Part shown: piece after piece, positions 1 to 64,000 of the stretch
Numbering within the stretch: the stretch's first letter is position 1
Layout: each line of letters begins with the position of its first letter
Assembly (NCBI GenBank): GCA_036263915.1
Contig: DATASD010000005.1
Span: 75,059-139,058 of the forward strand
Reading direction: 5' to 3'
Length of the DNA stretch: 64,000 bases
Source of the DNA: Candidatus Saccharimonadales bacterium
GTDB lineage: Bacteria; Patescibacteriota; Saccharimonadia; Saccharimonadales; UBA4665
Notes under the pieces: model-generated
Told to the model about the DNA's origin: nothing
Databases searched by the model: none
What the model saw: the letters and a program-made list of their open reading frames with translations, nothing else
Made by a program: the position numbers and the translations under genes

Positions 1-1672
1 AGGTGTCAAGGATCTACACCCTGATGTTCGCATCAACACAAGCAACAAACTAATCATGAACGTTGGTGCGGGCGAAGACCTTGCTGCTATTTCACAAGAC
101 TTCGCACTGCCCGAGGATGGACTTCGCGAACTTGTTGGTGCTGAACCAGGTGAGGGCGTATTCCGCGGACCTGGTATGCAAAAACCAGTTCGTATACGCA
201 CGTTCGACCCTAGACAGCAACCCCTCTTGCATGAACCGATTGTCGAAGGCCCAGAAGCCCTGCTCGACAAGGGAGCTGATAGGGAATTCTACACGCGCGA
301 CGTCAGGCGTGCAGCGCGGGATTTATTACAAGGTAACAATAATAAAAATAAGCTCGGACTGCAGATATTGGGCCTTGCCGAGGAAAACATCTTGCTGCAA
401 ACTGGAAATGCCGAAGGCTTGGCAGCACCCGCCGGGAAAATTCTTGAAGAGTTAAATAAACTCGATCCAAAAGTCCGCGATTGTGCTGTCACCATGGCCC
501 TCACGGAACAAGTTACTGCTCGTCCTGATATTATGCACGCTATGACTCGTTTAGATCTCACCACAAAACTTCGCGACTTTATACTTGACAGTGCCGATGG
601 CAAAGAGCCATCTGCAGAGCCAGATCTCCGATTAACGTTAAACAATTCGCGTTACAACGCCGTAAAGCGCAACGTCGTGCCACCTGCGCTCGAACTTGGA
701 CCGATTGCCGACATATTAGGTGAGTCCGTCAAGGGTCAAGATGGATTTGAGCAATTTCGTTCTATTCAGGCGATGGAATCACGTGCCTTTATAAACGTGT
801 TGAAACTTGCCTTACTGACAGGTGCCGGCGAAGAGGTCAAGCCCGAAGCTGCACAAGCTGCGCTAAGTGACTTAGGTAAAATCGTTGGCTTGCCAACGGA
901 AAAGACGGCGGAGGTCATACGCGCTAACATGCAGCAGCAACTTGCGCGACCTCTTAGACCAAAAGAAGAAGAGTTCCTTAGTGGTCTGGAAACAAAATTA
1001 AAAGAATCTGCTGAGGCCGAAGAAAAAAGAGCGCAGGAATTGGCAGATCAAACGGGGCAGCCAAAAGCGCCACCTATGCGGATCACCTACGGGTATGTGG
1101 GCTACAGGCTTGACCAGCACATTAAGCAGCATCAGGCGAAACCCGCCATAGATATGAGCGATTGGAACGAAAAATACGGCGAGATATTTACCGGCCAGAC
1201 CATGGGTGAGCTTTACAAAGATGTTGTTCGACATGAAGGTGAGTATATGCGAGAACATAACTATAAGGTCAACACGTTCGAAATGATATTAGCGCCCGAA
1301 CTGATCAACCGCGACGGTGACATTGCCATCGATCGCGTCGTTCGTGGTTTAGGTCGAGCTTCAGATCCTCATGGGGCGGCAATTGAACGCCAGAAGAGTG
1401 CACCTACGGCTGCGAGTCCGCTTGCCGCTTACGCCTTACGCGAGGACTTGCCAGCTCTCTTTAATCGTACCGCAAGTAGCGATATTAAGGATTGGTCGGA
1501 AAGGATAGGCGTCGAGCTTATCCATAGTCCAGATATCGATATGCCACGGGGTTCTCGACTTTACCTCCAAGGTCTCTATAATGATGCTATGACCACATTG
1601 CGTGTAAATGGTATGAAATTAAATCAAAGAATTATAGATGTTGCCCAGGCAGCCCAGCAAAATAAATCATAA
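1..1672 (+). CDS. hypothetical protein, probably 5'-partial (first in-window ATG at 56)
   Basis: The frame containing ORF 56..1672 has no stop from nt 2 to the stop at 1670-1672, so the gene likely starts left of the window. No recognisable catalytic motif. Charged, helical-looking sequence. Confidence 0.5.
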   Translation, partial: GVKDLHPDVRINTSNKLIMNVGAGEDLAAISQDFALPEDGLRELVGAEPGEGVFRGPGMQKPVRIRTFDPRQQPLLHEPIVEGPEALLDKGADREFYTRDVRRAARDLLQGNNNKNKLGLQILGLAEENILLQTGNAEGLAAPAGKILEELNKLDPKVRDCAVTMALTEQVTARPDIMHAMTRLDLTTKLRDFILDSADGKEPSAEPDLRLTLNNSRYNAVKRNVVPPALELGPIADILGESVKGQDGFEQFRSIQAMESRAFINVLKLALLTGAGEEVKPEAAQAALSDLGKIVGLPTEKTAEVIRANMQQQLARPLRPKEEEFLSGLETKLKESAEAEEKRAQELADQTGQPKAPPMRITYGYVGYRLDQHIKQHQAKPAIDMSDWNEKYGEIFTGQTMGELYKDVVRHEGEYMREHNYKVNTFEMILAPELINRDGDIAIDRVVRGLGRASDPHGAAIERQKSAPTAASPLAAYALREDLPALFNRTASSDIKDWSERIGVELIHSPDIDMPRGSRLYLQGLYNDAMTTLRVNGMKLNQRIIDVAQAAQQNKS

Positions 1673-1686
1673 CGAGAATCACAGAT

Positions 1687-3654
1687 ATGGAATACGGAAA
1701 ACAACCTGAATTATCCCAAAACGCCTGGACTGGCGGCATGCCAGTGGCACCGACTGAATTTCCTGGTGCCCCAGCCGACCGGCCAGTTATCGGCGGCTTT
1801 CCTCAGCGCGCCGACTACTACCCGCAGCCGCCGGCCATTGTGGAGCAAACACCGCCAGAAATAACTGAGCCCCCCCGCCCATTTACCGAAACGCGCGCGG
1901 TACCCTCAGAAACAGCTCCAGGACAACAACCGAAAAGCTTCCAAGAATTCATTACGGGCAAAGAGCGTGCTACCTTCGTGGGTACGCGGGCACTCTCTGA
2001 AAGTCAGTTGAATAAGGCCGTCGATGCCCATATAGAAAAACTTCCTGCTGGGTCAGTTGTTTTTGTGGCTAACTTAGGTTCGGGCAGGACCGAACTAGCT
2101 CAAGAAACGGATCGTCGTGCGGTCGTAAAGAGCAATATTCTTGATGAGAACGGATTATTGGGCCAAATGTCGGTCAAGAATCGCGCACGTACCTTTGGAG
2201 AAGCAACAAGTGCAAGCGTTGGCGACGAATCAAAAGCTGTGATGCACGCAAGCCTTATTGAAAAGGCAGAGCGGGCCATGCGCCGTGCAGCAAAAATGGA
2301 GAGCCCAGATCAACCAGCGGGCATTATCCCTCTTGTAAAGGTCCGCGATACATTACGCGTTATGGCAGAGCGGGCTCGCCGCGATAAGAGTTATGGTGAA
2401 TCCCCGACACTTACGAGGGGAGAACGCACGTGCGCCGAAGAAGCGATCACGCCCGAGGACGCACAGACAAATGCTGCTGCAATTAGTGAAGTAAGCCGCT
2501 ATTTCGACGAACTCTTCGAAAGCGACACCCCTATGAGCTTTGCTGAGCAGCGGCCTGCTATCGAAGCAAACACTACAGGCCAACCGAGTGCGGAAAAGCC
2601 GGTCAAAATGCTGCACGTAGGTGTCTCTGGTGATGGCGTAGAACGTCAAGCCGCCATTCGCTTATTAACGACTGCGATGCGTAAAACGATCAGAGCCGGC
2701 ACCCCTCACGGTAGGCCCGAAGGCCTTATCGTTATCGGTGCTGATCAGATCTCTGATCCCGCCATACATCAACAGCTTCGCACGGTATGTGACGAACAGG
2801 GTATACCGTACTTGTATACAATTGGCGAAGTGAATGAAGAGAGCATTAAGCAGGCGAAAGGTACGCTCGTAGTAACACCTATTGATACTGGCGAGGCAGG
2901 GCCGCTCGAACAGGCCGCACCAACACGTCATGGCCAGCGCATTAGCGGTGCCAACGATTCGGTAAGTGGCAATGTTGGGCTATCTGATGGCGACAGTTAT
3001 GGCTACGGTTTTACAAATGGTGGATTTGCCAACAGTTCCAACACAGGTGGTTCGTGGAGTAATACTGGTGGCATGACGTACGGCAAAACTCAGAACCTTG
3101 AATATGGCCCGCAGTCAATGCTGCCAAGCTGGGCGACTAATGCAATTACGCCCGATCAATTTGCTGTTGTATCAGGGCAGGAAGGCTGGTTGTTCGATGC
3201 TGACACAGGCATGCTTATTAGTGAATTTCCGCCGAAGCCAGCCGGCGAGCCCGAACTGCTTGATGTAGGTGAACGTCTAGACAAAATAAAAACTGCCCTA
3301 GGAGAACAGAGCCTTCGCCAGCAAGATGCTTCGCAGGCACTTGAACAGGGTAAGGCACCAAACAGGGTCAGGGACAATTCGTCAAGGCCGGCCGCAATAG
3401 GGAGTTCAGTAACTGACGCATTGAGCCGCGGCTATCGCCAGAAAGATGCCAAAGCACCAGAGGGTTTACCACCTCCAAATATTCCTCCGCGCCAACTGGG
3501 TAACCAATGGCGTGCAGATCACCACTATTACAATGGTAATATGCGTGGCTTTGACAATGTTCTCAGGCAGAAATACGATGACCTAGTTAAGGCCGGAGAA
3601 GTCGATGGTGATATTGAATCATTCAGAAGCTGGAAAAGAAAGCATGGCGTATAG
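1687..3654 (+). CDS. hypothetical protein with a Pro-rich N-terminus and an internal Gly/Ser/Asn-rich low-complexity tract
   Basis: 655-aa ORF 15 nt after the previous stop. The N-terminal ~90 aa are P/E/T-rich (EITEPPRPFTETRAVPSETAPGQQP). It contains the tract GNVGLSDGDSYGYGFTNGGFANSSNTGGSWSNTGG. No hydrophobic signal sequence is seen. Confidence 0.55.
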   Translation: MEYGKQPELSQNAWTGGMPVAPTEFPGAPADRPVIGGFPQRADYYPQPPAIVEQTPPEITEPPRPFTETRAVPSETAPGQQPKSFQEFITGKERATFVGTRALSESQLNKAVDAHIEKLPAGSVVFVANLGSGRTELAQETDRRAVVKSNILDENGLLGQMSVKNRARTFGEATSASVGDESKAVMHASLIEKAERAMRRAAKMESPDQPAGIIPLVKVRDTLRVMAERARRDKSYGESPTLTRGERTCAEEAITPEDAQTNAAAISEVSRYFDELFESDTPMSFAEQRPAIEANTTGQPSAEKPVKMLHVGVSGDGVERQAAIRLLTTAMRKTIRAGTPHGRPEGLIVIGADQISDPAIHQQLRTVCDEQGIPYLYTIGEVNEESIKQAKGTLVVTPIDTGEAGPLEQAAPTRHGQRISGANDSVSGNVGLSDGDSYGYGFTNGGFANSSNTGGSWSNTGGMTYGKTQNLEYGPQSMLPSWATNAITPDQFAVVSGQEGWLFDADTGMLISEFPPKPAGEPELLDVGERLDKIKTALGEQSLRQQDASQALEQGKAPNRVRDNSSRPAAIGSSVTDALSRGYRQKDAKAPEGLPPPNIPPRQLGNQWRADHHYYNGNMRGFDNVLRQKYDDLVKAGEVDGDIESFRSWKRKHGV

Positions 3655-3657
3655 CCT

Positions 3658-3685
3658 TTGAAAAACGCGCCAGTTCTGGTACAAT
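3658..3685 (+). promoter_or_regulatory. sigma70-like promoter upstream of rpsL (TTGAAA-N16-TACAAT)
   Basis: TTGAAA at 3658-3663, a 16-nt spacer, and TACAAT at 3680-3685, about 100 nt upstream of the rpsL ATG. Confidence 0.45.
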
Positions 3686-3785
3686 ACCAAGTACAACATA
3701 AACAATCCGAGCCAGGGAGTCACACATGGACAAGAGTTGGCACTCGCCATGTACCCTGTTTGCGGGTAGATTGTAAGGAGAATTA

Positions 3786-4199
3786 ATGCCAACAATTAAT
3801 CAATTGGTTCGTAAACCACGTGCCAAAGTGACTGGCAAGTCAAAATCGCCAGCTCTTTTGAAGGTGGTGAATAACCTCAAGAATAAAAATTACCGCAAGC
3901 CTGCGCCATTCAAGCGCGGTGTTTGTGTTAAGGTCACCACCAAGACCCCAAAGAAGCCAAACTCAGCCTTGCGTAAGGTTGCACGTGTGCGCCTTGGTAA
4001 CGGCGACGAAGTGTGGGCTTACATCGGTGGTGAAGGCCACAACTTGCAGGAGCATGCAGTGGTGCTCGTACGCGGTGGCCGCGTAAAAGACCTTCCTGGT
4101 GTGCGCTACCACATCGTTCGTGGTGCACTCGACCTGCAAGGTGTTGCTAACCGCAAACAAGGCCGCTCGAAATACGGTGCGAAGAAGGAGAGCAAGTAA
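3786..4199 (+). CDS. rpsL: 30S ribosomal protein S12
   Basis: [12 protein letters not shown]...KRGVC...[12 protein letters not shown]...[27 protein letters not shown] are canonical S12 blocks. It carries an extra ~13-aa segment after PAL. Confidence 0.97.
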
Positions 4200-4678
4200 T
4201 GCCACGGAAAGTTACCAAAGCGTTAGTTCGCGACATTCAACCAGACCGCATGTATAACAGCGTTCAGGTTCAGCGCTTGATCAATCGCGTGATGCGCGAC
4301 GGCAAAAAGCAACTCGCTGAACGCCTCGTATACAACGGCATGCAGAAAGCTGCCGACAAACTCAAAGTAGAAAACCCACTTGAGTGCTTTGAGCAAGCGA
4401 TGAAGAACATTCAACCACATCTCGAGACCCGCTCTCGTCGTGTCGGTGGCGCAAACTACCAGATTCCATTCGAAGTAAAAGGCCAGCGTCAAAATCACCT
4501 GACAACCATGTGGTTCGTACAGGCTGCTCGTGCCCGCAAGGGTATCGGCATGGCTGACCGCATTGCTGCTGAGCTTATTGACGCCTTTAATAGCCAAGGT
4601 TCAGCTGTTAAGAAGCGTGAGGATGCGCACAAGATGGCTGAAGCCAACCGTGCATTCGCGCACTTCGCCCGAGGCTAA
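4199..4678 (+). CDS. rpsG: 30S ribosomal protein S7
   Basis: ATG overlaps the rpsL stop (TAATG). S7 blocks are present: RSRRVGGANYQIPFEV and ...AHKMAEANRAFAHF. Confidence 0.97.
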   Translation: MPRKVTKALVRDIQPDRMYNSVQVQRLINRVMRDGKKQLAERLVYNGMQKAADKLKVENPLECFEQAMKNIQPHLETRSRRVGGANYQIPFEVKGQRQNHLTTMWFVQAARARKGIGMADRIAAELIDAFNSQGSAVKKREDAHKMAEANRAFAHFARG

Positions 4679-4685
4679 GTTACAC

Positions 4686-5036
4686 ATGGCGGGCACTGAG
4701 CTTCCACTACAAGTCACTCATCCGGGGGCTCCGGACACTGATTTGATCTTTATTGATGGCCAGCGACCGCCGCACTTCGCAGTTATTAGAACTGCCGAGG
4801 AAGGCACAACGACCATGCTGACATCAGCCGGACTGTTTGATAGAGAAGGGCTCAACATCTTCTACCACCCAGACCCGATAGCTGATGAGGATAAAAATCG
4901 CCTCTACGAACTCTTAGGTCAACATCCGTATGCGGTTGATTTAGAAGCTTCTATTATAGGTGAGTATCCAGGAGGCGTTGTTGGTGCGGCGCATAACCTC
5001 GCGAAGTTGGTTCTCGGCTCTGAGCAGACTAAATAA
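4686..5036 (+). CDS. hypothetical 116-aa protein inserted between rpsG and fusA
   Basis: Open frame with an ATG at 4686, just after the rpsG stop ([10 protein letters not shown]...). The track ORF 4530..5036 extends upstream into rpsG, which is implausible. It fills an otherwise ~370-nt rpsG-fusA gap. Confidence 0.4.
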
Positions 5037-5050
5037 TTTTAAGGAACACT

Positions 5051-7135
5051 ATGGCAGGAAAATATAAGATCCAAGATCTCAGAAACATTGGTATTATTGC
5101 GCACATTGACGCAGGTAAAACCACGACGACCGAAGGTATTCTGTACCGCACTGGTCTAAAGCACAAAATTGGTGCTGTTCACGAAGGTGAAACGACCACC
5201 GACTGGATGGCCCAGGAACGCGAACGCGGTATTACCATCGTGTCTGCGGCCGTAACGTGCTACTGGAAGAACAAGCAGATTAACATCATCGATACCCCTG
5301 GCCACATCGACTTTACCGTTGAGGTGGAGCGCTCGCTTCGCGTACTCGACGGCGCCGTGGTTGTGTTCGACGGTAAGATGGGCGTGGAATCACAGTCCGA
5401 AACCGTATGGCGCCAGGCCGACAAGTACAATGTGCCGCGTATTTGTTTCATCAACAAGATCAACCAAACCGGCGGCGACTTCTACAAATCACTCGAGAGC
5501 ATCCACAACCGCCTAAGCAAACGCGCGTTCCCGATTCACCTGCCGATCGGGTTCGAGCAAAGTGTGAACGGTGTAGTTGACCTCGTAACTATGAAGGCCT
5601 ATAGCTATAAGGAATTCACCGACCACGAGCTGGTCGAGGGTGAGATCCCTGCCGATATGCTCGATGAGGCTAAGAAATATCGCAGCTTACTTATCGAAAA
5701 CGCAGTTGCCGAAGATGAAGCCTTGCTCGAAAAATTCTTCGAGGTTGGTGAAGAAGGTCTGACGGAGACTGAAATCAAGCAAGCTATTCGCAGTGCTATT
5801 TTACATGGCGACTTCTTTGCGGTAACTGGTGGCGATGGCCGTGGGGTGATCGTCGAAAAACTGCTCGACTTGGTCACCGAATTGTTGCCGAGCCCAATCG
5901 ACCGTGGCTCTACGTGGGGCACCCATCCTAAGAGCGGCGATGAGATTGAACGCAAATCAGACGAGACACAGCCATTTGCAGCGCTGGCCTTTAAGATCGC
6001 AACCGACCCATTTGTAGGTAAGCTTGCATACTTCCGCGTGTATTCTGGTAAATTGCAAGCCGGTTCATACGTACTCAACTCGTCGACTGGAGAAAAAGAG
6101 CGCGTGGGCCGCATCGTTCGCATGCAAGCCGACAAGCGTGAAGATGTTACCGAAGTTTCTGCTGGTGATATTGCTGCCATTGTAGGTCTGAAGGGTACGA
6201 CCACTGGTAACACCTTGTGCGACGTTAATAATCCGATCGTTCTGGAGAGCATTACATTCCCCGAACCGCCAGTGTCAATCGCTATTGAGCCAAAGACCAA
6301 GGCCGACCAGGAAAAGATGAGCATTGCCTTGCAGCGCTTGGCCGAAGAAGATCCAACCTTCCGTGTGAAGGTCGACGACGAAACCGCGCAAACGATCATC
6401 TCGGGAATGGGTGAGTTGCACCTCGACATCATTGTTGACCGTATGAAACGCGAATTCAACGTTGAGGCTAACATCGGTCAGCCACAGGTTGCCTACCGCG
6501 AGACGATTCGTAAAGATGCTGTCGAAGTCCAAGGTAAATTCGTCCGCCAATCTGGTGGTCGTGGTCAGTACGGTGACGTATGGCTACGCCTGAGCCAGAA
6601 CGAAGCCGGCAAGGGCTTCGAGTTCATCAACTCGATCAAGGGTGGTGTTATCCCTGGCGAATACATCAAGCCGGTCGAGCAAGGTATTGTCGAGGCCATG
6701 AACAATGGTGTTATCGCTGGCTACCCGGTAGTTGATATCAAGGCTGAGCTCTACGATGGTAGCTACCACGAAGTAGACTCCAGCGAAATGGCCTTTAAAA
6801 TTGCCGGCTCGATGGCACTACAAGAGGGTGTCCGCAAGGCGACCCCGACCCTCCTCGAACCAGTTATGAAGGTTGTTGTCGTTACCCCAGAAGAATTTAT
6901 GGGTGACGTCATTGGCGACCTCAATAGCAAGCGCGGTCGCATCGAATCGATGGAAGATCTGCCTGCTGGCGTCAAGGAAATCACCGCCTTTGTGCCGCTT
7001 GGTGAAATGTTTGGCTACACAACCAACTTGCGTTCTATGACGCAAGGTCGCGCCAGCTCAAGCATGGAGCTTGATCACTACGCCGACGTACCAAACAACG
7101 TTGCCGAGGCGATCATCGCTAAGCACGCTAAATAA
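5051..7135 (+). CDS. fusA: translation elongation factor G
   Basis: [21 protein letters not shown] and NKID-type (NKINQ) GTPase motifs. Full-length 694-aa EF-G architecture. Confidence 0.98.
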
Positions 7136-7151
7136 TAGGTACACGAGCACT

Positions 7152-7185
7152 AAAAGACGCCCAGAAACAAGGGCGTCTTTTTATA
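7152..7185 (+). terminator. Rho-independent terminator after fusA
   Basis: AAAAGACGCCC / loop / GGGCGTCTTTT stem followed by a T-run, 17 nt after the fusA stop. Confidence 0.7.
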
Positions 7186-7214
7186 TTGCGCTGGCGATGC
7201 GTGCGCTGTACACT
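7186..7214 (+). promoter_or_regulatory. candidate promoter (TTGCGC-N17-TACACT) for the chorismate mutase gene
   Basis: TTGCGC at 7186-7191, a 17-nt spacer, TACACT at 7209-7214. GAGGA RBS at 7215-7219 before the ATG at 7225. Confidence 0.4.
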
Positions 7215-7224
7215 GAGGACTACG

Positions 7225-7491
7225 ATGCAAGAACAGTACGACCTGGCAGAGCTGCGTCGACAGATCGACCGTGTCGATGAGCAGCTTGTCCAGCTCTTGA
7301 ATGAACGTGCCCGCTTATCGCTCCAAGCCGGCATCGCCAAGAACTGGAAAGATATCTATCGTCCGGAGCGCGAAAAACAAGTCGTGAGCCACGTAACGTC
7401 AGTCAGCAATGGCCCGCTTTCTAACGAAGCAGTAACTGAAATCTTTCAAAAAATTATAGAGATCTGTCGCGCCATTCAGCGCAATAAATAA
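7225..7491 (+). CDS. AroQ-type chorismate mutase (88 aa)
   Basis: LAELRRQIDRVDEQLVQLLNERARLSLQAGIAK...YRPEREKQV matches the helical AroQ CM pattern (R..ID.iD..l..Ll..R...). The ATG at 7225 has an RBS, so the track start at 7186 is unlikely. Confidence 0.7.
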   Translation: MQEQYDLAELRRQIDRVDEQLVQLLNERARLSLQAGIAKNWKDIYRPEREKQVVSHVTSVSNGPLSNEAVTEIFQKIIEICRAIQRNK

Positions 7492-8766
7492 CTACCAGTT
7501 GCCGCCCACACATTGAGTTGTACCAACTCGAATACCGTTTCGCTGTGACTGTCGTACGCCCTCGACGCCTTTTACCCCCATTGCACCGAGCGACCATAGG
7601 GCTGCGCGGTAGGTCTGCAACTCTTGATCTGTTTGAGCCGCCACTTCTGCGCGCTCTTGGTGGTGTGCTTCCATAAAGCGCCGGTAAAGCTCGGGCGATA
7701 CATTAGCGCCAGTGGTGAACGTGATATTTGTTGTTCGTGGCCCGCCAGCATGTTCCCGCAGGTATACCTCAAGTCCGGCACGAGAAAGCGCACCGGCTGG
7801 TTCAATATTTCGGCCATACCGTTTGCTAAGATACGCCATTGCACCGCCGACCTGACCTTTGCTAACCGTCATGATTGGTGTTTCGACGAGCATCGCCATA
7901 GTCAAGTTTCCAGGTATGGCGAAGGTGCCATCATTATCTGCGTCATAATTACCATTAGGAAACAAATCTTCGATTGACTTCCAGGGCCTTCCGGACGTAT
8001 AGTGCTGCGCGGCGCGGTTGGAGAGGTCGCCACCCGCCATTTGGACTCCGATAAGCTCTAGGTCGATATCGTTTAAGAGTCCTTGTTCGTCGGCATATCG
8101 GCGTGCCATCTCAAGCCCGCTAATAAGTCCGCCGCCGCCAACCGGCACAAGCCAGCGAACTTTGCCTACCACGCCGTGGTTGCGCATTGATTGAATCACC
8201 TCTAGGCCAAGCGTACCTTGCCCGGTAATAACGTCTGGATGGTTGTATGGTGGAAGAAAATGGTGACCGTCCTGTTCGCCGAGTTCTGTAGCGCACTTGA
8301 TCGCGGCTGTGATGTCGGTGTGTACAGCCTGTACATCGACGCCAAGGCTCGTCATATTGTCCATCTTAACGCCGCTTGCCGAGTCGGCTGTTTGTGCATG
8401 TGCCTTCACGCCGATTAAACGAGCCGCTAGACCGGCCGAAGCGCCATGATTGCCGGCAGTCGCCGTATCTAGGTCCGTAAGCGGCACGCCAGCTCGCTGA
8501 GCATGTAATTTAGCTTCGAGCGCAGCATTAATCGCTCCTCGATCTTTGTATGTACCTGTTGGGTTATCGATCTGGCTTACATCGTACACTGTGTGACCGT
8601 ACAATACGGGTGCTGGTTGCAGACGGGCTTCCTGAATATCTTCTTCCCGAAATAATAGATCTCGCCCGCACTCATAGAAAGCATCGAAGCGCGGCTTGAC
8701 CTCGCCATACAGCTCGCTGAGTGTAGGTACGGCGTCTGTTTGTATTGCTAATAATTCAGTAGCCAT
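7492..8766 (-). CDS. PLP-dependent fold-type II enzyme, threonine/serine dehydratase-like (IlvA-like)
   Basis: The PLP-lysine motif PTGTYKDRGA, the GNHGAS block and the glycine loop VGGGGLISG are present. The ATG at 8766 has a GAAGGA RBS 6 nt upstream. The alternative ATG at 8781 abuts the upstream hairpin T-run. Confidence 0.75.
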   Translation of the reverse strand: MATELLAIQTDAVPTLSELYGEVKPRFDAFYECGRDLLFREEDIQEARLQPAPVLYGHTVYDVSQIDNPTGTYKDRGAINAALEAKLHAQRAGVPLTDLDTATAGNHGASAGLAARLIGVKAHAQTADSASGVKMDNMTSLGVDVQAVHTDITAAIKCATELGEQDGHHFLPPYNHPDVITGQGTLGLEVIQSMRNHGVVGKVRWLVPVGGGGLISGLEMARRYADEQGLLNDIDLELIGVQMAGGDLSNRAAQHYTSGRPWKSIEDLFPNGNYDADNDGTFAIPGNLTMAMLVETPIMTVSKGQVGGAMAYLSKRYGRNIEPAGALSRAGLEVYLREHAGGPRTTNITFTTGANVSPELYRRFMEAHHQERAEVAAQTDQELQTYRAALWSLGAMGVKGVEGVRQSQRNGIRVGTTQCVGGNW

Positions 8767-8783
8767 GGATTTTCCTTCCATAT

Positions 8784-8810
8784 AAAAAGCCCCGAGGGTA
8801 TCCCCGGGGC
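8784..8810 (-). terminator. attenuator terminator in the 5' leader of the dehydratase-like gene
   Basis: The minus strand reads GCCCCGGGGAUACCCUCGGGGC followed by UUUUU, immediately upstream of the RBS and start. No minus-strand gene lies upstream that it could terminate. Confidence 0.55.
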
Positions 8811-8834
8811 GTTGGTGGTTATGTTCGTATTATT

Positions 8835-8909
8835 TTATGCGTGTACCATCAATCGACCCCGAGTGGGGATAATAATGATGGCAATAATTTGTTTGCTCAC
8901 GCGCAACAT
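8835..8909 (-). CDS. candidate Ile-rich leader peptide MLRVSKQIIAIIIIPTRGRLMVHA (24 aa)
   Basis: Minus-strand ATG at 8909 and TAA at 8837-8835. Six Ile codons fall within seven positions (8888-8868). The ORF overlaps alternative helices that compete with the downstream terminator. Confidence 0.45.
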   Translation of the reverse strand: MLRVSKQIIAIIIIPTRGRLMVHA

Positions 8910-8953
8910 AGAAACAAGTATGTACTCGTCGCTCGCCATTTGCAAGTTTTTAC

Positions 8954-8982
8954 TTTACACTAGAGATGATTTCCGCTACAAT
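8954..8982 (+). promoter_or_regulatory. sigma70-like promoter upstream of tuf (TTTACA-N17-TACAAT)
   Basis: TTTACA at 8954-8959, a 17-nt spacer, TACAAT at 8977-8982. Confidence 0.5.
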
Positions 8983-9055
8983 ACGTGGGTCACTGGTGTG
9001 AGTATTTATCCTCATGCAGAAAACATTTAGTTATTAATTAAGGAGTCTTTCCCAA

Positions 9056-10240
9056 ATGGCAGACACATTTGACCGAAGCAAGCCGCACGTGAACGTTGGT
9101 ACTATGGGCCACGTTGACCACGGTAAAACGACTTTGACGGCCGCTATTACGGCTGTTCTCGCTAAGCGCCTTCCGAGCGCTGTTAACAAACCAATCGCGT
9201 ACGACCAGATCGACAACGCACCTGAAGAGCGCGCTCGTGGTATTACCATCGCTACCTCGCACCAAGAGTACGAGAGCGAAAAACGTCACTACGCACACGT
9301 TGACATGCCTGGTCACGCCGACTACGTCAAAAACATGATCACCGGTGCCGCCCAGGTTGACGGTGCTATCCTCGTGGTGTCTGCCGCTGATGGTCCTATG
9401 CCTCAGACTCGTGAGCACGTATTGCTTGCTCACCAGGTTGGTGTGCCAAAGATCCTCGTGTTCCTCAACAAGATGGACCTCGCCGACCCAGAACTCGTTG
9501 ACCTCGTCGAAGAAGAGGTTCGCGAACTCCTCGAAAAGAACGGTTTCGACAAGGACTGCCCAATTATCCGCGGTTCTGCAACCAAGGCTCTCGAAGGCGA
9601 CGCTGCCAACGAAGACGCTATCATGGAACTTGTGAAGGCTATGGATGACTACATTCCACAGCCAAAGCGCGAACTCGACAAAGCATTTTTGATGCCTATC
9701 GAAGACGTATTCTCGATCAAGGGTCGTGGTACGGTTGCAACCGGTCGTATCGAGCAGGGTGTTGTGAAGATCAACGACGAAGTTGAAATCGTTGGTGTTC
9801 GCCCAACTCAGAAATCTGTCGTAACTGGTATTGAAGCCTTCAAGAAGCAACTTGACCAAGGTCAAGCAGGTGACAACGCCGGTGTATTGCTTCGCGGTAT
9901 TGAGCGCGACGACATCGAGCGCGGTCAGGTGATTTGTAAGCCAGGCTCGATCACTCCTCACACCGAGTTTGAATCAGAAGTTTACATTCTGAACAAAGAC
10001 GAAGGTGGCCGTCACACGCCATTCTTCAAGGGCTACAAGCCTCAGTTCTACTTCCGCACGACTGACGTCACCGGTGAAGTTGAACTCCCAGCCGACAAAG
10101 AAATGGTAATGCCAGGCGACACCATAACCTTCAAGGTTAAGTTGCTCGCTCCAATTGCCATGGACCAGGGTCTTCGCTTCGCTATCCGCGAAGGTGGCCG
10201 TACGGTCGGCGCCGGTGTTGTAACCAAGATCATCAAATAA
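9056..10240 (+). CDS. tuf: translation elongation factor Tu
   Basis: [25 protein letters not shown] and the rest of a canonical 394-aa EF-Tu. Confidence 0.98.
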
Positions 10241-10284
10241 CAAGCTAGGGAAAATAGCTCGCACATTTCAAAGGAAGAACAGCA

Positions 10285-10614
10285 ATGGTAGCAGAACCAA
10301 AGAAAGAACAGAAACAACGGATCCGTATTCGCCTCAAGGCATACGACCACAAAGTCATCGACCAAGCTGCAAAGCAGATCGTTGACACTGCGCTTCGCAC
10401 GGGCGCTACCATCGCTGGTCCAATCCCACTGCCAACTGACCGCAGCACATTTACGGTTGTAAAAAGCCCACACGTGTACAAAAAGGGTCGTGAGCAGTTT
10501 GAAATGCGCGTTCACAAACGCCTTATCGACGTTACTGATCCAACACCAAAGACAATCGACTCATTGATGAATCTCTCACTGCCAGCCGGCTGTGATGTAG
10601 CCATCAAAATGTAA
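10285..10614 (+). CDS. rpsJ: 30S ribosomal protein S10
   Basis: [24 protein letters not shown]...GPIPLPT...[28 protein letters not shown]. Confidence 0.97.
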
Positions 10615-10636
10615 CAATACTTGTTACGAAAAAAAC

Positions 10637-10667
10637 AAAAACCGCTCCCAAAAAAGAGCGGTTTTTA
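10637..10667 (+). terminator. Rho-independent terminator directly after rpsJ
   Basis: AAAACCGCTC / loop CCAAAAAA / GAGCGGTTTT followed by T. Confidence 0.75.
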
Positions 10668-10685
10668 CATGGTAAGGACATACAC

Positions 10686-11033
10686 ATGGAATACTCAGCT
10701 AAAGACTACATACCCATAACGGACCCCCAACTAGTACATGTACTGGAAGATGCAGGATGCATAGGCGATCCCGTTCAAATGAACGATTCTGTTGATCCAC
10801 GCTACGGCGAAATTACTGAAGGTACTGTTATGGTACCTGCACGTGCTATACATGAGGCCTTTGGCTTATACGATAGTTTGCGAGATGATTACATCAGGGA
10901 AGGTGTGCCATACGACGATACGCCTTCCGATCGCCTATTTAACGCAATGAGCCAACGACAACATGCACTACTCCAGGGCTATGATTTCTTACATGGTTCT
11001 CCATCTACCGAGATACGAGAGCCCGACGCGTAA
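10686..11033 (+). CDS. hypothetical acidic 115-aa protein
   Basis: ORF with an AAGGA RBS about 8 nt upstream. Asp/Glu-rich with no TM segment. First gene of the block inserted between rpsJ and rplC. Confidence 0.5.
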   Translation: MEYSAKDYIPITDPQLVHVLEDAGCIGDPVQMNDSVDPRYGEITEGTVMVPARAIHEAFGLYDSLRDDYIREGVPYDDTPSDRLFNAMSQRQHALLQGYDFLHGSPSTEIREPDA

Positions 11034-11045
11034 ATACATTCGCGC

Positions 11046-11372
11046 ATGCTCGCCGTGTATGCTTTAATAGTGCTCATGGCTTCATCTAAAACAAAAAGCA
11101 AATCCCGTGCTCGAAGCATGAACGCGCAGCAATCATTTGATGGCGTGTATCTCTTAAAGCTCGTCTTGTATTTGCTTGTTGGTTCACTCTGGTTGAAGGT
11201 CACAACCGCAGCTGGCACGCATATTCCATTGCCGATCGGTTTTATTATCGGACTGCTCTTTACGACTCATGAGCATTTTCAGATTGATCGCAAGATAGAG
11301 TATGCGGTATTATTGGTAGCTATGCTTGTAGGTTACTTCGTGCCTACCTACGGCTTGTATATCACCCTGTAA
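11046..11372 (+). CDS. hypothetical small membrane protein (~3 hydrophobic segments)
   Basis: A basic N-terminal stretch (KTKSKSRARS) is followed by the hydrophobic runs VYLLKLVLYLLVGSLWL, IPLPIGFIIGLLF and AVLLVAMLVGYFV. Confidence 0.5.
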   Translation: MLAVYALIVLMASSKTKSKSRARSMNAQQSFDGVYLLKLVLYLLVGSLWLKVTTAAGTHIPLPIGFIIGLLFTTHEHFQIDRKIEYAVLLVAMLVGYFVPTYGLYITL

Positions 11373-11397
11373 CGATTCCGATCAGTGAGGTTTCTGT

Positions 11398-13938
11398 ATG
11401 TCTTTCGAAGTGCCACCTAACCATGAAATGCCCGACCCACCACACCTAATAGAGCAAACGGCATCGCATGGCTCTGACCCAGTCTACGAAATCCATGAGC
11501 CGCCTACCACTGATGCCCCAGATGTGCCTATCGTACTGAGCGAGATGCGTGGTGCTTATCAAGAAGGTGGTAAGCCTGGCGAAATAACTAGTGCAATGAA
11601 AACACCAGAGGAATATCAGCGCGCCATCACTGAGCTTACGACCACATCACCGGAGGTTGCAGAAGCGCAGAGTGCGCGACTCGACGAAGTGGTCGACGAG
11701 GCACTTCGTCACACGGTCGGCGAGCATGAGCGGCAGGTGCTGGAGTATGCACGTGGCATATTCAAGTGGACACTTTTCGGTAAGTCCGAAGAGCAGTTGC
11801 CCGACGGCCTGGTGATTGGATCGCACCGAGGGAGGCCTGCGGTTCGCCTCGATGCGCGAAAGCTTATTACGCTCGACTGTATTATTGATGCAGGGAGCCG
11901 GCTCGAGCAATTTGGATTCGAAGAGGTTGTCGAGGCGGTCGATGCCGACATAGAATCTCGTTCGGACGCTGTTCGCGAAGAGATGCAGGGCGAAAGCAGA
12001 CAAAACCCTGCATATCTTTTCATGCAATCGTTTGATGTTCATGCGCAACCCGAAATAGTCGACGTACCACTCGACGAACGCGAAAAAGCTATTCGCGCTG
12101 GCCAGGTTCGCCAAGAGGTCATTGAGCGACACAATCTTCTCGAGCCGGGTGGGGTCTTTGAGCGGGCCTCAAGCGCAGACACTGAGCTGCGCCGCGGTTT
12201 GTGGCACATCGATGACGAAACAAAGCCGCAAGTAGAATCACGCAGCGACCAAAATCCTACCGAGCGTGCGCGTGCCTATCTCGCTGAACGTGCCATCGAC
12301 TATCATATTGCACGTCGCGACAATATTGAAGATACACCGGAAGTCCGTGAGCGGCTTAAGCAGCTAATGCTCTCCACCGATGCTCCAGCTGACAATGCTG
12401 AAGGCTACGACCGCTTTATTCTCTTTGATGACGCAACCTCATCTACCTATGTACTTTCCGAAGAACTTACAGAGGGGAGCCCTCTCATGGAAGAGGTGTT
12501 GGCGGGTAGTATTTTGAGAAACTATGTCAATACGCTCCTCAGAGATTATGATCCGTCACTGCCTTATGATCAGGCTGTGGAAAAGACTGTCAATCAGGCC
12601 GTTCAAGAAGTATGGGAATTTATGTTTGACGACATCGGTAAGGCAGGCGCCCTCGATAACATAGGCGAGTACGACCCAGCCATTCGCAACTCGCTTATGA
12701 CGCCTCGAGGCGAGCAAGTGCCACAAGGTACTTTGACGGAACACGCGCATCTGCACCACCACGGTACCGGTGATACGGAGTTTATGACCCGTGAGGCGGC
12801 TGAGTCGCTACAGGAGCAATACGTTGGCCACATAGAATCAGGTACTATTCCGGGCATGCGCGTCTTGCAGATTCGCAGCCGCGACGAAACCTTGCCGCAC
12901 ACAAGCGACCGGAGCGATGCAGTGCTGCGACTCCATGGCAGAGAATTTAATGATCACGACCCGTCGATTCCTGGCTTTACACTCGTGGCGCGCAACGATC
13001 TCGAAGGTCGGTATGAATTTACGCGCAATGACACCGACCCATATGCTTCACCGGAAGTGCCTATTTCAACGCAGCAGGCGCAGGAACTTGCGGATACATA
13101 CCGTGCAATTGGTCTCAATCAGCTCGCTTTTCGCATGTCGCAAAATACTGAACTTACCGTTGCCGATTTGGCGGAATATATAACAATATATAGTACTTAT
13201 CCACTGCCACAAGAGACCAGGTACAGCGAACAGTATCCACGAAGCCACAGCACACCAGACCTCGAAAGCTTTCGAGATTTCGTGGATGATGGCCGCCTTG
13301 CTGTACAATGTACTGGCGCAAAAAATTTCATGAAGCTATCGCTACAGCAGCTCTTTGGTGTTGAAAGTGCGAGCAGCATTGCCGGCCGAGCCATTGGTAC
13401 TGGCGACATTACTGAGCTTCAACACGGTCAGACGACCTTTACCCACAATGGTGAGTCATATATTATAGACACCACGCCACCTTCGCGTGCCGGCATGGGA
13501 ACATTACCCAATCCACCGTCGGACGCACCGCTACGACCACCAAGGCCAACCGCTCACGAGCAACTGCAGCGTACGCCACGTCAACAAGAAATCTCTGCGG
13601 AAATACCTCGCGATCCTAGCGCGCAGCTGCATGCCGCTCGGGCCTCGCTCGAAACACAGCTCGGTGCTGCTATGGGAATCCGGGGTCAGCAAGCGCTTTA
13701 CGAGGCGGTGGCAAAGTTACAGCCAAACGTCGATCCCGTCCGACGCACAACAGAGATGGCGATACAGGCGGCAGAAGGTGCCGCAACCCGTGAAGCGGCT
13801 GAATCGCTCGTAACGTATCTACAAAATTATCGCCAACAACCACGAGAGACCCTGAGGGCACAGGGCTATCCGGTGTATGAACCTCGGCTGCTCGACCTAT
13901 TGCACATGACGGCACAACGCATCTACAGGAATGCATAG
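11398..13938 (+). CDS. paralog 1 (most divergent) of the ~850-aa family with a transglutaminase-like C/H/D signature
   Basis: Shares family blocks with the other four copies: FKWTLFGK..QLPDGLVI, VPLDEREKAI, IPGFTLV, DPYASPEVPI, VQCTGAKNFMKLSL...HGQTTFTHNGESYIIDTTP, DPVRRT. GTGAGG RBS before the ATG. Confidence 0.8.
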   Translation: MSFEVPPNHEMPDPPHLIEQTASHGSDPVYEIHEPPTTDAPDVPIVLSEMRGAYQEGGKPGEITSAMKTPEEYQRAITELTTTSPEVAEAQSARLDEVVDEALRHTVGEHERQVLEYARGIFKWTLFGKSEEQLPDGLVIGSHRGRPAVRLDARKLITLDCIIDAGSRLEQFGFEEVVEAVDADIESRSDAVREEMQGESRQNPAYLFMQSFDVHAQPEIVDVPLDEREKAIRAGQVRQEVIERHNLLEPGGVFERASSADTELRRGLWHIDDETKPQVESRSDQNPTERARAYLAERAIDYHIARRDNIEDTPEVRERLKQLMLSTDAPADNAEGYDRFILFDDATSSTYVLSEELTEGSPLMEEVLAGSILRNYVNTLLRDYDPSLPYDQAVEKTVNQAVQEVWEFMFDDIGKAGALDNIGEYDPAIRNSLMTPRGEQVPQGTLTEHAHLHHHGTGDTEFMTREAAESLQEQYVGHIESGTIPGMRVLQIRSRDETLPHTSDRSDAVLRLHGREFNDHDPSIPGFTLVARNDLEGRYEFTRNDTDPYASPEVPISTQQAQELADTYRAIGLNQLAFRMSQNTELTVADLAEYITIYSTYPLPQETRYSEQYPRSHSTPDLESFRDFVDDGRLAVQCTGAKNFMKLSLQQLFGVESASSIAGRAIGTGDITELQHGQTTFTHNGESYIIDTTPPSRAGMGTLPNPPSDAPLRPPRPTAHEQLQRTPRQQEISAEIPRDPSAQLHAARASLETQLGAAMGIRGQQALYEAVAKLQPNVDPVRRTTEMAIQAAEGAATREAAESLVTYLQNYRQQPRETLRAQGYPVYEPRLLDLLHMTAQRIYRNA

Positions 13939-13967
13939 TTGACTTACCTATACTTTAATGATATAGT
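13939..13967 (+). promoter_or_regulatory. strong internal promoter candidate between paralogs 1 and 2 (TTGACT-N17-TATAGT)
   Basis: TTGACT at 13939-13944, a 17-nt spacer, TATAGT at 13962-13967, in the only sizeable (AT-rich) gap inside the array. Confidence 0.5.
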
Positions 13968-13994
13968 AAACATTTGTCTATAGGTGCTCCTGTC

Positions 13995-16538
13995 ATGCCT
14001 CACGCAGAATACTCACGCTCAAACGAAACGAACAATCCATTGCTTTTTCAGTCTGCGCTCGAATTGTATACTACTGCCTCTGATTTTGTAGGAACTCTTC
14101 AGGATTCGTATACAGGGATCATTGAGCCACCATCAACCAACTCCGAACTTATTAAGAGTGCTGACCGAGTAGTTGACGAAGCATTGGCCGAAAACCCCAT
14201 TCAGACCCAAACGCCAGAAATACCAATAGATCCAGAGGCACGTCGTCGCCGAGTCGCCGAACTTACGGCATGTACGCCCGAATTCGAGGCCGAGAAACAA
14301 CTTGAGCTAGACGCAATCATCGACGAGACACGTCTGCATGCGCCAAGCGCGCACGATAGGCGATCGATCGAGTTGGCCGGCAATCTATACCGATGGCAAC
14401 TATTTGGTAAACATAGCGATCCATTGCCCGATGGCTTTGTAATAACCAAACATCCTCACACTGGCGACACCTACATTAGTTGCGACAAGCGACGATCTTT
14501 CACGGCCAGTTGCATAGACACTGCAGATGCTCAGTTCGAGATACGTGGCCTGAATAAACTTATGGGTGCGACACGAGAGCACCTGCGAGAGGTGCATGAC
14601 ACTTCAGACGAACTACATGCAATAATAAACGATAACCCCGCTAATGCATTTCTCCGTAGTTTTGACGTGCCTTCCCAGCCAAAGACTACAGAAGTCCCCC
14701 TCGATCAACGACAGCGGGCAATCGAAGAAGAGAAGCTTCGCCAGGCCGTACTCCAACGACATGGACTTGATGCAACGCAAGCCGCAAACATCCAGCGCGG
14801 CGACCCTGTCGATATGGAGCTTCGGCGGGCATTTTGGCGCCTAGACGACCAAACCCAGCAACAGCGGGAGCCACAAAAGCAAGACGGCCTTATGCGGTTG
14901 CGTGATTATTTCGTCGACTGCATAGCTGATGAGTATATCCGAGTTAGAAGCAACAATATGCCAGAATACGACAAGGGGACGATAAAGGCGGTTTTCGACG
15001 ATAGCCTAGCTAGAAGAGATGAATACAGAGAAATTGCATCGTGGACTCACGGTTCCGACAGGAAAATCATCAAAGAGCTCGGTGGCGACAAAGCCCGCGA
15101 CCAATTACAATACGAGCTCATTCAAAAAACAATAGGTATAGCCATAACTTCGCTTATCCACTCCGAGACACCTCCAGAAAACTTTGCTGACTTTATAGAA
15201 AGTGTGGAGCGAGAGACAACGGCTGTGATATCTAACACTCTACGTTACAATATTGGCGCCATAAAATACGATGTAACAACAGGCCACAGCCCGAACCTAC
15301 GCGATGCCATCGTTGCGCCAAGTGGGGAATTTGTGCCATATGAGGAACTTCAGGAGTATCATCACGCGCATCCAATAGGTGAAACGGCATACGTAAACGA
15401 GAGCATGATAGATCGCCAGGAGGCGCGAACGCTTGGCGAAGTGCAATGGGGACAAGTGCCTAATCAGCGTGTTATTCAGATTCAAGAACGCGACACTTCA
15501 TTACCAAAGATAAGCCTCGAAACCGAGCTTGAACTGAAGTTGTATGATCGCGAGTTTGATACCGCTGATCCTGTAATACCAGGCTATACGCTCGTAAGTC
15601 ACGATGATCTATATTTTGGGTTCAAACGTGATGCTACCGATCCGTATGCGCCGGTTAATGTGCCTCTTCCTGAGGATAAACGGTTATCTTTGGCTAAAGA
15701 ATTCCGCGATATTGGTCTCGAGACCCTTGCTACTCGCGTAGAAAGTCAGCCGCTCACCGTTGAAGAGCTACGTGCGAATATTCAGCAAAGTAGTTATTAC
15801 CCGAAGCCAGAGTGGGACGATGTCGGCGCGACAAAAAAATATCCGCATAGTATAGCGAACGACAAGTTGGAACGGTTTGAGCGAGTTGTTATTAACAACG
15901 AACTCCATGTGCAATGTACGGGAGCGGCTAATTTCCTGAGGCTATCGCTTGATCATATATTTGGCCCTGGCAGCGCCAATATTACCAGCGGCGTAGCTAT
16001 AGATAGCAAGACCTATATCACCGCTGCTCGACACCGACAGACAACATTTGTGCACAACGGGCTATCGTACATCTTGGACGCGACGTCTGGCGCGGCATCG
16101 CTGCCATCAAACACACGCGAGGCGCCCGAAGCTCGCACCACTCAGGATGCACCGCCTGCCGCACCGAAAGGGCCTATCGTCTCTTATCAAGACGTCGCAC
16201 ATTCACAGCAGGAAAACCTACAGATGGCTCGACGCTCTCTTGAATCTCAGCTGAGTAACGCCTTGCAAACGCCTGATGCGCAAGCTCTTTATAGCCACGT
16301 TGCTGCACTGCCGGAGGCAACCGACCCAGTGCGCCGCACGCTTGGTCTCGCCATGCGTGCTACTAACGGAGGCACAATATCAAAAGCCGAAGCAATCGCT
16401 CTGGTAGAATTTTTAGATGTCTACAAGAAGCGCGCACCTGAAGAATTGCGCAGTTTCGGCTTACCGGAATACAGCCCACAGATGCTTGACATGCTTGTCA
16501 CAAGCGCGCGAACCATCGCCTGTAACATTGCCGCATAA
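13995..16538 (+). CDS. paralog 2 of the ~850-aa transglutaminase-like family
   Basis: The ATG at 13995 (MPHAEY...) aligns with the MPSREF/MPSRQF starts of copies 3-5 and has an AGGTG RBS 8 nt upstream. The track start at 13974 is a TTG. Contains VQCTGAANFLRLSL...HRQTTFVHNGLSYILDATSG. Confidence 0.85.
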   Translation: MPHAEYSRSNETNNPLLFQSALELYTTASDFVGTLQDSYTGIIEPPSTNSELIKSADRVVDEALAENPIQTQTPEIPIDPEARRRRVAELTACTPEFEAEKQLELDAIIDETRLHAPSAHDRRSIELAGNLYRWQLFGKHSDPLPDGFVITKHPHTGDTYISCDKRRSFTASCIDTADAQFEIRGLNKLMGATREHLREVHDTSDELHAIINDNPANAFLRSFDVPSQPKTTEVPLDQRQRAIEEEKLRQAVLQRHGLDATQAANIQRGDPVDMELRRAFWRLDDQTQQQREPQKQDGLMRLRDYFVDCIADEYIRVRSNNMPEYDKGTIKAVFDDSLARRDEYREIASWTHGSDRKIIKELGGDKARDQLQYELIQKTIGIAITSLIHSETPPENFADFIESVERETTAVISNTLRYNIGAIKYDVTTGHSPNLRDAIVAPSGEFVPYEELQEYHHAHPIGETAYVNESMIDRQEARTLGEVQWGQVPNQRVIQIQERDTSLPKISLETELELKLYDREFDTADPVIPGYTLVSHDDLYFGFKRDATDPYAPVNVPLPEDKRLSLAKEFRDIGLETLATRVESQPLTVEELRANIQQSSYYPKPEWDDVGATKKYPHSIANDKLERFERVVINNELHVQCTGAANFLRLSLDHIFGPGSANITSGVAIDSKTYITAARHRQTTFVHNGLSYILDATSGAASLPSNTREAPEARTTQDAPPAAPKGPIVSYQDVAHSQQENLQMARRSLESQLSNALQTPDAQALYSHVAALPEATDPVRRTLGLAMRATNGGTISKAEAIALVEFLDVYKKRAPEELRSFGLPEYSPQMLDMLVTSARTIACNIAA

Positions 16539-16549
16539 TGTACAGAACT

Positions 16550-19111
16550 ATGCCAAGTCGTGAATTTCACCAACCACAAGAGCCACGAGGAATACCGCTA
16601 TCATCCTTGGAAGCTTTGGGAGACATTCCCACTTCCGACATCGATTTTAGTACGACAGAGTCGTCATATCTAATAACTCCGCCCACTTCGCTTCCAGATC
16701 ATAAAGAGAGCACCTCGTTGATGGAGATACCAGAAGTACAGTCTGAAGTGCCTACAACGTTAGAGACCCGAACGCGCCGTTTTATGGAGATTGTTAGCTG
16801 CTCATCAGAGGTCGAGGCAGAGCAACGACCCAAATTTGATGCAGCCGTCGAACGTGCGCTGTCCGCCGCTCCTAGTACACACGACAAGCAATCTATCCAG
16901 CGAACGGCCGATATTTTACGCTGGCAAATGTTCGGCAAGCCTGATGATCAGCTGCCAGAAGGACTGGTTATCACCGAAGTAATGGGCAAGACAAAACCGA
17001 GTCTCGATGCTCGAAAGCCATTTACCATTGAATGTGCAGTCGAAAGCTATGTCGCCCTCGCCCAGACCGGAGTCCAGGGCGTCGAAAACGCGGTTATTGC
17101 CGATATTCGCCAACGTCTGCACGGCGCCGAGCCAGAAGTCCGATCACTATGTAACAATAATCCGGCTAATGCTCTGCTGCGCAGCTTTGATGTACAAGGC
17201 CAGCCGCTCACCAAAGAAGTACCGCTTGATCAGCGGCAACGGGCTATCGAAGAGGAAAAGGCGCGACGGACGACCATGCAGCAATTCGGTATGGGTGATG
17301 ACGTTCGTGTCGAAGATATCCCACGCGGCGGCCCCGTTGATAATGCGCTGCGCCGTGCCTATTGGCGCCTAGACGATCAGACTCAACAGAAACGGGAGCC
17401 GCAGTCCGAACAGGGTGCACACGACAGAGCGCGACAGTACTTTGCGGGCCGAATTGCAGATGCTTACATAACCGCCAAAAAACAGATGGGAGGCAAAGAC
17501 ACCCCTGACCGGCAATATATAATCGATTTTCTGAATAATACCAAGGTAGATTACGATATTGACACACGATTGCAACGCCAATATATTCTTGCCTACAAAA
17601 CAGAGGTTGTTGCGGATGAGTTGCAAACGTTATCCGTCGACACAAGTGATCCGCTTGGCTATGATTGTACCCGTTTTACCCTCCAACAGGGGATAGCCGA
17701 ATTGTTCAGCGCAGACTGCCCCGCATCGTATACCGAATTCATGGATGATATAGAGTATGAGTTGTATCAGGCCATTGAGTATTCAGCCACTTCAGTGATC
17801 GGGACATTCGGTGACTATACTCCCCTGAGCACCGGCACAGAACTTCGGGATAGGCTACTCGCTCCCTGCGGTGAATTCGTGGACGCAGAAACGCTCAAGG
17901 AAGCACGGTCGCACCACGGCCATCCGAATGAAGCGTGTGGCTATATGACGCAAGAGGAGATGCAGCAAGCCAGCATGGAGTCAATCGGCTCGGTCCAATC
18001 AGGCAGCGTTCCGAGTCCTCGCATCATTCAAATGCAGGAAAAGAACCCAGCGTTACCGCGACCCAGTGGCCAGAGCGATCTAAAACTATTTTTGTATGAT
18101 GAACGATTCACCTATGCCGATCCTGACATACCTGGCTATACGCTTGTACGTCACAACGGCGATGCGTACGAATTTATGCACGATGCTGCCGATCCATATG
18201 TGGCAGCCAATGTGCCCATCAGCGCCGACGCCCAGCAGATACTCACTCACGAATACGAACAGCTGGGCCTGCAAACGCTTGCCGATCGCATCAAAAGTCA
18301 GTCGACGTTAACTGTTGAGGAACTACGCGGCTTTATTCAAGCAGAAAGTAATTACCCAGTGCCGACCAACGATGAAATTTTAGGCAGGAGCAGCAGGTAC
18401 AGTCGGGCGCCTTACTCAGATCTGCAACACTTCGGAAGAGTTGTTGCTGGTGGTAAACTCCAGATACAATGCACCGGAGCAGCAAGCTTCCTCAAGCTAT
18501 CACTACAAAAAGCGTTTGGCAACCCTAGCGCAAGTACGGTAAACGGACTCACCATAGAACCCTCGAGCACTACCCTAAATAATCTCGGCCACCAGCAGAC
18601 CGCCTTTCAACATGATGGCAAGATGTATATTTTGGATGCAACACCGGGCGGAGCAACCACGCCGCTGGTAGGGCAGGCGCCAGACATAAAGCGTACAGAT
18701 GTGCAGCAAGTGCCAATTCGTCCGGCCGATATGCAGACACTCAATAGCCCTGCAAAAACTGCGGATGAGCAGTTGCAGGCGATTCGTACTAACTTTGAAA
18801 AACAGCTGGGCATTGCACTCAAAGCACCGCACACGGAAGCTCTCTATGAACATATCGCCAAGCTGCCCGAAGCCACCGATCCTGTTCGGCGAACGCTTGG
18901 GCTAGCGATGCGTGCCACTAGCGGAGACACCGTGTCATTTGCCGAAGCAACCTCACATCTGGACTTCTTAGACGCATACAAGGATCGCAGCCCGCAAGAA
19001 CTCCGCCAGCTCGGTTTACCAGTTTACGACAGGAAGATGTTGGATATGCTCAGTAAAAGCACAGAAGCCATCGCCGGTATTTTCAATATATCTATCACTA
19101 TACCTGAGTAG
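16550..19111 (+). CDS. paralog 3 of the ~850-aa transglutaminase-like family
   Basis: The conserved start MPSREF is at 16550. An upstream in-frame ATG at 16538 overlaps the copy-2 stop. Candidate triad: Cys codon 18470-18472, His codon 18590-18592, Asp codon 18635-18637. Confidence 0.85.
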   Translation: MPSREFHQPQEPRGIPLSSLEALGDIPTSDIDFSTTESSYLITPPTSLPDHKESTSLMEIPEVQSEVPTTLETRTRRFMEIVSCSSEVEAEQRPKFDAAVERALSAAPSTHDKQSIQRTADILRWQMFGKPDDQLPEGLVITEVMGKTKPSLDARKPFTIECAVESYVALAQTGVQGVENAVIADIRQRLHGAEPEVRSLCNNNPANALLRSFDVQGQPLTKEVPLDQRQRAIEEEKARRTTMQQFGMGDDVRVEDIPRGGPVDNALRRAYWRLDDQTQQKREPQSEQGAHDRARQYFAGRIADAYITAKKQMGGKDTPDRQYIIDFLNNTKVDYDIDTRLQRQYILAYKTEVVADELQTLSVDTSDPLGYDCTRFTLQQGIAELFSADCPASYTEFMDDIEYELYQAIEYSATSVIGTFGDYTPLSTGTELRDRLLAPCGEFVDAETLKEARSHHGHPNEACGYMTQEEMQQASMESIGSVQSGSVPSPRIIQMQEKNPALPRPSGQSDLKLFLYDERFTYADPDIPGYTLVRHNGDAYEFMHDAADPYVAANVPISADAQQILTHEYEQLGLQTLADRIKSQSTLTVEELRGFIQAESNYPVPTNDEILGRSSRYSRAPYSDLQHFGRVVAGGKLQIQCTGAASFLKLSLQKAFGNPSASTVNGLTIEPSSTTLNNLGHQQTAFQHDGKMYILDATPGGATTPLVGQAPDIKRTDVQQVPIRPADMQTLNSPAKTADEQLQAIRTNFEKQLGIALKAPHTEALYEHIAKLPEATDPVRRTLGLAMRATSGDTVSFAEATSHLDFLDAYKDRSPQELRQLGLPVYDRKMLDMLSKSTEAIAGIFNISITIPE

Positions 19112-19115
19112 TCCT

Positions 19116-21695
19116 ATGCCAAGTCGTCAATTTTACCAACCACAAGAACGAGGACTGGAGTCGCTCATCAATCCAGTTGTCACCCTTTTTGACTTTGAAG
19201 CCGAGACCATCATTGAGCCTATACCGGAATGGGCAACCGATACCGACGAGGTAACGGTGCCGTGCTTGACGATTCCTACCTCAGTTCCAGATCATAGCGA
19301 AAGCACCCCGCCAAAGGCAGTGATAGAGGTGCAACCTGCCGTGCCTGGGACTCCCGAGGCCCGATCCCGCCGTTTCATGGAAATTGCCAGCTGTTCGCCG
19401 GAAGTAGCAGCAGAACAACGCTCGAAACTAGACGCTGCTGTTGCGAGCGCTTGCGCTACCGCACCAAGCATGCACGACAAGCAATCCATACAACGAGTAG
19501 CCAATATCTTACGCTGGAAATTGTTTGGTAACGTTGGTGACACCTTGCCAGAAGGACTGGTTATTACAGAAGTAAAGGGCGATCCGAGCCTCAGTCTCGA
19601 CACCCGAAAATCATTTACGGCCGAATGTGCAGGCAAAGCCTATCACTCGATTATGTTAGCTGGTGGTATCAGTGCCGAAAACGCAGTTCTTTGGGACATT
19701 GATAAGCGTATGAGCGACTCCGCTACAGAAGTACGGGCGCTTATCAGCGCTACACCAGCGAATGCGTTACTCCGCAGCTTTGATGCACAAGGCCAGCCAC
19801 AAACAAACGAGGTGCCCCTCGACCAAAGACAGCGGGCAATCGAAGAAGAGAAAGTACGCCGTCAAACGTTACAACAGTTCGGCATGGGCGATGACGTTCG
19901 TGTCGAAGATATCCCACGCGGCAGCGCTGTCGACAATGCGCTGCGTCGCGCCTATTGGCGCATTGATAACCAAACGCAGCAAAGGCAAGAACCACAAACA
20001 GAGCAAAGTGCGTTCGACAAAGCTCGCCTGTATTTTGCAGAACGACTTGCCGATGCTTACATCAAAGTACAAAAACAGAAAAATCAAGTGGACGTCCCAA
20101 GTAGACAAGAAGTCATTACTCTTCTGTGCGACACAAAGTTGGGGTCCATGGACAGAGAAGCACGACGCTTGCATACGCGGCTATTAGACTACAAATCATA
20201 CGTCATATATGACGAACTCCAAGAACTATCGCTCGACCCCGATAAGGATCCTTTTGGCTACGCATGTGCTCGCGAGACCTTAAAAGCGGCAACGGACCAG
20301 CTGTTTGTCGGTCTTGACCTAAGCACCTATACTAAATCTCTCGCCTCGATAGAGAGCCAGGCATATAGCAGGGTCGCCTCCGGCATAATGGCTGAGGTGG
20401 GAGACTTTAGAAGGTACCGCCCCGCGGACTGGCTGGTGCAACTCCGCGATCAAATGTTAGATCCACAAGGCGAATATGTCGACCTCGCTACGCTCGAGGA
20501 GGCAGGGAAACATCATCAACACCTTAATGAAGCACCGATGTACGTCAGCCAAGAAGCATTACAAAATGATCTGGCACAGTCTGCTGGCTCTGTGCAGTCA
20601 GGCGGCGTTGCAAGTGCGCGTATTATACAAACCCGAGAAAAGGATACAGGGCTGCCAGCACCCACCGGCCAAGGTGACCTGCAATTGACGCTGCACGACA
20701 AGCAATTTACATATGCCGATCCCGCCATACCCGGTTATACGCTCGTGGGCCGCAGTGGCAATGCGTATGAATTTACCCGTGATGCTACCGACCCGTACGT
20801 GGCAGCCTACATACCAATCAGTGACAACGCTCGACAGACGTTGGCACAAGAGTACAAGAACATCGGCCTCCGCAAGCTCGCAGCGCAGGTTACCAACGGT
20901 CCCACATTCACCGTGGAACAGTTGCGTAGTGCCATTCAAGCCCAGAGCCACTATCCGTTGCCGACCGAAGCTGAACTTGCAAGTGGCACCGGTATGTATA
21001 GCAATAAAATATATTGTATAGGGCTGTCGGACTTTGAGAGTTTTGTAGCCAATGGCAAACTTCATGTGCAATGCACCGGGGCCTCACAATTTCTGAAGTC
21101 CTCACTGCAAACAGCGTTTGACTACCGGAATGTAGGTGTAGCGAACGGGCTTTCGATAGACCCATCTACTACCAACATCAGTGCAGCTGGCCATCAACAA
21201 ACAACGTTTTATCATAATGGAAAGATGTATATTCTGGATGCGACGCCAGGCGTAGCGACCACGCCTCGTAGCGGAGAGGCACCAAATGTACCGAATAACC
21301 TCGTGCAGCAAGTACCAGCACAAGTAGCGAGTATGCGCTCGCTGAATAAACCTCCGAGAACCACCACCGAAGAGCTGCGAGCTATCCGCAGTAATTTTGA
21401 AAGACATCTGCGTATTGCACTCAAAGCGCCGGACACCCAGACGCTTTACGAACGAGTCGCCAAGCTGCCCGAAACCACCGATCCTGTGCGCCGCACGCTG
21501 AGCGTGACCATGCGCGCCAGCAGCGGAGGGGCGGTAACAAAGGCTGAGGCGGATGCTCTCGTGGACTTTCTGGATAGATACAAACAGTTTAGTGCGGCAG
21601 ACCTTCGAAGCTCCGGCCTACCAGTATATGAACGTCAGCTTCTTGACTTGCTGAGCGCAAGCGCGCAAGCTATTGCTCATACAACTTCAGCCTAA
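19116..21695 (+). CDS. paralog 4 of the ~850-aa transglutaminase-like family
   Basis: MPSRQFYQPQE start. Contains VQCTGASQFLKSSL...GHQQTTFYHNGKMYILDATPG and KLPETTDPVRRTL. Confidence 0.85.
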   Translation: MPSRQFYQPQERGLESLINPVVTLFDFEAETIIEPIPEWATDTDEVTVPCLTIPTSVPDHSESTPPKAVIEVQPAVPGTPEARSRRFMEIASCSPEVAAEQRSKLDAAVASACATAPSMHDKQSIQRVANILRWKLFGNVGDTLPEGLVITEVKGDPSLSLDTRKSFTAECAGKAYHSIMLAGGISAENAVLWDIDKRMSDSATEVRALISATPANALLRSFDAQGQPQTNEVPLDQRQRAIEEEKVRRQTLQQFGMGDDVRVEDIPRGSAVDNALRRAYWRIDNQTQQRQEPQTEQSAFDKARLYFAERLADAYIKVQKQKNQVDVPSRQEVITLLCDTKLGSMDREARRLHTRLLDYKSYVIYDELQELSLDPDKDPFGYACARETLKAATDQLFVGLDLSTYTKSLASIESQAYSRVASGIMAEVGDFRRYRPADWLVQLRDQMLDPQGEYVDLATLEEAGKHHQHLNEAPMYVSQEALQNDLAQSAGSVQSGGVASARIIQTREKDTGLPAPTGQGDLQLTLHDKQFTYADPAIPGYTLVGRSGNAYEFTRDATDPYVAAYIPISDNARQTLAQEYKNIGLRKLAAQVTNGPTFTVEQLRSAIQAQSHYPLPTEAELASGTGMYSNKIYCIGLSDFESFVANGKLHVQCTGASQFLKSSLQTAFDYRNVGVANGLSIDPSTTNISAAGHQQTTFYHNGKMYILDATPGVATTPRSGEAPNVPNNLVQQVPAQVASMRSLNKPPRTTTEELRAIRSNFERHLRIALKAPDTQTLYERVAKLPETTDPVRRTLSVTMRASSGGAVTKAEADALVDFLDRYKQFSAADLRSSGLPVYERQLLDLLSASAQAIAHTTSA

Positions 21696-21706
21696 CCAGG
21701 ATTTAT

Positions 21707-24274
21707 ATGCCCAGCCGCGAGTTTTTCCAATCACCAGAACAACCACCGGAAATCTTCTCATTGCCGGTAGATGTTCATATAGATGCAGAGTCTACTGCTA
21801 TCACTGAGCCTGTATCCGCCCCGACGGACACGGGCAATATGTCTTATTACGGGCCGCTAGTAGGTGCGGAAATTGATGACCCGCTGCCAGAAGCACCCAG
21901 TACTCAAGAGAACCCGCCGCCAACAGAGACGCCAGAGCAGACTGAGGTGCCCGAAATACCTCCAACTGCCGAGGCCAGGCAGCAGCGTTTTACAGAAATC
22001 ATGAGTTGCTCACCAGAGTTCGCTGCCAAGCATCTTCCTGAATTTGATAAGGTGGTCGAAACAACGATGCAGACTGCTCCCGGGCCACACGAAAAGCAGT
22101 CTATCCAACGAGTAGCCGGTATTCTCCGCTGGTACTATTTTGGCAAGCCTGGTGATCAACTGCCAGAAGGCTTGGTCATCACAGAGCATGACGACATGCG
22201 GCAGCCAACTTTTGATGCCCGGAAACTTTTTACCGAAAGGTGCGCCGAGGAGGCGTACAGACAACTCGGCAACGACATGCGATCAATACTAAGCGCAGTG
22301 ACACGGCACGTTGCGGTGCGCGGTGAAGAAGCGCGTTCCGAAGTGCACGCCATAGTCAACGACAATCCCGGCAATGCCTTACTTCGTAGTTTTGATGCAC
22401 ACGACCAGCCGAACACCGCAGAGACGCCACTCAGCCAGCAAGAACGTGCAATCGAAGAAGGAAAAGTACGGCGTGCCATTATGACGAGATTCGGCATGAA
22501 CGACACAACGCCAGAAGGGGAAATCACCCGCGGTGGGGCAGTCGATAGCGCGCTGCGGCGTGCTTATTGGCGTATCGATGACGAAACGAGCCAGCACCCG
22601 GAACCTCAAAAACAGGATGCTTTTGCCAAGGCAAAGAGCTACTTTGCCGAGCGCCTTGTAATGGCACGCAACGAATTTCGACAAGGCATAGACCTACCCC
22701 CACTTGACCCCAAGCGCGCATATGACATTTTAGTCAACTATGACGCTACCTCGCTCAAGGGTTACGATGAGGATTTACGTCGAGAACTTCTGGGTTCTAT
22801 ATTGGAGGTCGCGACATCAGAATGCGACATACTTACTGATCCGAACAGGACGCTCGAGCGCGAAAGCACTCTTGTGACACTCGACGAGGGCCTACGAAAA
22901 ATTTTTAGCTCTGACCGCCCTGATTCATACGATGCGCTCTTGGGTTCAGTCGAAGACCACGCTACGGGTGTACTATTATATCAATCACGGCCTACGCCTG
23001 AACTATATGCGTACACTATAAGCTACGCGCGCCCACGCCACCAACTACTTGCACCCGAAGGAGAGTATGTACCCGTGGAAACACTCGCAGAAGCAACAAA
23101 TAGCCATGAGCATATTAGCACATGCGCCCAATACCATGGCTCTGCGGAAATAGAGAAATCCAGACAAGCATACGTGGGGGCCGTACATCGCGGCAGCGTG
23201 CCGGATCAGCGGATTATACGAACCAAAGAAGTCGATCCGACTCTTCCTGAAAATACACCAGGTGATCTTACCCTTCTTTTAACAGATGAGCAGTTTACAT
23301 ACGCCGATCCGTACATACCAGGATATACACTTGTGAGCCGCGAGACCGATGCCTATACTTTTACGCGCGATTCGGAGGATCCGTACGTGGCCGCGAACGT
23401 GCCAATTGAAGATTGGGCGAAACGAAGCTTAGCCGCAGAGTACCAACGGATCGGCCTCAGTGACCTTGCAGCGAAACTTACGCAGGCCTCTTCGCTCACC
23501 GTGGAACAACTGCGGTCGTACGTCGAATCAGAAAGTGATTATTACATACCGGACCGCACCGGAGTGGATGCGAACGGCAATCGTATCGAGGTAGACGATA
23601 CGAGGCTTTCCGGTTTTAAGGGCGTTGTTCGGAATGGCAAGCTCCTAGCGCAATGCAGCGGTGCTGCCAGTTTCTTGAAGTTGTCGCTCGAAAGAGCGTT
23701 CGGCGAAGGAAATGCACATGTAGTAAATGGGTTGTCCATTAACCGTTCGACACGAGTCATTGACAAAGCAGGACACCAACAGACCTCGTTTATTCATGAT
23801 GGGCGCATGTACATCCTTGATGCGACCCCTGGCGGCAGCACTTTTCCCCAGCAGGGCCAAGCGCCACGAGTACAAGAGCACTTAGCACGTCAGGTACCAC
23901 AGGAAACTGGTGAATTACAAATGCAACCACTCGTAGAACCGGCGAAGCCAAAAGAAGAGCAGCTACGTGCCACAAGGGTAAATTTTGAGCAACAACTCAG
24001 TGTGGCCCTTGGCGCTCCCGACCAGCAGGCGCTTTACGAACGAGTCGCCAAGCTGCCCGAAGCCACCGATCCCGTGCGCCGCACCATGACGCTTGCTATG
24101 CAAGCTACCACTGGTAGTGCACGTAAAGCAGATGCCGAAACACTGCATACGTTTCTCAAGAATTATAGTGAGAAGGGCGCGGCCGAGCTCAAAACGATGG
24201 GCCTTCCTGCGTACGACAGTGGCATGCTGACCATGCTCGCAGGCACGGTACAGCGCATCGCCGAAAACCTTTAA
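21707..24274 (+). CDS. paralog 5 of the ~850-aa transglutaminase-like family
   Basis: MPSREFFQSPE start. Contains AQCSGAASFLKLSL...GHQQTSFIHDGRMYILDATPG and KLPEATDPVRRTM. Confidence 0.85.
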   Translation: MPSREFFQSPEQPPEIFSLPVDVHIDAESTAITEPVSAPTDTGNMSYYGPLVGAEIDDPLPEAPSTQENPPPTETPEQTEVPEIPPTAEARQQRFTEIMSCSPEFAAKHLPEFDKVVETTMQTAPGPHEKQSIQRVAGILRWYYFGKPGDQLPEGLVITEHDDMRQPTFDARKLFTERCAEEAYRQLGNDMRSILSAVTRHVAVRGEEARSEVHAIVNDNPGNALLRSFDAHDQPNTAETPLSQQERAIEEGKVRRAIMTRFGMNDTTPEGEITRGGAVDSALRRAYWRIDDETSQHPEPQKQDAFAKAKSYFAERLVMARNEFRQGIDLPPLDPKRAYDILVNYDATSLKGYDEDLRRELLGSILEVATSECDILTDPNRTLERESTLVTLDEGLRKIFSSDRPDSYDALLGSVEDHATGVLLYQSRPTPELYAYTISYARPRHQLLAPEGEYVPVETLAEATNSHEHISTCAQYHGSAEIEKSRQAYVGAVHRGSVPDQRIIRTKEVDPTLPENTPGDLTLLLTDEQFTYADPYIPGYTLVSRETDAYTFTRDSEDPYVAANVPIEDWAKRSLAAEYQRIGLSDLAAKLTQASSLTVEQLRSYVESESDYYIPDRTGVDANGNRIEVDDTRLSGFKGVVRNGKLLAQCSGAASFLKLSLERAFGEGNAHVVNGLSINRSTRVIDKAGHQQTSFIHDGRMYILDATPGGSTFPQQGQAPRVQEHLARQVPQETGELQMQPLVEPAKPKEEQLRATRVNFEQQLSVALGAPDQQALYERVAKLPEATDPVRRTMTLAMQATTGSARKADAETLHTFLKNYSEKGAAELKTMGLPAYDSGMLTMLAGTVQRIAENL

Positions 24275-24296
24275 GTAATGTAGAATTGTCTACATA

Positions 24297-24326
24297 TTGA
24301 CAAGGGGTGGCGAAAGCTGCTACACT
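24297..24326 (+). promoter_or_regulatory. sigma70-like promoter for the rplC-led operon (TTGACA-N18-TACACT)
   Basis: TTGACA at 24297-24302, an 18-nt spacer, TACACT at 24321-24326, about 160 nt upstream of rplC. Confidence 0.55.
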
Positions 24327-24393
24327 GTAACGGTATAACAAATTCCTGTACTTGGTGATTTGAGTAGGTCTTGTCTGTAACAGATAGGAAACC

Positions 24394-24413
24394 GCTCGGA
24401 GCCGAGCATTTTT
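24394..24413 (+). promoter_or_regulatory. short hairpin plus T-run in the rplC leader (possible attenuator)
   Basis: GCTCG-GAGC-CGAGC (5-bp stem) followed by ATTTTT, between the predicted promoter and rplC. Confidence 0.3.
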
Positions 24414-24486
24414 GTGTCATAGGCATAAAATTTCGAGGCGGCGGGATAAGTACATGCAGGCGACCAAGCGCCAGCACGGAGACACT

Positions 24487-25104
24487 ATGAAAGCATTAAT
24501 CACTCGAAAGGTCGGCATGACGAGTACCATCGCAGAAGACGGTACCGTGCAAGCTGTTACCTTGCTTTCCGCTAGTCCCTGCGTTATCACGCAGGTCAAA
24601 ACCGACGAAACCGACGGCTACAAAGCTGTGCAGGTGGGTTTTGAGGAAGCGAAACAACAAAACGTTGCAAAGGCCCAACAAGGTCACTTTAAGGACGCCG
24701 GTAAGCTCCCGAAGATTATTCGTGAGTTCCGCGTAGACGAAGTTACTGAAGACCTCAAGGTTGGCGAAACGATTAACCCAGAGGTCTTTTCAATTGGCGA
24801 CGAAATCGACGCAACCGGCACCTCGAAGGGTAAAGGTTGGGCTGGTACCATCAAACGCCACAACTTCCACCGCGGTCGTAAAACGCACGGTGGTCGCAGC
24901 TACCGCCGCCCAGGTTCGATCGGTTCGATGTATCCCCAACACATTTTTAAAGGTAAAAAGATGGCCGGTCAGATGGGTCACGAGCAAGTAACCGTCAAAA
25001 ACTTGAAGGTTGCTTTGATCGACACTGACCTCGGCGTCATCGGCGTAACTGGTGCGGTCCCTGGCCCGCGCAAGGGTATTGTCATCATTAAGGAGGCCAA
25101 ATAA
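24487..25104 (+). CDS. rplC: 50S ribosomal protein L3
   Basis: MKALITRKVGMTSTI...GKGWAGTIKRHNFHRG..THG. The ATG at 24487 has a GGAG RBS. The track ORF start at 24412 is an upstream extension. Confidence 0.96.
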   Translation: MKALITRKVGMTSTIAEDGTVQAVTLLSASPCVITQVKTDETDGYKAVQVGFEEAKQQNVAKAQQGHFKDAGKLPKIIREFRVDEVTEDLKVGETINPEVFSIGDEIDATGTSKGKGWAGTIKRHNFHRGRKTHGGRSYRRPGSIGSMYPQHIFKGKKMAGQMGHEQVTVKNLKVALIDTDLGVIGVTGAVPGPRKGIVIIKEAK

Positions 25105-25742
25105 TGGCTGTCGCAACTTATACGAAGAGCGGCACAAAAGCTACGGCTGCTGCAAAGCTCGACAAGTCCGTCTTTGGCGTGATGCCCGAGAACCACGACT
25201 TGCTCAAACACGCTTACGTTGCCTACCTGGCAAACGGCCGCGAAAACCTGGCTGTTACCAAAACCCGTGGCTTGGTTCGCGGTGGTGGTAAAAAACCATG
25301 GAAGCAAAAGGGTACCGGTCGCGCACGCTTCGGTTCAACCCGTAACCCAATTTGGCGCGGTGGTGGTATCGCCTTTGGTCCAACCGGTCTCGAAAACTAC
25401 AGTCACAAGCTGCATCTAACTGCCAAGCGCCTGGCTATTCGCCAAGCCTTGAGCATGGCTGCCGATGAAGGTCGCATCAAAGTCATTGAAAACTTCGAGA
25501 ATAAGGACGGCAAAGTTGCAAAGACAACTGCATTCCTAAAGAAGATCGAGGCGACCGGCTCAGTACTGCTTGTACTTGAGCACAAAGACGACATGACTAA
25601 TCGTGCTATCGGCAACTTGCCAAAAGTCAAAGCTGTTCAGGCAACGTATTTGAACGTGTACGACGTTATGAACGCCGACACCATCGTCATGACTCAAAAA
25701 GCGCTGGACATGGTCCACGAATGGCTCGGAGGTACAAAATAA
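25104..25742 (+). CDS. rplD: 50S ribosomal protein L4
   Basis: TKTRGLVRGGGKKPWKQKGTGRARFGSTRNPIWRGGG. Confidence 0.96.
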   Translation: MAVATYTKSGTKATAAAKLDKSVFGVMPENHDLLKHAYVAYLANGRENLAVTKTRGLVRGGGKKPWKQKGTGRARFGSTRNPIWRGGGIAFGPTGLENYSHKLHLTAKRLAIRQALSMAADEGRIKVIENFENKDGKVAKTTAFLKKIEATGSVLLVLEHKDDMTNRAIGNLPKVKAVQATYLNVYDVMNADTIVMTQKALDMVHEWLGGTK

Positions 25743-26101
25743 TGGACAAAACTATGGTCCTCAAGCCTCGCATGAGCGAGAAAACCTATGGTCTGGCCGC
25801 CACTGGCCACGTCTACACGTTCGACGTCCCGAGTGACGCTACCAAGCACACCGTCGCCCGCGCTGTTGCAGCACAGTTCGACGTAACACCAGTGGAAGTT
25901 AACATCATCAACGTCAAAGGCAAACCAAAGCGCTCTGTCCGCAAGGGTGGTCGCGCAATGACTGGTAGGCGCTCAGACGTTAAGAAGGCATACGTCACTC
26001 TCAAAGAAGGTGATCGCCTGCCATTCTTCGATCGAGTAGAAGAAGCCGAAAAGAAAGCCGCCGACGCTGAAAAGAAGGCTGACAAGAAGGAGAAGAAATA
26101 A
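25742..26101 (+). CDS. rplW: 50S ribosomal protein L23 (Lys-rich C-terminal tail)
   Basis: MDKTMVLKPRMSEKTY... The ATG at 25742 overlaps the rplD stop (TAATG). Confidence 0.93.
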   Translation: MDKTMVLKPRMSEKTYGLAATGHVYTFDVPSDATKHTVARAVAAQFDVTPVEVNIINVKGKPKRSVRKGGRAMTGRRSDVKKAYVTLKEGDRLPFFDRVEEAEKKAADAEKKADKKEKK

Positions 26102-26937
26102 TGGCAATTCAAGCATACAAGCCGACCACTCCTGGTCGCCGCGGAATGACCAGCCAGGACACGGCTGCAATTACTACGAAGAAACCATTGCGCTCACTGC
26201 TTGTTACCAAGCGCCGCACCAATGGCCGTAACAACCAGGGTCGCATTACCACTCGTCACCGCGGTGGTGGTGCACGCAAATTCTACCGCTTGGTAGATTT
26301 CAAGCTCGAGCCAGGTTTGACCGCAACGATTGAGCACATCGAGTACGACCCGAATCGCTCAGCTCGTATCGCACGCATCAAAGACAACAACGGCACCTAT
26401 CACTACATTCTGGCTGCTGCCGGCATGCAAGTTGGTGCAACAATCACCAGCGGTGAAGAAGTTGCCATCGAAACCGGCAATCGCTTGCCGCTCAAGAGCA
26501 TCCCTGTAGGTAGTTTGATCCACGCCATCGAAATGCAGCCCGGCCGCGGTGCTCAAATGGTACGTAGTGCTGGAAACAGCGCTCAGCTGATGGCAAAAGA
26601 AGGTGACTATGGTCAGGTTCGCCTGCCAAGTGGCGAAGTTCGCCTCGTAAATCTCGAGTGCACGGCAAGCATTGGTGTTATCGGCAACGAACAGCACCAA
26701 AACATCAAGATTGGTAAGGCTGGTCGTAACCGCCATCTAGGTAAGCGTCCGTCTGTTCGTGGTGTTGTTATGAACGCCGTTGACCACCCACACGGTGGTG
26801 GTGACGGTGGCCGTCACCGCATGGCTAAAGCACCTCGTACGCCTTGGGGTCAAAAGACCTTGGGTTACAAGACTCGCCGCCGCAAATCAACTGAACAGTT
26901 TATTGTAAGAAGCCGTCACGCGGCCAAGAGAAAGTAA
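26101..26937 (+). CDS. rplB: 50S ribosomal protein L2
   Basis: GRNNQGRITTRHRGGG, MNAVDHPHGGGDG. Confidence 0.97.
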   Translation: MAIQAYKPTTPGRRGMTSQDTAAITTKKPLRSLLVTKRRTNGRNNQGRITTRHRGGGARKFYRLVDFKLEPGLTATIEHIEYDPNRSARIARIKDNNGTYHYILAAAGMQVGATITSGEEVAIETGNRLPLKSIPVGSLIHAIEMQPGRGAQMVRSAGNSAQLMAKEGDYGQVRLPSGEVRLVNLECTASIGVIGNEQHQNIKIGKAGRNRHLGKRPSVRGVVMNAVDHPHGGGDGGRHRMAKAPRTPWGQKTLGYKTRRRKSTEQFIVRSRHAAKRK

Positions 26938-26951
26938 GGTAGGTAGGATAT

Positions 26952-27227
26952 ATGAGTCGTTCACTGAAAAAAGGACCATTTATCGACCCAAAGCTTACTA
27001 AAAAAGTAAGCAACTTGGGCGCCGAAGACCGCACGATTATCAAGACGTGGGCTCGTTCGAGCACTATCGCACCTGAATTCGTTGGCCGTACCTTTGCCGT
27101 TCATAACGGCAAGGTCCACGTGCCAGTCTTCGTCACCGAGAACATGGTCGGTCACAAACTTGGTGAATTTTCACCAACCCGCAAATTCCGCAGCCACGGT
27201 GGTAAGCTGGCGAAAGGTAAGAAGTAG
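26952..27227 (+). CDS. rpsS: 30S ribosomal protein S19
   Basis: [15 protein letters not shown]...[26 protein letters not shown]. Confidence 0.97.
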
Positions 27228-27235
27228 GTAAAGCT

Positions 27236-27619
27236 ATGGCAGTACAAGCAATCGCAAAAGGAGTTCGCATGAGCCCACGCAAAGTCAGCGTGGTAGCAGC
27301 TCTGGTTCGCGGCCGCACCGTTGCCGATGCTCTGACTATTCTTGAGCACACCCAACGCCGCACCGCAACTCCGGTAAAGAAAGTTATTGAAAGTGCACGC
27401 GCAAACGCTGATCACAACCACAGTCTGAAGCCAGATACGCTGCAGATTGTCGAGATCAGTGTTACGCCAGGGCCACGGCTCAAGCGCTACCGCCCGGCTT
27501 CACACGGCCGCGCCTTGCCATTTCAACGCCGCACTTCGCACATTCGTGTTGTTGTCGACGGCGAGGCTCGCGCTCCCAAGAAGCCAGCCGCCAAAAAGGC
27601 CGAGAAGGAGGCAAAATAA
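27236..27619 (+). CDS. rplV: 50S ribosomal protein L22
   Basis: RMSPRKVSVVAALVRGRTVADALTILE...PGPRLKR.RP...GRA. Confidence 0.95.
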   Translation: MAVQAIAKGVRMSPRKVSVVAALVRGRTVADALTILEHTQRRTATPVKKVIESARANADHNHSLKPDTLQIVEISVTPGPRLKRYRPASHGRALPFQRRTSHIRVVVDGEARAPKKPAAKKAEKEAK

Positions 27620-28251
27620 TGGGCCAAAAAGTTAATCCAATTAGCATGCGCCTCCAGGTCAATAAGGACTGGCGGAGCAAGTGGTTTGTTGGCAAGCGAG
27701 AGTACGCAAAGTACTTGGCCGACGACCTTGCAGTGCGCCGCATGATCCAAAAGAAACTTGGTTCGCGTGCTGCAATCAACAAAGTTGACATCGAGCGTTC
27801 ACCTAACCTCGTTACTGTTACGATCACCACTGCGAAAGCTGGTGTAGTTATCGGTCGCGGTGGTTCGGGTGCACAAGAGCTGAAGGCTACCATCGAGAAA
27901 ATCTACGGCATACAAACCCGTGTTAACATCGAAGAAATCAAAAAGCCTGAGCTCTACGCAAAATTGGTGGCCGAGAACATCGCCCACCAATTGGAGCGTC
28001 GCATGAATTTCCGTCGCGCCATCAAGAGTGGTGCTGCCGCAACAATGCGCGCTGGTGCTCGAGGTATTCGTATCGAGGTCGCCGGTCGTTTGAACGGTGC
28101 TGAAATGTCTCGTCGCGAAAAAGAAGTGCAAGGTTCTGTACCTTTGCACACCTTGCGCGCTGATATTGATTACGCATCGGTTCGCGCTATGTGGCCTGGT
28201 GCCGGTATCATCGGCATCAAGGTTTGGATTTACAAAGGGGAGGTAGCATAA
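27619..28251 (+). CDS. rpsC: 30S ribosomal protein S3
   Basis: [23 protein letters not shown]...[12 protein letters not shown]. Confidence 0.97.
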
Positions 28252-28252
28252 C

Positions 28253-28666
28253 ATGTTAGTTCCTAAGCGTACGAAGTTCCGCAAGGTCCGCAAAGGCCGC
28301 ATCCGTGGCGTTGCAACCAGCGGTAACTACATTGCATTCGGTGAATACGCATTGCAATGCCAAAGCCATGAGCGCATCACCAGCCGCCAAATCGAGTCTG
28401 CTCGTCAGGCAATGACCCGTTACATCAAGCGTGGTGGCAAAATCTGGATCCGCATTTTCCCGCACACCCCAGTTACCAAAAAGCCACTTGACGTAAAGAT
28501 GGGTAGCGGTAAAGGTAACCCTGAATACTTCGCTGCAAAGGTTCGCCCTGGCACGATCATGTTTGAAATGCAAGGTGTGAGCGAAGAGACCGCCCGCGAA
28601 GCGATGCGTCTCGCTGCTCACAAGCTGCCGGTTAAAACTAAATTCTTGGTGAAGGAGGAGGCGTAA
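28253..28666 (+). CDS. rplP: 50S ribosomal protein L16
   Basis: [19 protein letters not shown]...[12 protein letters not shown]. Confidence 0.97.
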
Positions 28667-28667
28667 T

Positions 28668-28868
28668 ATGAAAATCGCTGATATCCGTAAACTCTCGACC
28701 GAAGAGCTTACCACCGAGACCACCAAGATACGTGAGGAAATCGCCGAGCTGAAGCGCCAGCTGCACTTGGGTGAACTCCAAAATGTACGGACGATTCGCA
28801 ACAAGCGCAAGGATCTGGCTCGGATGCTCACGGTACTAAGCGATCAACTCGCGAAGGAGACAAAATAA
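28668..28868 (+). CDS. rpmC: 50S ribosomal protein L29
   Basis: 66-aa helical protein (IRKLSTEEL...ELKRQL...[14 protein letters not shown]) in the canonical position. Confidence 0.93.
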
Positions 28869-29146
28869 TGGCTAAAACGATTATTGGCACCGTTTCGAGC
28901 AACAAAGCGGACAAGACCATCGTAGTCACCGTGCAGACAAGCAAGAAGCACCCGCTGTACCACAAACAGTATACGGTTAGCCGCAAGTTCATGGCACACG
29001 ACGAAAACAACGAAGCCAAAGAAGGTGACAAAGTTGCAATTGTCGAGACTCGTCCGTTGAGCCGAAGCAAGCATCACCGTCTTGAGCGCGTGATCGAAAC
29101 CGCAGCAATCCGCCACAAGGAATCGACTCCGGAGGTAGAAGCGTAA
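28868..29146 (+). CDS. rpsQ: 30S ribosomal protein S17
   Basis: [15 protein letters not shown]......HPLYHK....[26 protein letters not shown]. Confidence 0.95.
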
Positions 29147-29514
29147 TGATCCAACAAGAATCACGCCTCAATGTCTGTGACAACAGCGGCGCCAAGGAAA
29201 TCTTGTGTATTCGCGTCCTCGGTGGCACCCGCCGCCGTTACGCACGTGTTGGTGACATCATTGTGGCAACCGTCAAAGACGCAAACCCACAAGGTACTGT
29301 CAAAAAGAAATCAGTTATCAAAGCAGTTGTCGTTCGTTCAACCGAGAAGATCCGTCGCAAAGACGGCTCAACCATCAAGTTTGATGATAACGCAGCTGTC
29401 GTTATCGATGACAACAAGCAACCACGCGCAACCCGCATCTTCGGGCCAGTGCCACGCGAACTGCGTGACCTCGGCTACGCCAAGATCGTGTCGCTTGCGC
29501 CGGAGGTACTATAA
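29146..29514 (+). CDS. rplN: 50S ribosomal protein L14
   Basis: [25 protein letters not shown]. Confidence 0.97.
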
Positions 29515-29840
29515 TGGAAATGTTTAAAATTCGTTTGAAAAAGGGCGACACCGTTATGGTTCGCACGGGCAAGTACAAAGGTCAGACTGGTAAAGTTTTG
29601 GCTACGCACCCCCGCGAGAACAAGGTGACCGTCGAAGGCATCAACATCGTCAAGAAGCACGTCAAGCCGAACCGAGCTAACCCACAAGGTGGCATCATTG
29701 AACTGACCAAGCCAATTGCCGTATCAAAAGTTGGTATTCTCGACGCTACCGCCAAGAAACCGTCGCGCATCGGCTACAAAGTCGACAAAGATGGCAACAA
29801 AACCCGCGTACTCAAAACGAGCGGCAAGGAGATCAAATAA
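29514..29840 (+). CDS. rplX: 50S ribosomal protein L24
   Basis: KKGDTVMVRTGKYKGQTGKVL (KOW motif) in the canonical position. Confidence 0.94.
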   Translation: MEMFKIRLKKGDTVMVRTGKYKGQTGKVLATHPRENKVTVEGINIVKKHVKPNRANPQGGIIELTKPIAVSKVGILDATAKKPSRIGYKVDKDGNKTRVLKTSGKEIK

Positions 29841-30421
29841 TGGCTGAAAAGAAAACCGCTGCTGTTCAATCGACTGCTCGTTTCCGCGACATGTACCACA
29901 CCACTTTCGCCGCTGAACTCCAAAAGGAGCTCGGCCTCGCGAATGCGCACCAGGTACCTAAGCTCGAAAAAATCGTGGTAAACGTCGGCTTGGGCCGCGC
30001 AAAAGACGACAAAAAGATCATGGAAGTGGCTGCAAACACCCTTCGTAAGATCACTGGCCAGGAACCAATGGAAACTGTAGCCAAAAACTCAATCGCCGGT
30101 TTTAAACTGCGTGAAGGTAACAAGATCGGCCTAAAGGTCACCCTCCGCGGCGACCGCATGTATGAATTCCTTGATCGCCTGGTAAGCATTGTGCTGCCGC
30201 GCTTGCGCGACTTCCACGGTGTAAGTCTCAAAGCTTTTGATAAATCAGGTAACTTCAGCATCGGCCTGACCGATCAATCAGTATTTCCTGAACTAACCTT
30301 CGATGAAACGACCACTCCGCACGGCCTGCAAGCTGTATTCGTAATCAAATGCGAAGAACCAGCACACGCCCGTGCATTGTTAACCAAGTTTGGCATGCCA
30401 TTCGAGAAGGAGAACAAATAA
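29840..30421 (+). CDS. rplE: 50S ribosomal protein L5
   Basis: [14 protein letters not shown]...ITGQ.P....[29 protein letters not shown]. Confidence 0.96.
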
Positions 30422-30690
30422 TGGCTAAGAAATCAATCATTGTACGTGACCTCAAGCGCCAGAAGATGATCCAGAAGTACGCAGCCAAACGCGCTGAGCT
30501 CAAAGAACTTGGCGACCAAGAAGGTTTGGCTAAGTTGCCTCGCAACTCGTCACCAACCCGCTGGAAAAACCGCTGCGTCGAAACGGGTCGCCCCCACGCA
30601 TACATGCGCACCTTCGGCTTGAGCCGTATCGCGTTTCGCGAGCACGCATCCAAGGGTGAAATCCCTGGCGTAACAAAGGCAAGTTGGTAG
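30421..30690 (+). CDS. rpsN: 30S ribosomal protein S14 (long, Zn-free type, 89 aa)
   Basis: [24 protein letters not shown]...[25 protein letters not shown]...[10 protein letters not shown]. The ATG at 30421 overlaps the rplE stop. There is only one Cys. Confidence 0.93.
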
Positions 30691-30707
30691 AAAGGAAGAA
30701 TGAGAAT

Positions 30708-31103
30708 ATGGTTTCAACTGATCCAATCGCTGACATGCTGACTCGCATCCGTAACGCTGTTGCGGTTCGCAAGCACGAAATTAGCTTGCCGCACTCAAAA
30801 GTTAAACAATCTGTTGCAGAACTTCTCAAAACCAATGGTTTCGTTAAGGACGTAGCAGTTGCCGAGAGCGGCATCAACAAAACCCTCAAAATCGTTATCA
30901 ACGACGCGAGCGAAAACGCCCGTATCACCGAAATTGTTCGCATGAGCAAACCTGGTCGCCGCGCCTACAAGGGTGCAGGTGAAATTCCAGTCGTCAAACG
31001 CGGCCGTGGTCTCGTCATTGTCTCAACCTCTAAAGGTATGATGACTGGCGATCAAGCCCGCAAACTTGGCGTCGGTGGTGAACTGATTTGTAAGGTATAT
31101 TAA
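30708..31103 (+). CDS. rpsH: 30S ribosomal protein S8
   Basis: MVSTDPIADMLTRIRNA. The ATG at 30708 has an AAAGGAAG RBS. The track start at 30684 (TTG) overlaps rpsN. Confidence 0.95.
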   Translation: MVSTDPIADMLTRIRNAVAVRKHEISLPHSKVKQSVAELLKTNGFVKDVAVAESGINKTLKIVINDASENARITEIVRMSKPGRRAYKGAGEIPVVKRGRGLVIVSTSKGMMTGDQARKLGVGGELICKVY

Positions 31104-31121
31104 TAAGAAGAAGGAAATCCG

Positions 31122-31661
31122 ATGAGTCGAGTAGGAAAACTGCCCATCAACATCCCAAGCGGTGTGACAATCACTGTCGACCCCGATTTCGTTACTGTCG
31201 CTGGCTCTAAGGGCACGCTCAAGCAGTTCACGATGCCGGGTGTCACGGTTGAACAACAAGACAGCCAAGTAGTCGTCACCCGCGAGAACGACGAGCCTAT
31301 GATTCGTGCCAAGCACGGTCTTATGCGCGCCCTCATTAACAACATGGTCACTGGTGTGAGTGCCGGCTTTAGCAAAAAGCTTGAAATCAACGGTGTTGGT
31401 TTCCGCGTTGCACTGCAAGGTACCGACCTCAAGTTTAACTTAGGTTTCTCACACGATGTGATCTACCATCTGCCAACCGGCATTACCGCTGTCATCGAAC
31501 AGAACACCGTGACGGTGACTGGCATCGACAAACAGCAAGTCGGCCAGGTAGCTGCCGAAATTCGCGCGCTTAAGAAGCCTGAGCCATACAAAGGCAAGGG
31601 TATCAAGTACGCTGACGAGCGCATTATCCGCAAGAGTGGTAAGTCAGGTAAGGACAAGTAG
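31122..31661 (+). CDS. rplF: 50S ribosomal protein L6
   Basis: [13 protein letters not shown]...[11 protein letters not shown]. Confidence 0.96.
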
Positions 31662-31669
31662 GAATAGCT

Positions 31670-32026
31670 ATGAATAAACTTGCACACAAATTACAGAACC
31701 GTTTGCTTCGCAAAGGCCGCGTGCGCGCAGTTGTTTCAGGCACTGCCGAACGCCCTCGCTTGAGCGTGCACATCAGCAATCAACATATCACCGCACAACT
31801 CATTGATGACGCTACGCAAAAGACACTTGCATACGTCTCTACTGTCGGTAAAAAAGCTGCCGCTGGCACTATGACCGAGCGCGCTGCTTGGGTGGGCGCC
31901 GAAGTTGCCAAGAAAGCAAAAGCCGCTAAGGTAAGTAAAGTGGTATTCGACCGCAATGGCCGTTTATATCACGGTCGCGTTCAAGCGTTGGCAGATGCAG
32001 CTCGTAACGCAGGATTGGAGTTTTAA
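31670..32026 (+). CDS. rplR: 50S ribosomal protein L18
   Basis: [20 protein letters not shown]...VVFDRNG.LYHGRV.ALADAAR..GL.F. Confidence 0.95.
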
Positions 32027-32028
32027 TC

Positions 32029-32589
32029 ATGCCGCAGGATCAACAACGAAACCGCCGCAATCCACGCAACGACGTGCCGGCAGAAGAAAAACAATTTGAC
32101 GAGCGCGTCATGCATATCGACCGCGTGGCTCGCGTCGTAAAGGGCGGCCGTCGCTTCCGTTTCCGTGCACTTGTTGTGGTCGGTGACCGCAAAAACCGTG
32201 TCGGTATCGGTCTGAGCAAAGGCGCCGACGTAACCGCAGCTGTCACCAAGGCTACTGAGGTTGCCAAGAAACACCTCATTACTGTAACCTTGCACAAAGA
32301 AACCTTGCCACACGAAGCCGAAGCCAAAGTGAGCGGTGCGCGCATCCTCATCAAGCCAGCGAGTGCTGGTACCGGTTTGATCGCCGGTGGTGTAGTGCGC
32401 ACTATCCTCGAAGTTGCTGGCGTACGCAACGCACTCAGTAAATCGCTCGGCTCAACCAACAAAGCCAACACGGCTTACGCAACGATTGCCGCATTGCAAT
32501 CAATCGAACCAGCTATGAACTGGGTTACCAAAGCTAGCAGTGCCAAGGCCGCAAAAAAGCCTGTCGCTGCCAAAAGCGAGGATAAATAA
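32029..32589 (+). CDS. rpsE: 30S ribosomal protein S5 (Lys/Ala-rich C-terminal extension)
   Basis: V..IDRVARVVKGGRRFRFRALVVVGD....VG.G.....V..A and GTGLIAGG..R. Confidence 0.95.
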   Translation: MPQDQQRNRRNPRNDVPAEEKQFDERVMHIDRVARVVKGGRRFRFRALVVVGDRKNRVGIGLSKGADVTAAVTKATEVAKKHLITVTLHKETLPHEAEAKVSGARILIKPASAGTGLIAGGVVRTILEVAGVRNALSKSLGSTNKANTAYATIAALQSIEPAMNWVTKASSAKAAKKPVAAKSEDK

Positions 32590-33062
32590 TGAAGTACAAC
32601 GAATTACAAATCCAAGCCAACAAATCAGCGAAGCGCGTTGGTCGTGGCATCGCTGCCGGCCAGGGTAAAACCGCTGGCCGCGGTACCAAGGGCCAGATGT
32701 CTCGTACCGGTGCCAAGCGCCGCCCAGGTTTTGAAGGTGGTCAAAACCCGCTTATGCAGCGTTTGCCAAAATTGCCTGGCTTCCGCTCATACCGCGTACA
32801 AGCAGAGAATGTTTACACCGGTCAACTCGACCAGTTCGCTGGCAAAACGGTAGACACTGCTGTGCTCGCCGACGCCGGTCTCATCACGAGCCCTTACGTC
32901 CGCGTTAAACTGCTCAGTAAAGGCGACGTCACCAAAAAAGTGGCCGTCAAACTGCAGAACGCAAGTGCGCAAGCGATTGAAGCTGTGCAAAAGGCTGGCG
33001 GCTCATTCGAGAAAGTCGGCCGCGTTGGTCGCCCGGCTGCAAAGCCTAAAAAAGAAGCCTAA
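32589..33062 (+). CDS. rplO: 50S ribosomal protein L15
   Basis: RVGRGIAAGQGKTAGRGTKGQ..R.G....GFEGGQ.PL..RLPK. The ATG overlaps the rpsE stop, so no rpmD (L30) lies between them. Confidence 0.95.
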   Translation: MKYNELQIQANKSAKRVGRGIAAGQGKTAGRGTKGQMSRTGAKRRPGFEGGQNPLMQRLPKLPGFRSYRVQAENVYTGQLDQFAGKTVDTAVLADAGLITSPYVRVKLLSKGDVTKKVAVKLQNASAQAIEAVQKAGGSFEKVGRVGRPAAKPKKEA

Positions 33063-33077
33063 AAACTCTTTGGCCGT

Positions 33078-33106
33078 AAAGAGGTCCATCTGCTGGACCT
33101 CTTTTC
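33078..33106 (+). terminator. Rho-independent terminator between rplO and secY
   Basis: AAAGAGGTCCA / TCTGC / TGGACCTCTTT followed by T. Confidence 0.7.
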
Positions 33107-33260
33107 ATTTGTATGCAATACTGGGATTTACTAGAGTGGCGGCTACATTGCCGGCAAAACGAAAACAGCGCCCGAAGCAGAAGTCGCGGAAAAATAAGGT
33201 GACGAGCAGGCGGTTGATACGCTATACTACCTAGGAATTGCAGATGAGGACAGAATAAAC

Positions 33261-34763
33261 ATGAACTGGAAAGTTATTTGGCGCTCGCTTAAATCTAAAG
33301 ATATGCGTAAGCGTATTTTTGCTGTCTTAGGTATTTTGTTGGTATTTCGTATTATGGCGCACATTCCGGTGCCGCTCAGCGACCCGCAAACCCTAAAACA
33401 GGTACTTGAGAACATCTTTAACTCCAGCACGCAGCAAAACGGCACGCAGCTCCTCAGCTTTATCAACGTGCTCTCGGGTGGCGCGCTCGCTAACTTCTCG
33501 ATCATGATCGCCGGCATGGGGCCGTACATTAATGCATCTATTATCATGCAGCTGCTTACCAAGGCAATTCCTAAGCTGGAGGCCCTCCACAAAGAAGGTG
33601 AATATGGGCAAAAGAAAATCAATCAGTACACGCGTATTATTACATTCCCGCTTGCGATCATTCAGTCAATTGGAGCTATTTATCTCGTACGCCAGTCTGC
33701 ACAGAGCATTGGCGGTATCGGCGACATCACCGCCCACTCATCGTTTATTCAATGGGTGTTGATGGTGGCCGCGCTCACTGGTGGTTCGATGCTTCTTATG
33801 TGGCTCGGTGAGCTGATCACCGAACAAAGCATCGGAAATGGTATCTCGCTGATTATTACTGTCGGCATTGTGAGCAGCCTGCCGCAAACAATCAGTAGCA
33901 TTGTAAATTCTATCGTAAATAAATCGAACAAGTGGGTAATATGGGGCCACCAGTTGCCAATTAGTAAAACGTCGCTCCTCTATGGCCTTATTATTTTGGC
34001 AGCGGTTATTATTGTCACGTGGCTCGTGGTGATGCTCAATGAAGCAGCCAGACGTATTACCATCAACTATGCCAAGCGAGTGCAGGGAAATCGTGCCTAC
34101 GGTGGCGTCACGACCATTTTGCCCGTCAAACTGATTACCGCTGGCGTGGTGCCAATCATCTTTGCCGTTGCATTCCTGAGCGTGCCGAGCTTCGTCGGAC
34201 AGTTGCTCACCAGCGCTAAGAGTGCCAATCTGCAACAAATCGGTACCAACCTCGCAACCTGGTTTCAGGCTCCATCGGCCAGCACATTTGCACAAGGCGG
34301 TTGGCATCCATATATTTACCCAGCCGTGTATTTCTTGCTCGTGTTTGTCTTTACGTTCTTCTACACGAGCGTAACCTTCAACAGCAAAGAAATTGCCGAA
34401 AACCTCCAAAAACAAGGTGGCTTTATCGAGGGTGTCCGCTCTGGCGTGCAAACCGAAAAACATTTGGGCAAAATCGTGAACCGTTTAACGTTTTTTGGTG
34501 CGCTAAGCCTTGGTTTGCTTGCGCTATTCCCCATCATTGCCCAGGCCTTCCTGAGCACCAACATCGCTATCGGCGGCACCAGCGTGTTGATCTTGGTGTC
34601 CGTATCGCTCGAAACGCTTCGTGCGGTTGAATCACGCGCGCTTATGGTCACCTATGACCAATACAGCCAGCCCGATTTCTTCCAAGACATGGACGAAGAC
34701 GACCTCAAAAGTACGAAAAAGCGCCGGTTTAGTTTGCTTCCGTTCCGACGCAAACGTTCTTAA
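33261..34763 (+). CDS. secY: preprotein translocase subunit SecY (long charged C-terminal tail)
   Basis: A 10-TM-like pattern with the SecY blocks ALGI.P.I.ASII.QLL, YGGV.T.LP.K and the GG.I.G.RSG analogue (GGFIEGVRSG). Confidence 0.95.
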   Translation: MNWKVIWRSLKSKDMRKRIFAVLGILLVFRIMAHIPVPLSDPQTLKQVLENIFNSSTQQNGTQLLSFINVLSGGALANFSIMIAGMGPYINASIIMQLLTKAIPKLEALHKEGEYGQKKINQYTRIITFPLAIIQSIGAIYLVRQSAQSIGGIGDITAHSSFIQWVLMVAALTGGSMLLMWLGELITEQSIGNGISLIITVGIVSSLPQTISSIVNSIVNKSNKWVIWGHQLPISKTSLLYGLIILAAVIIVTWLVVMLNEAARRITINYAKRVQGNRAYGGVTTILPVKLITAGVVPIIFAVAFLSVPSFVGQLLTSAKSANLQQIGTNLATWFQAPSASTFAQGGWHPYIYPAVYFLLVFVFTFFYTSVTFNSKEIAENLQKQGGFIEGVRSGVQTEKHLGKIVNRLTFFGALSLGLLALFPIIAQAFLSTNIAIGGTSVLILVSVSLETLRAVESRALMVTYDQYSQPDFFQDMDEDDLKSTKKRRFSLLPFRRKRS

Positions 34764-34838
34764 GAAATTTCGAGAACGGTTGCATAAAAGCTCAGATAGA
34801 CGTAGGATATACGTAACTTTACCTAATCGGAGCCTGTA

Positions 34839-35291
34839 GTGATGAAATTTGAAGGCAGCGAACAATCATACCAAGAAAAGCTTTTAGAAACTCTTACAAC
34901 CACCGATAAAGTGGTATTTATCGACCTCGAAAAGAATAATATAGACCGCATCGGTAGTATAGCCGAACAGCTTCATAATCCTGCTATCCAAATTGATCAT
35001 GTTGAGGGGCTCAGCTCTGTAGAAGGCGAAGAAACTCAGACTCCTCGTCTTAGAGATATCCCAGACTTCCCGCCGTCCGGTAATACGGGCATAGTGACAG
35101 AAGGCCTGGAGAAGTATGTGCGAGAACATCCTGAAATATTCCGGCCGCAACATGTAGAAGCATTCTCTCGGGACGAAGAAGGTCAGCAAACAACATCTCC
35201 ATATGAAATGTATATTATTTCCGACGGCACGCTACCTTTGCCTGCTGCCGATGTTGCCGAGCAACAAGAGCTTCCGCGAGAAGAGCAATAA
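34839..35291 (+). CDS. hypothetical acidic 150-aa protein at the position normally held by adk/map
   Basis: ORF (GTG at 34839 or ATG at 34842) between secY and infA. No P-loop (not adenylate kinase) and no MetAP motifs. Confidence 0.45.
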   Translation: MMKFEGSEQSYQEKLLETLTTTDKVVFIDLEKNNIDRIGSIAEQLHNPAIQIDHVEGLSSVEGEETQTPRLRDIPDFPPSGNTGIVTEGLEKYVREHPEIFRPQHVEAFSRDEEGQQTTSPYEMYIISDGTLPLPAADVAEQQELPREEQ

Positions 35292-35312
35292 AATTTCTTA
35301 TCTTAATAAGTG

Positions 35313-35341
35313 TTGTAATTGTCAGGCCATGTTGCTATAAT
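35313..35341 (+). promoter_or_regulatory. sigma70-like promoter upstream of infA (TTGTAA-N17-TATAAT)
   Basis: TTGTAA at 35313-35318, a 17-nt spacer, TATAAT at 35336-35341. Confidence 0.5.
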
Positions 35342-35357
35342 CTAATGAGTTATATTT

Positions 35358-35579
35358 ATGGCTACTAACAAGGAAGTAATCGAGTTAACGGGAACAATTA
35401 TTGAGACCCTTCCGGGCACTCAATTTCGTGTTGAACTCGAGAACGGCCATCAAATAATAGCTCACGTCGCTGGCAAGATGCGAAAACATTACATTCGAAT
35501 CGTGCCGGGCGATAGCGTTACGGTTGAGTTGACCCCTTACGATCTCACGAAGGGCAGAATCACCTATCGCCGATCATAA
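35358..35579 (+). CDS. infA: translation initiation factor IF-1
   Basis: [61 protein letters not shown]. Confidence 0.97.
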
Positions 35580-35625
35580 AATATAAGCAGTGTGTCATGC
35601 ACTGGGAAATAGGAGCATGATCCGC

Positions 35626-35742
35626 ATGAAAGTGCGTGCAAGTGTCAAGAAGATCAGTCCCGATGACAAGATCGTCCGACGTAAAGGACGTCTTTATGTT
35701 ATTAACAAACTTAAGCCAAAGCACAAGCAACGGCAGGGATAA
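35626..35742 (+). CDS. rpmJ: 50S ribosomal protein L36 (Cys-free type, 38 aa); not in the ORF track
   Basis: Translates to [46 protein letters not shown] at 35611-35615. Canonical infA-rpmJ-rpsM position. Confidence 0.9.
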
Positions 35743-35749
35743 ATAGAGT

Positions 35750-36136
35750 ATGGCACGAATTTCCGGGGTTACGATTCCCTCAGAGAAACAAATCCATGTT
35801 GCATTGACCTATGTCTATGGCATTGGGCCAAAAAGCAGCAACGACATCCTGATCGGTGCAAAGGTTGAGCCAACCGTCCGCGCCAAAGATCTCACTGATG
35901 CTGAGATCAGCCGCATTCAGGATATTATCAACGAAAGCTACACTGTTGAAGGTGAGTTGCAGCGCATTGTCGCCGGCAACATCAAGCGCCTAAAGGACAT
36001 CAACGCGTATCGTGGTATGCGCCACAAGGCAAGTCTGCCTTCTCGTGGTCAGCGCACCAAAACGAACGCACGGACTCGCCGCGGCCGCAAATCGACCGTC
36101 GGTGGTACCGCTAAGAAAGTTCCGTCAAAGACGTAG
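35750..36136 (+). CDS. rpsM: 30S ribosomal protein S13
   Basis: MARISGV.IP..K.....LTYVYGIG...[20 protein letters not shown]. Confidence 0.97.
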
Positions 36137-36150
36137 GATAGGTAAGGATA

Positions 36151-36549
36151 ATGGCAGATACAACCACAACGGCTCCTAAGAAAAAGAAAGCCAAGCGCGC
36201 TATTGCCACCGGGCAAGTGCACATTTTGGCTACATTCAATAACACCATCGTAACTTTCACCGACCAAAACGGCGGCGCATTGAGCGCTGCAAGTGCTGGT
36301 GGCTGCGGCTTCCGCGGCTCTAAAAAAGGTACGGCTTACGCTGCGCAAGTTGCCGCCGAAAAAGCCGGTAACGCCGCAAAGCAATTGCACGGCTTCAACA
36401 AGGCTGACGTGTTCGTAAAAGGTGTGGGCCTTGGCCGCGACGCTGCAGTCCGCGCGCTCGCTGGTATGGACATTCAAGTAGAAAAAATTGTAGACGTAAC
36501 TGGCGTGCCACATGGTGGCGTTCGTCCTAAGAAAGCACGTCGCATCTAG
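36151..36549 (+). CDS. rpsK: 30S ribosomal protein S11
   Basis: G.VHI.ATFNNTIVT.TD..G......SAG..GFRGSKK.T.YAAQ. Confidence 0.97.
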   Translation: MADTTTTAPKKKKAKRAIATGQVHILATFNNTIVTFTDQNGGALSAASAGGCGFRGSKKGTAYAAQVAAEKAGNAAKQLHGFNKADVFVKGVGLGRDAAVRALAGMDIQVEKIVDVTGVPHGGVRPKKARRI

Positions 36550-36565
36550 GGGCAAAGGATAGATT

Positions 36566-37183
36566 ATGGCACGAGATACCCAATCAATCGTTAAAATGTC
36601 CCGCCGCGAAGGCTACGCATTGCACCCCAAGGCCCACAAAGCTTTGGTCAAACGCAGCGCCACGCCGGGTCAGCAAGGAAACGGCCGTCGCCCAAGCAAG
36701 CCCAGCCAATACTCTTTGCAACTTCGCGAAAAGCAAAAAGTAAAACGCCTGTACGGTTTGCTTGAAAAACAATTCAGCAACCTGATGAAAGAAGCTTCGC
36801 GCAAACAAGGCCAGGCCGGTGCAGTGCTTCTGCAATTGCTTGAGCAACGCGCCGACAACGCTGTATACCGCGCTGGCTTCGCACCATCACGCCGCGCTGC
36901 GCGCCAACTCGTGACCCATGGTCACTTTATGTTGAACGGCCGCCGTGTTGACATTCCATCAATCCGCCTCAAGGCAGGTGATGTTCTCGTTGTCCGCGAC
37001 CACAGCAAAGCAAGCGAATACTTCAAGAAAATGGATGACATCAGCCCAGCACCATCGACAACTCCCGGCTGGCTGAAGGTGAATCGCAAAAATATCGAAC
37101 TGCAAGTTACTGGTGTTCCAACCCGCGAGGAAGCCGAACCCGACATTAACGAGCAATTAATTGTGGAATACTACTCACGCTAA
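36566..37183 (+). CDS. rpsD: 30S ribosomal protein S4
   Basis: S.Y..QLREKQKVKR.YG..EKQF and an S4 RNA-binding domain (RADNAVYR.GFA.SR..ARQLV.HGH...NG..V.IPS). Confidence 0.96.
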   Translation: MARDTQSIVKMSRREGYALHPKAHKALVKRSATPGQQGNGRRPSKPSQYSLQLREKQKVKRLYGLLEKQFSNLMKEASRKQGQAGAVLLQLLEQRADNAVYRAGFAPSRRAARQLVTHGHFMLNGRRVDIPSIRLKAGDVLVVRDHSKASEYFKKMDDISPAPSTTPGWLKVNRKNIELQVTGVPTREEAEPDINEQLIVEYYSR

Positions 37184-37200
37184 GGGAGGATGAGTTACAT

Positions 37201-38151
37201 ATGTCAAAGACAATTCACACGCCGGGCTATGTCAAAGTTGATGACCACAGTGCTACAAGCAGCACCTTTTTGGTCGAACCTTTGCACAGCGGCTACGGTA
37301 TGACACTCGGTAACTCGTTGCGCCGCGTTTTGCTCTCGAGCATTTCCGGTGCTGCCGTTACTAGCTTTAAAATTGAAGGTGCAACTCACGAATTTACCAC
37401 GATTTCAGGTGTCAAAGAAGACATCGTCGACATCATGCTGAATCTTAAGAGTCTTCGTTTCCGCGTCTTTAGCGACGAGCCACAAACACTTCGCATCGTT
37501 AAGCAGGGCAAGGGTGCTATTACCGCCAAAGACATCCAGACAAATGCTGATGTCGAGGTAGTAAACCCAGAGCACGTGATTGCAACGCTCGACGACGACA
37601 AATCTAAGTTCGTTATGGACTTGGTTGTCGAGACTGGCCGCGGCTACCGCGCCATCGAAGAGAGCGCCAGCAAAAAGGCAAGCGATCATGTAGCACTCGA
37701 CGCTATCTTCACACCGGTGTTGCGCGTACGCTACAAGGTAGAAAATACCCGCGTCGGCCAAATGACTGACCTCGACAAACTCTACCTCACGGTCGACACC
37801 GACGGCACCATCACCCCTGCTGACGCCTTCGAAGAAGCAGCAGCCATCTTGGTTAACCAATACACTGCGCTCGCTGGTAAGACTAAAGTTGAACCAGGCG
37901 AACAGCTCGGTGCACCTGCACAGTCAGCCAGCCAAGATCAGAGCGACGGCGGTGACGAACCCACAGCTCTTGACACTTCAATCGAAGATCTCAATCTGTC
38001 AGCTCGCACCACCAACGCACTCATCAACAACGATATTCACACCATCAAGGACTTGTTCTCTTTGAGTGATGCCGAACTCCGCGACCTTAAAGGTTTCGGC
38101 AGCAAAGCCCTTGACGAAGTTAAAGAAAAGTTAGCGGAGTTGGAGCTCTAA
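37201..38151 (+). CDS. rpoA: DNA-directed RNA polymerase alpha subunit
   Basis: EPL..GYG.TLGNSLRRVLLSSI.GAA.T and a C-terminal domain (LNLSARTTNAL....I.TI.DL). Confidence 0.96.
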   Translation: MSKTIHTPGYVKVDDHSATSSTFLVEPLHSGYGMTLGNSLRRVLLSSISGAAVTSFKIEGATHEFTTISGVKEDIVDIMLNLKSLRFRVFSDEPQTLRIVKQGKGAITAKDIQTNADVEVVNPEHVIATLDDDKSKFVMDLVVETGRGYRAIEESASKKASDHVALDAIFTPVLRVRYKVENTRVGQMTDLDKLYLTVDTDGTITPADAFEEAAAILVNQYTALAGKTKVEPGEQLGAPAQSASQDQSDGGDEPTALDTSIEDLNLSARTTNALINNDIHTIKDLFSLSDAELRDLKGFGSKALDEVKEKLAELEL

Positions 38152-38616
38152 ATGCATCGTCACGGATATCAAGGCCGAAAACTGCACCGCAAGCGTGACC
38201 AACGTGTTGCGCTCGTGAAGGGCCTCGCCGACTCACTCGTTAAGTACGAGTCAATCGAGACCACCCTTCCTAAGGCCAAAGAAGTGGTGCCTTACGTAGA
38301 AAAATTAATCACCAAAGCTAAAAAGGGCGACTTACACAACCGCCGCCAGGTGATCAGCAAGCTGCAAACTATCGAGAGCGCACACAAGCTCGTCGACGAA
38401 CTCGCCCCTAAAATGGGCAAGCGCAGTAGCGGTCACCTCCGCATCGTTAAGACCAGCCTTCGCCGCGGCGACAACGCTCAGCTTGCTCGCGTAAGCTTTG
38501 TAGACGACCTCAAAGAGGCGCCCGTTGCGAAAGCAGCAGCCGAGGTTAAAGCTAAAACTCCAGCTGCTAAAGCCGCTCCCAAAAAGAGCGCGGCAAAGCC
38601 CAAGGAGACTAAATAA
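38152..38616 (+). CDS. rplQ: 50S ribosomal protein L17 (Ala/Lys-rich tail)
   Basis: MHRHGYQGRKL.R..DQR.AL...LA.SL...E.IETTL.KAKE. Confidence 0.95.
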   Translation: MHRHGYQGRKLHRKRDQRVALVKGLADSLVKYESIETTLPKAKEVVPYVEKLITKAKKGDLHNRRQVISKLQTIESAHKLVDELAPKMGKRSSGHLRIVKTSLRRGDNAQLARVSFVDDLKEAPVAKAAAEVKAKTPAAKAAPKKSAAKPKETK

Positions 38617-39056
38617 TGAAAACCTATAGCGCAAAACCAAGCGACGTTACCCGCAAGTGGTACGTCGTTGATGCCAGCAAAGCATCGCTCGGCCGCGTTG
38701 CGACACAAGTTGCCACGCTCCTTACCGGCAAAGACAAGCCACAATTCACCCAGCACATCGACTGCGGTGACTACGTGATTGTCATCAACGCCGCCAACCT
38801 CGTGGTTACTGGCGACAAACTCAACAAGAAGATGTACTACCGGCACAGTCACTTCCCAGGCGGCCTCAAAGAGGCGACGCTTGCAGAGAAGATGGAAAAA
38901 GACCCAACCGAGGTCCTGATCCACGCCATCCGCGGTATGCTTCCTGTAAACAAACTACGCGACGGCCGTTTGGCTCGCCTAAAGGTGTACGCTGACGCTG
39001 AGCACAAGCACGAAGCGCAAAAGCCCGAAATCATTTCGGTAAAGGAAGGTAAATAA
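38616..39056 (+). CDS. rplM: 50S ribosomal protein L13
   Basis: KWYVVDA....LGR.A..VA.LL.GK.KP.FT.H.D.GD.V.VINA. Confidence 0.96.
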   Translation: MKTYSAKPSDVTRKWYVVDASKASLGRVATQVATLLTGKDKPQFTQHIDCGDYVIVINAANLVVTGDKLNKKMYYRHSHFPGGLKEATLAEKMEKDPTEVLIHAIRGMLPVNKLRDGRLARLKVYADAEHKHEAQKPEIISVKEGK

Positions 39057-39454
39057 TGGCTGCACAGAACTACTTCTACGCACTCGGTCGCCGCAAGAGC
39101 GCAACCGCACGTGTTCGCCTGCAAGGTGGTAAAGGTTCAATCGTCATCAATGGCAAGCCGGCTGCTGAATACCTAGCAGACAGCAAGGTGCTCCTCACCG
39201 AGCTCGAGAAGCCATTTAGCGCTCTCCAACAGGAGAACAAGTACGACATCACCGCTGTTGTCACCGGTGGCGGTCATGCTGGCCAAGTCGACGCAATCCG
39301 CCTCGGCATCGCCAAGGCCCTCGTACAAGTGAACGAAGAACTGAAGAGCACGCTGAAGCGTGCTGATCTCCTTGGCCGCGATGTTCGCACCAAAGAGCGC
39401 AAGAAATTCGGCCTCAAAGGCGCCCGCAAGCAACGCCAGTTCACCAAGCGTTAG
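39056..39454 (+). CDS. rpsI: 30S ribosomal protein S9
   Basis: GRRK.A.ARV.L..G.G...ING......GGG..GQ..A.R.GI..AL and a C-terminal KFGLKGARKQRQFTKR. Confidence 0.96.
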   Translation: MAAQNYFYALGRRKSATARVRLQGGKGSIVINGKPAAEYLADSKVLLTELEKPFSALQQENKYDITAVVTGGGHAGQVDAIRLGIAKALVQVNEELKSTLKRADLLGRDVRTKERKKFGLKGARKQRQFTKR

Positions 39455-39476
39455 AACACATCTTGCTCGCACAGAT

Positions 39477-39510
39477 ATCCGGCTCGTTCGCGAGCTGGAT
39501 TTTGCGTTTT
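39477..39510 (+). terminator. Rho-independent terminator after rpsI
   Basis: ATCCGGCTCG / TTCG / CGAGCTGGAT (one G:U pair) followed by TTTGCGTTTT. Confidence 0.65.
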
Positions 39511-39539
39511 ACGCAAGGGCATGCTATTATGTCGTCACT

Positions 39540-39617
39540 ATGAAACGCGTAGCGAACCACTTTGCATTTTGGCGCACCGGCACCTCTCGTGGCGGTTTGT
39601 TCCGTGTGTTCGCATAA
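39540..39617 (+). CDS. candidate 25-aa ORF MKRVANHFAFWRTGTSRGGLFRVFA in a mini transcription unit
   Basis: TTGCGT(39502)-N17-TATTAT(39525) promoter. The ATG lies about 10 nt after the -10 box (near-leaderless). The terminator follows at 39637-39668. It could instead be a small RNA or a leader. Confidence 0.25.
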   Translation: MKRVANHFAFWRTGTSRGGLFRVFA

Positions 39618-39636
39618 CACTACGTCGAAAACATCG

Positions 39637-39668
39637 AAGAGGTCGCCACTAGCGATCTCTTTTCATTT
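39637..39668 (+). terminator. hairpin plus T-run upstream of the 39689 gene
   Basis: AAGAGGTCGC / CACTA / GCGATCTCTT (one G:U pair) followed by TTCATTT. Confidence 0.5.
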
Positions 39669-39688
39669 ATATAACTACAGGATTACCT

Positions 39689-40648
39689 ATGTCTTTCGAA
39701 ATTACACCGCACTTCCGAATTGAGCACCCCCACCTGACCGTCCAACAATTAGCCGATTTAGCTCAAAACCATCACGTAGAGCGTTCGGCGCACCTGGGGA
39801 ATCTCAACGCTCGCGAACTAACATTGCTGACTAACTTACGCCTCGACCTCATGCTTGTCGATACTATTAACGGCGACGATCGCTATGGTGATCCCGCGCG
39901 CGTGCATATTGGCGATAATAAATTGCGTGTCACACCCGCTCGCCAAGCCCGAAACGTTGTCGTCACGGCACTACCAGCGCCAATTGATGCACAGCAGCAC
40001 ATTCTCAACGATCATCCAGCGCTCAAGGAAATCGCACCAACCGACTCTATGGCCACATTCCATCGACGATCAATCGCCGCCCTCGACACTGATGCCCACA
40101 TTACGACCATCACCGAAGCAGTAACGGAGAGTGGCGAACTTGGCCAGGTACTTATGGCGCAGCTTGCCGAGCGCGGTCTTGTGCGACGTCTTGTTGCCGC
40201 CGATGGACACATCCGCCAGCTCAACGAACCAACAAACGTGCAAGAAGCCGGCATTTTTGGACAGAACGACACAACGCCAGCTAGCGAAGGTGTGATGCTG
40301 CCGCTCCAAGGCATGCTTGCGTTCGATGTTTTGCATGCCCTCAAGGAAGGAAATGACACCGTGTATCACCTTGGTGGTAATGATATGCGTCAGTACACAC
40401 GCGACCCAGAGCTCATGATGCCGGTGGCCGACACCATCGCCGGCACGCTTGCTGAACTAGGCAAGCCACAAAGCACCGCATGCTACCAGGTTATTGACGT
40501 AACAGGCGTGGCGCACGTGGTCGATCCAGCCAGTGCCCACATCAATTCACAGTACGACCTCATTACCGAACAGCCAGATCAGGCAAATAGGCATGTACAT
40601 ATCGACGAAACAAAATATGATGCCCCCGCGTATACAGATATGCCATAA
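39689..40648 (+). CDS. hypothetical 319-aa protein
   Basis: ORF with an AGGA RBS. No recognised motif. Confidence 0.55.
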   Translation: MSFEITPHFRIEHPHLTVQQLADLAQNHHVERSAHLGNLNARELTLLTNLRLDLMLVDTINGDDRYGDPARVHIGDNKLRVTPARQARNVVVTALPAPIDAQQHILNDHPALKEIAPTDSMATFHRRSIAALDTDAHITTITEAVTESGELGQVLMAQLAERGLVRRLVAADGHIRQLNEPTNVQEAGIFGQNDTTPASEGVMLPLQGMLAFDVLHALKEGNDTVYHLGGNDMRQYTRDPELMMPVADTIAGTLAELGKPQSTACYQVIDVTGVAHVVDPASAHINSQYDLITEQPDQANRHVHIDETKYDAPAYTDMP

Positions 40649-40661
40649 TCAAAGGATACCT

Positions 40662-41426
40662 ATGAAACCATCCAACATCAGCCCACTTCCAACCGCCGCA
40701 CATATTGCCCAGCTTAGTCCATTAGAGCGCACGCGCCACTACCTTGGATCACCCTCATTGCTGGCGACCATTACTCAGTACGAAACGGGGGAGCCGTTGG
40801 TTGGTGCCGCTGCGTTACGCCGTAAAGGCTTACTGGTGCGGCCATTCTGGGTCGACGATCCCGAGAGCGTCGAAGGGCAAGCTTACCAAGCTCACCTGCA
40901 ACGACGTCCCGATTTTACGCTCGCCGTGCGGCAATCTGTTGCAGAACGACTGGTGCAGGCGCAGACAGCACTGCCCAAAGTGTGGCGCATTGTGCTCAAA
41001 GCCGGGCTGCGGCCAGTTGCGGTGCAACTGCAGCTCTTACAAAATCTGCAGGCACTTTTGCAGGCTAAACACCCCGAATGGTCTGCCAAACAGGCGCTCG
41101 CCGAAACGCGACTTTTGGTTGCCGATCCGCGCCTAAAAGTACCGCCGCACGCCACGGGCGGCGCCATCGACATCGAAGTGTACGATCGTAGCACAAATCA
41201 GCTCGTAGATATGGGCGCTCGTGCCAATGACGAAACCGACCGGGGAAAAGCCTACAGCGACCAGATCACCAGAGAACAGCGAGCACGACGCGAACAGCTT
41301 TATCAGGCGATGCTCACAGCCGGCTTCGCGAACAATGCCAATGAGTGGTGGCACTTCAGCTATGGCGACGCTTATTGGGCACTCTTTTACGACCAAAAAC
41401 GCACGCTGTACCGACCGCTGGCCTGA
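40662..41426 (+). CDS. M15-family D-alanyl-D-alanine dipeptidase-like (VanX/DdpX-like)
   Basis: PPHATGGAIDIEVYD (SxHxxGxAxD-like metal site) and NEWWHFSYGD (EWWH motif). The ATG at 40662 has an AAAGGA RBS. The track start at 40533 overlaps the previous gene. Confidence 0.6.
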   Translation: MKPSNISPLPTAAHIAQLSPLERTRHYLGSPSLLATITQYETGEPLVGAAALRRKGLLVRPFWVDDPESVEGQAYQAHLQRRPDFTLAVRQSVAERLVQAQTALPKVWRIVLKAGLRPVAVQLQLLQNLQALLQAKHPEWSAKQALAETRLLVADPRLKVPPHATGGAIDIEVYDRSTNQLVDMGARANDETDRGKAYSDQITREQRARREQLYQAMLTAGFANNANEWWHFSYGDAYWALFYDQKRTLYRPLA

Positions 41427-41470
41427 TGCAACTTGCGACAATCACATAAATACAGGATACTAGAGATAAT

Positions 41471-42508
41471 ATGAGCAAATCAGTCGTCCTAACCGGCCTT
41501 CGAGCCAACAACAATCTTACTATTGGAAACTATTTGGGAGCCTTGCTGCCCTTGATCGATATGGCCAAAAAACGAGCCGACGAGTACCAGATTAATCTGT
41601 TCGTGCCCGATTTGCATAGTTTTACGACGCCAATCGATCACACACAGTTGCAAACACAAATTATGCAAAACCTCAAAATGTTTGTAGCCGCCGGCTTGCC
41701 ACTCGACCACCCCAATGTGCACATTTACCGGCAAAGTCATGTACCTGCGCACAGCGAACTTACATGGATTCTTGATTGCTTTACCGGCATGGGCGAAATG
41801 AGCCGTATGACGCAGTTCAAAGACAAATCAGCGCGCCTAAGTGAAGACCGCATCAGCGTCGGACTCTTTAACTATCCTGTGCTCATGGCCGCTGACATCT
41901 TGCTATACCATGCTGTATATGTTCCGGTAGGCGATGACCAGACCCAGCACCTCGAATTTACCCGCGACATTGCGCAACGCATGAACAACCAGTTCGGTGA
42001 CCTCTTTACAGTGCCGCGTGCGGCGGACGAGCAGCATCAATTCTTTGGTAATGATCAAGGACTCCGCGTCCGCGATCTCATCGATCCAACGAAAAAGATG
42101 AGCAAGAGCGACGAAACTGGCCGCGGCGTAATCTTTTTGTCTGATTCGCCCGAAGCAGCTGCCAAAAAGATCATGAGCGCTGCCACCGATAGTTATGGCG
42201 AAATCAAATATGATCCGGCGGAACGGCCAGGCATCGCCAACCTCTTGCAGCTGCTTGCGCTGTTCGAGGGCCGCCCGCTCGATAATGTGCGTCACGAATA
42301 CGAAGGCCAAACCATGTACGGCGAGCTCAAAAAAGCTGCCGCAGCTAAGGTAAGCGACTTTCTGCGCGACTTCCAGGTACGCTTAGCGAACGCCGACGAA
42401 GCCGCCATTGTTGCAAAACTTGAATCCAGCGAAGCCGCAATGCGCGAGACGGCTAGCCAAACGTTACTGCGCGTACAGCAGGCAGTGGGACTACGCCCAA
42501 ACGCATGA
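41471..42508 (+). CDS. trpS: tryptophanyl-tRNA synthetase
   Basis: Class I signature GLRANNNLTIGNYLGA (HIGH region variant), KMSKSD, and TrpRS-length (345 aa). Confidence 0.92.
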   Translation: MSKSVVLTGLRANNNLTIGNYLGALLPLIDMAKKRADEYQINLFVPDLHSFTTPIDHTQLQTQIMQNLKMFVAAGLPLDHPNVHIYRQSHVPAHSELTWILDCFTGMGEMSRMTQFKDKSARLSEDRISVGLFNYPVLMAADILLYHAVYVPVGDDQTQHLEFTRDIAQRMNNQFGDLFTVPRAADEQHQFFGNDQGLRVRDLIDPTKKMSKSDETGRGVIFLSDSPEAAAKKIMSAATDSYGEIKYDPAERPGIANLLQLLALFEGRPLDNVRHEYEGQTMYGELKKAAAAKVSDFLRDFQVRLANADEAAIVAKLESSEAAMRETASQTLLRVQQAVGLRPNA

Positions 42509-43974
42509 AAAAAGTACCGTTCTATTCCAACGACGCCGACAACATGCAGTGCATGATTGCCGTATATCGCATGATCGTCGAGCATTTCCTGCATAAACAG
42601 ATGAGCGCAGCCGACATGCGCAAATTCGTAGGGTATGAACCAGGCGTTGCTGCATGGACGCTCCGCCCGCTCACACAATTTGTGCACATGGGATTTGATG
42701 TACGCATGATCGAGCCATTCGACTATGCCCGCTACGCCGAAGAAGGCGAGGCATACTTGCAAACCGCCATGCCGCCCGAACAACTCAAATGGCAGCTCGA
42801 ACACAGTAACATCCTCAGCATGCAGCAATATATCCCGGAATTCTTGCGGACTGTGAAGCATGAACGTCGTTCGCCAACCCTGGCCGACATCGACGATATG
42901 CTCACGCAAGGATACCTTGTGAATGTCATGCTCAACAGCAAAGCATTGAACCACCAAGAAGGATATACCGCGCATTCGGTGCTCGTTCTACGCGAAGAAG
43001 GAAGCAATTACGTCATCCACGATCCCGGTTTGCCGCCGGTACCGGACCGCGTGGTTTCGAAAGAAGATTTGTGGCAGGCAATGGGTGACGAAGGCAATTC
43101 CAACGAAGTCACAGGCTTTCGCCTCAATCCTGATCGGTTCCCGCAGCGTCTCGACCAATACGTTATAACCCAGATCCCGCGCCTTAGTCGGGCTTTCGCT
43201 GCTAAGCTTGTCGAGGAAGGGAAGGTACTGGTAAATGGTACGCAGCGCAAGCCAGGGTACAAGGTAAAATCAGCCGACACAATTACCATTGATTACGAAG
43301 AATCGCAACTTGATATCGTTCCTGATATAGATCTGCCTATTTTGTACGAAGATGACGACTGCGTGGTTATTAATAAGCCTGTTGGCGTACTTACGCACAG
43401 CAAGGGTCCGCTTAGCGCTGAGGCGACCGTGGCAACGTTTATGCGGAGCCGTGTGCAAGGGCTCGGCGGCGATCGCGGTGGCATTGTGCATCGGCTCGAC
43501 CGCGCTACCAGCGGTGTTCTCATTTGCGCCAAAAATCAAGAAGCCCTCAGTTTTTTGCAAAAACAGTTTGCGAACCGCCATGTCAAAAAGACATATATGG
43601 CAATCGTGAGTGGCCATCTTAATCCTGAAGCAGCCATTATCGATATGCCTATCGAACGCAATCCTCAGGCACCGGCCACATTTCGCGTTGGCGCCAACGG
43701 CAAACCATCCACCACTACGTACAAAGTTGTGCAGGCTCATACACAAGTAAGCCTTATAGAGTTGAAGCCCGCCACCGGCCGCACTCATCAGCTACGCGTG
43801 CATCTTGCCCATCTCGGCCACCCCATCGTCGGCGATGTATTGTACGGCGGTAAACCGGCTGAGCGGCTTTTCTTGCATGCTGAATCACTCGAAATAACCT
43901 TGCCAAATGGCGAACGCAAAACATTTACCGCACCGCTCCCGCCGGCATTCTCCGCTACAATGGAAGCCGCATGA
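42505..43974 (+). CDS. rluD: fusion protein: N-terminal C39-like papain-fold domain + S4 domain + RluA/RluD-family pseudouridine synthase
   Basis: The C-terminal part has RLDQYV...LSRAFAAKLVEEGKVLVNG (S4), HRLDRATSGVLICAK (catalytic Asp) and GRTHQLRVH. The N-terminal ~210 aa has NMQCMIAVY...AHSVLVL....YVIHDPG (Cys/His/Asp order as in peptidase C39-like domains). It is a single uninterrupted ORF. Confidence 0.8.
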   Translation: MKKVPFYSNDADNMQCMIAVYRMIVEHFLHKQMSAADMRKFVGYEPGVAAWTLRPLTQFVHMGFDVRMIEPFDYARYAEEGEAYLQTAMPPEQLKWQLEHSNILSMQQYIPEFLRTVKHERRSPTLADIDDMLTQGYLVNVMLNSKALNHQEGYTAHSVLVLREEGSNYVIHDPGLPPVPDRVVSKEDLWQAMGDEGNSNEVTGFRLNPDRFPQRLDQYVITQIPRLSRAFAAKLVEEGKVLVNGTQRKPGYKVKSADTITIDYEESQLDIVPDIDLPILYEDDDCVVINKPVGVLTHSKGPLSAEATVATFMRSRVQGLGGDRGGIVHRLDRATSGVLICAKNQEALSFLQKQFANRHVKKTYMAIVSGHLNPEAAIIDMPIERNPQAPATFRVGANGKPSTTTYKVVQAHTQVSLIELKPATGRTHQLRVHLAHLGHPIVGDVLYGGKPAERLFLHAESLEITLPNGERKTFTAPLPPAFSATMEAA

Positions 43975-44834
43975 GCACGCCCTTGCATCCCAAGACCGCT
44001 GAACAACTCCAGCATTTTCTGGTCAGTCCTGCGCACGCAATACTCCTGGTTGGGCCGGCCGGCATCGGCAAGGGAAGCCTTGCCACAGCGCTCACGAAAC
44101 AGTTGCTCGACCTTGATGAACACGCCCTTGGATCGTATCAATATCTCACGCGACTCGAAGCAAAAGGTGACTCAATATCCATCGAAACCGTCCGGGATTT
44201 GCAGCATTTTTTGCAGCTCAGAACCATCGGTGATCGGCCCATCCGGCGCGTCGCGATCATCGAATATGCCGACCGCATGACAACCGAAGCGCAGAACGCC
44301 CTTCTTAAAATGCTTGAAGAGCCGCCAGCCGACACCGTATTAGTGCTCACCGCCAACAACACGCATGCATTGCTCGCTACCATTCTGTCGCGCTTGCAGC
44401 GAATTACAGTGCGCGAACCGCTCGAAGCCGAACTGCGCGCTTATTTTGCAAAAACTCATGACAGTAAAGCGATTGATCAAGCGTATTTTTTAAGCGGCGG
44501 ATTGCCCGGCCTCATGCAGGCACTCCTCGAAGGCACTGCTGATCATCCGCTGTTTATGGCTGTCGGGCAAGCCAAAGCATTGTTACAGCAACCGACCTTT
44601 GATCGCCTCGTCGCTGTGGATGCCCTCAGCAAAAAGAAAGACGACGTGGTGCATGTGCTCTACGCTTTACTGCGAATTGCGCAAACTGGTATGGTGCAGG
44701 CTGGCAAACGCGGTGACCAGGCGCGTGTTAAGCGTTGGTATCAGATTGTAACAGCGATACATGCAACGCTCGAAACGCTTGCCGTACACGGAAATACAAA
44801 ATTAGCGCTCACAAACTTGATGCTATCCATGTAG
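43971..44834 (+). CDS. holB: DNA polymerase III delta' subunit
   Basis: LLVGPAGIGKGSLA (P-loop-like) and AQNALLKMLEEPP. Confidence 0.85.
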   Translation: MSTPLHPKTAEQLQHFLVSPAHAILLVGPAGIGKGSLATALTKQLLDLDEHALGSYQYLTRLEAKGDSISIETVRDLQHFLQLRTIGDRPIRRVAIIEYADRMTTEAQNALLKMLEEPPADTVLVLTANNTHALLATILSRLQRITVREPLEAELRAYFAKTHDSKAIDQAYFLSGGLPGLMQALLEGTADHPLFMAVGQAKALLQQPTFDRLVAVDALSKKKDDVVHVLYALLRIAQTGMVQAGKRGDQARVKRWYQIVTAIHATLETLAVHGNTKLALTNLMLSM

Positions 44835-44857
44835 GGTTTGATATAATAATAAGAACT

Positions 44858-45511
44858 ATGTTTGAGCTAGTAATTGTTGCAGGTTTTGGATTGCTCGCGT
44901 ATCACAACATCAAGGTCCATGATGATGAATTTGCTGGCAGCACCCGCAAAATCGGCGACCGCCTTGGCAAATTGTGGGATATTGCGCATCAGGGTATGCG
45001 CGAAAACCGATTCTTGCGCGCCGAAAAAGCACTTTTGACCATTCTAAAAATCGACGAAAAAAACGCCGCCGCCTACAACCGTCTCGGTATCCTCTATGCC
45101 AAACAAAAAGAATATCGTGACGCGATTGACTGCTTCGAGATTGCCTCAAGCATCGAAGCCAGCCCCTCCAGCCTCCACAATCTCGGTCTTATTTATTACG
45201 AGACCGAAAATTATACCAAAGCCGCCATTGCTTTTGAACAGGCGCTTAGACTCGAAGATACCCTTGCTGCTCGCCACGTCGCCTATGCTAAGGTGCAAGA
45301 AAAGCTTGGCAATGAAAAACTCATGTTCCAATCACTCGAAAGGGCCGCCGATCTCGAACCAAACAAAGAGACCTACACACTATTGCAACGTGCCTACGAA
45401 TCACGTGGCATGGAAAAGGAAGCCGACATGATCGATCAAAAGCTCAAAAAAATGATCGTTCCAGCCGGTCATCCAAAGCGCATGATGCGCCCGCGTCGCG
45501 TTGTGGTATAA
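44858..45511 (+). CDS. TPR-repeat protein with an N-terminal membrane anchor
   Basis: MFELVIVAGFGLLAY hydrophobic start, then repeated TPR-like units (AAAYNRLGILYAKQKEYRDAIDCFE..., HNLGLIYYETENYTKAAIAFEQAL...). The track start at 44735 overlaps holB. Confidence 0.7.
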   Translation: MFELVIVAGFGLLAYHNIKVHDDEFAGSTRKIGDRLGKLWDIAHQGMRENRFLRAEKALLTILKIDEKNAAAYNRLGILYAKQKEYRDAIDCFEIASSIEASPSSLHNLGLIYYETENYTKAAIAFEQALRLEDTLAARHVAYAKVQEKLGNEKLMFQSLERAADLEPNKETYTLLQRAYESRGMEKEADMIDQKLKKMIVPAGHPKRMMRPRRVVV

Positions 45512-45567
45512 CTTTGGTTGCCGAAGGGCGCATAATTTGCTACACTTACATCTGTTATTGGCAGCAT

Positions 45568-45643
45568 GCCGACATAGCTCAGTGGCTAGAGCGGCTGTTT
45601 TGTAAACAGCGGGTCGTGGGTTCGAATCCCTCTGTCGGCTCCA
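45568..45643 (+). tRNA. tRNA-Thr (anticodon TGT)
   Basis: Manual cloverleaf. Acceptor GCCGACA/TGTCGGC, D-arm GCTC/GAGC, anticodon arm GCTGT-TTTGTAA-ACAGC, T-loop TTCGAAT, encoded CCA. One U:U mismatch in the T stem. Confidence 0.85.
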
Positions 45644-45690
45644 ATTTTATTTGTTATTTTCCAGATAAAAATGCTACAATTTCAACCAAT

Positions 45691-45775
45691 GCAGGGATAG
45701 TGAAGCGGTCAAACACGGGTGACTGTAAATCATCTGGCTCAGCCTTCGGGGGTTCGAATCCCTCTCCCTGCACCA
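45691..45775 (+). tRNA. tRNA-Tyr (anticodon GTA), class II, discriminator A73
   Basis: Acceptor GCAGGGA/TCCCTGC, anticodon loop CTGTAAA, long variable arm, T-loop TTCGAAT, ACCA end. Confidence 0.88.
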
Positions 45776-45792
45776 GATTTGTAAAACACTAA

Positions 45793-45818
45793 GGACGTCA
45801 GAATTGACGTTCTTTTTG
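45793..45818 (+). terminator. hairpin plus T-run after the tRNA pair
   Basis: GGACGTCA / GAAT / TGACGTTC followed by TTTTT. Confidence 0.55.
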
Positions 45819-45831
45819 TTATTATTATGAT

Positions 45832-46356
45832 ATGAAGATTCTTGTCACGGGTAATGCAGGTTCAGGTAAATCAACACTCGCAAAAACACTTGCTGCCAAA
45901 CACGCACTGCCTTACTCGAGTCTCGATAGGGTAGTCTGGCAAGAAGGCTGGAAAAAGACGCCACGCGATATTCGCAAGGCAAAAATCAAAACCCTCATAA
46001 AACAGAACGATTGGATAATTGACGGCGTTGACTATGACGTGCAGCATGCCGCTGATGTGGTCATCTTCTTGGATTATCCACGCGGCATATGTTTGTACAG
46101 GGCACTCAGGCGAAATATCCCATATTTGTTTTCTTCGCGCCCGGAGCTACCAAAACACTGTCCCGAAATACGTATCATTCCGCAACTGCTAAAGCTTATT
46201 TGGAATTTTCCAAAACGAGTCAGACCCACTATTCTAAGTACGAGTTCACGGGAGCGCTCAAAGTTTGTGCACATTAAAACCAATAACGAATTACAATCGC
46301 ATCTAGAAGGCGAATCTCTTGTGAAAAACGGCAAAAAAAGGTACACTAGCATCTGA
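45832..46356 (+). CDS. P-loop NTPase, adenylate-kinase-like fold (topology-modulation/FlaR-like)
   Basis: MKILVTGNAGSGKSTLAK Walker A. Small size (174 aa). The DWIIDG block is typical of this kinase-like family. Confidence 0.6.
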   Translation: MKILVTGNAGSGKSTLAKTLAAKHALPYSSLDRVVWQEGWKKTPRDIRKAKIKTLIKQNDWIIDGVDYDVQHAADVVIFLDYPRGICLYRALRRNIPYLFSSRPELPKHCPEIRIIPQLLKLIWNFPKRVRPTILSTSSRERSKFVHIKTNNELQSHLEGESLVKNGKKRYTSI

Positions 46357-46371
46357 TGTAAGCGGTTTTAT

Positions 46372-46446
46372 GCCGAAGTAGCTCAGTGGTAGAGCATCGC
46401 CATGGTAAGGCGGGGGTCACGAGTTCAATCCTCGTCTTCGGCTCCA
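46372..46446 (+). tRNA. tRNA-Thr (anticodon GGT)
   Basis: Acceptor GCCGAAG/CTTCGGC, anticodon arm TCGCC-ATGGTAA-GGCGG, T-arm ACGAG-TTCAATC-CTCGT, encoded CCA. Confidence 0.88.
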
Positions 46447-46452
46447 TTACCG

Positions 46453-46481
46453 TTTACAAAGCTGGTTGTATCTGTTACAAT
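46453..46481 (+). promoter_or_regulatory. sigma70-like promoter upstream of rpmG (TTTACA-N17-TACAAT)
   Basis: TTTACA at 46453-46458, a 17-nt spacer, TACAAT at 46476-46481. Same hexamers as the tuf promoter. Confidence 0.5.
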
Positions 46482-46514
46482 CAGTACAATTGACTAATAA
46501 AAGGTTCTAATTTT

Positions 46515-46718
46515 ATGGCTAAAAAAGGCGAAAAGCGCAAGATTGTCGGACTCGTGAGCGAAGAGTCTGGCGAGCGTATTTATTACACCACCAAAAACAC
46601 GCAGAACACTCCGGAAAAGCTTTCGCTCAAAAAGTACAGCCCTAAACTGCGCAAACACGTCGTTTTCACCGAAACCAAAAAGAACTTGGGTCGCAACGAA
46701 GTTAAGCCTAAAAAATAA
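46515..46718 (+). CDS. rpmG: 50S ribosomal protein L33 (Cys-free type)
   Basis: YYTTKN..N.PEKL.LKKYSP.LRKHV.F.E.K. No Cys residues. Confidence 0.88.
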
Positions 46719-46735
46719 GTCCTGGATCTTACCGC

Positions 46736-46766
46736 AAAAGAGCCGCCCATAAAGCGGCTCTTTTTA
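46736..46766. terminator. bidirectional Rho-independent terminator (rpmG / GH15 gene)
   Basis: AAAAGAGCCGC / CCATAAA / GCGGCTCTTTTT. It has an A-run on one side and a T-run on the other and sits between convergent genes. Confidence 0.75.
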
Positions 46767-48707
46767 TATGTGGTCAACCTTGGCAAGGTCGAGTACGGTG
46801 TTTACAAGTTCGGCGTGGCTCCATACTAGTGGCAATACCGAAAGCGGCGAGCCGCTCGTGGGATCGACTTGTTCGCTAAGCATGCCGCTCGCAATGGCGT
46901 GGTCAAGCGTCCAATCAACGTATTGGTGAGCTTTATCAATCTGATTATTGCGTACGTAGTACTGACTGAGCCATAGCGTTGTCACGAACCAAGGATTGCC
47001 AAGGTATGCCGGGTCCGAACCGAAGTAGTGATCGTATTCATAGCGTGGGCAGCCACCGGCCGGCGTTTTATCGAGCAGTGTGCTTTCAATGGTATGCAAC
47101 GTCTGTTTTATGAGGTCGCTACTTAGGTGATGGAGCGAGAACATCATCGGTCCGAACAGGCTAGAGACGTCGAGTGTATTGTCGAATGCCAGCGAACCGT
47201 CTTCTTGCAGTAAAAATCCTTTACGGAACGCACCGCGCTGCTTGTCGAAGAATACTTCGACATTGGCAAGAATATCTGCCGCCGCATCACGCCAATGCAC
47301 GCCATCATCGGGGTATTCGAAAATATCCGCAAAATCCGCGGCAACGAGAAGCGCCTGATACACCGTAGCGGTTGTGTAGGTCGATGTCAGGAATTTTTCC
47401 TCCCACAGATCGTAGCTGGCATGGGGCAATTTGGTCTGCTCGTCGACAAAGCTGGCCATGAAATTCGCTGCCGGCTGAATGAACGTAGTATAGAGCGTAG
47501 AAATAAAATCTTGGTCGTGTGAACGATCATAGTACTCGCCGAGCATATACAGCACAATTGCTGTTTCGTCTTCCTGAATCGCCAGCTCTTTGTGATTTCC
47601 GTGGAGTAGCGGATGCCAGGTGCTGCCGATAGCCCGATCGGGCTGGTATTTGTGCATAAGGTAACCGTCGGGTGTGAGGATGTCGCGGCAAAATTCGAAG
47701 AAGCGCCGTGGCTCTTCTTGGTAGCCCAGACGAATGAGCGGCCACATAGCAAACGCCCCATCGCGCGGCCAGACATAGCTATAATAATCACGACCGAAGT
47801 TATAGATCGAAGAATCGCATGACGCGATAATACCACCGCGCTTATCAGTGTGCACTTTAATGGTCATCAACGATTTTTTGACTGGCTCGAGGTATTTTTT
47901 ATCAAGGGTATGCAATTGATTCACCGCAGTTATGAGCCATTCGTGCCAATATTCGCGTGTGAGTTCCAGGCGGTGCTCCAAGCCTTCTGATCGAAATTGA
48001 TGGTGAATTTTCTCAGCCGAAAATTGCGAATCAGCGGCGATAATCCAATAGTCGAGCTGCATGGTTGCGCCACCGCTGAGGCTGCAAGGGAATCGAATCA
48101 CCGAATCCACACCACCATGCTCTACGGCATTGCCCGACAGCTCGCCGTCTTCAGCGTCTCGAAAAGTGCCTTCTTTGCCTTCAATACCGTAAATGCCAAT
48201 GGCGAATTGGTCATACACCGTGCCTTCGCTACTTTGACCATACACAAGCAGGCTACAGCGACCTTTATAATCAAGAATGTAATTCTCCTCGGGCACGAAT
48301 AGTGCAGTATCAGCACGACCGGCACGCGAAATTTGAAAGACTTGGTGCATAAAGATACGAACATTTTTGTACTGGTCCGACAAATTATTCACCGTAATAC
48401 GTCGGCAAAAGGCATTGAAATCACTGTCGACAAAATCGTTAAATAGCAACTCGACCTGAAAGCGGTCACTTTGCATGCGAATAATGCTTACCATCGCATC
48501 AGACTCAAAGCTTACCGAAATATTCCAGCTGCCGTCGTCAACCCAGCTAAATTGGCCATCCACCCAAACGCCAACTTTGTGGTGCATACTACGCGCGTTG
48601 GTAAGGTTGTCGAGCCCCACGTACGGATAGTAAAAATCATGTACCATCCCTTGCTCGTTCAAGCCAACGGTTAGGCTGCCATTGCCAAGCATCACCGGTC
48701 GCCCCAT
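46764..48707 (-). CDS. glycoside hydrolase family 15 (glucoamylase/glucodextranase-like)
   Basis: MGRPVMLGNGSLTVGLNEQGMVHDFYYPYVG (typical bacterial/archaeal GH15 N-terminus), YSYVWPRDGAF, and a C-terminal (alpha/alpha)6-type block ...LSEQVDP.TG.PLSV.PL.WSHA. The start at 48707 follows the upstream gene's stop. The track start at 49013 overlaps it. Confidence 0.8.
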   Translation of the reverse strand: MGRPVMLGNGSLTVGLNEQGMVHDFYYPYVGLDNLTNARSMHHKVGVWVDGQFSWVDDGSWNISVSFESDAMVSIIRMQSDRFQVELLFNDFVDSDFNAFCRRITVNNLSDQYKNVRIFMHQVFQISRAGRADTALFVPEENYILDYKGRCSLLVYGQSSEGTVYDQFAIGIYGIEGKEGTFRDAEDGELSGNAVEHGGVDSVIRFPCSLSGGATMQLDYWIIAADSQFSAEKIHHQFRSEGLEHRLELTREYWHEWLITAVNQLHTLDKKYLEPVKKSLMTIKVHTDKRGGIIASCDSSIYNFGRDYYSYVWPRDGAFAMWPLIRLGYQEEPRRFFEFCRDILTPDGYLMHKYQPDRAIGSTWHPLLHGNHKELAIQEDETAIVLYMLGEYYDRSHDQDFISTLYTTFIQPAANFMASFVDEQTKLPHASYDLWEEKFLTSTYTTATVYQALLVAADFADIFEYPDDGVHWRDAAADILANVEVFFDKQRGAFRKGFLLQEDGSLAFDNTLDVSSLFGPMMFSLHHLSSDLIKQTLHTIESTLLDKTPAGGCPRYEYDHYFGSDPAYLGNPWFVTTLWLSQYYVRNNQIDKAHQYVDWTLDHAIASGMLSEQVDPTSGSPLSVLPLVWSHAELVNTVLDLAKVDHI

Positions 48708-48709
48708 AG

Positions 48710-49918
48710 CTATACCCTTACTCCTTTCTCGATCAGACGCGCGCGCAGATCGTGATAAGCATTCATGAACGCAATACATGCATCGTACGGGTTTTCGTAA
48801 GGGCTGAAGTAGGCATGGATGTCGCCGTCGTTGAACCATTTGGTGCACATGTAGTAGAAATGGTCGGAGGTTTGCAAGCGGCGCCAATCTTCGATGAGCG
48901 CTCCATCGTTGGTAGAAAGAATTTTTTCTTGCAGCGCGTACAAACCGGTAATCGCTGATGTTTGCATGCTGTTGCCGAGCCACGCACTGAGGTCGCGCTC
49001 GGTATCGGCCCAAGTAATCGTCTGCGGTACATCTATGTGATCACGTGGCTCGAACGCATCGATCGCATCAGAAACCGTCATGAAGGTGTGGCCGTTTGTT
49101 CTGAGCCACTCACGTGGGAGTTCGCGCAAAAAGTCAAAGATGCCCGAATCGCTCCACTGGTGCTCGCCGAACGTTTCGTAATCCATAAACAGGTTAAAGT
49201 TGGTAGCGTCGCCGGCTTCACTCAGCCAATGAGCAAATTTGTCGGCAGTGAGGGGCCATTCGCTCCAGTCGCGGTCGCCAAAGCGAAAGGCGATATCATC
49301 GCTCAAGCGATAATTTTTCATAAGCAAGCGAATATTGTCGGTATATGCTGGCTGGTATACATAGTTCGGGCTGCGCCAATCCAGTACTTTGTCCCAGCCT
49401 TCGGCCAAGATGCCTTTGTAGCCGGCTTTGTCAGCCCACCAGGCGACATCGTTGTTGTAGGCCAGCTCGGTATTGCGGAATACCTTCGGCGTTTGTCCGA
49501 ATACAGCCTGCACTTTTTCGCGGTGCATAGCTACTTGAGCTTCAAATTCTTCGCGAGAATAAAAGAACGCCAGGCTATGATGATATGTTTCGGCTACTAT
49601 TTCGACGCGCCCGGTACGTGTGAGTGCTTTGAATGATTCGAGTGCCTCAGGAGCCCAGCGCTCTAACTGTTCGATTACCGTACCAGTAATTGATAAGCTG
49701 AGCTTGAATTCCGGATGCGCGTTAAGCAGATCTAACAGATGGCGGTTGGTCGGCAGGTATGACTTTTCGGCCACTTTGTGGATAATGCGCTCGTTGCTTG
49801 TGCGGTCGTCGTATGCCGCATCAAAATAGTCATGATGTACGCCGGCATCGAAGATGGTGTAGTGACGTACGCGGTACGGTTGATGCACGTGCAAGTAGAG
49901 GACGATGGCTTTGGTCAT
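48710..49918 (-). CDS. glycoside hydrolase family 57 (alpha-amylase/branching-enzyme-like)
   Basis: LYLHVHQPYR N-terminal signature, E.V.ETYHH and DYETFGEH blocks. Confidence 0.75.
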   Translation of the reverse strand: MTKAIVLYLHVHQPYRVRHYTIFDAGVHHDYFDAAYDDRTSNERIIHKVAEKSYLPTNRHLLDLLNAHPEFKLSLSITGTVIEQLERWAPEALESFKALTRTGRVEIVAETYHHSLAFFYSREEFEAQVAMHREKVQAVFGQTPKVFRNTELAYNNDVAWWADKAGYKGILAEGWDKVLDWRSPNYVYQPAYTDNIRLLMKNYRLSDDIAFRFGDRDWSEWPLTADKFAHWLSEAGDATNFNLFMDYETFGEHQWSDSGIFDFLRELPREWLRTNGHTFMTVSDAIDAFEPRDHIDVPQTITWADTERDLSAWLGNSMQTSAITGLYALQEKILSTNDGALIEDWRRLQTSDHFYYMCTKWFNDGDIHAYFSPYENPYDACIAFMNAYHDLRARLIEKGVRV

Positions 49919-51126
49919 GCCGCTGCTCCTTGCACTGCACGATGGTACAAACGCTCCATTTTATCGGCAGCATCATTCCACGAAAGCTTCAGAAACTCCT
50001 GGTATGCGTTGGCATGAAGTTCGCGTCGCAACCCATCGTTTTGCATAGCTGCTACGATTTGATTCGCCATTTCCGCAGTGTCCCAAAAATCTACCTTGAG
50101 GGCGTTGCGCATAATTTCGGCGACACCTGACTGCTTGCTGATGAGCGCTGGCGTGCCATAGCCCACCGCCTCGAGAGCAGTCAAGCCAAACGGTTCGGAT
50201 ACCGATGGCATCACGAACAGATCGGCGATAGCATATGAATCGCGCCAGCGTTTGCCACGTTGAAAGCCCACAAATATAACATTTCCCGCGATGCCCAAAT
50301 CGGCGGCGAGTTGGATAAGCTCAAAATATTGGTCGCCGCTTCCAACGATCAAGAACATCGTTTTAGGGACCCGAGCCACGACTTCTTTGGCTGCGTGTAA
50401 AAAGTTTGTAAGTCCTTTTTGGACCGTAAGACGGCCAACGTTGGTCACTACTTTGTATCCCTGTTTCTTGAGCATTGCAAGATAGTGGTAAGCGTTGCCA
50501 GTATCGAGCGGCGTAACCTCGGCGGCATTAATGCTGTTGTGAACGACCTCGATTTTATTAGCAGGAATCGCATATTCACGCACAATGGCGTCTTTGGTTT
50601 GCTGACTCACCGCAATGACGCGGTCAGCCACAAGCATCGCCGTACTTTCGATTTCGCGCACCAACGGATTGCCGCCATGCTTTTGGCCCGAACGGTCGGC
50701 CTCTATCGAGTGCACATGGACAATCAGTGGACAGTTATGGCGTTGCTTGGCGCGCAGAGCAGCCCGAAACGTCAGCCAATCGTGAGCATGGATAACGTCA
50801 AACTCGCGGCTCTCGACGAGTTTGGCTACTGCGTGTTCATATAATTGCTGCTGCCCATAAATGTCAGCTGACACTTCGTGCCCATCTTCGTACACATATT
50901 TGTAACTATCGTAGGCGATACCAGATGCAACCACCGCTTTTACCCCTTGCGGATGTGCCGCGGTGACTTTCATAAAAGAAATGTTATGCTCGGCTTTGTA
51001 GGGAAGGATAAATTCGATGTCGACTTGTTTTTGAGCCAGCGCCTTACAGAGCTCATAGCATGCTACGCCAAGCCCACCACTATTGTTGGGAGGTAGCTCC
51101 CAGCCAAGCATCAGTATCCTCATCAC
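49915..51126 (-). CDS. GT-B glycosyltransferase, glycogen/alpha-glucan synthase-like
   Basis: MRILMLGWELPP.NSGGLGVAC N-terminus, the PS.SEPFGLTALEA block (E-x7-E region), and a 4-nt overlap with the GH57 gene. Confidence 0.75.
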   Translation of the reverse strand: MMRILMLGWELPPNNSGGLGVACYELCKALAQKQVDIEFILPYKAEHNISFMKVTAAHPQGVKAVVASGIAYDSYKYVYEDGHEVSADIYGQQQLYEHAVAKLVESREFDVIHAHDWLTFRAALRAKQRHNCPLIVHVHSIEADRSGQKHGGNPLVREIESTAMLVADRVIAVSQQTKDAIVREYAIPANKIEVVHNSINAAEVTPLDTGNAYHYLAMLKKQGYKVVTNVGRLTVQKGLTNFLHAAKEVVARVPKTMFLIVGSGDQYFELIQLAADLGIAGNVIFVGFQRGKRWRDSYAIADLFVMPSVSEPFGLTALEAVGYGTPALISKQSGVAEIMRNALKVDFWDTAEMANQIVAAMQNDGLRRELHANAYQEFLKLSWNDAADKMERLYHRAVQGAAA

Positions 51127-51235
51127 CCTCTATAAATCGTTTATGGTTGCTATGCCCGATTATAGTCAGGAACGGCGGTAAGCACAAGTCCAATCGCGCA
51201 TAGCTTTTTGGGTAAAAAGTTGGTATGGTAGGGTA

Positions 51236-51946
51236 ATGGTTTATACGCCAACTCGTCGGCAGGTTGCCGTATGGTGCGGCAGCGCAGCGATCATTGCTCT
51301 CCTGTTCAACAACTGGCTGTTGCAACCGTTACTAAATCCAGCGTTGTCTTTAAATCATGCGGTAATTAGCGAGATCAGTGCTCGAACCCAACCCTATCAT
51401 TGGGTTTTCCAGACGCTTGATATCGCTGCTGGCGCCCTCACGTTGTTATGTCTGCCATATATGCTGCGCTTTGCGAGGCAGGTAAAATTACCTCTCTACG
51501 GACTACTCGTTGGCATGGTTGCACTGCTCGGCATCGATTCAATCTTGGATGCGTCGCTTGCCATCAGTTGCGCACCAACGATCGATCTGCATTGTAGTCT
51601 AACCAATTCACACTCGCTTATCACCGAGGCACATATGGTCGAGAGTACCACGACCGGCCTTGCAACACTGGTTGCGCCCGTTGTGTGGTGGTGGGCCTGC
51701 CGCCAGCGCGGCGTACGACTGCTCGCACAGATGAGTGTCTGGTTTGTTGGGTTGCAAGCGCTTGTTGGTCTGAGCATCCTTGGCTCGCGGGCAATAGGGG
51801 TCGATATAGTCGGGACAGCGCAGCGCCTCTACGAGTTAGGTGTTGGCGCATGGATCGGCGCGATTGGCGGGTTAAGCACCGCATCACGAGTTCTATCCGT
51901 CCGCCGCCCAATCCCCAATGAAACACTTGCACCAGAGACGGAGTGA
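51236..51946 (+). CDS. integral membrane protein (about 6 hydrophobic segments), function unknown
   Basis: Alternating hydrophobic stretches throughout (AAIIALLFNNWLL, AAGALTLLCLPYML, LLVGMVALLGI, LATLVAPVVWWWA, VWFVGLQALVGLSIL, VGAWIGAIGGL). Confidence 0.6.
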   Translation: MVYTPTRRQVAVWCGSAAIIALLFNNWLLQPLLNPALSLNHAVISEISARTQPYHWVFQTLDIAAGALTLLCLPYMLRFARQVKLPLYGLLVGMVALLGIDSILDASLAISCAPTIDLHCSLTNSHSLITEAHMVESTTTGLATLVAPVVWWWACRQRGVRLLAQMSVWFVGLQALVGLSILGSRAIGVDIVGTAQRLYELGVGAWIGAIGGLSTASRVLSVRRPIPNETLAPETE

Positions 51947-51957
51947 GTATATAGCAC

Positions 51958-53562
51958 CTACTCTGCGCCCTGCTGATTTCTACGATCTATATGAGATTGA
52001 ATTATCTCGTGGCCTCTGTCACTCCAGGCATCGTGGTAGTATTTGTCCACGAATGCAAATTGCTCGGGCGAAGCATCATAAAAAGATAGCGGTTTGTTAA
52101 GATACTGTGCTACGGCATCACACAGGTCTTCGCGCGCAATAAGATCTTTGTGCTCTTGTTGTTCGCGGTTCATCCTTCCATAAGCTGTCGTGGCAACATC
52201 GTTCGCACTATAAACGCTCTCCCATTCACGAAGCACTGCGATCGGCATACGCTCATTGTGCACGTGATGCGTCAATTCATGATCAAGTGCGCTATTTATT
52301 TTATCGTACAGTTCTTGACGTTGCTCTTTGAGTGTTGCTTCACCTACATGACCTTCGGACGCATTAATCTTGGCAAATTTCTCAAGCGGCACATTGATCT
52401 TAATCACTCTTTCTCCGGTCGCATAATCGCCACTCATTACCGCTACCCGTCCATCTGCTAAGACCTGAGGCTCGGCGATCCCGTCAACGAATTCAATAGC
52501 CGCAATCCCTTGAGTAAATTCACCAGGATGACGGATAAACCGGGTAGCAACCCAGGTCTCTGGATCGGCAATGCCCACCTCTTGCAACAAGTCAAAACCA
52601 CGAACTTTAATTCGATCAGTCTCGGTGCACCGTGTTGCATCAACCTGTTCGTCGTGCTCCCGCTGCAACTCCTCGGCCTTTTGCTCAGCAGCATGAGCCA
52701 ACGCCCGGACCGTCGGGTCTGTCGCAACAACAGGGCTTTCCTGGGTATGCTTTATCAAGTATTCAGCATTCGCAACAGTGTCATGGGGTAGTAATCCTTC
52801 TGTGTCCCTCTCGCGATCAGGCGACAGGTACTTTCGTATGTCAGCAGACTTACTATACCAATCATGGAACGCTTCGTCGGCACCTGGCGTGGGCTGCCAA
52901 TCTTCAGGAACCACAGCGGTTGCATCCGGCGACTGAAGGACATAGCCATGACGGGCAAAGGAATCCTTCACTTTGTGTACAGAAGTGCTTGCCTCCGTAG
53001 TCGTACGATAATCAAGCTCTGTGTAATCGGTGCCGCATACGATCATAACGCCACCAACTTCTGCCTGCAGGTCACCAGCAACGTATCCATCAACGACGCC
53101 GCGCCAATTGGTTATTGCATTGAGGTCGGAAAGATCACGGTCTAGCTGTTCGGGCGCTAGCTTATTCGCGACGGCAGCGAGGCCTTTTGCTTCTGCAACC
53201 CGTTGCTGCAACGCATCAATGACGTGCGAATCAATATCCGGGCGAGCCTCTTTGATTGCTCGCAAGGAAACTTCGCTAATTTCTAGGCCATCTGTACTAA
53301 TTGGCAGGTCTGCAATGCTTGCTTCGGCTATCTCGAGCGCCTCTTCATCGAGAGTATCTTGGAAGCTACCGAGCGCTTTATTGGTATCGTCTATGCGCCG
53401 CAAGACTTTCGGCAATTGATTGGGCGACGATTCAGGCGTTGCCGGCTCTGTGATTTCAATGTGTTCGGCTGGTGGTGTGTAGGCAGCCGGCGTTTCGGGC
53501 GTGGTAAACGCATCATATACATTAGGCAACTCGGACATGTTTCCACCGATCAGCTCTTTCAT
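51958..53562 (-). CDS. hypothetical 534-aa protein with an HExxH zinc-metallopeptidase-like motif near the C-terminus
   Basis: LDHELTHHVH (HELTH). Pro/Glu/Thr-rich N-terminus (TPETPAAYTPPAEHIEITEPATPESSPNQLP). No signal peptide or TM segment is seen. Confidence 0.55.
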   Translation of the reverse strand: MKELIGGNMSELPNVYDAFTTPETPAAYTPPAEHIEITEPATPESSPNQLPKVLRRIDDTNKALGSFQDTLDEEALEIAEASIADLPISTDGLEISEVSLRAIKEARPDIDSHVIDALQQRVAEAKGLAAVANKLAPEQLDRDLSDLNAITNWRGVVDGYVAGDLQAEVGGVMIVCGTDYTELDYRTTTEASTSVHKVKDSFARHGYVLQSPDATAVVPEDWQPTPGADEAFHDWYSKSADIRKYLSPDRERDTEGLLPHDTVANAEYLIKHTQESPVVATDPTVRALAHAAEQKAEELQREHDEQVDATRCTETDRIKVRGFDLLQEVGIADPETWVATRFIRHPGEFTQGIAAIEFVDGIAEPQVLADGRVAVMSGDYATGERVIKINVPLEKFAKINASEGHVGEATLKEQRQELYDKINSALDHELTHHVHNERMPIAVLREWESVYSANDVATTAYGRMNREQQEHKDLIAREDLCDAVAQYLNKPLSFYDASPEQFAFVDKYYHDAWSDRGHEIIQSHIDRRNQQGAE

Positions 53563-53601
53563 ATTTTATATTATATAACAATTCATGTATTATTTCAATG
53601 T

Positions 53602-53609
53602 TCCGTTCC
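53602..53609. repeat. left copy of the 8-bp target-site duplication TCCGTTCC
   Basis: Identical octamer immediately outside each terminal inverted repeat (53602-53609 and 56315-56322). Confidence 0.85.
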
Positions 53610-53636
53610 GGCACTCCTCCCCCTACACCAAGTACA
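53610..53636. repeat. left terminal inverted repeat (27 bp) GGCACTCCTCCCCCTACACCAAGTACA
   Basis: The reverse complement of 56288-56314 is GGCATTCCTCCCCCTACACCAAGTACA, which matches at 26/27 positions. Confidence 0.85.
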
Positions 53637-53849
53637 GTATAGGAGTAATCATTAGTTTGTTGTAAATTCCACTTTATATACAAGACTTGATCAACTTTTG
53701 GCACTTAGATATAGTGAGTGCTAGTAGTCGAGGAGGAATCTGTAACACCGACGAACACTAACAACTTGTTACCCATAAAAGAGTATCTATAAGCGCTAGT
53801 GGTCTCACGTTACAGAGCCACTATCGCCTACAGGTACTTTTTAATTTTT

Positions 53850-53938
53850 GGAGGGTTGCAGGAGCGGTTTAACTGGACCGTCTGTAAAACGGATTTTCCT
53901 TAGCGGAAACGTGGGTTCGAATCCCACACCCTCCGCCA
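53850..53938 (+). tRNA. class II tRNA with anticodon GTA (Tyr) but discriminator G73 (Ser-like body)
   Basis: Manual fold. Acceptor GGAGGGT/ACCCTCC, 3-bp D stem CAG/CTG, anticodon arm ACCGT-CTGTAAA-ACGGA (27:43 A:A mismatch), long variable arm TTTCC-TTAGC-GGAAA, perfect T arm GTGGG-TTCGAAT-CCCAC, then G + CCA. Confidence 0.6.
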
Positions 53939-53953
53939 CTCCAGTTCTTATAT

Positions 53954-53995
53954 AAATAATCCCCGAATGTAATGAGCTTCGGGGATTATTTATTT
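53954..53995 (+). terminator. strong Rho-independent terminator after the cargo tRNA
   Basis: AAATAATCCCCGAA / 10-nt loop / TTCGGGGATTATTT, followed by ATTT. Confidence 0.7.
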
Positions 53996-54079
53996 CCTTA
54001 GCGGTTCAATCGGTGATGATTGATACTTCAATCATATATTGATACACGCGCGACTGTCAATATACGCTGCAAACAAGCA

Positions 54080-54215
54080 TGGTATAATAGTATTTGTCTA
54101 AGCAGGTAGCAGCCTTTTATTTACATTTGAGAATGGGCAACCCCTCTCGAAAGTAGTGGATGTAAATCTGCTATCGGCTTAGACAACCTCAGAGACGGGG
54201 TTGTCCTTTTTTATT
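54080..54215 (+). promoter_or_regulatory. extended -10 promoter plus structured ~125-nt leader with a terminator/antiterminator (riboswitch-like, class unknown)
   Basis: TGgTATAAT at 54080-54088. Closing helix TTGTCTAAGC (54094-54103) / GCTTAGACAA (54177-54186). Inner helices AGCAG/CTGCT and ATTTACAT/ATGTAAAT. Terminator GACAACC (54182-54188) / GGTTGTC (54199-54205) plus T-run. CAACCCC (54138-54144) can alternatively pair with GGGGTTG (54197-54203). Confidence 0.5.
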
Positions 54216-54234
54216 TTTAAAGACTGGAGATATC

Positions 54235-54420
54235 ATGTCTGTACAAGTGCCCTGGTATAAACGACGGTTACCTGGAAAAGTTCTCTTACCACTATCAATT
54301 ATATGTTTCGCGTTGTGTAGATTTGTACCATTCCTAATAATTCTTGCTCTTATGCTATTAGGATTTGCAATCGTAGCACCATTTCAGAATCGAAAACGAA
54401 ATAAACGGTTTGTAAGATGA
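54235..54420 (+). CDS. small membrane protein (61 aa, about 2 TM)
   Basis: GGAGA RBS at 54226-54230. Hydrophobic core LLPLSIICFALCRFVPFLIILALMLLGFAIVAPF with a basic C-terminus. Confidence 0.5.
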   Translation: MSVQVPWYKRRLPGKVLLPLSIICFALCRFVPFLIILALMLLGFAIVAPFQNRKRNKRFVR

Positions 54421-54620
54421 GGATAGTTCGTGATGTCATCTTATCGTTCTTCGCAGGAGGAGCGTTATTTTTAATCGTAGGAGCGTTAGCCGATATATTG
54501 CCAACTCTTATGCGTAGGGCTCATTCCTTACCGCTTGTAGGTATATGGGTGATCTACCTTATCATTGGTGGCTGTATCGTGAGTGCATATAATCGTTTTT
54601 CACCTAAAAAAGAAGAGTAA
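54417..54620 (+). CDS. small membrane protein (67 aa, about 2 TM)
   Basis: ATGA overlap with the previous ORF. Hydrophobic segments VILSFFAGGALFLIVGALADIL and LVGIWVIYLIIGGCIV. Confidence 0.5.
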   Translation: MRIVRDVILSFFAGGALFLIVGALADILPTLMRRAHSLPLVGIWVIYLIIGGCIVSAYNRFSPKKEE

Positions 54621-54687
54621 TCGCTTAGTCTACTTGACAGAATCCTCCTAGTATGATACTATGTACCTAGTTTAGAGAAACAAAAAC

Positions 54688-55557
54688 GTGAAGTACACCG
54701 TACGAAATCTACGGGAGGACTTTCCAGATGAAGATGCGTGCCTTTTGTGGCTCGTAGAGTATCTTTTTCCGGATGGTATTACCTGTAAAATCTGTCAGAA
54801 AATAACCAAACATTACAAGGTCACCGGACGAAAAGCCTACGCCTGTAGTCGCTGTGGTCACCACGTGCATCCGACTGCCGGTACGATCTTTCATAAGTCA
54901 CGGACACCGTTAAGCCTGTGGTATCACGCGTTCTACCTTATGAGCACTAATAAGGCGGGGACGAGCGCAGCGCAGCTTCAGCGAGAGATTGGCGTGACGT
55001 ATAAATGTGCTTGGCGCATGATGCATCAGATACGTACCCTTATGAATACTGACAGACAGCTTTCTGGTGAGGTTGAGGTAGATGAAACGTATGTTCATGC
55101 GAACGTTTACAAACGAAGTACCGCCCAGAAACGCTACGGACGAACTGGTCAGCGAGCCGGACAAGTTCTTTTCGGAGCCGTAGAACGTGGTGGCCGAGTC
55201 AGGATATGGCACGTGAAGTCAGCTGGTGCTCGAGTACTACAGCCGCTGATCCGTAAGAACGTCAAAGAAGGTACTCTCATCCATACGGACGGATATAGAG
55301 CTTATCGGAGATTGCCCCAAATGGGTTTTGGTCATCGCTGGACCGATCACGGTCGCGGTGAATACTATACTGAGGACAGCTACACGCAGAATATTGAGAA
55401 TGTCTGGTCGCACTTCAAGCGGGGTATTAAGGGAGTGTACCGTCACGTCGATAACAAGTATCTACAAGCCTATGCGAATGAATACGCTTGGCGCTACAGC
55501 AACCGGAAGAAACCAAGTATGTTTTGGAGTTTGATGTGCCAAATATCTATATCTTAG
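54688..55557 (+). CDS. IS1595-family transposase (Zn-ribbon + DDE domain)
   Basis: N-terminal C..C...C..C zinc ribbon (CKICQK...CSRCGH), helix-turn-helix-like SAAQLQREIGVTYKCAWRMMHQIR, VEVDETYV, HTDGYRAY, and NIENVWSHFKRGIKGVYRHV..KYLQAYANEYAWRYSNR. Confidence 0.9.
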   Translation: MKYTVRNLREDFPDEDACLLWLVEYLFPDGITCKICQKITKHYKVTGRKAYACSRCGHHVHPTAGTIFHKSRTPLSLWYHAFYLMSTNKAGTSAAQLQREIGVTYKCAWRMMHQIRTLMNTDRQLSGEVEVDETYVHANVYKRSTAQKRYGRTGQRAGQVLFGAVERGGRVRIWHVKSAGARVLQPLIRKNVKEGTLIHTDGYRAYRRLPQMGFGHRWTDHGRGEYYTEDSYTQNIENVWSHFKRGIKGVYRHVDNKYLQAYANEYAWRYSNRKKPSMFWSLMCQISIS

Positions 55558-55558
55558 T

Positions 55559-55864
55559 CTAATTACCATGGAGAGACTTAATTTGAGATTGTATATCTTT
55601 TATCTGAGTCTGAAGATTATTATATTGGTTCTGCGAAATGCTTGTATTCTCTTTATATATTTCATAATTTGCATGAGATTGATCTACGTACATATTGAAA
55701 GTAGCAATAACCATAGTTACCATTGCCACTCCTACAACAATTAATACTGCATAAATGAGAAAATCATGTTGTTTGAATTTTGAATCAGTCTTAGCCGCAA
55801 AGGCAGACCCAAGGTATCTTTCTCCTTCGGCAGGAGTTGGTACTGGCGTAGGGGCACGCCGCAT
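55559..55864 (-). CDS. hypothetical single-pass membrane protein with a Gln/Asn-rich coiled-coil-like tail
   Basis: The TM segment FLIYAVLIVVGVAMVTMVIATF is followed by NQYNNLQTQIKDIQSQIKSL. Confidence 0.45.
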   Translation of the reverse strand: MRRAPTPVPTPAEGERYLGSAFAAKTDSKFKQHDFLIYAVLIVVGVAMVTMVIATFNMYVDQSHANYEIYKENTSISQNQYNNLQTQIKDIQSQIKSLHGN

Positions 55865-55867
55865 TTG

Positions 55868-56083
55868 TTAATAAACTCCCGTAATTACTTCTGTGCCGTC
55901 TTTCTTTTGCACTTCCAAATCTCTACCAGTATATTGAAAAAGATCAAATCCGCTAAAAGTGACCCCTTGCTGTATTTTCTGCCCGGGTTCTAAAATAAAT
56001 CCCCCAAGGCTTACACGAACTATGGGCTGAATCGTGCCATCGGGATTAACTTGAAATATTTTCCAGAAAGATATACGTGACAT
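55868..56083 (-). CDS. hypothetical 71-aa protein
   Basis: ORF 3 nt upstream of the previous minus-strand ORF. Beta-rich-looking sequence with no motif recognised. Confidence 0.4.
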   Translation of the reverse strand: MSRISFWKIFQVNPDGTIQPIVRVSLGGFILEPGQKIQQGVTFSGFDLFQYTGRDLEVQKKDGTEVITGVY

Positions 56084-56287
56084 TATGTTTGAGACGTACC
56101 TTTGTTCATATCAATATATTACCATAGCTATGCAGATCAATATGAAGATATATATTTGATTTATTTTTTATTCTTCGGAACAACTTTTCCTAAAAATCCC
56201 TTAAATTCCTCTTCGGTTAGCTGCTTAATCTTCGGTGTTTGTTTCTTTTTCGGCATACCTTTAGTTTAACAGGTTGGGTTATTTCCT

Positions 56288-56314
56288 TGTACTTGGTGTA
56301 GGGGGAGGAATGCC
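56288..56314. repeat. right terminal inverted repeat (27 bp) TGTACTTGGTGTAGGGGGAGGAATGCC
   Basis: Reverse complement of the left TIR with one mismatch. Confidence 0.85.
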
Positions 56315-56322
56315 TCCGTTCC
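56315..56322. repeat. right copy of the 8-bp target-site duplication TCCGTTCC
   Basis: Identical to 53602-53609. Its last base is the first base of the stop-codon complement of the 56322..56633 gene. Confidence 0.85.
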
Positions 56323-56633
56323 TAGTAATTTGGGAGCGAACGGAGCATACGCCGCATATCTTCGAATATGTGCCAGAACTCATCTGCATCATCGACGCTC
56401 ATATAGCCGCCCTCACGACTGCGTACTTGCCAAAGCATTTCCTGAATCGATTTTATACGGTCTTCGAGACTTCGCGGGCTCTTCGCCATTTCCATTTCAT
56501 CTTCCAAGCGCTTTACCTCACGAACAAGCGATTGAGCATCGCCATCCTGCGGTCGGTCAAGAGCATCATGCACGCGAAACTCCATGTTGCGTACCTGCTT
56601 ATAAAGTGGTTGATAGCTTGCATCCATATCCAT
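56322..56633 (-). CDS. hypothetical 103-aa charged helical protein
   Basis: AGGAG RBS 6 nt upstream of the ATG at 56633 on the minus strand. The overlapping plus-strand ORFs lack an RBS and look compositionally non-protein-like. Confidence 0.6.
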   Translation of the reverse strand: MDMDASYQPLYKQVRNMEFRVHDALDRPQDGDAQSLVREVKRLEDEMEMAKSPRSLEDRIKSIQEMLWQVRSREGGYMSVDDADEFWHIFEDMRRMLRSLPNY

Positions 56634-56750
56634 ATTGGCTCCTGTTTTGGCCTAGGCATAGTATAAATTTATACGCGCAGCAGTCAAGGTTGCGGGGTTT
56701 TATAATGAGTGCTAGACTGGGGTTTTATTACGTATGTAGTAGGAGTGTAT

Positions 56751-57185
56751 ATGAAAGAAACCGGACCAGCGCTACCCCCAGAATCTGATCCTACCAGCAG
56801 TGGCGAAATACCAAATCTGCCAGCAGTGAGTTTAAACCTGCGCGACTTTATAATACGAAAAGACCCTGGAGAGATCACTACTGACCCCGAGGAAAATTCT
56901 GCAATCAGGCCTATACCTATAATATCTATAGAGGACATTCCTACAGGCGACGAAACCCCCGATGCATCAACCTCGTTGCTTTCCAGAGAGATCATAACTG
57001 ATATCCAACCTGAGCCCGAGGTTACCTGTAACTACGATTGGGGACCCACCAGAGAACTTATCAAAGCATTGTATCCCGAACCCGCACCGCAAGGTGATAA
57101 TGAATCATCACTCGCCTACACTCTGCGGCTATTACATCACGCCGAGGGTCGCGACTGGGATCAAAACGGTTTGACCGAAGAATAA
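56751..57185 (+). CDS. hypothetical acidic Pro-rich 144-aa protein
   Basis: TATAAT at 56701-56706, AGGAG at 56741-56745, ATG at 56751 (MKETGPALPPESDP...). Confidence 0.55.
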   Translation: MKETGPALPPESDPTSSGEIPNLPAVSLNLRDFIIRKDPGEITTDPEENSAIRPIPIISIEDIPTGDETPDASTSLLSREIITDIQPEPEVTCNYDWGPTRELIKALYPEPAPQGDNESSLAYTLRLLHHAEGRDWDQNGLTEE

Positions 57186-57223
57186 GAATATTCGTACTAT
57201 TTAAAGGTTAAGGAGAAAACGCT

Positions 57224-57496
57224 ATGGAAGGTAAATCATTTGGCCAAGAATTTCAAGAAAAACCACAATTGCCTGTAGTGCCGGAAGGCGCCAGCGATGC
57301 GTACGACGTGACTGCGCAAGGCGACCCTGGGGAGTTTATTGCCGAGGGTACCGTTGAAGATGAAGATGGTCATGAAGTCACAATATTTACTAACAAGGAT
57401 GCCGGCGAAACTGCCCGTGACTTCAATGACTTTTTAGAGGAACGCGGACTGCACGGCTTTATTACGCAGAAAGAGGTCCCTGGCCAAGAGGGTTAG
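57224..57496 (+). CDS. hypothetical acidic 90-aa protein
   Basis: AAGGAGAA RBS before the ATG. Same-strand operon context. Confidence 0.5.
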   Translation: MEGKSFGQEFQEKPQLPVVPEGASDAYDVTAQGDPGEFIAEGTVEDEDGHEVTIFTNKDAGETARDFNDFLEERGLHGFITQKEVPGQEG

Positions 57497-57513
57497 GGTA
57501 GAAAGAACACATC

Positions 57514-57840
57514 ATGATGGAAGGCAATCGAGACATACCGCAACAACAAGATTTCGGCGGAGCCGATCTCGCTAATGTTATACCTAGTCTTCCCGACCTT
57601 GTTGAAGGTGTTGGGGAGATAACAGAAACCGCTTACGATGAGCACCGTGCCAGAGAGGAAGGTGACGACAAACCTGAGATGGTTACCTGGTCGTGTCACC
57701 TCGGCTCGGATATTCCCTCTGAGCGAGAAATTAGATGGCGCAATGCTTGGCGCTCGCAGCTCGGCTTACCACTACTCGATTACCAAGAGGAAGTTGATAA
57801 GGCCCGTAAGACTTGGCAGGGACCAGAAGCAGAAGCATAA
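57514..57840 (+). CDS. hypothetical acidic 108-aa protein
   Basis: ORF 17 nt after the previous stop, on the same strand. Confidence 0.5.
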   Translation: MMEGNRDIPQQQDFGGADLANVIPSLPDLVEGVGEITETAYDEHRAREEGDDKPEMVTWSCHLGSDIPSEREIRWRNAWRSQLGLPLLDYQEEVDKARKTWQGPEAEA

Positions 57841-57868
57841 CGGCAACAATCAGTAGCAGGGTACATGC

Positions 57869-58219
57869 ATGTCTGAATTACCACCACTCCAACAGACCTC
57901 ATCAGAGCTTCCCCAGTTGATCGAACCGCCCGATCCATCTTTTTTGGTATCCCAAGATGCAGAAGGCAATTTTATTCAAGAGTCGTCCTCCGAAGACAGC
58001 GAAGAAACACCTCCACCCATTGTAAATGGATATATCGTTGATACGGCACATGTGTTTATTTGTTGTGGTGAGAGTGCGGAAGATTACGTGCAAATGGCAC
58101 GGGATTCGTTCGTAGACCACCTAAACGAAGGGAAATTTAACGTCTGTTTGTATAATATGCTCTCTCCTGAAGACAAAGCTGCCCTTGCGCCATGGGCTCA
58201 AGGGATAGAAAACCTGTAA
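57869..58219 (+). CDS. hypothetical acidic 116-aa protein
   Basis: ORF in the same operon-like series. Confidence 0.5.
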   Translation: MSELPPLQQTSSELPQLIEPPDPSFLVSQDAEGNFIQESSSEDSEETPPPIVNGYIVDTAHVFICCGESAEDYVQMARDSFVDHLNEGKFNVCLYNMLSPEDKAALAPWAQGIENL

Positions 58220-58222
58220 ACA

Positions 58223-60070
58223 ATGCGTGAAACGTACGGCACCCCCGAACAGGCACAGCAGTTGCCATCAGCTTACAGTACCCAATCGATGCCCCTGTCT
58301 GATGTCAATGTAGAGATCACTGATTCTTACGTTGTGGCCAGCGACAGCTCAGATAAGCCTTTTACCCACGTTCCATACGATGAAACCCGTAGTGAGTTTG
58401 AATCTGCCCAGCCGCCAGAAGCAAGTGTTGGCGGCAATAGCGATAAGCCGCCCACCGATCGACCTCCCGAAAATGTCCCAGCGGCAAACGAACCACCTGA
58501 ACGCCCGATAACAGATCCAGCGTTGGCAGAGCTACTCGTGCAAAATGCTGCATTGCTTGGTTCCGAAAAACTCGACCATCTGCTCGCCCATCACGCTCGA
58601 TTCGATCGACCCTCGTCGTTTCGGGACGAGTTTGGGAATTTCTCTGAAGATCGACATAGACGCAACAGGGAATTTCTCGAGCACGTCCCTGGCTTTATGG
58701 CCGCGGCCGAACAAGCCGCTGTACCGCAAGAGCAGGCTCAGGAACTGCTAGAACATACACTCGACAATGTGCAGAACCCAAAGCTGAACATTCAGGGAAG
58801 TGCCAGGATCACTGCATTGCTTGCTAAAACATTTGCAGCAAGCGGAGAAAATTCCCTGACGGAACAAAATCTAGCGCAACTCAAAACACTCATCTCAACC
58901 GTGAGCGAAGATAATGTTATTCCGCACACTCTTGAAACTCTCGAGGCAGCCCAAAAAGCCGGCCTTAGCCTAGAGGATAGCATGCAGCTCGTGGACGGCT
59001 ACTTTCAGACGAGCAACGGCCGCCAGGTATACGAGCATATGGATTCTTTCCGTGAAGCCTTGCGCACACTACATGTCGCCGGCGTCGATCCACAGCTCGT
59101 CAAAGACGTCTTCCAGACATTTGACCAGATTGATCCACAATACCGTCACGAAGTATACGACGATTTGCGCGCACTCATAACCAATGGAGCAAGAGTATAC
59201 GATATGAAGCCCGAGGCCGTTTTGCGGGCGGCGCTGCATGAGGTGAACGACGAGACCGATATCGAACACGCACTCGGAAAAGTCGTAGAGCGGCAACAAA
59301 AAGGAACCCGTGTAGAAGGCAGCGAGCCGGGCATTTCCACACCTCGCGAGCGAATAGACAATCATTTTATCCAGAAGGGCGGCCAACTGGAGCATGCCGC
59401 CGTGCCGTATCAAACAAACCGTTCGCTCGAAGAAGGCCTATCCGACATCAAGGAGCTGACCGGCGCCGAACGGTATTTTGGCGACGTCGTTGCAGAAGGA
59501 CACTGGATATTTGATCCACATACAGATACATGGTACTCCTTTGGTGGCGAAACAAAACGCGACCCAGTAACGCGTACTACGTCTCATACGTCCCAAAAGT
59601 TTGACGTAAGCGAACTCAGTGATACGCCATACGATTTTCACATTCACCCAACCGATAACGAAAAGATCGCCGATCGCTACGGTCATATATTTCCATCTAA
59701 TGCCGACTTCAAGACAGCCGCTACTATGCTAGACGATGCAGGCAACACCGTGTCGTTGCGTTCGTTTATTTCCCATCGCTACGGCATAACAGAGTTTACC
59801 TACCCGGCGGATACGAACGCATTACGCGAAGCCGGCGAGCATTTTGAAACCTTGCGCGATGCATATTTCGAGCAGTGCATTGGCGATGAATACGACGTCC
59901 TCGCAACCGCGCGCCACATGGGTGATCCGGAGTTCATTCGTGCTATCGTGGCAGACATTAATAGCCATCTACCTGAGACCTTTGCTATAAAAATACACCC
60001 GCACGGCACTAATCTTGGTGAGATCGTTCGGCCTGAGTTGGAAGCGCCGCCTGACCGTCAAGACCCTTGA
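58223..60070 (+). CDS. hypothetical 615-aa protein with a C-terminal JAMM/MPN-like motif
   Basis: Pro/Glu-rich N-terminal ~100 aa. The C-terminal FHIHPTDNEKIADRYGHIFPSNAD contains HxHP...PSxxD (59639-59707), with a longer spacer than in classical JAB/RadC domains. Confidence 0.55.
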   Translation: MRETYGTPEQAQQLPSAYSTQSMPLSDVNVEITDSYVVASDSSDKPFTHVPYDETRSEFESAQPPEASVGGNSDKPPTDRPPENVPAANEPPERPITDPALAELLVQNAALLGSEKLDHLLAHHARFDRPSSFRDEFGNFSEDRHRRNREFLEHVPGFMAAAEQAAVPQEQAQELLEHTLDNVQNPKLNIQGSARITALLAKTFAASGENSLTEQNLAQLKTLISTVSEDNVIPHTLETLEAAQKAGLSLEDSMQLVDGYFQTSNGRQVYEHMDSFREALRTLHVAGVDPQLVKDVFQTFDQIDPQYRHEVYDDLRALITNGARVYDMKPEAVLRAALHEVNDETDIEHALGKVVERQQKGTRVEGSEPGISTPRERIDNHFIQKGGQLEHAAVPYQTNRSLEEGLSDIKELTGAERYFGDVVAEGHWIFDPHTDTWYSFGGETKRDPVTRTTSHTSQKFDVSELSDTPYDFHIHPTDNEKIADRYGHIFPSNADFKTAATMLDDAGNTVSLRSFISHRYGITEFTYPADTNALREAGEHFETLRDAYFEQCIGDEYDVLATARHMGDPEFIRAIVADINSHLPETFAIKIHPHGTNLGEIVRPELEAPPDRQDP

Positions 60071-60860
60071 GGTCGTCAACATCCACGCCTTGCGCCCATA
60101 GCATCTCAAAAAATGCACGTTGTGTTTCGGTGATTTCCTGATTCGCAATTTCGATGCCAAACACTTCGTCGTCGTGCCAGTTATAGTAGGCCGTAACATT
60201 ACCGTAGATGATGGTCGAATGCGTAATTTTAAATACATCATCAGGGACAAATCGTGATCGCCAAGACGCAAGGCGCTCGTTGGAGTGGTCACGATACCAT
60301 TGCTGCTGCGTTTTAATAAAATGATCACCGATAATACCGCGGAAGGTGATGCCCGCCTCGTTGCACGTGCGCGCCCACCGCTCAAAAAAACTTTGCTTAG
60401 TGCGGCTCTGCATGTTCTCATAGAGAATAGAAAGGTTTTCACCTGAAGCCTTAGTTTGATTCCATACCATCTGTTTTATACCTTCAAGACCTTGGAAAAA
60501 CTGTACACGTGTCGCCGGCGACGACAGCACATCACCATTTAAAAAGTTATGCAATGAGGTGAGCTCGGTCTGCAGGTCACGGAGCTCTTGCTCTTTTTTG
60601 CTAATAAGGATCTGTAAGTTCGTAATTGGTGCAGCGCGCAAAATGCTGTATTTGTTATGCACCTCGATCTCTACAAGACCACTATTTTTCAGAGTATCAA
60701 AGAGCCGATAAATGCGTGTACGCTCTACGCCAGAATTTCTGGCAAGCGCCGAGATTGATTGCGGACCGTAGGCGTGCAACGCCAGATATATATCAGCAAC
60801 TTCGGATTCAAGGCCAAGCTTATAAAAATAGGATCGAACAGCACTTGTATCTGCCAGCAT
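60009..60860 (-). CDS. TrmB-family transcriptional regulator
   Basis: LGLESEVADIYLALHAYGPQSISALARNSGVERTRIYRLFDTLKNSGLVE (winged HTH, TrmB-like) plus a C-terminal domain. The 3' end overlaps the convergent 58223..60070 gene by 62 nt. Confidence 0.7.
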   Translation of the reverse strand: MLADTSAVRSYFYKLGLESEVADIYLALHAYGPQSISALARNSGVERTRIYRLFDTLKNSGLVEIEVHNKYSILRAAPITNLQILISKKEQELRDLQTELTSLHNFLNGDVLSSPATRVQFFQGLEGIKQMVWNQTKASGENLSILYENMQSRTKQSFFERWARTCNEAGITFRGIIGDHFIKTQQQWYRDHSNERLASWRSRFVPDDVFKITHSTIIYGNVTAYYNWHDDEVFGIEIANQEITETQRAFFEMLWAQGVDVDDLKGLDGQAALPTQAERSHQD

Positions 60861-60984
60861 GATGCTTATAGTTTTACCACCTGTGCACTTTTTACGCAAC
60901 AGATATATGAATCAAATGCTACCTGGTACACTCCTAAGCGTACCGGTACGAACAATTCCAACTAATCATATATGGAGACTTGCC

Positions 60985-62424
60985 ATGAGTAGTGAGTTTA
61001 GTTCGTCACCGCCCAACCCAGAACAACTACGTCAAAATTTACAGCCACTTGGTGAAGGTATTATAAAAGACGGCGTCGTTGTCGGTAGCAGCGCTTTGAA
61101 TGCAGCGCTACCGGAGCTTGGTCGACATCCTCAAGACATTGACCTTACTATTTCAGAGGATGCCTATCGTCACTTGCGGCAGCAATCCGGATGGGAAGAG
61201 GTCGAAGGGCCAAGTGGTCCACGCATCTTGAAGGATCAATTCGACGTGGGCATCGGTTGGGGAGATGCAACAGCCGAGGAGCTCAAAGAGCGCAGTTGGC
61301 AAACGCCTGAGGGCGTACGCATTGCCGGCCTTGCCGACGTCTACACATGGAAACAATCCCGCGGTATGGAGAAAGATGAACGTGATACTGCTGCTATTCG
61401 GGAACGCCTGCAAGATCCCGCCCAAGGACCACTGCCATCACACCTCACAGAGCACGAACGCGAAGCCATTCGCGAAGCATTACCCGAGCACCTGCGCGAT
61501 AGTCCGGATGCTCAACAAATGATTGAGCTTGCTGCCAACGGCCTCGCCATAACCTCTATTCTGTACGGCGACCGGCGCATTGGTAAAGTAAATCAAATCA
61601 TTGGTGATATCGAAAAGCCTAATTACAATGTCGCCGCTACTTATCACAACGGTTTTGACACTGTCGAAGACGTAGCGCTCTTACAACAACACCTCGATAA
61701 CATCGGCGCCTCCGATGAAGAACACCTGCTTGGCGCGGCTGGCGAAACCTACAGCGATGCATCGTATGGCAATGGTCGGCTCGCGCACAACCCTAAGGCT
61801 CATGATGAATTACGCGCAGGCAATCTCGGCGCCGCGCACGCCGAGGCGTTCGGCATTGATCCTCCCAAGATTCAACGATTACGTAACGCAATACTTGGCA
61901 CGACGTTCACCGAGGGAAGCGGCACGCAACAGGGAAGCAATGACCCTGACCGATTAGTACGTAGTGTGGCCGGCATTGACCTCCAAATCTTATCCGGGTC
62001 AAAAGCAGTGATCGCAGCTCACGATATTGACCTTGAGGATAACATGTCAGCACGATTCTCGCCCAATCGTACTATTGGGAAAGTTCTGGCCGAGCACGGT
62101 GTGCGTATCAATACGACCGAACAGGGCCTGGCATTCATCGATGCTCATCCGGATGCGCGGCCAGCGGATGCGCCTGATGGCCAAACAGTGCTTCAAGCCT
62201 TCGCTTATCGCATGATTGACAATGCTGATTTTCATGATCCAGAGATAGGCTACAAATCACCTATCGGTTGGACGCTCGAGCGGCCCGAAATCCGCCGTGA
62301 AAACGCTAACAAGCTGCGCGAACTCGGATACAAATTATTGGCAGGCGAAATCTTAGCACAAGAAAGCTACGCGCTCGCCCACCAACATGCCGAAGAAATA
62401 CGTGAGCGCTACAAAATAAATTAG
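60985..62424 (+). CDS. hypothetical 479-aa protein with an N-terminal minimal nucleotidyltransferase-fold signature
   Basis: VVVGSSALNAALPELGRHPQDIDLTI fits hG[GS]-x(9-13)-DhDh of Pol-beta-superfamily NTases. The ATG at 60985 has a GGAGA RBS. The track start at 60859 is an extension. Confidence 0.5.
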   Translation: MSSEFSSSPPNPEQLRQNLQPLGEGIIKDGVVVGSSALNAALPELGRHPQDIDLTISEDAYRHLRQQSGWEEVEGPSGPRILKDQFDVGIGWGDATAEELKERSWQTPEGVRIAGLADVYTWKQSRGMEKDERDTAAIRERLQDPAQGPLPSHLTEHEREAIREALPEHLRDSPDAQQMIELAANGLAITSILYGDRRIGKVNQIIGDIEKPNYNVAATYHNGFDTVEDVALLQQHLDNIGASDEEHLLGAAGETYSDASYGNGRLAHNPKAHDELRAGNLGAAHAEAFGIDPPKIQRLRNAILGTTFTEGSGTQQGSNDPDRLVRSVAGIDLQILSGSKAVIAAHDIDLEDNMSARFSPNRTIGKVLAEHGVRINTTEQGLAFIDAHPDARPADAPDGQTVLQAFAYRMIDNADFHDPEIGYKSPIGWTLERPEIRRENANKLRELGYKLLAGEILAQESYALAHQHAEEIRERYKIN

Positions 62425-62445
62425 CGAGACCATATGTCTAGACAA

Positions 62446-62472
62446 GGGTCCGCCTCAATGCGGGCTCTTTTT
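62446..62472 (+). terminator. Rho-independent terminator after the NTase-like gene
   Basis: GGGTCCGC / CTCAAT / GCGGGCTC (two G:U pairs) followed by TTTTT. Confidence 0.6.
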
Positions 62473-62500
62473 GTGGATACTACCAGCGGCATACTCCTTG

Positions 62501-63127
62501 CTAGACAACCATTTCCCATAAAAAGAATGTTTCGCGAAGTATTTTGCCGCGGCGGTCGACTTTTCGCTCAACGTAGCCAGAAGGGTCGTATTGTTCGGGC
62601 CGCAACTGCGCTACATAATAATGCGTCTCGTTTATAGCCGGCAGGCCAGCGTAGTTACATTCCTGCTGAGACGGCCACACCCGATGGCTTGTTAGTTGCA
62701 ATGTGTGCGGTGGCGTTCTCATAAGCTCTTTGCCATTCCGGTCTTGTAACTCCTCGCGCAGGCCGCGCAGAGCAGCAGCTTCCGGCTCTTCGCCATGCAT
62801 TGCCCGCCGTTTTTCGGAAAGCGAATTGTGCAATCCGCGGCGGCGCCACGTATCGGTAATGCGGTTATGCTGCGCTTCTTCCACCAGATGCAGTAAATGC
62901 GCGTCAGCACTATGGTATACGTCCACTTTTACGGTCGTACCATAGCGTTGCAAGCCATCGGTAGCCACAAACAATGCTGATTCGCCCTCTCGTATCTCTT
63001 CGTACAAATCGGTCGTTGTGCGCGAGCCGTCCTCACCCCATACATCATACGGAACACTATGCTCATCAAGCACTGCTATGAGCGTATCGTGTGACGGAAT
63101 CTCGATGGTGTGTTCCGGGATAGCCAT
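62501..63127 (-). CDS. hypothetical 208-aa protein with a degenerate Nudix-box-like segment
   Basis: HGEEPEAAALRGLREELQD resembles G..E.......REU.EE.G but has RG instead of RE at the core. Confidence 0.4.
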   Translation of the reverse strand: MAIPEHTIEIPSHDTLIAVLDEHSVPYDVWGEDGSRTTTDLYEEIREGESALFVATDGLQRYGTTVKVDVYHSADAHLLHLVEEAQHNRITDTWRRRGLHNSLSEKRRAMHGEEPEAAALRGLREELQDRNGKELMRTPPHTLQLTSHRVWPSQQECNYAGLPAINETHYYVAQLRPEQYDPSGYVERKVDRRGKILRETFFLWEMVV

Positions 63128-63161
63128 ACCCCCTTAGTCTATCAGACTGGACGTTACAACG

Positions 63162-64000
63162 TTATTCTGTGCCCGGCTCACGGATAAAATGTGAGTCAAA
63201 ATCGTCCATGAGATGTAAATTGAGATACATTTCGTTTGCCTGGAACCCAACACCGCTGGGAAATGGAGTAAGGTTCGCCGGAAACGCCACAATGGGCGGC
63301 ACCCATTTATCGAGATTGAGGTCGTTGACTGTGTATTCGTGTGCAACTGCATCATCGGGCGAAAGGTTAAGATTGGCGATTGATGCAATGGTACGCCAGT
63401 CAGCCTCGTGAGCGACTAATTCGCGATTGCTCAGTGCCGCAGCCCATGGGCCTTCCATGAGCTGTGCCATCTGGAGCGGATCAGTATTTGGCTGAACGTG
63501 ATCGGTTACCTCCCGAACACTATCTTCGGTGGGGCCAAAAATAAATTCTGTTGCCGCACTCGCTGATTCTTTGCGAAGCTCACTAAAAACTACTGATGCA
63601 GGGTGCGCATGGTCGATGGTCGCATGCCAGGTGTCGTCCTCGTAGGTGGCAACATTGCGAAGCTTTTCTGGAAATAGACCCAGGGTAGTTTTGGTATCCA
63701 GCGGGATAGCCCATCCATCCCGATGCTGCTGTGCATCGTGCGCAGGCATCAATCCAAGGTTATTCGAAATAAGTTGCTCATCGCCGTCGTTATGCAACAC
63801 AATCCAACGCGCAGCCGCTACCGGCCCAAGCAGCCGCTGCAAGCGAAGAATTCGGCTGTTGTTCGTGTTGTCGGGGGTAATGATGCCCGTTTCGTACAGC
63901 GCCTTCATGGTAGGGTAGGCCTCGTACCGCGTATTGAATTCTTTGCCGCGCACAAAGAGACCGGCAACGAACGGCACTGCTACGCGGGTCCAATCGTCGA
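63162..64000 (-). CDS. hypothetical protein, possibly 5'-partial (frame open to right edge; GTG at 63977)
   Basis: The minus-strand frame of ORF 63162..63977 continues without a stop to nt 64000 (..DDWTRVAV-PFVAGLF..). No motif recognised. Confidence 0.45.
   Translation of the reverse strand, partial: DDWTRVAVPFVAGLFVRGKEFNTRYEAYPTMKALYETGIITPDNTNNSRILRLQRLLGPVAAARWIVLHNDGDEQLISNNLGLMPAHDAQQHRDGWAIPLDTKTTLGLFPEKLRNVATYEDDTWHATIDHAHPASVVFSELRKESASAATEFIFGPTEDSVREVTDHVQPNTDPLQMAQLMEGPWAAALSNRELVAHEADWRTIASIANLNLSPDDAVAHEYTVNDLNLDKWVPPIVAFPANLTPFPSGVGFQANEMYLNLHLMDDFDSHFIREPGTE

What the first reader, a model, noticed from the sequence alone, without database searches (positions are those of the whole stretch)
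8784..8909. Ile-codon leader peptide and three-helix attenuator upstream of the threonine-dehydratase-like gene
On the minus strand, a 24-codon ORF (ATG 8909 to TAA 8835) encodes MLRVSKQIIAIIIIPTRGRLMVHA, with six Ile in seven positions. The RNA can form three mutually exclusive structures. The first is helix 1:2. It pairs CCAUCA, within the Ile codons (8881-8876), with UGAUGG (8851-8846), and pairs CCCC (8868-8865) with GGGG (8860-8857). The second is helix 2:3. It pairs GGGGUCGAUUGAUGG with CCACCAACGCCCC (8818-8806). The third is the terminator 3:4, GCCCCGGGG-AUAC-CCUCGGGGC plus UUUUU (8810-8784). The peptide stop codon lies just past segment 2. This is the textbook topology of ribosome-mediated attenuation, as in the ilv, thr and trp leaders. 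It fits an Ile-responsive IlvA-type enzyme downstream. A TTGCAA-N17-CATACT promoter lies about 7 nt upstream of the ATG, which would make the leader mRNA nearly leaderless. Amino-acid attenuation in a metabolically reduced CPR-like genome is unexpected.
Basis: partly seen in the sequence, partly recalled or inferred. Interest (0 to 1): 0.65.

Follow-up and report, generated by a model that had tools for sequence, protein, structure and literature searches.

The report
Isoleucine leader-peptide attenuator in Saccharibacteria
A short isoleucine-rich mini-gene with a switchable RNA terminator sits in front of a threonine-deaminase-like gene in a soil Saccharibacterium (CPR); it is conserved with that gene in relatives, so these reduced bacteria probably sense isoleucine supply by the textbook ribosome-stalling trick.

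Summary
On the minus strand there are a promoter (TTGCAA-N17-CATACT), an ATG 7 nt later, a 24-codon ORF with 6 Ile in 7 codons, a 1:2 hairpin, a 2:3 alternative and a strong terminator. The terminator ends 17 nt before the start codon of a PLP enzyme gene.

None of this is chance. The fold has z = -4.0. No dinucleotide shuffle of 5000 gives such an Ile run.

The whole element recurs upstream of every homologue of the enzyme that I could reach (5 clades, 10 distinct sequences). The enzymes are only 31-35% identical. The first Ile is always codon 8. Both the terminated and the antiterminated structures show compensatory changes.

Relatives also carry a sister element, a Phe/Tyr-codon leader plus terminator, upstream of pheA. 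That supports codon-based amino-acid sensing in this lineage.

The host is a soil Saccharibacterium. The regulated enzyme has the threonine-deaminase catalytic fold but no allosteric domain, and its substrate is unproven.

This is a new member of a known kind, a leaderless ribosome-mediated attenuator like those of Actinobacteria. I found no description of one in CPR bacteria. There are no transcript data, so the mechanism remains inferred.

The parts
8917..8945 (-). Promoter of the leader: -35 TTGCAA (8945-8940), 17-nt spacer, -10 CATACT (8922-8917). The ATG lies 7 nt downstream, so the leader mRNA is leaderless or nearly so.
   Evidence: Read. The same TTGCAc/TGGACA-N17(18)-[CA]ATACT or TATATT arrangement, with 6-8 nt to the ATG, occurs in all relatives (sequences). 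There is no Shine-Dalgarno sequence before the ATG, whereas the enzyme gene has one.
8835..8909 (-). Leader ORF, 24 codons plus TAA: MLRVSKQIIAIIIIPTRGRLMVHA.
   Evidence: Homologous ORFs in relatives: MQRV[SF]PQIIAIILP, MVQRRQNIIAIIMLP[PI]G[AT]Y, MVRQQQNIIAIIMIPSGTY, MLRKSLQIIAIIILPHRGSLMAHVQI and MLRVSTQISAIIITPARGRLMVHA.
8868..8888 (-). Regulatory codons 8-14: AUU AUU GCC AUC AUU AUU AUC (I I A I I I I). They overlap segment 1.
   Evidence: The first Ile is codon 8 in all 11 sequences. Ile 8, 11 and 12 are invariant. Such a run occurs in 0 of 5000 shuffles.
8898..8902 (-). P0, 5' strand (GCGUG, codons 3-4). It pairs with 8843-8839.
   Evidence: MFE fold. All 5 pairs show changes on both sides across relatives (helix 1).
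8839..8843 (-). P0, 3' strand (CACGC), just after segment 2.
8865..8883 (-). Segment 1: UGCCAUCA (8883-8876), AUU (8873-8871) and CCCC (8868-8865). This is the 5' strand of the 1:2 anti-antiterminator (pause-type) hairpin and lies within the Ile and Pro codons.
   Evidence: MFE fold. 99% of cells pair across 10 sequences. The strand is almost invariant, as expected if it must both encode Ile and pair (helix 2).
8844..8863 (-). Segment 2: CUCGGGGUCGAUUGAUGGUA. It pairs with segment 1 (terminated state) or with segment 3 and the terminator 5' arm (antiterminated state).
   Evidence: Partner table, constrained folds, pair counts.
8802..8819 (-). Segment 3: ACCACCAAC plus the terminator 5' arm GCCCCGGGG (8810-8802).
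   Evidence: With segment 1 masked and the RNA cut at the terminator loop, 8-9 of the 9 nt of the terminator 5' arm pair with segment 2, dG -20 to -24 kcal/mol.
8784..8810 (-). Intrinsic terminator 3:4: GCCCCGGGG-AUAC-CCUCGGGGC (8810-8789) plus UUUUU (8788-8784).
   Evidence: -18.5 kcal/mol. 5 of 9 pairs show compensatory changes in relatives (helix 3). One loop SNP in L004.
8773..8779 (-). Shine-Dalgarno sequence GGAAGGA of the enzyme gene, 4 nt after the U-tract. There is no room for a separate promoter.
   Evidence: In relatives the start codon follows the U-tract by a comparable distance, about 15-25 nt.
7492..8766 (-). Regulated gene: a 424-aa PLP (fold-type II) enzyme with the threonine/serine-dehydratase-like catalytic module and no ACT/regulatory domain.
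   Evidence: Pfam PALP 3.6e-36. NCBIfam hits are all far below their cutoffs. AF2 model pLDDT 84; the best fold matches are threonine deaminase catalytic domains 8zkv, 8y1j, 1tdj. The PLP-lysine motif TYKDRG and the TAGNHG motif align with IlvA/TdcB.
8954..8982 (+). Divergent tuf promoter-like site (TTTACA-17-TACAAT), back to back with the leader promoter. It is context and not part of the attenuator.
   Evidence: The same site is conserved in relatives (sequences). tuf lies at 9056-10240.

Best explanation
This is a ribosome-mediated transcription attenuator that senses isoleucine, that is, the charging of tRNA-Ile.

Proposed sequence of events:
1. Transcription starts at or 1 nt before the AUG of a 24-codon leader ORF. 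A 70S ribosome initiates on the leaderless 5' AUG while RNA polymerase is still in the leader.
2. When Ile-tRNA is plentiful, the ribosome runs through codons 8-14 to the stop codon and covers segment 2. If no ribosome loads, segment 1 pairs with segment 2 instead.
3. In either case the terminator 3:4 (8810-8784) forms and transcription stops 17 nt before the enzyme gene's start codon.
4. When Ile-tRNA is scarce, the ribosome stalls on the AUU/AUC run and masks segment 1. Free segment 2 then pairs with segment 3 and the 5' arm of the terminator before the 3' arm is made. The terminator cannot form, and polymerase reads into the threonine-deaminase-like gene. In some relatives it would read into a longer operon.

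Shown here: the sequence anatomy, its statistical non-randomness, its conservation with covariation, and its strict linkage to this enzyme family.

Inferred: the transcription start, translation of the ORF, termination and read-through, Ile specificity in vivo, and the enzyme's reaction. The likely reaction is Thr to 2-oxobutanoate, the committed step towards Ile.
For: 1. Anatomy is exact.

2. Non-randomness: fold z = -4.0; the Ile run occurs in 0 of 5000 shuffles.

3. Conservation. The element lies directly upstream of every family member whose locus I could fetch. These are L005-L010, L014, L017-L022, L029 and a contig in run X4, giving 10-11 distinct sequences in 5 clades. The enzymes are only 31-35% identical while the leaders are 60-74% identical at DNA level. 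The leader stays with the gene in three different genomic contexts: divergent from tuf, after a 130-aa gene, and before M20 peptidases.

4. Coding signature. The ATG lies 6-8 nt after the -10 element in all sequences. The first Ile is always codon 8. The core is I-[IS]-A-I-I-[ILM], followed by Pro within two codons. In the 95%-identical X4 variant, 4 of the 8 changes in the ORF are synonymous: Arg3, Val4, Ile11, Ile12.

5. The stop codon moves between sequences (apical loop, inside segment 2, just after segment 2). In every case a terminating ribosome would cover the part of segment 2 that pairs with the terminator arm.

6. Terminated state: 95.9% of cells pair and 11 of 29 pairs have compensatory changes (P0 5/5, terminator 5/9). 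Covariation is 0.341 against 0.146 for shuffles (0/500), and slid controls pair at 37-47%.

7. Antiterminated state: 92% of cells pair and 7 of 16 pairs are compensatory. Covariation is 0.242 against 0.140 (0/500), and slid controls pair at 33-57%. One segment-2 column shows C-G, U-A, G-C and A-U.

8. With a ribosome mask on the Ile codons and the RNA cut at the terminator loop, the antiterminator forms in 9 of 9 sequences. It covers 5-9 of the 8-10 nt of the terminator arm, at -14 to -26.5 kcal/mol against -11 to -18.5 for the terminators.

9. P1 is nearly invariant although the other helices covary. This is what is expected if its 5' strand must also spell Ile codons.

10. There is no space for a promoter between the terminator and the gene.

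11. The genome uses canonical intrinsic terminators at gene ends.

12. A sister element in relatives has a Phe/Tyr-codon leader (…SFQFYFT…, …QFYFT…, …MYFVCFF…), a terminator and an antiterminator upstream of pheA. So the codon run matches the pathway of the downstream gene twice.

13. The enzyme has the threonine-deaminase catalytic fold but lacks the Ile/Val-binding regulatory domain. A related genome without the element carries a canonical 500-aa IlvA with that domain.
Against: - There is no RNA evidence at all. No public RNA run holds the locus, so the start site, translation of the ORF, short terminated transcripts and Ile-dependent read-through are all untested.
- At equilibrium, with segment 1 masked and the full-length RNA, the terminator still wins in most sequences. 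Antitermination would therefore have to be kinetic. This is normal for attenuators but is not shown here.
- Much of the 2:3 pairing is GGGG/CCCC, and it survives shuffling of the spacer. The extra stability from the spacer-proximal part is modest in the window itself (P = 0.12) and in the L005/6 clade (P = 0.18-0.27). It is clear only in L017, L018 and L022 (P = 0.002-0.022). The combined Fisher P is about 4e-4 by my arithmetic.
- The pair counts come from alignments fitted to each structure, and from only 10 related sequences.
- Leaderless initiation has not been shown in Saccharibacteria, and P0 pairs nucleotides 8-12 close to the AUG.
- The rest of an Ile pathway was not seen in the 64-kb window or in the fetched flanks. 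It is therefore unclear what good inducing this enzyme does when Ile runs short.
- In the X4 variant two Ile codons are lost (I9S, I14T), so the run is not strictly conserved.
Confidence: 0.8

Rival explanations
1. The conserved RNA is a riboswitch-like or protein- or tRNA-binding terminator/antiterminator switch, and the short ORF is incidental. The invariant AUUAUUGCCAUUAUU / UUGAUGG stretch would then be a ligand or protein site rather than codons.
For: The P1 strands are conserved at the nucleotide level, third codon positions included, beyond what pairing needs. The C-terminal part of the peptide and the stop position are not conserved. No Shine-Dalgarno sequence precedes the ATG.
Against: - No Rfam family matches, T-box included. 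The best hits are MicX at 23 bits against a threshold of 75 and His_leader at 19 against 49.
- The ATG keeps a fixed 6-8 nt distance from the -10 element and a fixed 7 codons to the first Ile in all clades, while the intervening nucleotides vary and covary.
- Half of the ORF changes in the X4 variant are synonymous.
- A second leader in the same lineage carries Phe/Tyr codons in front of pheA. A structure-only sensor would not predict that match.
Confidence: 0.08
2. The ORF senses general translation stress or a ribosome-targeting compound, as in erm-, bmrCD- or mef-type leaders. The Ile run and Pro would then form a nascent-peptide arrest or slow-decoding motif rather than an Ile gauge.
For: The topology is the same as in antibiotic-responsive ribosome-mediated attenuators (papers listed: PMC4191407, PMC4335068). 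A Pro codon always follows the run within two codons. The Ile pathway context is missing from the sequence that I hold.
Against: The regulated gene is a threonine-deaminase-like PLP enzyme and not a resistance or efflux gene. Runs of one amino acid's codons are the hallmark of biosynthetic attenuators. The sister Phe leader precedes pheA.
Confidence: 0.06
3. The element is an independent small gene, encoding a hydrophobic micro-protein or an sRNA of about 126 nt, with its own promoter and terminator. The enzyme gene would be transcribed separately.
For: It is a complete promoter-ORF-terminator unit, and the peptide has a hydrophobic core. Attenuator-derived RNAs and leader peptides can act in trans in other bacteria (PMC6614838 and PMC7298713, listed).
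Against: - Only 4 nt separate the U-tract from the SD of the enzyme gene, and only 17 nt separate it from the ATG, so no promoter fits there. The spacing is similarly tight in relatives.
- Peptide length varies from 14 to 26 aa, and the sequence after the run is not conserved.
- The unit is always attached to this enzyme family, in three different contexts.
- The covarying antiterminator has no role in a stand-alone gene.

A trans role in addition to attenuation is not excluded.
Confidence: 0.04
4. The element is a chance combination of an A/T-rich ORF and a terminator in a divergent promoter region.
For: None beyond the small size of the element.
Against: Fold z = -4.0. The Ile run occurs in 0 of 5000 shuffles. 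The element is conserved across five clades with compensatory changes.
Confidence: 0.01

Closest known systems
Corynebacterium glutamicum ilvBNC attenuator (leader IlvL, MTIIRLVVVTARRLP)
   Same: A ribosome-mediated three-hairpin attenuator whose leader peptide has no ribosome-binding site, with transcription starting 1 nt from the leader ATG (PMC11857589). It carries branched-chain regulatory codons and controls branched-chain amino-acid synthesis. In both cases a 5' hairpin lies close to the leaderless start.
   Different: The C. glutamicum leader has mixed Ile/Val/Leu codons and a 292-nt leader upstream of ilvB. Here the run is almost pure Ile, the whole unit is 126 nt, and the regulated gene is a threonine-deaminase-like enzyme. 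No sequence similarity was detected. The phylum differs (Actinomycetota against Patescibacteria).
Escherichia coli ilvGMEDA leader ilvL (from memory, not tested here: MTALLRVISLVVISVVVIIIPPCGAALGRGKA)
   Same: A leader peptide with an Ile(/Val/Leu) run followed by Pro. The same 1:2 / 2:3 / 3:4 topology. The operon includes ilvA, so Ile limitation raises threonine deaminase. The shared 'LRV…IIIP…G.' pattern is a resemblance that I recall, not a tested homology.
   Different: The E. coli leader has a Shine-Dalgarno sequence and a 5' UTR, is multivalent (Ile, Val, Leu), and controls a five-gene operon. E. coli IlvA also has an allosteric regulatory domain. Rfam has no matching family for the present RNA.
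Escherichia coli pheL-pheA attenuator (two pheL groups: PMC3082878, listed)
   Same: Closest analogue of the sister element seen in relatives. That element has a Phe-codon leader, a terminator and an antiterminator directly upstream of a chorismate mutase-prephenate dehydratase gene.
   Different: The Saccharibacteria version mixes Phe with Tyr codons, seems leaderless (TATGAT, 7 nt, ATG in L023 and L024), and gives only a sub-threshold Rfam Trp_leader hit (24.6 bits against 41). It is not present in this window.
Mycobacterial leaderless polycysteine sORF attenuators (bioRxiv 10.1101/834739, listed)
   Same: Leaderless short ORFs enriched in one amino acid's codons, placed as the first cistron, which tune expression of downstream amino-acid genes according to supply of that amino acid.
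   Different: Those sense Cys. As I recall, and did not check here, they do not rely on a canonical intrinsic terminator/antiterminator pair.
Threonine deaminases IlvA / TdcB (PDB 1tdj, 8y1j, 8zkv, 2gn0)
   Same: The regulated enzyme shares the fold-type II PLP catalytic module (TM-score about 0.8 on the target, 24-26% identity). It also shares the PLP-lysine motif, the [ST]-A-G-N-H loop and the GGGG loop.
   Different: It has no ACT-like regulatory domain. It has an extra N-terminal helix (residues 16-41) and a long C-terminal helix (358-395). It scores 70-108 bits against NCBIfam models whose cutoffs are 317-801. Ser/Asp racemases are nearly as close.

Membership tests
Ribosome-mediated (leader-peptide) transcription attenuators | A short ORF with a run of codons for one amino acid, or a few related ones | tested here: met
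   6 Ile in 7 codons, reached by 0 of 5000 shuffles. The run is kept in all relatives, with 4-6 Ile.
Ribosome-mediated (leader-peptide) transcription attenuators | An intrinsic terminator between the leader ORF and the first structural gene, with no promoter in between | tested here: met
   A 9-bp G+C-rich stem plus U5 at 8810-8784, 17 nt before the ATG at 8766. Conserved with 5 of 9 compensatory pairs.
Ribosome-mediated (leader-peptide) transcription attenuators | An antiterminator (2:3) that excludes the terminator, with its 5' strand freed only when a ribosome sits on the regulatory codons | tested here: met
   Constrained folds give it in 9 of 9 sequences. 92% of cells pair and 7 of 16 pairs are compensatory. 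Partner table. Caveats: the alignment was fitted to the structure, and the GGGG/CCCC core pairs regardless of the spacer.
Ribosome-mediated (leader-peptide) transcription attenuators | An anti-antiterminator / pause hairpin (1:2) that overlaps the regulatory codons | tested here: met
   It is in the MFE fold of all sequences, and 99% of cells pair. Pausing itself was not tested.
Ribosome-mediated (leader-peptide) transcription attenuators | The leader ORF is translated | not testable with these tools
   Indirect evidence only: the fixed distance of the ATG from the -10 element, the fixed codon phase to the Ile run, and synonymous changes. No ribosome profiling or RNA data exist.
Ribosome-mediated (leader-peptide) transcription attenuators | Short terminated transcripts, and read-through that rises when the cognate amino acid is limiting | not testable with these tools
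   No RNA run holds the locus.
Ribosome-mediated (leader-peptide) transcription attenuators | The downstream gene belongs to the pathway of the sensed amino acid | tested here: inconclusive
   The enzyme has the threonine-deaminase catalytic fold and motifs. It scores below all curated cutoffs, and no other ilv genes were seen in the sequence held.
Rfam leader families (His_leader RF00514, Trp_leader, Thr/Leu/Phe leaders) and MicX RF01808 | A score at or above the family's gathering threshold | tested here: not met
   His_leader 18.7 bits against 49, and MicX 23.2 against 75. Nothing for the Ile leaders of relatives.
T-box leaders (tRNA-sensing) | A match to the T-box covariance model (specifier loop, T-box sequence) | tested here: not met
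   No T-box hit even at E-values up to 10 in 7000-10500, nor in relatives' loci at E <= 1.
Biosynthetic threonine ammonia-lyase IlvA (TIGR01124 / TIGR01127 / PRK09224) | A whole-protein score above the curated cutoff | tested here: not met
   93-95 bits against cutoffs of 379-577.
Biosynthetic threonine ammonia-lyase IlvA (TIGR01124 / TIGR01127 / PRK09224) | A C-terminal ACT-like regulatory domain (PF00585 or PF01842) | tested here: not met
   Pfam finds only PALP. The AF2 model shows a single long helix and a disordered tail after residue 357.
Biosynthetic threonine ammonia-lyase IlvA (TIGR01124 / TIGR01127 / PRK09224) | Fold-type II PLP catalytic module with the Schiff-base lysine, the S/T-A-G-N-H loop and the G-rich phosphate loop | tested here: met
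   Top Foldseek hits are 8zkv, 8y1j, 9d2q and 1tdj. The motifs align.

The most novel reading that the evidence does not exclude
Soil Saccharibacteria (Patescibacteria/CPR) are described as lacking amino-acid biosynthesis and as having almost unknown gene regulation. On this reading they carry a small set of leaderless leader-peptide attenuators. One is an Ile sensor in front of a threonine deaminase that has no regulatory domain. Its sister is a Phe/Tyr sensor in front of pheA plus an aminotransferase. Both sit in a variable amino-acid island between fusA and tuf. Feedback by Ile would then have moved from allostery on the enzyme to attenuation on the mRNA. These would be the first cis-acting amino-acid sensors described in CPR bacteria. 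They would also imply working transcription-translation coupling and leaderless initiation on the unusual CPR ribosome.
Probability: 0.5. Interest if true: 0.7.

Novelty: new member of a known kind. Interest (0 to 1): 0.6.

Why it matters
**A regulatory mechanism for CPR bacteria.** A 2024 review states that how Patescibacteria regulate themselves is 'virtually unknown' and that they lack amino-acid biosynthesis (PMC11665869). This element gives a concrete, testable mechanism. My literature searches found no description of attenuation in this group.

**A small, portable readout.** The unit is 126 nt long and self-contained. It could be moved to a reporter and would report tRNA-Ile charging in an epibiont that depends on a host for nutrients.

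**A hint of partial biosynthesis.** Together with pheA, an aminotransferase, chorismate mutase and, in one relative, a canonical IlvA, it suggests that some soil Saccharibacteria keep regulated last-mile or partial amino-acid synthesis.

**A clue to an unannotatable enzyme.** The regulatory logic (Ile codons) gives a functional clue for a divergent PLP enzyme family that homology alone cannot annotate.

**A possible expression tool.** The review lists inducible expression as something still to be developed for genetic work in Saccharibacteria. The element might serve as a part for that.

Tried and rejected
- **tRNA or known RNA family.** ARAGORN finds no tRNA near the site. Rfam gives only sub-threshold hits.
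- **Same-species contigs L002-L004.** They are identical apart from 2 SNPs, so they say nothing about covariation.
- **Metagenome contigs pattern scan** (TTGATGGTACACGC…CCACCAA). Of 6 hits, 5 were chance and only L014 was real.
- **Word-index protein search.** It suggested a family of only 8 clusters. The exhaustive HMMER search shows this is wrong: more than 100 representatives of about 390-480 aa score 170-650 bits without a sharp gap, and several lie on Saccharibacteria-sized contigs.
- **Swap test.** Pairing segment 2 of one clade with segment 3 of another was uninformative, because the GGGG/CCCC and UUGAUGG cores are shared.
- **Plain MAFFT alignment (A3).** It misaligns segment 3, the terminator and the 3' strand of P0. 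I used covariance-model alignments instead.
- **RNA-seq.** The only RNA run listed holds tuf fragments of other species and nothing on the leader.
- **Weak model hit.** An R1 hit at window 53955-54056(-) (15.5 bits, E 0.66) was treated as noise.
Full report
**1. What is at the site**

Reading 8400-9300 on the minus strand confirms every element of the finding at the stated coordinates.
- Promoter: TTGCAA (8945-8940), 17 nt, CATACT (8922-8917), then 7 nt to the ATG.
- Leader ORF: ATG at 8909 and TAA at 8837-8835, encoding MLRVSKQIIAIIIIPTRGRLMVHA.
- Terminator: GCCCCGGGG-AUAC-CCUCGGGGC plus UUUUU at 8810-8784.
- Four nt after the U-tract comes the Shine-Dalgarno sequence GGAAGGA (8779-8773).
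- ATG 8766 starts a 424-codon gene. The longer ORF from ATG 8781 listed is probably not the true start.

I call the outer helix P0: GCGUG at 8902-8898 pairs with CACGC at 8843-8839. The energy is -47.3 kcal/mol against -32.3 +/- 3.7 for dinucleotide shuffles (z = -4.0, 0 of 200 as good).

An ATG ORF with six identical residues in seven never appears in 5000 dinucleotide shuffles of the intergenic region. ATT and ATC are the common Ile codons of this genome (201 and 175 against 65 ATA in 14 genes), so this is a run of ordinary codons and not of rare ones.

**2. Setting**

The intergenic region is a divergent promoter region.
- tuf (EF-Tu, 9056-10240) runs rightwards on the plus strand, with a promoter-like TTTACA-17-TACAAT at 8954-8982.
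- fusA (5051-7135) lies to the left, with its own terminator at about 7158-7184.
- Between fusA and tuf sit a small chorismate mutase gene and, convergent with it and abutting it, the leader-controlled gene. The chorismate mutase (CM_2) starts at ATG 7225 and has its own promoter and SD.

EF-Tu is 91-95% identical to EF-Tu of MAGs labelled Candidatus Saccharimonadales or Saccharibacteria. The sequence occurs in soil metagenomes.

The genome uses canonical intrinsic terminators at several gene ends. The leader's hairpin (-18.5 kcal/mol) is the strongest compact one in the window.

**3. The regulated gene**

Sequence evidence:
- Pfam sees only a PALP domain.
- NCBIfam models for threonine/serine dehydratases hit at 70-108 bits, against cutoffs of 317-801.
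- A profile of the family finds threonine dehydratases first in the PDB: 8y1j at 1.8e-47, TdcB at 3e-42, IlvA at about 1e-39. Serine and aspartate racemases follow at 1e-36 to 1e-32.

Structure evidence:
- An AlphaFold2 model (pLDDT 84) matches threonine-deaminase catalytic domains best (8zkv, 8y1j, 9d2q, 1tdj; TM-score about 0.8 on the target).
- It has no ACT-like regulatory domain. Residues 358-395 form one long helix and the tail is disordered. There is an extra N-terminal helix.
- The Schiff-base lysine motif (TYKDRG), the [ST]-A-G-N-H loop and the GGGG loop align with IlvA and TdcB.
- From memory, and not tested here, racemases of this fold carry Ser where this family and the dehydratases carry Ala in that loop. 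That favours a dehydratase.

So 'threonine-dehydratase-like' is fair, and 'IlvA' is not established.

**4. Relatives**

The enzyme has no close relative in the word-indexed protein search (next best about 30% identity). I therefore walked in from EF-Tu.
- Contigs carrying the closest EF-Tu proteins show a 413-430-aa PALP gene divergent from tuf, with a gap of about 300 nt. These are L005-L010 and later L029.
- These proteins are only about 35% identical to the window's enzyme but align end to end.
- A profile search added four more distant members. Their loci are L017-L022.

In every one of these loci the region upstream of the gene holds the same unit:
- a -35/-10 pair with a 17-18-nt spacer;
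- 6-8 nt from the -10 element to an ATG;
- seven codons, and then the Ile run;
- a 1:2 hairpin;
- a terminator that ends about 15-25 nt before the gene's ATG.

The leader peptides are:
- MQRV[SF]PQIIAIILP
- MVQRRQNIIAIIMLP[PI]G[AT]Y
- MVRQQQNIIAIIMIPSGTY
- MLRKSLQIIAIIILPHRGSLMAHVQI

A soil DNA run (X4) holds a contig 95% identical to 8772-9036. All of its 11 substitutions lie upstream of 8864, and 8 of them fall in the first 46 nt of the ORF. The peptide becomes MLRVSTQISAIIITPARGRLMVHA. Four changes are synonymous (Arg3, Val4, Ile11, Ile12) and four are not.

The leaders are 60-74% identical to the window's at DNA level, although the enzymes are 31-35% identical at protein level.

The leader travels with the gene through three different neighbourhoods: next to tuf, after a 130-aa gene with its own terminator, and ahead of two M20 peptidase genes.

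Close EF-Tu relatives that lack the gene also lack the leader (L023-L028).

**5. Structures across relatives**

Per-sequence folding:
- Every distinct leader folds into the 5' hairpin (P0, P1, apical stem) plus the terminator.
- I then cut the RNA at the terminator loop and masked the 5' part as a ribosome would with its A site on codons 9-11. The 2:3 helix forms in 9 of 9 sequences. It occupies 5-9 of the 8-10 nt of the terminator's 5' arm, at -13.9 to -26.5 kcal/mol. The terminator hairpins are at -11 to -18.5.
- A partner table shows segment 2 switching between a 5' and a 3' partner in every sequence. Its variable columns are matched by complementary changes in segment 3, and one column shows C-G, U-A, G-C and A-U.

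Pair counts. I built covariance models of the two states from the window-type sequences and aligned all leaders to them.

| State | Cells paired | Pairs changed on both sides | Covariation (shuffled) | Slid controls |
|---|---|---|---|---|
| Terminated | 95.9% | 11 of 29 (P0 5/5, terminator 5/9, P1 1/15) | 0.341 (0.146; 0/500) | 37-47% |
| Antiterminated | 92.0% | 7 of 16 | 0.242 (0.140; 0/500) | 33-57% |

These alignments are fitted to the structures and hold only ten related sequences, so the numbers lean in favour of the structures.

Less flattering controls:
- Shuffling only the spacer leaves the GGGG/CCCC part of 2:3 intact.
- The added stability of the real spacer has P = 0.12 (window), 0.18-0.27 (L005/6), 0.002 (L017), 0.014 (L018), 0.12 (L020) and 0.022 (L022).
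- Across five clades this combines to about 4e-4 by Fisher's method (my arithmetic).
- A cross-clade swap test was uninformative.
- At equilibrium on the full-length masked RNA the terminator usually persists. Antitermination would have to be kinetic, as in classical attenuators.

**6. Why a translated sensor and not only an RNA switch**

1. The ATG sits 6-8 nt after the -10 element in all clades and has no SD, while the enzyme gene has a strong one. This is the layout of a leaderless mRNA.
2. The distance from the ATG to the first Ile is exactly seven codons everywhere, although those 18 nt vary and covary with the 3' strand of P0.
3. P1 is the only helix that hardly varies, at a depth where the other helices show many compensatory changes. 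That fits a strand that must both pair and spell Ile-Ile-Ala-Ile-Ile.
4. The stop codon moves: apical loop in L005-10, inside segment 2 in L017-21, just after segment 2 in the window and L022. It always lies where a terminating ribosome would cover the part of segment 2 that invades the terminator.
5. The same lineage has a second element of the same build with different codons. Upstream of pheA (chorismate mutase-prephenate dehydratase-ACT, followed by an aminotransferase) in L009, L023 and L024/25 lie three ORFs:
   - MNKLNMYFVCFFMPRKVAVSSVRI
   - MRTQSNKQFYFTGTNLAVCS
   - MSYIVNSFQFYFTTRVLAACFVRS

   Each is followed by a GCCCGCC…GGCGGGC-U5+ terminator right before the pheA SD. An antiterminator covers 5-6 of the 7 nt of the terminator arm when a ribosome is placed on the Phe codons. 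In L023 and L024 a TATGAT box sits 7 nt before the ATG.

So there are two leaders, each with a codon run that matches the pathway suggested by the downstream gene. A structure-only reading does not explain this.

**7. Mechanism proposed**

- Plentiful Ile-tRNA: the ribosome reaches the stop codon and masks segment 2, the terminator forms, and a transcript of about 126 nt is released.
- No translation: 1:2 forms, and the terminator forms as well.
- Scarce Ile-tRNA: the ribosome stalls on codons 8-14 and masks segment 1. Segment 2 captures segment 3 and the terminator's 5' arm before the 3' arm is made, and polymerase reads into the enzyme gene.

In L029 the gene heads an array of eight co-directional genes that may be co-regulated: TrpR-like, AstE/AspA-like, a 494-aa protein, HAD, a nucleoside hydrolase, a class-Ib aminoacyl-tRNA-synthetase-like gene and an ALAD-like gene.

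The enzyme lacks an allosteric domain. I therefore suggest that Ile feedback acts here on the mRNA instead of on the protein. One related genome without the element has a canonical 500-aa IlvA with the regulatory domain. This is suggestive, but it is a single case.

All steps after the sequence anatomy are inferred. No RNA data exist for the locus.

**8. Comparison with what is known**

The closest working analogue is the C. glutamicum ilvBNC attenuator. It has three hairpins, and its leader peptide MTIIRLVVVTARRLP is made without a ribosome-binding site from a transcript that starts 1 nt before the ATG (PMC11857589). Other analogues are:
- the E. coli ilvGMEDA leader (from memory);
- pheL-pheA, for the sister element;
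- the mycobacterial leaderless polycysteine sORFs (bioRxiv 10.1101/834739, listed).

The RNA is not a member of any Rfam family. His_leader scores 18.7 bits against a threshold of 49, MicX 23.2 against 75, and there is no T-box hit.

Full-text searches for attenuation, leader peptides, riboswitches or leaderless mRNAs together with Saccharibacteria, Patescibacteria or CPR found nothing relevant. A 2024 review calls regulation in this group virtually unknown and lists amino-acid synthesis among the missing pathways (PMC11665869).

**9. Limits and a correction**

The word-indexed search made the enzyme family look tiny, with 8 clusters. The exhaustive search shows a continuum of more than 100 representatives of about 390-480 aa scoring 170-650 bits. 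Several lie on Saccharibacteria-sized contigs, and some share a contig length with EF-Tu hits. I could not fetch their loci, so I do not know how far the leader extends through the family.

I also could not see the rest of any genome. Whether these organisms can turn 2-oxobutanoate into Ile is therefore open. The window and the flanks that I hold contain no other ilv genes.

**10. Verdict**

The element is a new member of a known kind. Interest is moderate to high because of the lineage, the leaderless design, the sister Phe element, and the functional clue for an otherwise unannotatable enzyme family.

Noticed in passing
L009:610-745, L023:1118-1245, L024/L025:1074-1205 (not in the window): A second attenuator family in related Saccharibacteria. 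It has a Phe/Tyr-codon leader ORF (MNKLNMYFVCFFMPRKVAVSSVRI, MRTQSNKQFYFTGTNLAVCS, MSYIVNSFQFYFTTRVLAACFVRS), a GCCCGCC…GGCGGGC-U5+ terminator and an antiterminator, directly upstream of pheA (CM_2-PDT-ACT) plus an aminotransferase. It seems leaderless too (TATGAT, 7 nt, ATG). Rfam gives only a sub-threshold Trp_leader hit (24.6 bits against 41).
   Followed up: partly
L023:7466-8185(-) (851-kb Saccharibacteria contig): A close relative that lacks the leader-linked enzyme carries a canonical 500-aa IlvA with the Thr_dehydrat_C regulatory domain. Its start and upstream region lie beyond the fetched locus. The two forms may be alternatives, one regulated by allostery and the other by attenuation.
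   Followed up: partly
window 7136-9055, compared with L009, L023, L024, L026-L029: The fusA-tuf spacer is a variable island in this clade. It is nearly empty in L026-28 (one 157-aa gene). It holds pheA plus an aminotransferase in L023 and L024, those two plus the PLP enzyme in L009, chorismate mutase plus the enzyme in the window, and an 8-gene array headed by the enzyme in L029 (TrpR-like, AstE/AspA-like, HAD, nucleoside hydrolase, class-Ib aaRS-like, ALAD-like).
   Followed up: partly
window 8864-8914 (contig of run X4): A 95%-identical soil variant has 10 of its 11 substitutions within 51 nt at the 5' end of the leader: the ORF's first 46 nt and the 5 nt before the ATG. It has none in the 92 nt that cover segment 2, the spacer, segment 3 and the terminator. 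Two Ile codons are lost (I9S, I14T). Two synonymous changes (C9U, G12A) re-register P0 into a perfect 8-bp helix.
   Followed up: partly
window 7492-8766(-) compared with 9056-10240(+): The enzyme is about 35% identical to its counterparts in genomes whose EF-Tu is 94% identical, while the non-coding leader is 72-74% identical. The regulator is better conserved than the enzyme it controls.
   Followed up: partly
window 11398-24274(+): Five tandem paralogous ORFs of 846-859 aa (11398-13938, 13974-16538, 16538-19111, 19116-21695, 21707-24274) are inserted between rpsJ and the ORFs from 24412 onward (not annotated here). The three that I scanned have no Pfam hit. Two small ORFs (10686-11033, 11046-11372) precede them, also without a Pfam hit.
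   Followed up: no
window 54688-55557(+); 53850-53938: An IS1595-family transposase (DDE_Tnp_IS1595 plus zinc ribbon) lies in a low-G+C stretch (0.43) next to a second tRNA-Tyr(GTA) gene. The first tRNA-Tyr is at 45691-45775.
   Followed up: no
window 46764-51126(-): A cluster for glycogen/starch-type metabolism: GH15 glucoamylase-like, GH57, and a GT4/GT5 starch-synthase-like glycosyltransferase.
   Followed up: no
window 10635-10667 (both strands): A bidirectional terminator-like hairpin (AAAAACCGCUCUUUUUUGGGAGCGGUUUUU) lies after rpsJ, and canonical terminators lie after fusA (7158-7184) and at 45813, 46761, 54207 and 62468. Intrinsic termination seems to be in general use in this genome.
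   Followed up: partly
L022:5337-5468(+): A ribosomal protein L10 leader (RF00557, 65.6 bits, above the threshold of 44) lies on the contig that carries the most divergent leader-enzyme pair. It is followed by a partial gene.
   Followed up: no
protein searches: The word-indexed protein search reported 8 family clusters, with a drop from 328 to 153 bits. The exhaustive HMMER search found more than 100 representatives scoring 170-650 bits without a gap. Family size from the indexed search was badly underestimated for this fast-evolving protein.
   Followed up: yes

Follow-up and report, generated by a model that had tools for sequence, protein, structure and literature searches.

Five tandem paralogs with a putative thiol-enzyme core fill an accessory-gene slot between rpsJ and rplC in a Saccharimonadales bacterium

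Introduction

A large share of bacterial diversity belongs to the Patescibacteria, most of whose proteins lack an assigned function. In the Escherichia coli S10 operon, the genes run in the order rpsJ-rplC-rplD-..., and an L4-controlled leader lies upstream of rpsJ. In the stretch of DNA analyzed here (the window; 64,000 nucleotides of contig DATASD010000005.1, from a soil Candidatus Saccharimonadales bacterium), five large paralogs stand between rpsJ and rplC. A preliminary description proposed that this array splits the S10 operon and that it encodes an unrecognized protein family, for example one of host-interaction effectors. The locus raises two questions: how did the array come to lie between two ribosomal genes, and what might its products do?

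Results

The elements noted in the preliminary description were all found in place (Table 1): rpsJ is followed by a hairpin, a pair of small ORFs, and five intact paralogs on one strand, and the promoter TTGACA-N18-TACACT stands ahead of rplC. The same arrangement was seen in two other metagenome assemblies. The hairpin just downstream of rpsJ, previously called a terminator, is present with 15 pairs and reads GAGCGG and then TTTTTAC on the plus strand; however, its score in the terminator scan came from the minus strand, and it therefore looks bidirectional. Neither small ORF matched a Pfam or NCBIfam family, and no homolog of s1 was found among 93 fetched loci except in the JGI contig L002, which is identical to the window. 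The lengths first given for the paralogs (846, 854, 857, 859, and 855 aa) hold for the ORFs, but the shared 5' ends (MPSREF/MPHAEY) suggest that the true starts of p2 and p3 are at 13995 and 16550, giving lengths of 846, 847, 853, 859, and 855 aa. No clear Shine-Dalgarno sequences were seen for p2 to p5.

Table 1. Features of the rpsJ-rplC interval and its borders (positions in the window)
Feature	Position	Strand	Evidence or remarks
tuf	9056-10240		
rpsJ (ribosomal protein S10), upstream border	10285-10614	+	Translation; Pfam Ribosomal_S10 on the identical gene in L002
GC-rich hairpin with A-run and T-run at its sides, terminator-like, just 3' of rpsJ	10635-10668		Sequence and terminator scan
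s1, acidic orphan ORF, 115 aa, Shine-Dalgarno-like TAAGGA	10686-11033	+	Putative gene
s2, small hydrophobic (probably membrane) protein, 108 aa	11046-11372	+	tblastn conservation; ORF cluster
Paralog p1, 846 aa	11398-13938	+	ORF and alignment; family HMM E 9e-217; Cys, His, and Asp all present
Paralog p2, 847 aa from ATG 13995; ORF opens at TTG 13974 (854 aa)	13995-16538	+	NCBI and JGI calls are 847 aa
Paralog p3, 853 aa from ATG 16550; ORF opens at 16538 (857 aa); modeled copy	16550-19111	+	
Catalytic triad segment of p3 (predicted)	18470-18646	+	Cys645 18470-18472, His685 18590-18592, Asp700 18635-18637
Paralog p4, 859 aa	19116-21695	+	ORF and alignment
Paralog p5, 855 aa	21707-24274	+	ORF and alignment
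rplC operon promoter, TTGACA-N18-TACACT	24297-24326	+	Kept across species
rplC leader RNA, attenuator-like	24327-24453	+	Helix 24351-24356/24401-24406, then U5
rplC (L3), downstream border; start 24454 or, more likely, 24487; then rplD	24454-25104	+	Pfam Ribosomal_L3; 80 orthologous loci

The array, or its position, could be an artefact of assembly, a concern that the preliminary description had itself raised, or of binning. Over positions 9116 to 21772, the JGI contig L002 (sample 3300036831) matches the window at 100% identity. The JGI contig L001 (sample 3300036803), compared over positions 16702 to 31695, shows 99.8% identity, a value indicating a distinct strain. Both contigs end inside the array, as repeats can cause. 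However, they jointly span the entire array and both junctions, such that two further assemblies match the window over all junctions, and the copies share at most about 75% DNA identity and no long identical repeats, which is too little to mislead an assembler. In addition, the p4 protein recurs unchanged, as P0002, in a pair of JGI samples and in one NCBI MAG. The array is real, and we regard an artefact as extremely improbable.

Pairwise protein identity among the five copies ranges from 31 to 57%, with p1 being the most divergent, and the collinear motifs listed in the preliminary description are all found in the paralog alignment. In a neighbor-joining tree with 62 other family members, the window copies are monophyletic. 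The GC content of the block (0.49 to 0.525) equals that of the flanks, as had been judged earlier by eye. These data show that the five copies are old, diverged tandem paralogs of native composition. The segment from residue 301 to 470 retains only 24% identity between paralogs, compared with 44 to 50% for the other folded domains, except for residues 161 to 222 (35%). Between strains, p5 carries 20 of the 29 differences (7 nonsynonymous and 13 synonymous), substitutions that look purifying and point to functional constraint.

Synteny comparison of 70 Saccharibacteria species loci showed that the premise of rpsJ and rplC being adjacent is wrong for this lineage. In every one of them, the two genes lie 497 to 9251 bp apart. 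The s2 gene, which belongs to an ORF cluster of 45 members, was detected by tblastn inside the gap in 50 of the 70 loci, on the same strand every time, and the cargo of the gap varies among species. The array occupies a slot that runs from s2 to the promoter and leader that rplC has of its own. It does not, as claimed, split an S10 operon that would otherwise be intact; since the slot existed beforehand and the rplC promoter and leader are autonomous, S10-operon control is left undisturbed. The ribosomal gene order from rplC on and the leader with a terminator-like helix ahead of the operon are as in the canonical S10 operon, whereas the Saccharibacteria cluster differs in that rpsJ stands apart, rplC is the gene preceded by the promoter and leader, and a membrane-protein gene and variable cargo come between rpsJ and rplC.

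A gap that is a hot spot, with cargo differing by species, might have received the block recently, as a foreign island or as the cargo of a mobile element inserted into the S10 operon, and the array is indeed missing from the gap in the closest species representatives (RplC 91 to 92% identical). Against this, the block matches its flanks in GC content, its borders carry no integrase, transposase, tRNA, or flanking direct repeats, the sole transposase in the window is 30 kb off, and no match to PHROGs or to viral structures was obtained. The monophyly and deep divergence of the paralogs argue that they were amplified in situ long ago. We therefore consider a recent foreign origin very unlikely.

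Homology searches, which the preliminary description had called for, returned only unnamed relatives. Exhaustive HMMER searching gave 270 clusters (50% identity) at E ≤ 1e-3, all without a name, of which 155 were found at E ≤ 1e-30 and are mostly full-length. The seven members with a taxon label are all assigned to Saccharimonadales or Patescibacteria and annotated as "hypothetical." Public names were likewise all "hypothetical protein," with the exception of a single IMG label, "elongation factor P hydroxylase," which is backed by no Pfam match. The five paralogs matched nothing in Pfam, NCBIfam, PADLOC, or PHROGs; the PADLOC (anti-phage defence) and PHROGs (phage) profiles gave only noise (E ≥ 0.011). 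The family is, on these sequence matches, not peculiar to the source genome, and it appears to be patchy rather than universal, given the 270 clusters.

Nine other loci containing family members were compared with the window. The gene is present as a single copy in eight of them (L003 to L006, L089, L091, L092, and L093) and as a tandem pair in L090, and it was never found next to ribosomal genes. Outside the window it is usually monocistronic and lies amid metabolic or housekeeping genes; the surroundings are ordinary, with pentose-phosphate genes at L089 and cell-wall genes at L091, and no conserved neighbor pointing to a substrate was present in the loci examined. Family members from different genomes share 19 to 31% identity, versus 69 to 92% for RplC.

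An AlphaFold model of p3 was obtained with a pLDDT of 89.2 and a pTM of 0.84. The model suggests, from the N to the C terminus, a disordered N-terminal region, a large helical domain (approximately residues 75 to 470), a small beta domain (approximately 480 to 560), a putative catalytic core (approximately 569 to 703), and a C-terminal helical domain. Foldseek returned no significant match for this model in PDB or BFVD (solved and viral structures, respectively). The predicted core is similar to the N-terminal 120 residues of arylamine N-acetyltransferases (NATs), which have a papain/transglutaminase-like fold, and a NAT structure, 1w4t, ranked 10th (E 5.5; TM 0.29); an Ntaq1-like viral protein was a further weak structural match (E 8.7). 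In the model, helix 645-660 begins at Cys645, His685 is in strand 684-692, and Asp700 ends strand 695-699, beyond which only coil and the helical domain follow. A cysteine at a helix N terminus with histidine and aspartate on the sheet is the arrangement of a papain-like thiol enzyme, and the three residues would be expected to lie close together in space.

In a family alignment of 148 sequences, Cys645 and His685 are each conserved in 148/148 and Asp700 in 145/148 (p3 residues, counted from the ORF start at 16538). Alignment with hhalign placed the three residues in register with C68, H107, and D122 of NAT2. The C-terminal slice scored 32.4 against a five-sequence NAT alignment (P 3e-4; 111 columns, NAT 3-123), compared with 12.8 ± 2.3 (maximum, 21.9) for 60 column shuffles and 13.2 for the reversed alignment, and the core of human TG2 scored at the noise level (13.3). 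A NAT HMM gave a positive score for 29 members, versus 2 to 3 in reversed or shuffled controls, and its best match fell on the catalytic region in 69 of 96 members. The hhalign probability for NAT was only 4 to 39%, varying with the slice, and three of the five NAT sequences scored at the noise level when used singly. No Pfam model reached threshold, and none matched the five paralogs, with weak, below-threshold matches from the same superfamily elsewhere in the family (PF00797, E 0.02 in 1 of 64 members; PF04473, E 0.073 in one member). These observations suggest that the proteins probably contain a Cys-His-Asp enzyme core like that of NATs, the similarity being remote.

The closest known counterparts are the NATs (PF00797; for example, 2PFR of human NAT2, 1E2T of Salmonella, and 1W4T of P. 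aeruginosa), together with the amide synthases (GdmF) related to them. Both groups have the Cys-His-Asp order with nearly the same spacing (His at Cys+40 and Asp at His+15 here; 39 and 15 in NAT2), an N-terminal helical bundle leading to a cysteine at a helix N terminus and then to strands bearing His and Asp, and the motif H-x6-G-x2-Y-I-[LV]-D-A. In contrast, the NAT motifs RGG-x-C and PFEN are replaced in the family by QC(T/S)GA and S-x-Y-x2-P, and domains II (beta-barrel) and III (alpha/beta lid) of the three-domain NATs (about 280 aa) are absent after Asp700. The family proteins are also three times larger, with extra N-terminal helical, beta, and C-terminal helical domains. The predicted placement of the cysteine at a helix N terminus with His and Asp on neighboring strands is shared with transglutaminase- and papain-like enzymes (clan Peptidase_CA: PF01841, PF04473 [DUF553], Ntaq1, and PNGase), and the LDATP motif of the family resembles transglutaminase LDPTP. 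The family was rightly called unrecognized insofar as it matches no curated family and gave no significant match to a solved or viral structure, but it spans 270 clusters, and its NAT-like triad suggests a functional class.

Discussion

Our favored explanation is that the block arose when a fast-evolving, unnamed family of soluble, multidomain proteins of about 800 aa underwent lineage-specific expansion in tandem to five copies, and we put the probability of this explanation as a whole at about 0.6. On the best reading of the sequences, the proteins would be soluble thiol acyl-transfer or hydrolase enzymes. Cys645, activated by His685 and Asp700, would form a thioester acyl-enzyme, and the acyl group would then go either to an amine, as in an N-acyltransferase or transamidase, or to water, as in a protease, deamidase, or thioesterase. 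Divergence among the copies is greatest in the helical segment 301-470, which makes them probable isoenzymes for different substrates or targets.

Where such enzymes would act is the point on which two further readings turn. They could be cytoplasmic housekeeping or stress enzymes whose substrates are small molecules or proteins of the cell itself, as in amine detoxification or protein processing, with the extra copies providing dosage or substrate breadth and the ribosomal neighborhood being incidental or favoring high expression. The lack of export signals, the mostly monocistronic setting among ordinary metabolic genes elsewhere (as at L089 and L091), the NAT-like core, and the purifying strain substitutions are consistent with this role. 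However, identity between genomes is very low for such an enzyme, the family appears patchy, and its members, with three extra domains, are far larger than NATs; we consider a housekeeping role possible but somewhat unlikely. Host-interaction effectors, as the preliminary description had proposed, are compatible with the same enzyme class, because that proposal differs only in where the proteins act: they would reach the host bacterium with no Sec signal, type IV secretion of Saccharimonadia being one conceivable route, and every copy would have its own host target, to be altered through acylation, transamidation, deamidation, or cleavage. In Saccharimonadia, a type IV secretion system is essential for epibiotic growth and has no known substrates, and diverged tandem arrays have a precedent (PMC12102498, PMC10633639). 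The VirB2 pilin arrays of these reduced epibiont genomes (PMC12102498) are, like the array described here, made up of same-strand diverged tandem paralogs (approximately 25 to 54% identity there, 31 to 57% here); in contrast, their products are small pilins that are secreted, and the genes are tied to type IV secretion clusters, whereas the window encodes 850-aa predicted enzymes with neither a signal nor linked secretion genes.

An effector role would also fit the rapid divergence relative to RplC, the lineage-specific expansions (five copies here and two in L090), the focusing of variation on a single putative recognition segment among the copies and on p5 between strains, and the disordered N-terminal extension with an MPSREF start that the window copies share. 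On the other hand, signal-peptide-like N termini were found in 0 of 157 members and transmembrane-like segments in 1 of 157, no secretion-system gene adjoins a family gene at the 10 loci examined, the strain substitutions look purifying, and the same pattern is seen in many cytoplasmic proteins of Patescibacteria that evolve fast. As judged from signal peptides and gene neighbors, the family has neither an export signal nor linkage to a secretion system, and we regard effectors as unlikely. The bolder version, in which the proteins constitute a new Saccharibacteria class of large NAT/transglutaminase-like acyltransferases or deamidases exported Sec-free into the host, the array serving as a diversified arsenal in which specificity for host targets is determined by the variable helical segment, is more doubtful still.

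With this analysis, five "hypothetical proteins" become members of a defined family that numbers at least 270 clusters, with a confident model, a predicted catalytic triad, and testable thioester chemistry, and with an overall architecture that matches no solved structure by Foldseek against PDB. If exported, the proteins would be candidate substrates of the essential Saccharimonadia secretion machinery. The detached rpsJ, the slot with s2 and its cargo, and the unannotated leader matter for the use of ribosomal-gene synteny in this phylum. In the rplC promoter, ATTGACA is invariant in 27 species. The leader matches no Rfam family; it retains 70 to 85% nucleotide identity in 37 loci besides L001, with the helix predicted by RNAalifold, and is a probable new ribosomal-protein autoregulatory element.

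The five-copy array is genuine

The five paralogs (p1 to p5) between rpsJ and rplC could be aligned end to end as same-strand genes, with pairwise identities of 31-57%, and all of the collinear motifs named in the preliminary description were found in this alignment. Neither the array nor its position between rpsJ and rplC is an assembly artefact, an explanation left open earlier, since identity between the copies is low (at most about 75% at the DNA level over their best stretches) and two JGI contigs agree with the assembly. Window positions 9116-21772 are matched at 100% identity by the contig from sample 3300036831, and positions 16702-31695 at 99.8% (29 mismatches) by that from sample 3300036803; between them, the two contigs take in every one of the five genes as well as the junctions on either side. 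The array proteins are also encoded on a 162.7-kb contig of the NCBI MAG Candidatus Saccharimonadales bacterium. DNA comparison of the five copies detected no long identical repeats and ruled out recent gene conversion or duplication among them. The array is real, and five copies is an unusual number.

Features of the array region, and domains of the AlphaFold model of p3 (residues counted from the p3 ORF start)
Feature	Position	Strand	Basis or remark
tuf	9056-10240	+	ORF list, translations
rpsJ	10285-10614	+	ORF list, translations
s1, 115 aa, acidic	10686-11033	+	ORF list, translations
s2, 108 aa, hydrophobic	11046-11372	+	ORF list, translations
p1 ORF	11398-13938	+	ORF list
p2 ORF	13974-16538, likely true start 13995	+	847 aa, matches NCBI and JGI gene calls
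p3 ORF	16538-19111, likely true start 16550	+	853 aa from 16550
p4 ORF	19116-21695	+	ORF list
p5 ORF	21707-24274	+	ORF list
rplC, rplD and remaining S10/spc genes	downstream of p5	+	
Helical domain with small hairpins	residues 75-470		AlphaFold model
Beta domain	residues 480-560		AlphaFold model
Helices-then-strands domain	residues 563-703		AlphaFold model
Proline-rich linker	between the helices-then-strands and C-terminal domains		AlphaFold model
Helical C-terminal domain	residues 742-853		AlphaFold model

Copies p3, p4 and p5 begin alike in both DNA (CTATGCCAAGTCGT) and protein (MPSREF), and p2 begins MPHAEY; these common 5' starts point to the likely true starts of p2 and p3 listed in the table. 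The tight intergenic spacing of p1 to p5 (4-56 nt), together with the lack of a clear Shine-Dalgarno sequence before p2, p3, p4 and p5, suggests that the five genes may be co-transcribed and translationally coupled. Promoter-like sites were predicted at 11284-11313 and 13939-13967. In agreement with the previous description, the GC content of the block equals that of its flanks, and a hairpin follows rpsJ, with a GC-rich stem, an A-run on one side and a T-run on the other (10635-10668). The terminator scan scored this hairpin on the minus strand, and it therefore looks bidirectional. The small ORF s1 was rejected as a conserved partner or immunity gene because no s1 homolog adjoins any other family member; s1 is weakly similar (tblastn E 0.002) to part of the ORF at 58223-60070.

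Seventeen of the 29 differences between the window and the contig from sample 3300036803 are packed into 840 bp of p5 (22219-23059, codons 171-451), and p3 and p4 show none. Such clustering points to either a tract of recombination in p5 or a segment of local variability.

The family extends beyond this genome

A word-indexed homolog search recovered no proteins other than the paralogs of the window. When 1.84 billion representatives were searched by HMMER with a five-paralog profile, 270 clusters were found at E<=1e-3 and 155 at E<=1e-30, mostly of 780-860 aa and with full-length matches, which refutes the idea that the family is peculiar to this genome. Profile scans with family alignments yielded no loci in the genome contigs collection and only two in the metagenome contigs collection. 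Names were attached to 9 of the 22 family proteins looked up, and eight of these names are "hypothetical protein"; seven of these eight come from NCBI records assigned to Saccharimonadales or to "Patescibacteria group." The ninth protein, P0010, is called "elongation factor P hydroxylase" in IMG, a name that was rejected, as no Pfam hit lies behind it. We found nothing specific in the literature on the family or the array.

In eight of nine other contexts the family is represented by a single gene, often with flanking genes on the opposite strand, and no conserved partner gene was found in these eight. An association with ribosomal genes was also rejected, since none of the nine loci lies near them. 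A tandem pair encoding proteins of 829 and 808 aa with a 4-nt overlap, at 7515-12427 of a 1.04-Mb contig (ENA ERZ27264405; locus L090), indicates that tandem duplication of the family is not limited to the window. When 62 other members were included in a neighbour-joining tree, the five window copies grouped as one clade, indicating a lineage-specific tandem expansion, and the 19-31% identity of members from other genomes to p3 indicates that the family evolves fast.

In a 1587-aa protein from a Logan contig (P0138), the beta-plus-catalytic module is repeated, with four matched stretches and degenerate catalytic motifs, and at locus L087 (4925-7433) the family gene is present as two overlapping ORFs, reflecting a frameshift or sequencing error. 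Outside the window, the nearest relative of the paralogs is P0006 (GCA_964644765.1, contig CAZXXG010000031.1). Next to it are AlkZ-like, epoxide-hydrolase and AraC-type regulator genes, a neighbourhood that is unusual for a Saccharibacteria genome of reduced size; the contig may be misbinned or derive from a larger-genome lineage.

The predicted catalytic region is a probable remote relative of the arylamine N-acetyltransferase core

Searches of Pfam and NCBIfam gave no match for the whole proteins or the catalytic subregion, PADLOC and PHROGs gave none for the paralogs, and PDB sequence-profile searches returned designed helical repeats and noise only. A first AlphaFold model, built from 5 sequences, had a pLDDT of 66, and Foldseek with that model was uninformative. 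The model of p3 built from a 92-sequence alignment reached a pLDDT of 89.2 and a pTM of 0.84, with disorder limited to residues 1-59. Foldseek with this second model returned nothing at E<=1e-3 from PDB or BFVD, indicating an overall architecture without precedent in either library. Among the structured parts of the paralogs, segment 301-470 varies most (24% identity); identity is 35% in segment 161-222 and 44-50% in the other folded domains.

Residues Cys645 and His685 are invariant in 148 sequences, Asp700 is present in 145 and replaced by Glu in two more, and Gln644 and Gln687 are each conserved in 143. In the model, helix 645-660 starts at Cys645, and the two long strands that follow carry His685 and Asp700, the same layout as in papain/transglutaminase-like thiol enzymes. 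The Cys-His and His-Asp spacings are 40 and 15 residues in the family and 39 and 15 in human NAT2, an arylamine N-acetyltransferase (NAT). Alignment of the family profile with NAT2 by hhalign (NAT2 sequence confirmed against PDB entry 2PFR) placed the three catalytic residues in register (P 0.0019). We also compared a slice of the family (p3 residues 540-760) with a five-sequence NAT alignment from PDB entries and obtained a score of 32.4 over 111 columns (NAT 3-123; probability 39%, P 3e-4), compared with 12.8+/-2.3 (maximum, 21.9) for 60 column shuffles and 13.2 for the reversed alignment. A NAT HMM scored positively in 29 family members, against 2-3 reversed or shuffled sequences, and its best hit fell on the catalytic region in 69 of 96 members. 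Weak single-member Pfam hits were obtained to PF00797 (E 0.02) and the transglutaminase-like PF04473 (E 0.073), and the Pseudomonas aeruginosa NAT 1w4t was ranked 10 by Foldseek (E 5.5). An animal transglutaminase was rejected as the closest relative, as the human TG2 core aligns no further than the LDPTP motif. We conclude that the catalytic region and the NAT catalytic core are remotely related. The protein itself is outside the NAT family: the profile threshold was missed, NAT domains II and III are absent, and three domains are present that NATs lack. The core comes from a known superfamily; the family itself is without annotation and its architecture is unmatched in the searched libraries.

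Possible activity and location of the paralogs

Cys645 would probably be activated by His685 and Asp700 and would form a thioester acyl-enzyme. This intermediate might be resolved by an amine, the N-acyltransferase or transamidase route that NATs, amide synthases and transglutaminases follow, or alternatively by water, giving protease, deamidase or thioesterase chemistry. The triad is kept in all five copies, and of the differences between strains in p5, 13 are synonymous and 7 nonsynonymous; judged from these sequence data, all five copies are probably functional. The variability of segment 301-470 suggests that the copies may have diversified in substrate or target recognition.

No signal peptide was predicted in any of 157 members, and a transmembrane-like segment was found in one, which suggests that the proteins are cytoplasmic or exported signal-independently. 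The preliminary description suggested, as one example, that they are host-interaction effectors of an episymbiont. Fast divergence of the family, its lineage-specific expansion, the variable recognition segment and the disordered N-terminal extension on the window's copies are consistent with that role, as is the biology of Saccharimonadia, in which a type IV secretion system is essential and diverged tandem arrays have precedent (PMC12102498, PMC10633639). However, the proteins carry no export signal, their genes are not linked to secretion genes and have ordinary neighbours at other loci, and strain-level variation is purifying, so that we consider an effector role rather unlikely. A cytoplasmic role is about as likely and is proposed only tentatively.

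The rpsJ-rplC gap is an accessory-gene hot spot

We compared the rplC neighbourhoods of 80 Saccharibacteria species representatives, in which RplC is 69-92% identical to that of the window. The distance between rpsJ and rplC was 497-9251 bp (median, 1766 bp) across the 70 loci holding both genes. The earlier statement that the block splits the S10 operon is therefore true only formally, as the two genes are already separated in 70 of 70 loci. The tuf-rpsJ spacer is also variable (45-1746 bp), and the cargo of both spacers varies by species (L007-L086). Named by eye from cluster sequences, the gap cargo presumably includes NUDIX hydrolases, an isopentenyl-diphosphate-isomerase-like gene, glycosyltransferases, Maf and many orphans; what we take to be an ilvA/ilvB/ilvN/RidA-like four-gene cassette is represented by three or four genes in L014, L015, L025 and L035. 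The rpsJ-rplC/tuf-rpsJ region is an accessory-gene hot spot within the ribosomal cluster. From the end of s2 to rplC, relatives have 157-1936 nt, compared with about 13.1 kb in the window, and neither tblastn nor the family HMM detected a family member in the 70 gaps. The five paralogs occupy a pre-existing accessory slot running from s2 to the rplC promoter, and their location is less remarkable than it had seemed because the gap is a lineage-wide cargo slot. A literature search for the rpsJ/rplC split in Saccharibacteria returned nothing specific.

A homolog of s2 lies on the same strand inside the gap in at least 50 of the 70 loci. These proteins are hydrophobic, of approximately 95-105 aa, and probably membrane-embedded. 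They share the motif FDGVYL-K-LYLLVGS-W...IP-PIG...HEHFQIDRKIEYA-LLVAM, in which HEHFQIDRKIEYA-LLVAM forms the conserved C terminus, and have no family in Pfam or NCBIfam. The reorganised S10 region with its conserved small membrane protein may be of interest equal to that of the array.

rplC has a conserved promoter and leader

The promoter previously proposed for rplC (TTGACA-N18-TACACT) was located at 24297-24326. The 180 nt upstream of rplC are 70-85% identical at the nucleotide level in at least 37 loci in addition to the contig from sample 3300036803; in the alignment, every sequence keeps ATTGACA, and several blocks of the leader show little or no variation. This conservation indicates that rplC has its own ancestral promoter and leader. 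Together, the promoter and the leader of roughly 125 nt span 24290-24453, with conserved blocks GTACTTGGTGATTTGGGAAGGTC, TAACAGA, GAAACC and CGGAGCCGAGCATTTTT that have equivalents in L007-L055. RNAalifold predicted a long-range helix pairing 24351-24356 with 24401-24406, followed by U5, for which the support comes mainly from one-sided UG/UA changes, with few compensatory changes. The leader matches no Rfam family and is a candidate for an undescribed S10-operon ribosomal-protein attenuator; a conserved leader RNA of this kind may be as interesting as the array.

Other features of the window

Five more large ORFs, of 521-655 aa, were present at 56-1672, 1687-3654, 51958-53562 (minus strand), 58223-60070 and 60859-62424, and none matched a Pfam family. 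The sole clearly low-GC segment of the window (54-56 kb; GC 0.43) holds an IS1595-family transposase (DDE_Tnp_IS1595 plus zinc ribbon) at 54688-55557, with a second tRNA-Tyr(GTA) close by, at 53850-53938.

Follow-up and report, generated by a model that had tools for sequence, protein, structure and literature searches.

Gene content of the locus

Five intact open reading frames encoding proteins of 846 to 859 residues lie in tandem within the window (the whole 64,000-nucleotide stretch of DNA analysed, from a Candidatus Saccharimonadales bacterium). This block separates rpsJ from rplC, two ribosomal protein genes that are normally adjacent (Table 1). The five proteins share 31%–55% pairwise identity, and DNA identity between the copies reaches at most about 75%, which rules out recent gene conversion within the array. 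The genes descend from one ancestral gene through tandem duplications that are old, and the copies have since diverged. The third, on which the original prediction centred, probably starts at the ATG at 16550 rather than at the first codon of its reading frame, as inferred from a conserved MPSREF start and from repeat D7. All five predicted proteins are acidic (net charge −19 to −60), and sequence analysis found no signal peptide, membrane or hydrophobic segment in any of them.

Table 1. Features of the paralog array and its boundaries. Residue numbers are those of each protein; an empty cell means that no value is given.
Feature	Position	Strand	Basis or remark
rpsJ (ribosomal protein S10), upstream boundary of inserted block	10285..10614	+	ORF; Pfam Ribosomal_S10 on identical gene at locus L002
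Tandem paralog array, five genes	11398-24274	+	ORFs and translations
Paralog 1, 846 aa	11398..13938	+	ORF/translation; hmmsearch with family HMM, E 5.7e-212
Paralog 1 conserved C-terminal module	about 12859-13485	+	
Paralog 1 triad	C638 13309-13311; H676 13423-13425; D691 13468-13470	+	
Paralog 2, 854 aa	13974..16538	+	ORF, TTG start as listed; family HMM search
Paralog 2 C-terminal module	about 15468-16094	+	
Paralog 2 triad	C648 15915-15917; H687 16032-16034; D702 16077-16079	+	
Paralog 3 (copy 3), 857 aa	16538..19111	+	ORF/translation
Copy 3 disordered N-terminus, residues 1-73	16538-16756	+	Model
Copy 3 helical N-region, residues 75-480	16760-17977	+	Model
Copy 3 beta module, residues 481-560	17978-18217	+	Model
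Copy 3 NAT/TGase-like core, residues 561-705	18218-18652	+	Model
Copy 3 Cys645 codon, proposed nucleophile	18470..18472	+	Translation, model, family alignment
Copy 3 His685 codon, proposed general base	18590..18592	+	Translation, model, family alignment
Copy 3 Asp700 codon, proposed third triad member	18635..18637	+	Opens the D-A-T-P motif
Copy 3 linker, residues 706-741		+	Model
Copy 3 C-terminal helical bundle, residues 742-857	18761-19108	+	Model
Paralog 4, 859 aa	19116..21695	+	ORF; family HMM search
Paralog 4 C-terminal module	about 20619-21254	+	
Paralog 4 triad	C653 21072-21074; H693 21192-21194; D708 21237-21239	+	
Paralog 5, 855 aa	21707..24274	+	ORF; family HMM search
Paralog 5 C-terminal module	about 23210-23836	+	
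Paralog 5 triad	C650 23654-23656; H690 23774-23776; D705 23819-23821	+	
rplC (ribosomal protein L3), downstream boundary of inserted block	24412..25104	+	Pfam Ribosomal_L3

Family size and taxonomic range

The array proteins belong to an uncharacterised new family of about 800 residues, seen so far almost exclusively in Saccharibacteria (Saccharimonadales, Patescibacteria). When 1.84 billion representatives were searched exhaustively with a profile, 270 relatives passed E ≤ 1e-3, of which 155 also passed E ≤ 1e-30; most of the relatives were full-length. We also searched GTDB species representatives for family loci with a hand-made degenerate DNA pattern, and 12 of the 13 confirmed loci came from metagenome-assembled genomes (MAGs) named as Saccharibacteria or Saccharimonadales. 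NCBI names of relatives likewise pointed to Saccharimonadales or Patescibacteria MAGs. A word-indexed homologue search returned nothing beyond the source organism's own proteins, and nothing with the domain alignment. The literature search found no paper tying Saccharibacteria to a transglutaminase-like protein, or one like the arylamine N-acetyltransferases (NAT), of this kind.

Current domain libraries did not recognise the family. Scans against Pfam, NCBIfam, PHROGs and PADLOC gave nothing significant for the five proteins, for 31–40 members or for HMM consensus sequences, nor did domain profile HMMs against PDB sequences. The full-length profile matched only designed helical repeat proteins in the PDB, which we rejected as a composition match to the E/L/A-rich region 246–360. 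The JGI name of one protein (P0010), elongation factor P hydroxylase, was also rejected, as no library supports it.

A conserved Cys-His-Asp triad

Working from copy 3, the original prediction had described a Cys, His and Asp signature shared by all the paralogs. Positions 18440–18652 translate exactly to the peptide that it quoted, with the three codons where it had placed them; the strings quoted for copies 1, 2, 4 and 5 are present, and the translations of all five copies keep Cys, His and Asp. The Cys-to-His distance is 38, 39, 40, 40 and 40 residues in copies 1 to 5, and His-to-Asp is 15 residues in every copy. The transglutaminase-like spacing that had been proposed is therefore real in five of five copies, but is weak evidence when taken alone. 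When the residues of each protein were shuffled, 19%–48% of shuffled sequences contained at least one C-x35-45-H-x13-18-D triple, so the spacing by itself is not significant. Identity of the triad among the five paralogs adds little, since common descent would explain it.

Stronger evidence comes from the wider family, where, judged by the alignment, conservation of the triad exceeds chance in a way that spacing alone does not. Across 150 aligned representatives, which share about 25% identity with copy 3, the Cys645 position held Cys in 148 of 148 non-gap rows, the His685 position held His in 149 of 150, and the Asp700 position held Asp in 146 of 150, with Glu in two more; the complete set was present in 146 of 150. 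Cys-to-His spacing ranged from 37 to 46 (mode 40) and His-to-Asp from 15 to 17, being 15 in 136 of the 146 relatives with a full triad. Q644, G670 and Q687 were also nearly invariant, and the catalytic domain held the most conserved columns of any region of the protein. A second His found in the paralogs (H692) was kept in only 65 of 150 members, which leaves H685 as the candidate catalytic His. We rejected a second active site at an N-terminal Cys that is invariant in the paralogs (C161 in copy 1), as only 34 of 150 members have Cys there.

This degree of conservation bears on whether the domain is an enzyme at all. A non-catalytic scaffold, in which the papain-like fold is kept for binding as in Rad4/XPC, protein 4.2 and menin, would fit the large helical regions of the structure model, which are of a kind that often serves as a binding surface. 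Inactive papain-like relatives typically lose triad residues, whereas here all three are nearly invariant at about 25% identity and are kept in the five paralogs. We consider a scaffold very improbable, although inactive members are common in the group (PMC10318531).

Domain architecture and structural placement

The AlphaFold2 model of full-length copy 3 (pLDDT 88.9, pTM 0.84) divides the protein into the modules listed in Table 1. The most variable part of the helical region is its middle, residues 321–480 in copy 3 numbering. Within the core of this model, C645 is the first residue of a helix (645–660), H685 lies within the next long strand (684–692), and D700 directly follows the strand 695–699. 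This predicted arrangement, with the Cys at the start of a helix and the other two residues on or next to neighbouring strands, is that of papain-like domains of the NAT/transglutaminase group.

Structure searches gave weaker hints in the same direction. With a five-sequence model of the domain, itself of low confidence (pLDDT 69.7), the top Foldseek matches were all NAT/transglutaminase-like: TglA, LapG, 4xz7, NAT2, 3isr, Rad4 and TGM3. The best, TglA, had an E-value of 1.9e-3 and a probability of 0.99 with this low-confidence query, and across the matches TM-scores were 0.3–0.4 and E-values weak. Foldseek with the full-length model found nothing above noise in PDB or BFVD; the long N-terminal part, which is mostly helical, seems to have dominated the comparison.

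Profile-profile comparison identified NAT as the nearest detectable relative. With hhalign, the family profile matched NAT over 122–124 columns with P of 2.2e-6 to 1.6e-5 and a probability of 79%–89%, which is below the customary 95%. The alignment placed C645, H685 and D700 on NAT Cys68, His107 and Asp122. The NAT match scored 42–44, compared with 12.5 for the reversed profile and 21.3 for the best of 60 column shuffles. Broadening the NAT profile with eight plasmid-borne NATs raised the probability no further. Weak hints of the same relationship were Pfam Acetyltransf_2 at E 0.053 in 2 of 31 members scanned and, for the profile against PDB sequences, a match to NAT2 (E 1.5) that covers the His/Asp stretch. 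None of the five copies, the consensus or the 31 members reached the gathering score of Pfam PF00797, and on these comparisons membership of NAT proper is not supported.

The original prediction had likened the site to the transglutaminase core. HMMER against Pfam Transglut_core gave no match in the copies, 31 members or the consensus, and hhalign against a mini-profile of three segments (3ISR, TgpA and PNGase) gave a probability of 0.3% and a score of 13. As a calibration, NAT compared with the same mini-profile gave 82% (P 1.1e-5). The distance between the catalytic domain and NAT is similar to that separating NAT from the transglutaminase core.

Together, hhalign, the placement of the triad in the model and the weak Foldseek matches point to the NAT/transglutaminase group. 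The papain-fold reading of the original prediction is upheld to that extent, as a domain of the group, but not as membership of Transglut_core or of NAT proper. It could instead be argued that the motif is a coincidence of spacing in a domain unrelated to papain-like enzymes, given how often shuffled sequences produce it and that no HMM library recognises the proteins. We consider this extremely improbable: the triad residues are invariant across the family, their secondary-structure placement in the full-length model fits a papain-like fold, the Foldseek matches are confined to one structural group, and the NAT score stands far above its reversed and shuffled controls. NAT (PF00797), Transglut_core (PF01841), BTLCP/C93 (PF06035) and Rad4 have been grouped within cluster III of papain-like proteins (PMC10318531).

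Our preferred explanation combines these points: the array consists of old duplicates from a Saccharibacteria family whose core forms its own branch within the papain-like NAT/transglutaminase group and would carry out Cys-His-Asp acyl-enzyme chemistry. We consider this explanation as a whole likely.

Proposed function and biological role

Since the triad is intact, the five proteins are probably thiol enzymes, and conservation suggests that all five copies may be catalytically competent; catalysis would then run through a thioester at the Cys. In the mechanism we propose, His685, oriented by Asp700, would activate Cys645, which would attack a carbonyl: that of an acyl-CoA thioester, of the side-chain amide of Gln, or of a peptide or isopeptide bond. 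From the resulting thioester acyl-enzyme the acyl group could then go either to an amine, giving acylation or transamidation, or to water, giving hydrolysis or deamidation. The original prediction had listed protease, transglutaminase and deamidase activities and left out acyltransferase, the activity of NAT. A protein or other macromolecular substrate seems more likely than a small arylamine, because the paralogs diverge most in their large accessory domains and because the local motifs Q-C, H-A-Q and D-A-T-P are closer to those of transglutaminases than to those of NAT. The five copies may be variants with different targets.

The genomic setting allows a more specific role to be considered. 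The family gene is single-copy in the other loci examined, and the five-fold expansion is lineage-specific; this expansion, which splits the normally adjacent rpsJ and rplC, suggests that dosage or diversification of the enzyme matters in the source lineage. The proteins could be secreted or injected effectors, or cell-envelope enzymes, exported by a non-classical route and acting by proteolysis, deamidation or cross-linking on proteins of the host (Actinomycetota) or envelope, or on peptidoglycan, with the five copies reflecting diversification under host-symbiont conflict. Several observations favour such a role: the near-restriction of the family to an epibiotic lineage so far, its fast evolution (about 25% identity between representatives) with a hypervariable helical region, the lineage-specific expansion, and an orthologous MacB-type ABC_tran+FtsX pair that adjoins the family gene at two loci (L007 and L025) and lies nearby at a third (L003). 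Many families of cluster III are toxins or effectors (PMC10318531). However, the ABC pair accompanies the family gene at only 3 of about 20 loci, where it may reflect synteny passed down by descent, the paralogs lack a signal peptide or membrane segment, the loci examined have no conserved secretion-system or immunity-like neighbour, and PADLOC and PHROGs gave no match. On balance, we give export as effectors or envelope enzymes a low probability. Slightly less probable again is the narrower proposal that these are fast-evolving thiol acyl-transfer effectors used on the Actinomycetota host or on host defences, with five target-specific variants kept in the ribosomal-protein superoperon region. 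On this proposal, their position there would ensure that they are expressed strongly and constitutively. Location on a mobile element or phage was considered separately and rejected, as tblastn against plasmids and phages gave no match.

Saccharibacteria and other Patescibacteria have tiny genomes in which hypothetical proteins abound, and little is understood of their action on their hosts. Our analysis turns a set of such proteins into a defined family that numbers at least 270 representative clusters, has a confident structural model and carries a specific predicted catalytic site (C645, H685 and D700 in copy 3), and places it in the NAT/transglutaminase group as a branch missed by current domain libraries. 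Should the enzymes act on proteins of the host or envelope, they would open a new way into the biology of epibionts; should they prove to be ordinary acyltransferases of the cytosol, the work would still supply a useful annotation and a candidate new Pfam family.

Comparison with known papain-like systems

NAT is an acyl-CoA-dependent acyltransferase, with RGG[WY]C and PFENL as signature motifs that are also visible in the NAT sequences used here. The family shares with NAT (PF00797; human NAT2 2PFR, M. loti NAT1 2BSZ, M. smegmatis NAT 1W6F) the order of the triad, a very similar spacing (Cys-to-His 39 and His-to-Asp 15 in NAT, 38–40 and 15 in the paralogs) and a helical subdomain before the Cys helix with a matching Y-x-x-[IL]-G-[LY] start. 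The differences are considerable. RGG[WY]C and PFENL are absent, with L-x-V-Q-C-T-G-A-A and S-x-Y-x-x-P at the aligned positions, and D-A-T-P stands in place of the post-Asp D-x-G-F-G loop. Only residues 5–132 of full-length NAT align, and the family has no counterpart of the alpha/beta lid domain III; after D700 it has the linker and helical bundle where NAT has that C-terminal domain. The family domain also sits inside a protein of about 850 residues with helical and beta modules unrelated to NAT.

These differences weigh on the possibility that the proteins are strict NAT-type acyltransferases, transferring an acetyl or other acyl group from acyl-CoA through Cys645 to a small-molecule amine by a ping-pong mechanism, with a host-derived or xenobiotic arylamine, hydrazine or antibiotic as example acceptors. 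Profile-profile comparison detected no family other than NAT, whose triad aligns in register and has the same His-to-Asp distance; the Pfam and PDB hints agree, and NAT structures are prominent among the Foldseek matches. Against this, the motifs that mark NAT are replaced by Q-C, S-x-Y-x-x-P and D-A-T-P, the lid domain has no equivalent, and about 650 extra accessory residues would be unusual for an enzyme that detoxifies small molecules. We regard strict NAT activity as unlikely and favour the separate branch described above.

Transglutaminases of the Transglut_core family (PF01841) agree with the family in fold group and triad order. The spacing of bacterial members also agrees: it is C-34-H-15-D in 3ISR (Cytophaga) and C-44-H-16-D in TgpA (P. 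aeruginosa, 6G49), compared with 37–46 and 15–17 in the family. The H-A-Q and D-A-T-P motifs resemble the transglutaminase H-A that follows the loop and D-[AP]-T that follows the second strand (FDAT in 3ISR, VDPT in TgpA), Q-C is also found in animal transglutaminases (GQCWVF in factor XIII), and transglutaminase structures occur among the Foldseek matches of the low-confidence domain model. The family nevertheless has no Pfam match to Transglut_core and, in the comparison with the three-segment mini-profile, no profile-profile similarity to bona fide members.

LapG (BTLCP, peptidase C93, PF06035), a protease with a Cys-His-Asp triad, belongs to the same group, and its structures took ranks 2–5, 7 and 11 in the Foldseek search with the domain model, with the highest target-normalised TM-scores of that search (0.36–0.40) but E-values of only about 0.02. 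LapG is small, periplasmic and calcium-dependent and has a signal peptide, which the family proteins lack.

A looser parallel, by analogy only, is found in the FtsEX-controlled wall hydrolases PcsB, CwlO and RipC, in which a long helical N-terminus precedes a C-terminal papain-like Cys-His domain. Their layout is like that of the family, and a MacB/FtsX-type ABC pair lies by the family gene at three loci. These hydrolases are secreted proteins with CHAP or NlpC/P60 domains, whereas the family proteins have no signal peptide and a core that is NAT-like.

Conservation of the predicted triad

Five tandem paralogs in the window had been predicted to carry a Cys...His...Asp signature with transglutaminase-like (papain-fold) spacing. 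Translation of 18440-18652 reproduced the peptide quoted for copy 3, with the Cys, His and Asp codons at 18470-18472, 18590-18592 and 18635-18637 as claimed, and the triad residues and flanking strings of copies 1, 2, 4 and 5 also agreed with the original prediction. The set is invariant in the five intact copies, with Cys-to-His distances of 38-40 residues and a His-to-Asp distance of 15. We note that spacing alone proves little, because shuffling each protein yields at least one C-x35-45-H-x13-18-D triple 19-48% of the time, and residue sharing among five paralogs is also expected from common descent.

The decisive evidence for the triad comes from the wider family. We ran a profile of the five proteins against 1.84 billion representative proteins; 270 relatives passed E<=1e-3, and 155 passed E<=1e-30. 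Most were 780-860 aa long and aligned from one end to the other. Among 150 aligned relatives, which are about 25% identical to copy 3, the family consensus was QCTGAAxFL...HAQTxF...GxxYILDATP: the Cys was conserved in 148/148 non-gap rows, the His in 149/150 and the Asp in 146/150 (C645, H685 and D700 of copy 3), and Q644, G670 and Q687 were near-invariant too. Two other residues were ruled out as family features, namely H692, the second His of the paralogs (65/150), and an N-terminal Cys that is invariant in the five copies (34/150). Counting columns dominated by one residue shows conservation to peak in the triad-bearing domain; variability is greatest at residues 321-480 and 1-73, whether the comparison is across the family or between the five copies.

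No current domain model covers this family. Scans of the five proteins with Pfam, NCBIfam, PADLOC and PHROGs gave nothing significant, nor did 31 family domains or nine full-length relatives against Pfam, HMM consensus sequences against Pfam and NCBIfam, or, for the triad domain, family profiles against all PDB sequences. The only hints were the Pfam arylamine N-acetyltransferase (NAT) model Acetyltransf_2, at E 0.053 in two family members, and human NAT2 at E 1.5 across the His/Asp stretch in the profile search of PDB sequences. The family profile also matched de novo designed helical repeat proteins from the PDB (E down to 1.4e-7); we rejected these as homologues, because the match is one of composition and falls in the E/L/A-rich helical region at about residues 246-360 of copy 3 (about 17270-17620 in the window). 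The JGI/IMG name of one family member, P0010, 'elongation factor P hydroxylase', had no Pfam or NCBIfam support and looks like a mis-annotation.

Structural and profile comparisons

The triad domain is predicted to have the topology of NAT/transglutaminase-like enzymes. A domain model with the five paralogs as sole alignment was mediocre (pLDDT 69.7), and its top Foldseek matches in the PDB all fell in one structural group: S. pyogenes TglA (E 1.9e-3, probability 0.99), LapG, the Streptococcus transglutaminase 4XZ7, human NAT2 and many bacterial NATs, the Cytophaga transglutaminase-like protein 3ISR, Rad4, TGM3 and protein 4.2. These are exactly the families joined in cluster III of a published classification of papain-like proteins, which places Transglut_core, BTLCP/C93, Acetyltransf_2 and Rad4 together (PMC10318531). 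Modelling copy 3 at full length on an alignment of 93 family members gave a confident structure prediction (pLDDT 88.9, pTM 0.84). In it C645 opens helix 645-660, H685 lies within strand 684-692 and D700 follows strand 695-699, a predicted placement that is canonical for the NAT/transglutaminase-like fold. Searching Foldseek with the full-length model yielded noise only, apparently because the long, mostly helical N-terminal part of that model dominated the search.

We compared a 146-sequence profile of the domain with NAT profiles by hhalign, using mammalian NATs, PDB segments of the M. loti, M. smegmatis and M. tuberculosis NATs, and eight NATs encoded on plasmids, from bacteria and one archaeon. 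The family matched a narrower NAT profile at a probability of 87-89% (P 2.2e-6 to 3.9e-6) and a broader one at 79-84% (P 0.7-1.6e-5). The alignment, of 122-124 columns, was identical each time; it placed the family Cys, His and Asp in register with NAT Cys68, His107 and Asp122, and paired the upstream family 'YExxGL' helix with the NAT 'YFxRIGY' start. Real scores were 42-44, compared with 12.5 for a reversed NAT profile and 21.3 for the best of 60 column shuffles. Against a small Transglut_core profile of genuine segments of 3ISR, TgpA and PNGase, the family scored 13 (probability 0.3%), whereas the NAT profile matched the same profile at 82% (P 1.1e-5). These scores put the family at roughly the distance from NAT that separates NAT from the transglutaminase core, and farther from the transglutaminase core itself. 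The papain-fold reading holds at the level of the fold, but the closest detectable relative is NAT, not the transglutaminase core.

Genomic context and distribution

The five head-to-tail ORFs (846-859 codons each) lie within a ribosomal-protein gene cluster, and the window DNA is cellular and non-viral (see table). Their products share 31-55% pairwise identity over alignments spanning the full length; between-copy DNA identity is at most about 75%, so the duplications are old. As listed, copy 3 begins at ATG 16538 (MYRTMPSREF), which overlaps the copy 2 stop codon; an alternative ATG at 16550 (MPSREF) matches how copies 4 and 5 begin and also a conserved DNA repeat, and the JGI call is shorter still (775-aa product).

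Coordinates of features in the window and at other family loci
Feature	Position	Strand	Remarks
ORF without Pfam match	56-1672
ORF without Pfam match	1687-3654
fusA	5051-7135		upstream of array
tuf	9056-10240		upstream of array
rpsJ	10285-10614		upstream of array
Hairpin, 15-bp stem	10635-10668		directly 3' of rpsJ; T/A runs on both sides
Small ORF	10686-11033		before array; 115-aa acidic protein; called as gene by JGI
Small ORF	11046-11372		before array; 108-aa hydrophobic protein, maximum KD19 1.89; called as gene by JGI
Copy 1 ORF	11398-13938	+
Copy 2 ORF	13974-16538	+
Copy 3 ORF	16538-19111	+
Copy 4 ORF	19116-21695	+
Copy 5 ORF	21707-24274	+
Promoter-like TTGACA-18-TACACT (with TG)	24297-24326		copy 5-rplC gap
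Weak hairpin	24394-24407		copy 5-rplC gap
rplC	starts 24412		downstream of array
rplD, rplB, rpsC, secY, rpoA			downstream of array, after rplC
ORF without Pfam match	39689-40648
GH15 glucoamylase-like gene near GT4/GT5 glycosyltransferase-like gene	46764-51126	-	latter with starch-synthase-domain similarity
ORF without Pfam match	51958-53562	-
ORF without Pfam match	58223-60070
ORF without Pfam match	60859-62424
Family member P0010	L003 10001-12472
ABC_tran + MacB_PCD/FtsX pair	L007 181-2294
ABC_tran + MacB_PCD/FtsX pair	L025 7873-9986
ABC_tran + MacB_PCD/FtsX pair	L003 18620-20755
zf-UBP domain protein, 628 aa	L004 5776-7662		faint fn3 match; two genes upstream of family member

Genes rpsJ and rplC are usually neighbours in the S10 operon. 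Here they are about 13.8 kb apart (10614-24412), the gap holding two small ORFs and the array. The hairpins and promoter-like site, which are consensus matches only, suggest that the inserted block may be a separate transcription unit. The two small ORFs had no match in the libraries scanned. Proteins identical to products of the array are listed in GenBank (hypothetical proteins VHT70_01495 and VHT70_01505 of a Candidatus Saccharimonadales MAG) and are also encoded on JGI metagenome contigs with unchanged gene order. Elsewhere in the window, none of six ORFs without a Pfam match (319-655 aa) was related to the triad family. The coding strand is A-rich: AT skew is strongly positive (+0.10 to +0.19) across most of 1-46000, where large ORFs are on the + strand, is near 0 at 6000-10000, and flips sign around 48000-56000, where they are on the - strand.

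A degenerate DNA pattern (H-x-Q-x6-G-x2-Y-x-[LIVMF]-D-[AS]-T-P) scanned across one genome per GTDB species gave 14 loci, 13 of which encode full family members by hmmsearch; 12 of these 13 are Saccharibacteria or Saccharimonadales MAGs by name. A single Lachnospiraceae match, not among the 13, was dismissed as chance. The named cluster members in NCBI are all hypothetical proteins, from MAGs of Saccharimonadales or Patescibacteria, and the plasmid and phage records searched held no relative. At the other loci examined, the DNA fetched carries one copy of the gene, flanked by ordinary housekeeping genes that vary between loci, and homologues of rpsJ, rplC, tuf and the two small ORFs are absent from that DNA. 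Both the five-copy array and its placement are therefore specific to this lineage. A GH15 gene is also close to the family member in locus L003, and in L004 a 179-aa ORF separates the gene for a zf-UBP protein from the family member.

An orthologous ABC pair (ABC_tran and MacB_PCD/FtsX; ATPases 47-65% identical) adjoins the family gene at L007 and L025 and lies about 6 kb away at L003. In the window, no such pair was noted close to the array, and the proximity could reflect either a functional link or inherited synteny. The five proteins are strongly acidic, and since neither a signal peptide nor a membrane segment was found in them, a cytosolic location is the default prediction. The same lack counts against an effector role, which would require a non-classical export route whose sole evidence is this MacB-type pair next to or near the gene in three loci.

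Proposed reaction and comparison with known enzymes

Cys645 would act as the nucleophile, activated by His685 and Asp700, and a thioester acyl-enzyme would form, to be resolved by an amine or water. With NAT as closest relative, acyltransferase activity belongs among the candidate reactions, which are acyl-CoA-dependent acylation, transamidation, deamidation and peptide/isopeptide hydrolysis. We lean towards a protein or other macromolecule as substrate, given how large and variable the accessory domains are and that local motifs resemble those of transglutaminases.

The family differs from NAT in that only residues 5-132 of full-length NAT align with it, and it lacks both the lid domain and the RGG[WY]C and PFENL motifs. 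Its own Q-C, H-A-x and D-A-T-P motifs are closer to those of transglutaminases, such as GQCW in factor XIII, HAWVE and VDPT in TgpA, and FDAT in 3ISR. We conclude that these proteins form a family of their own, not described before, inside the NAT/transglutaminase group and outside both PF00797 and PF01841: a new family of a known kind of enzyme, found so far almost only in Saccharibacteria.
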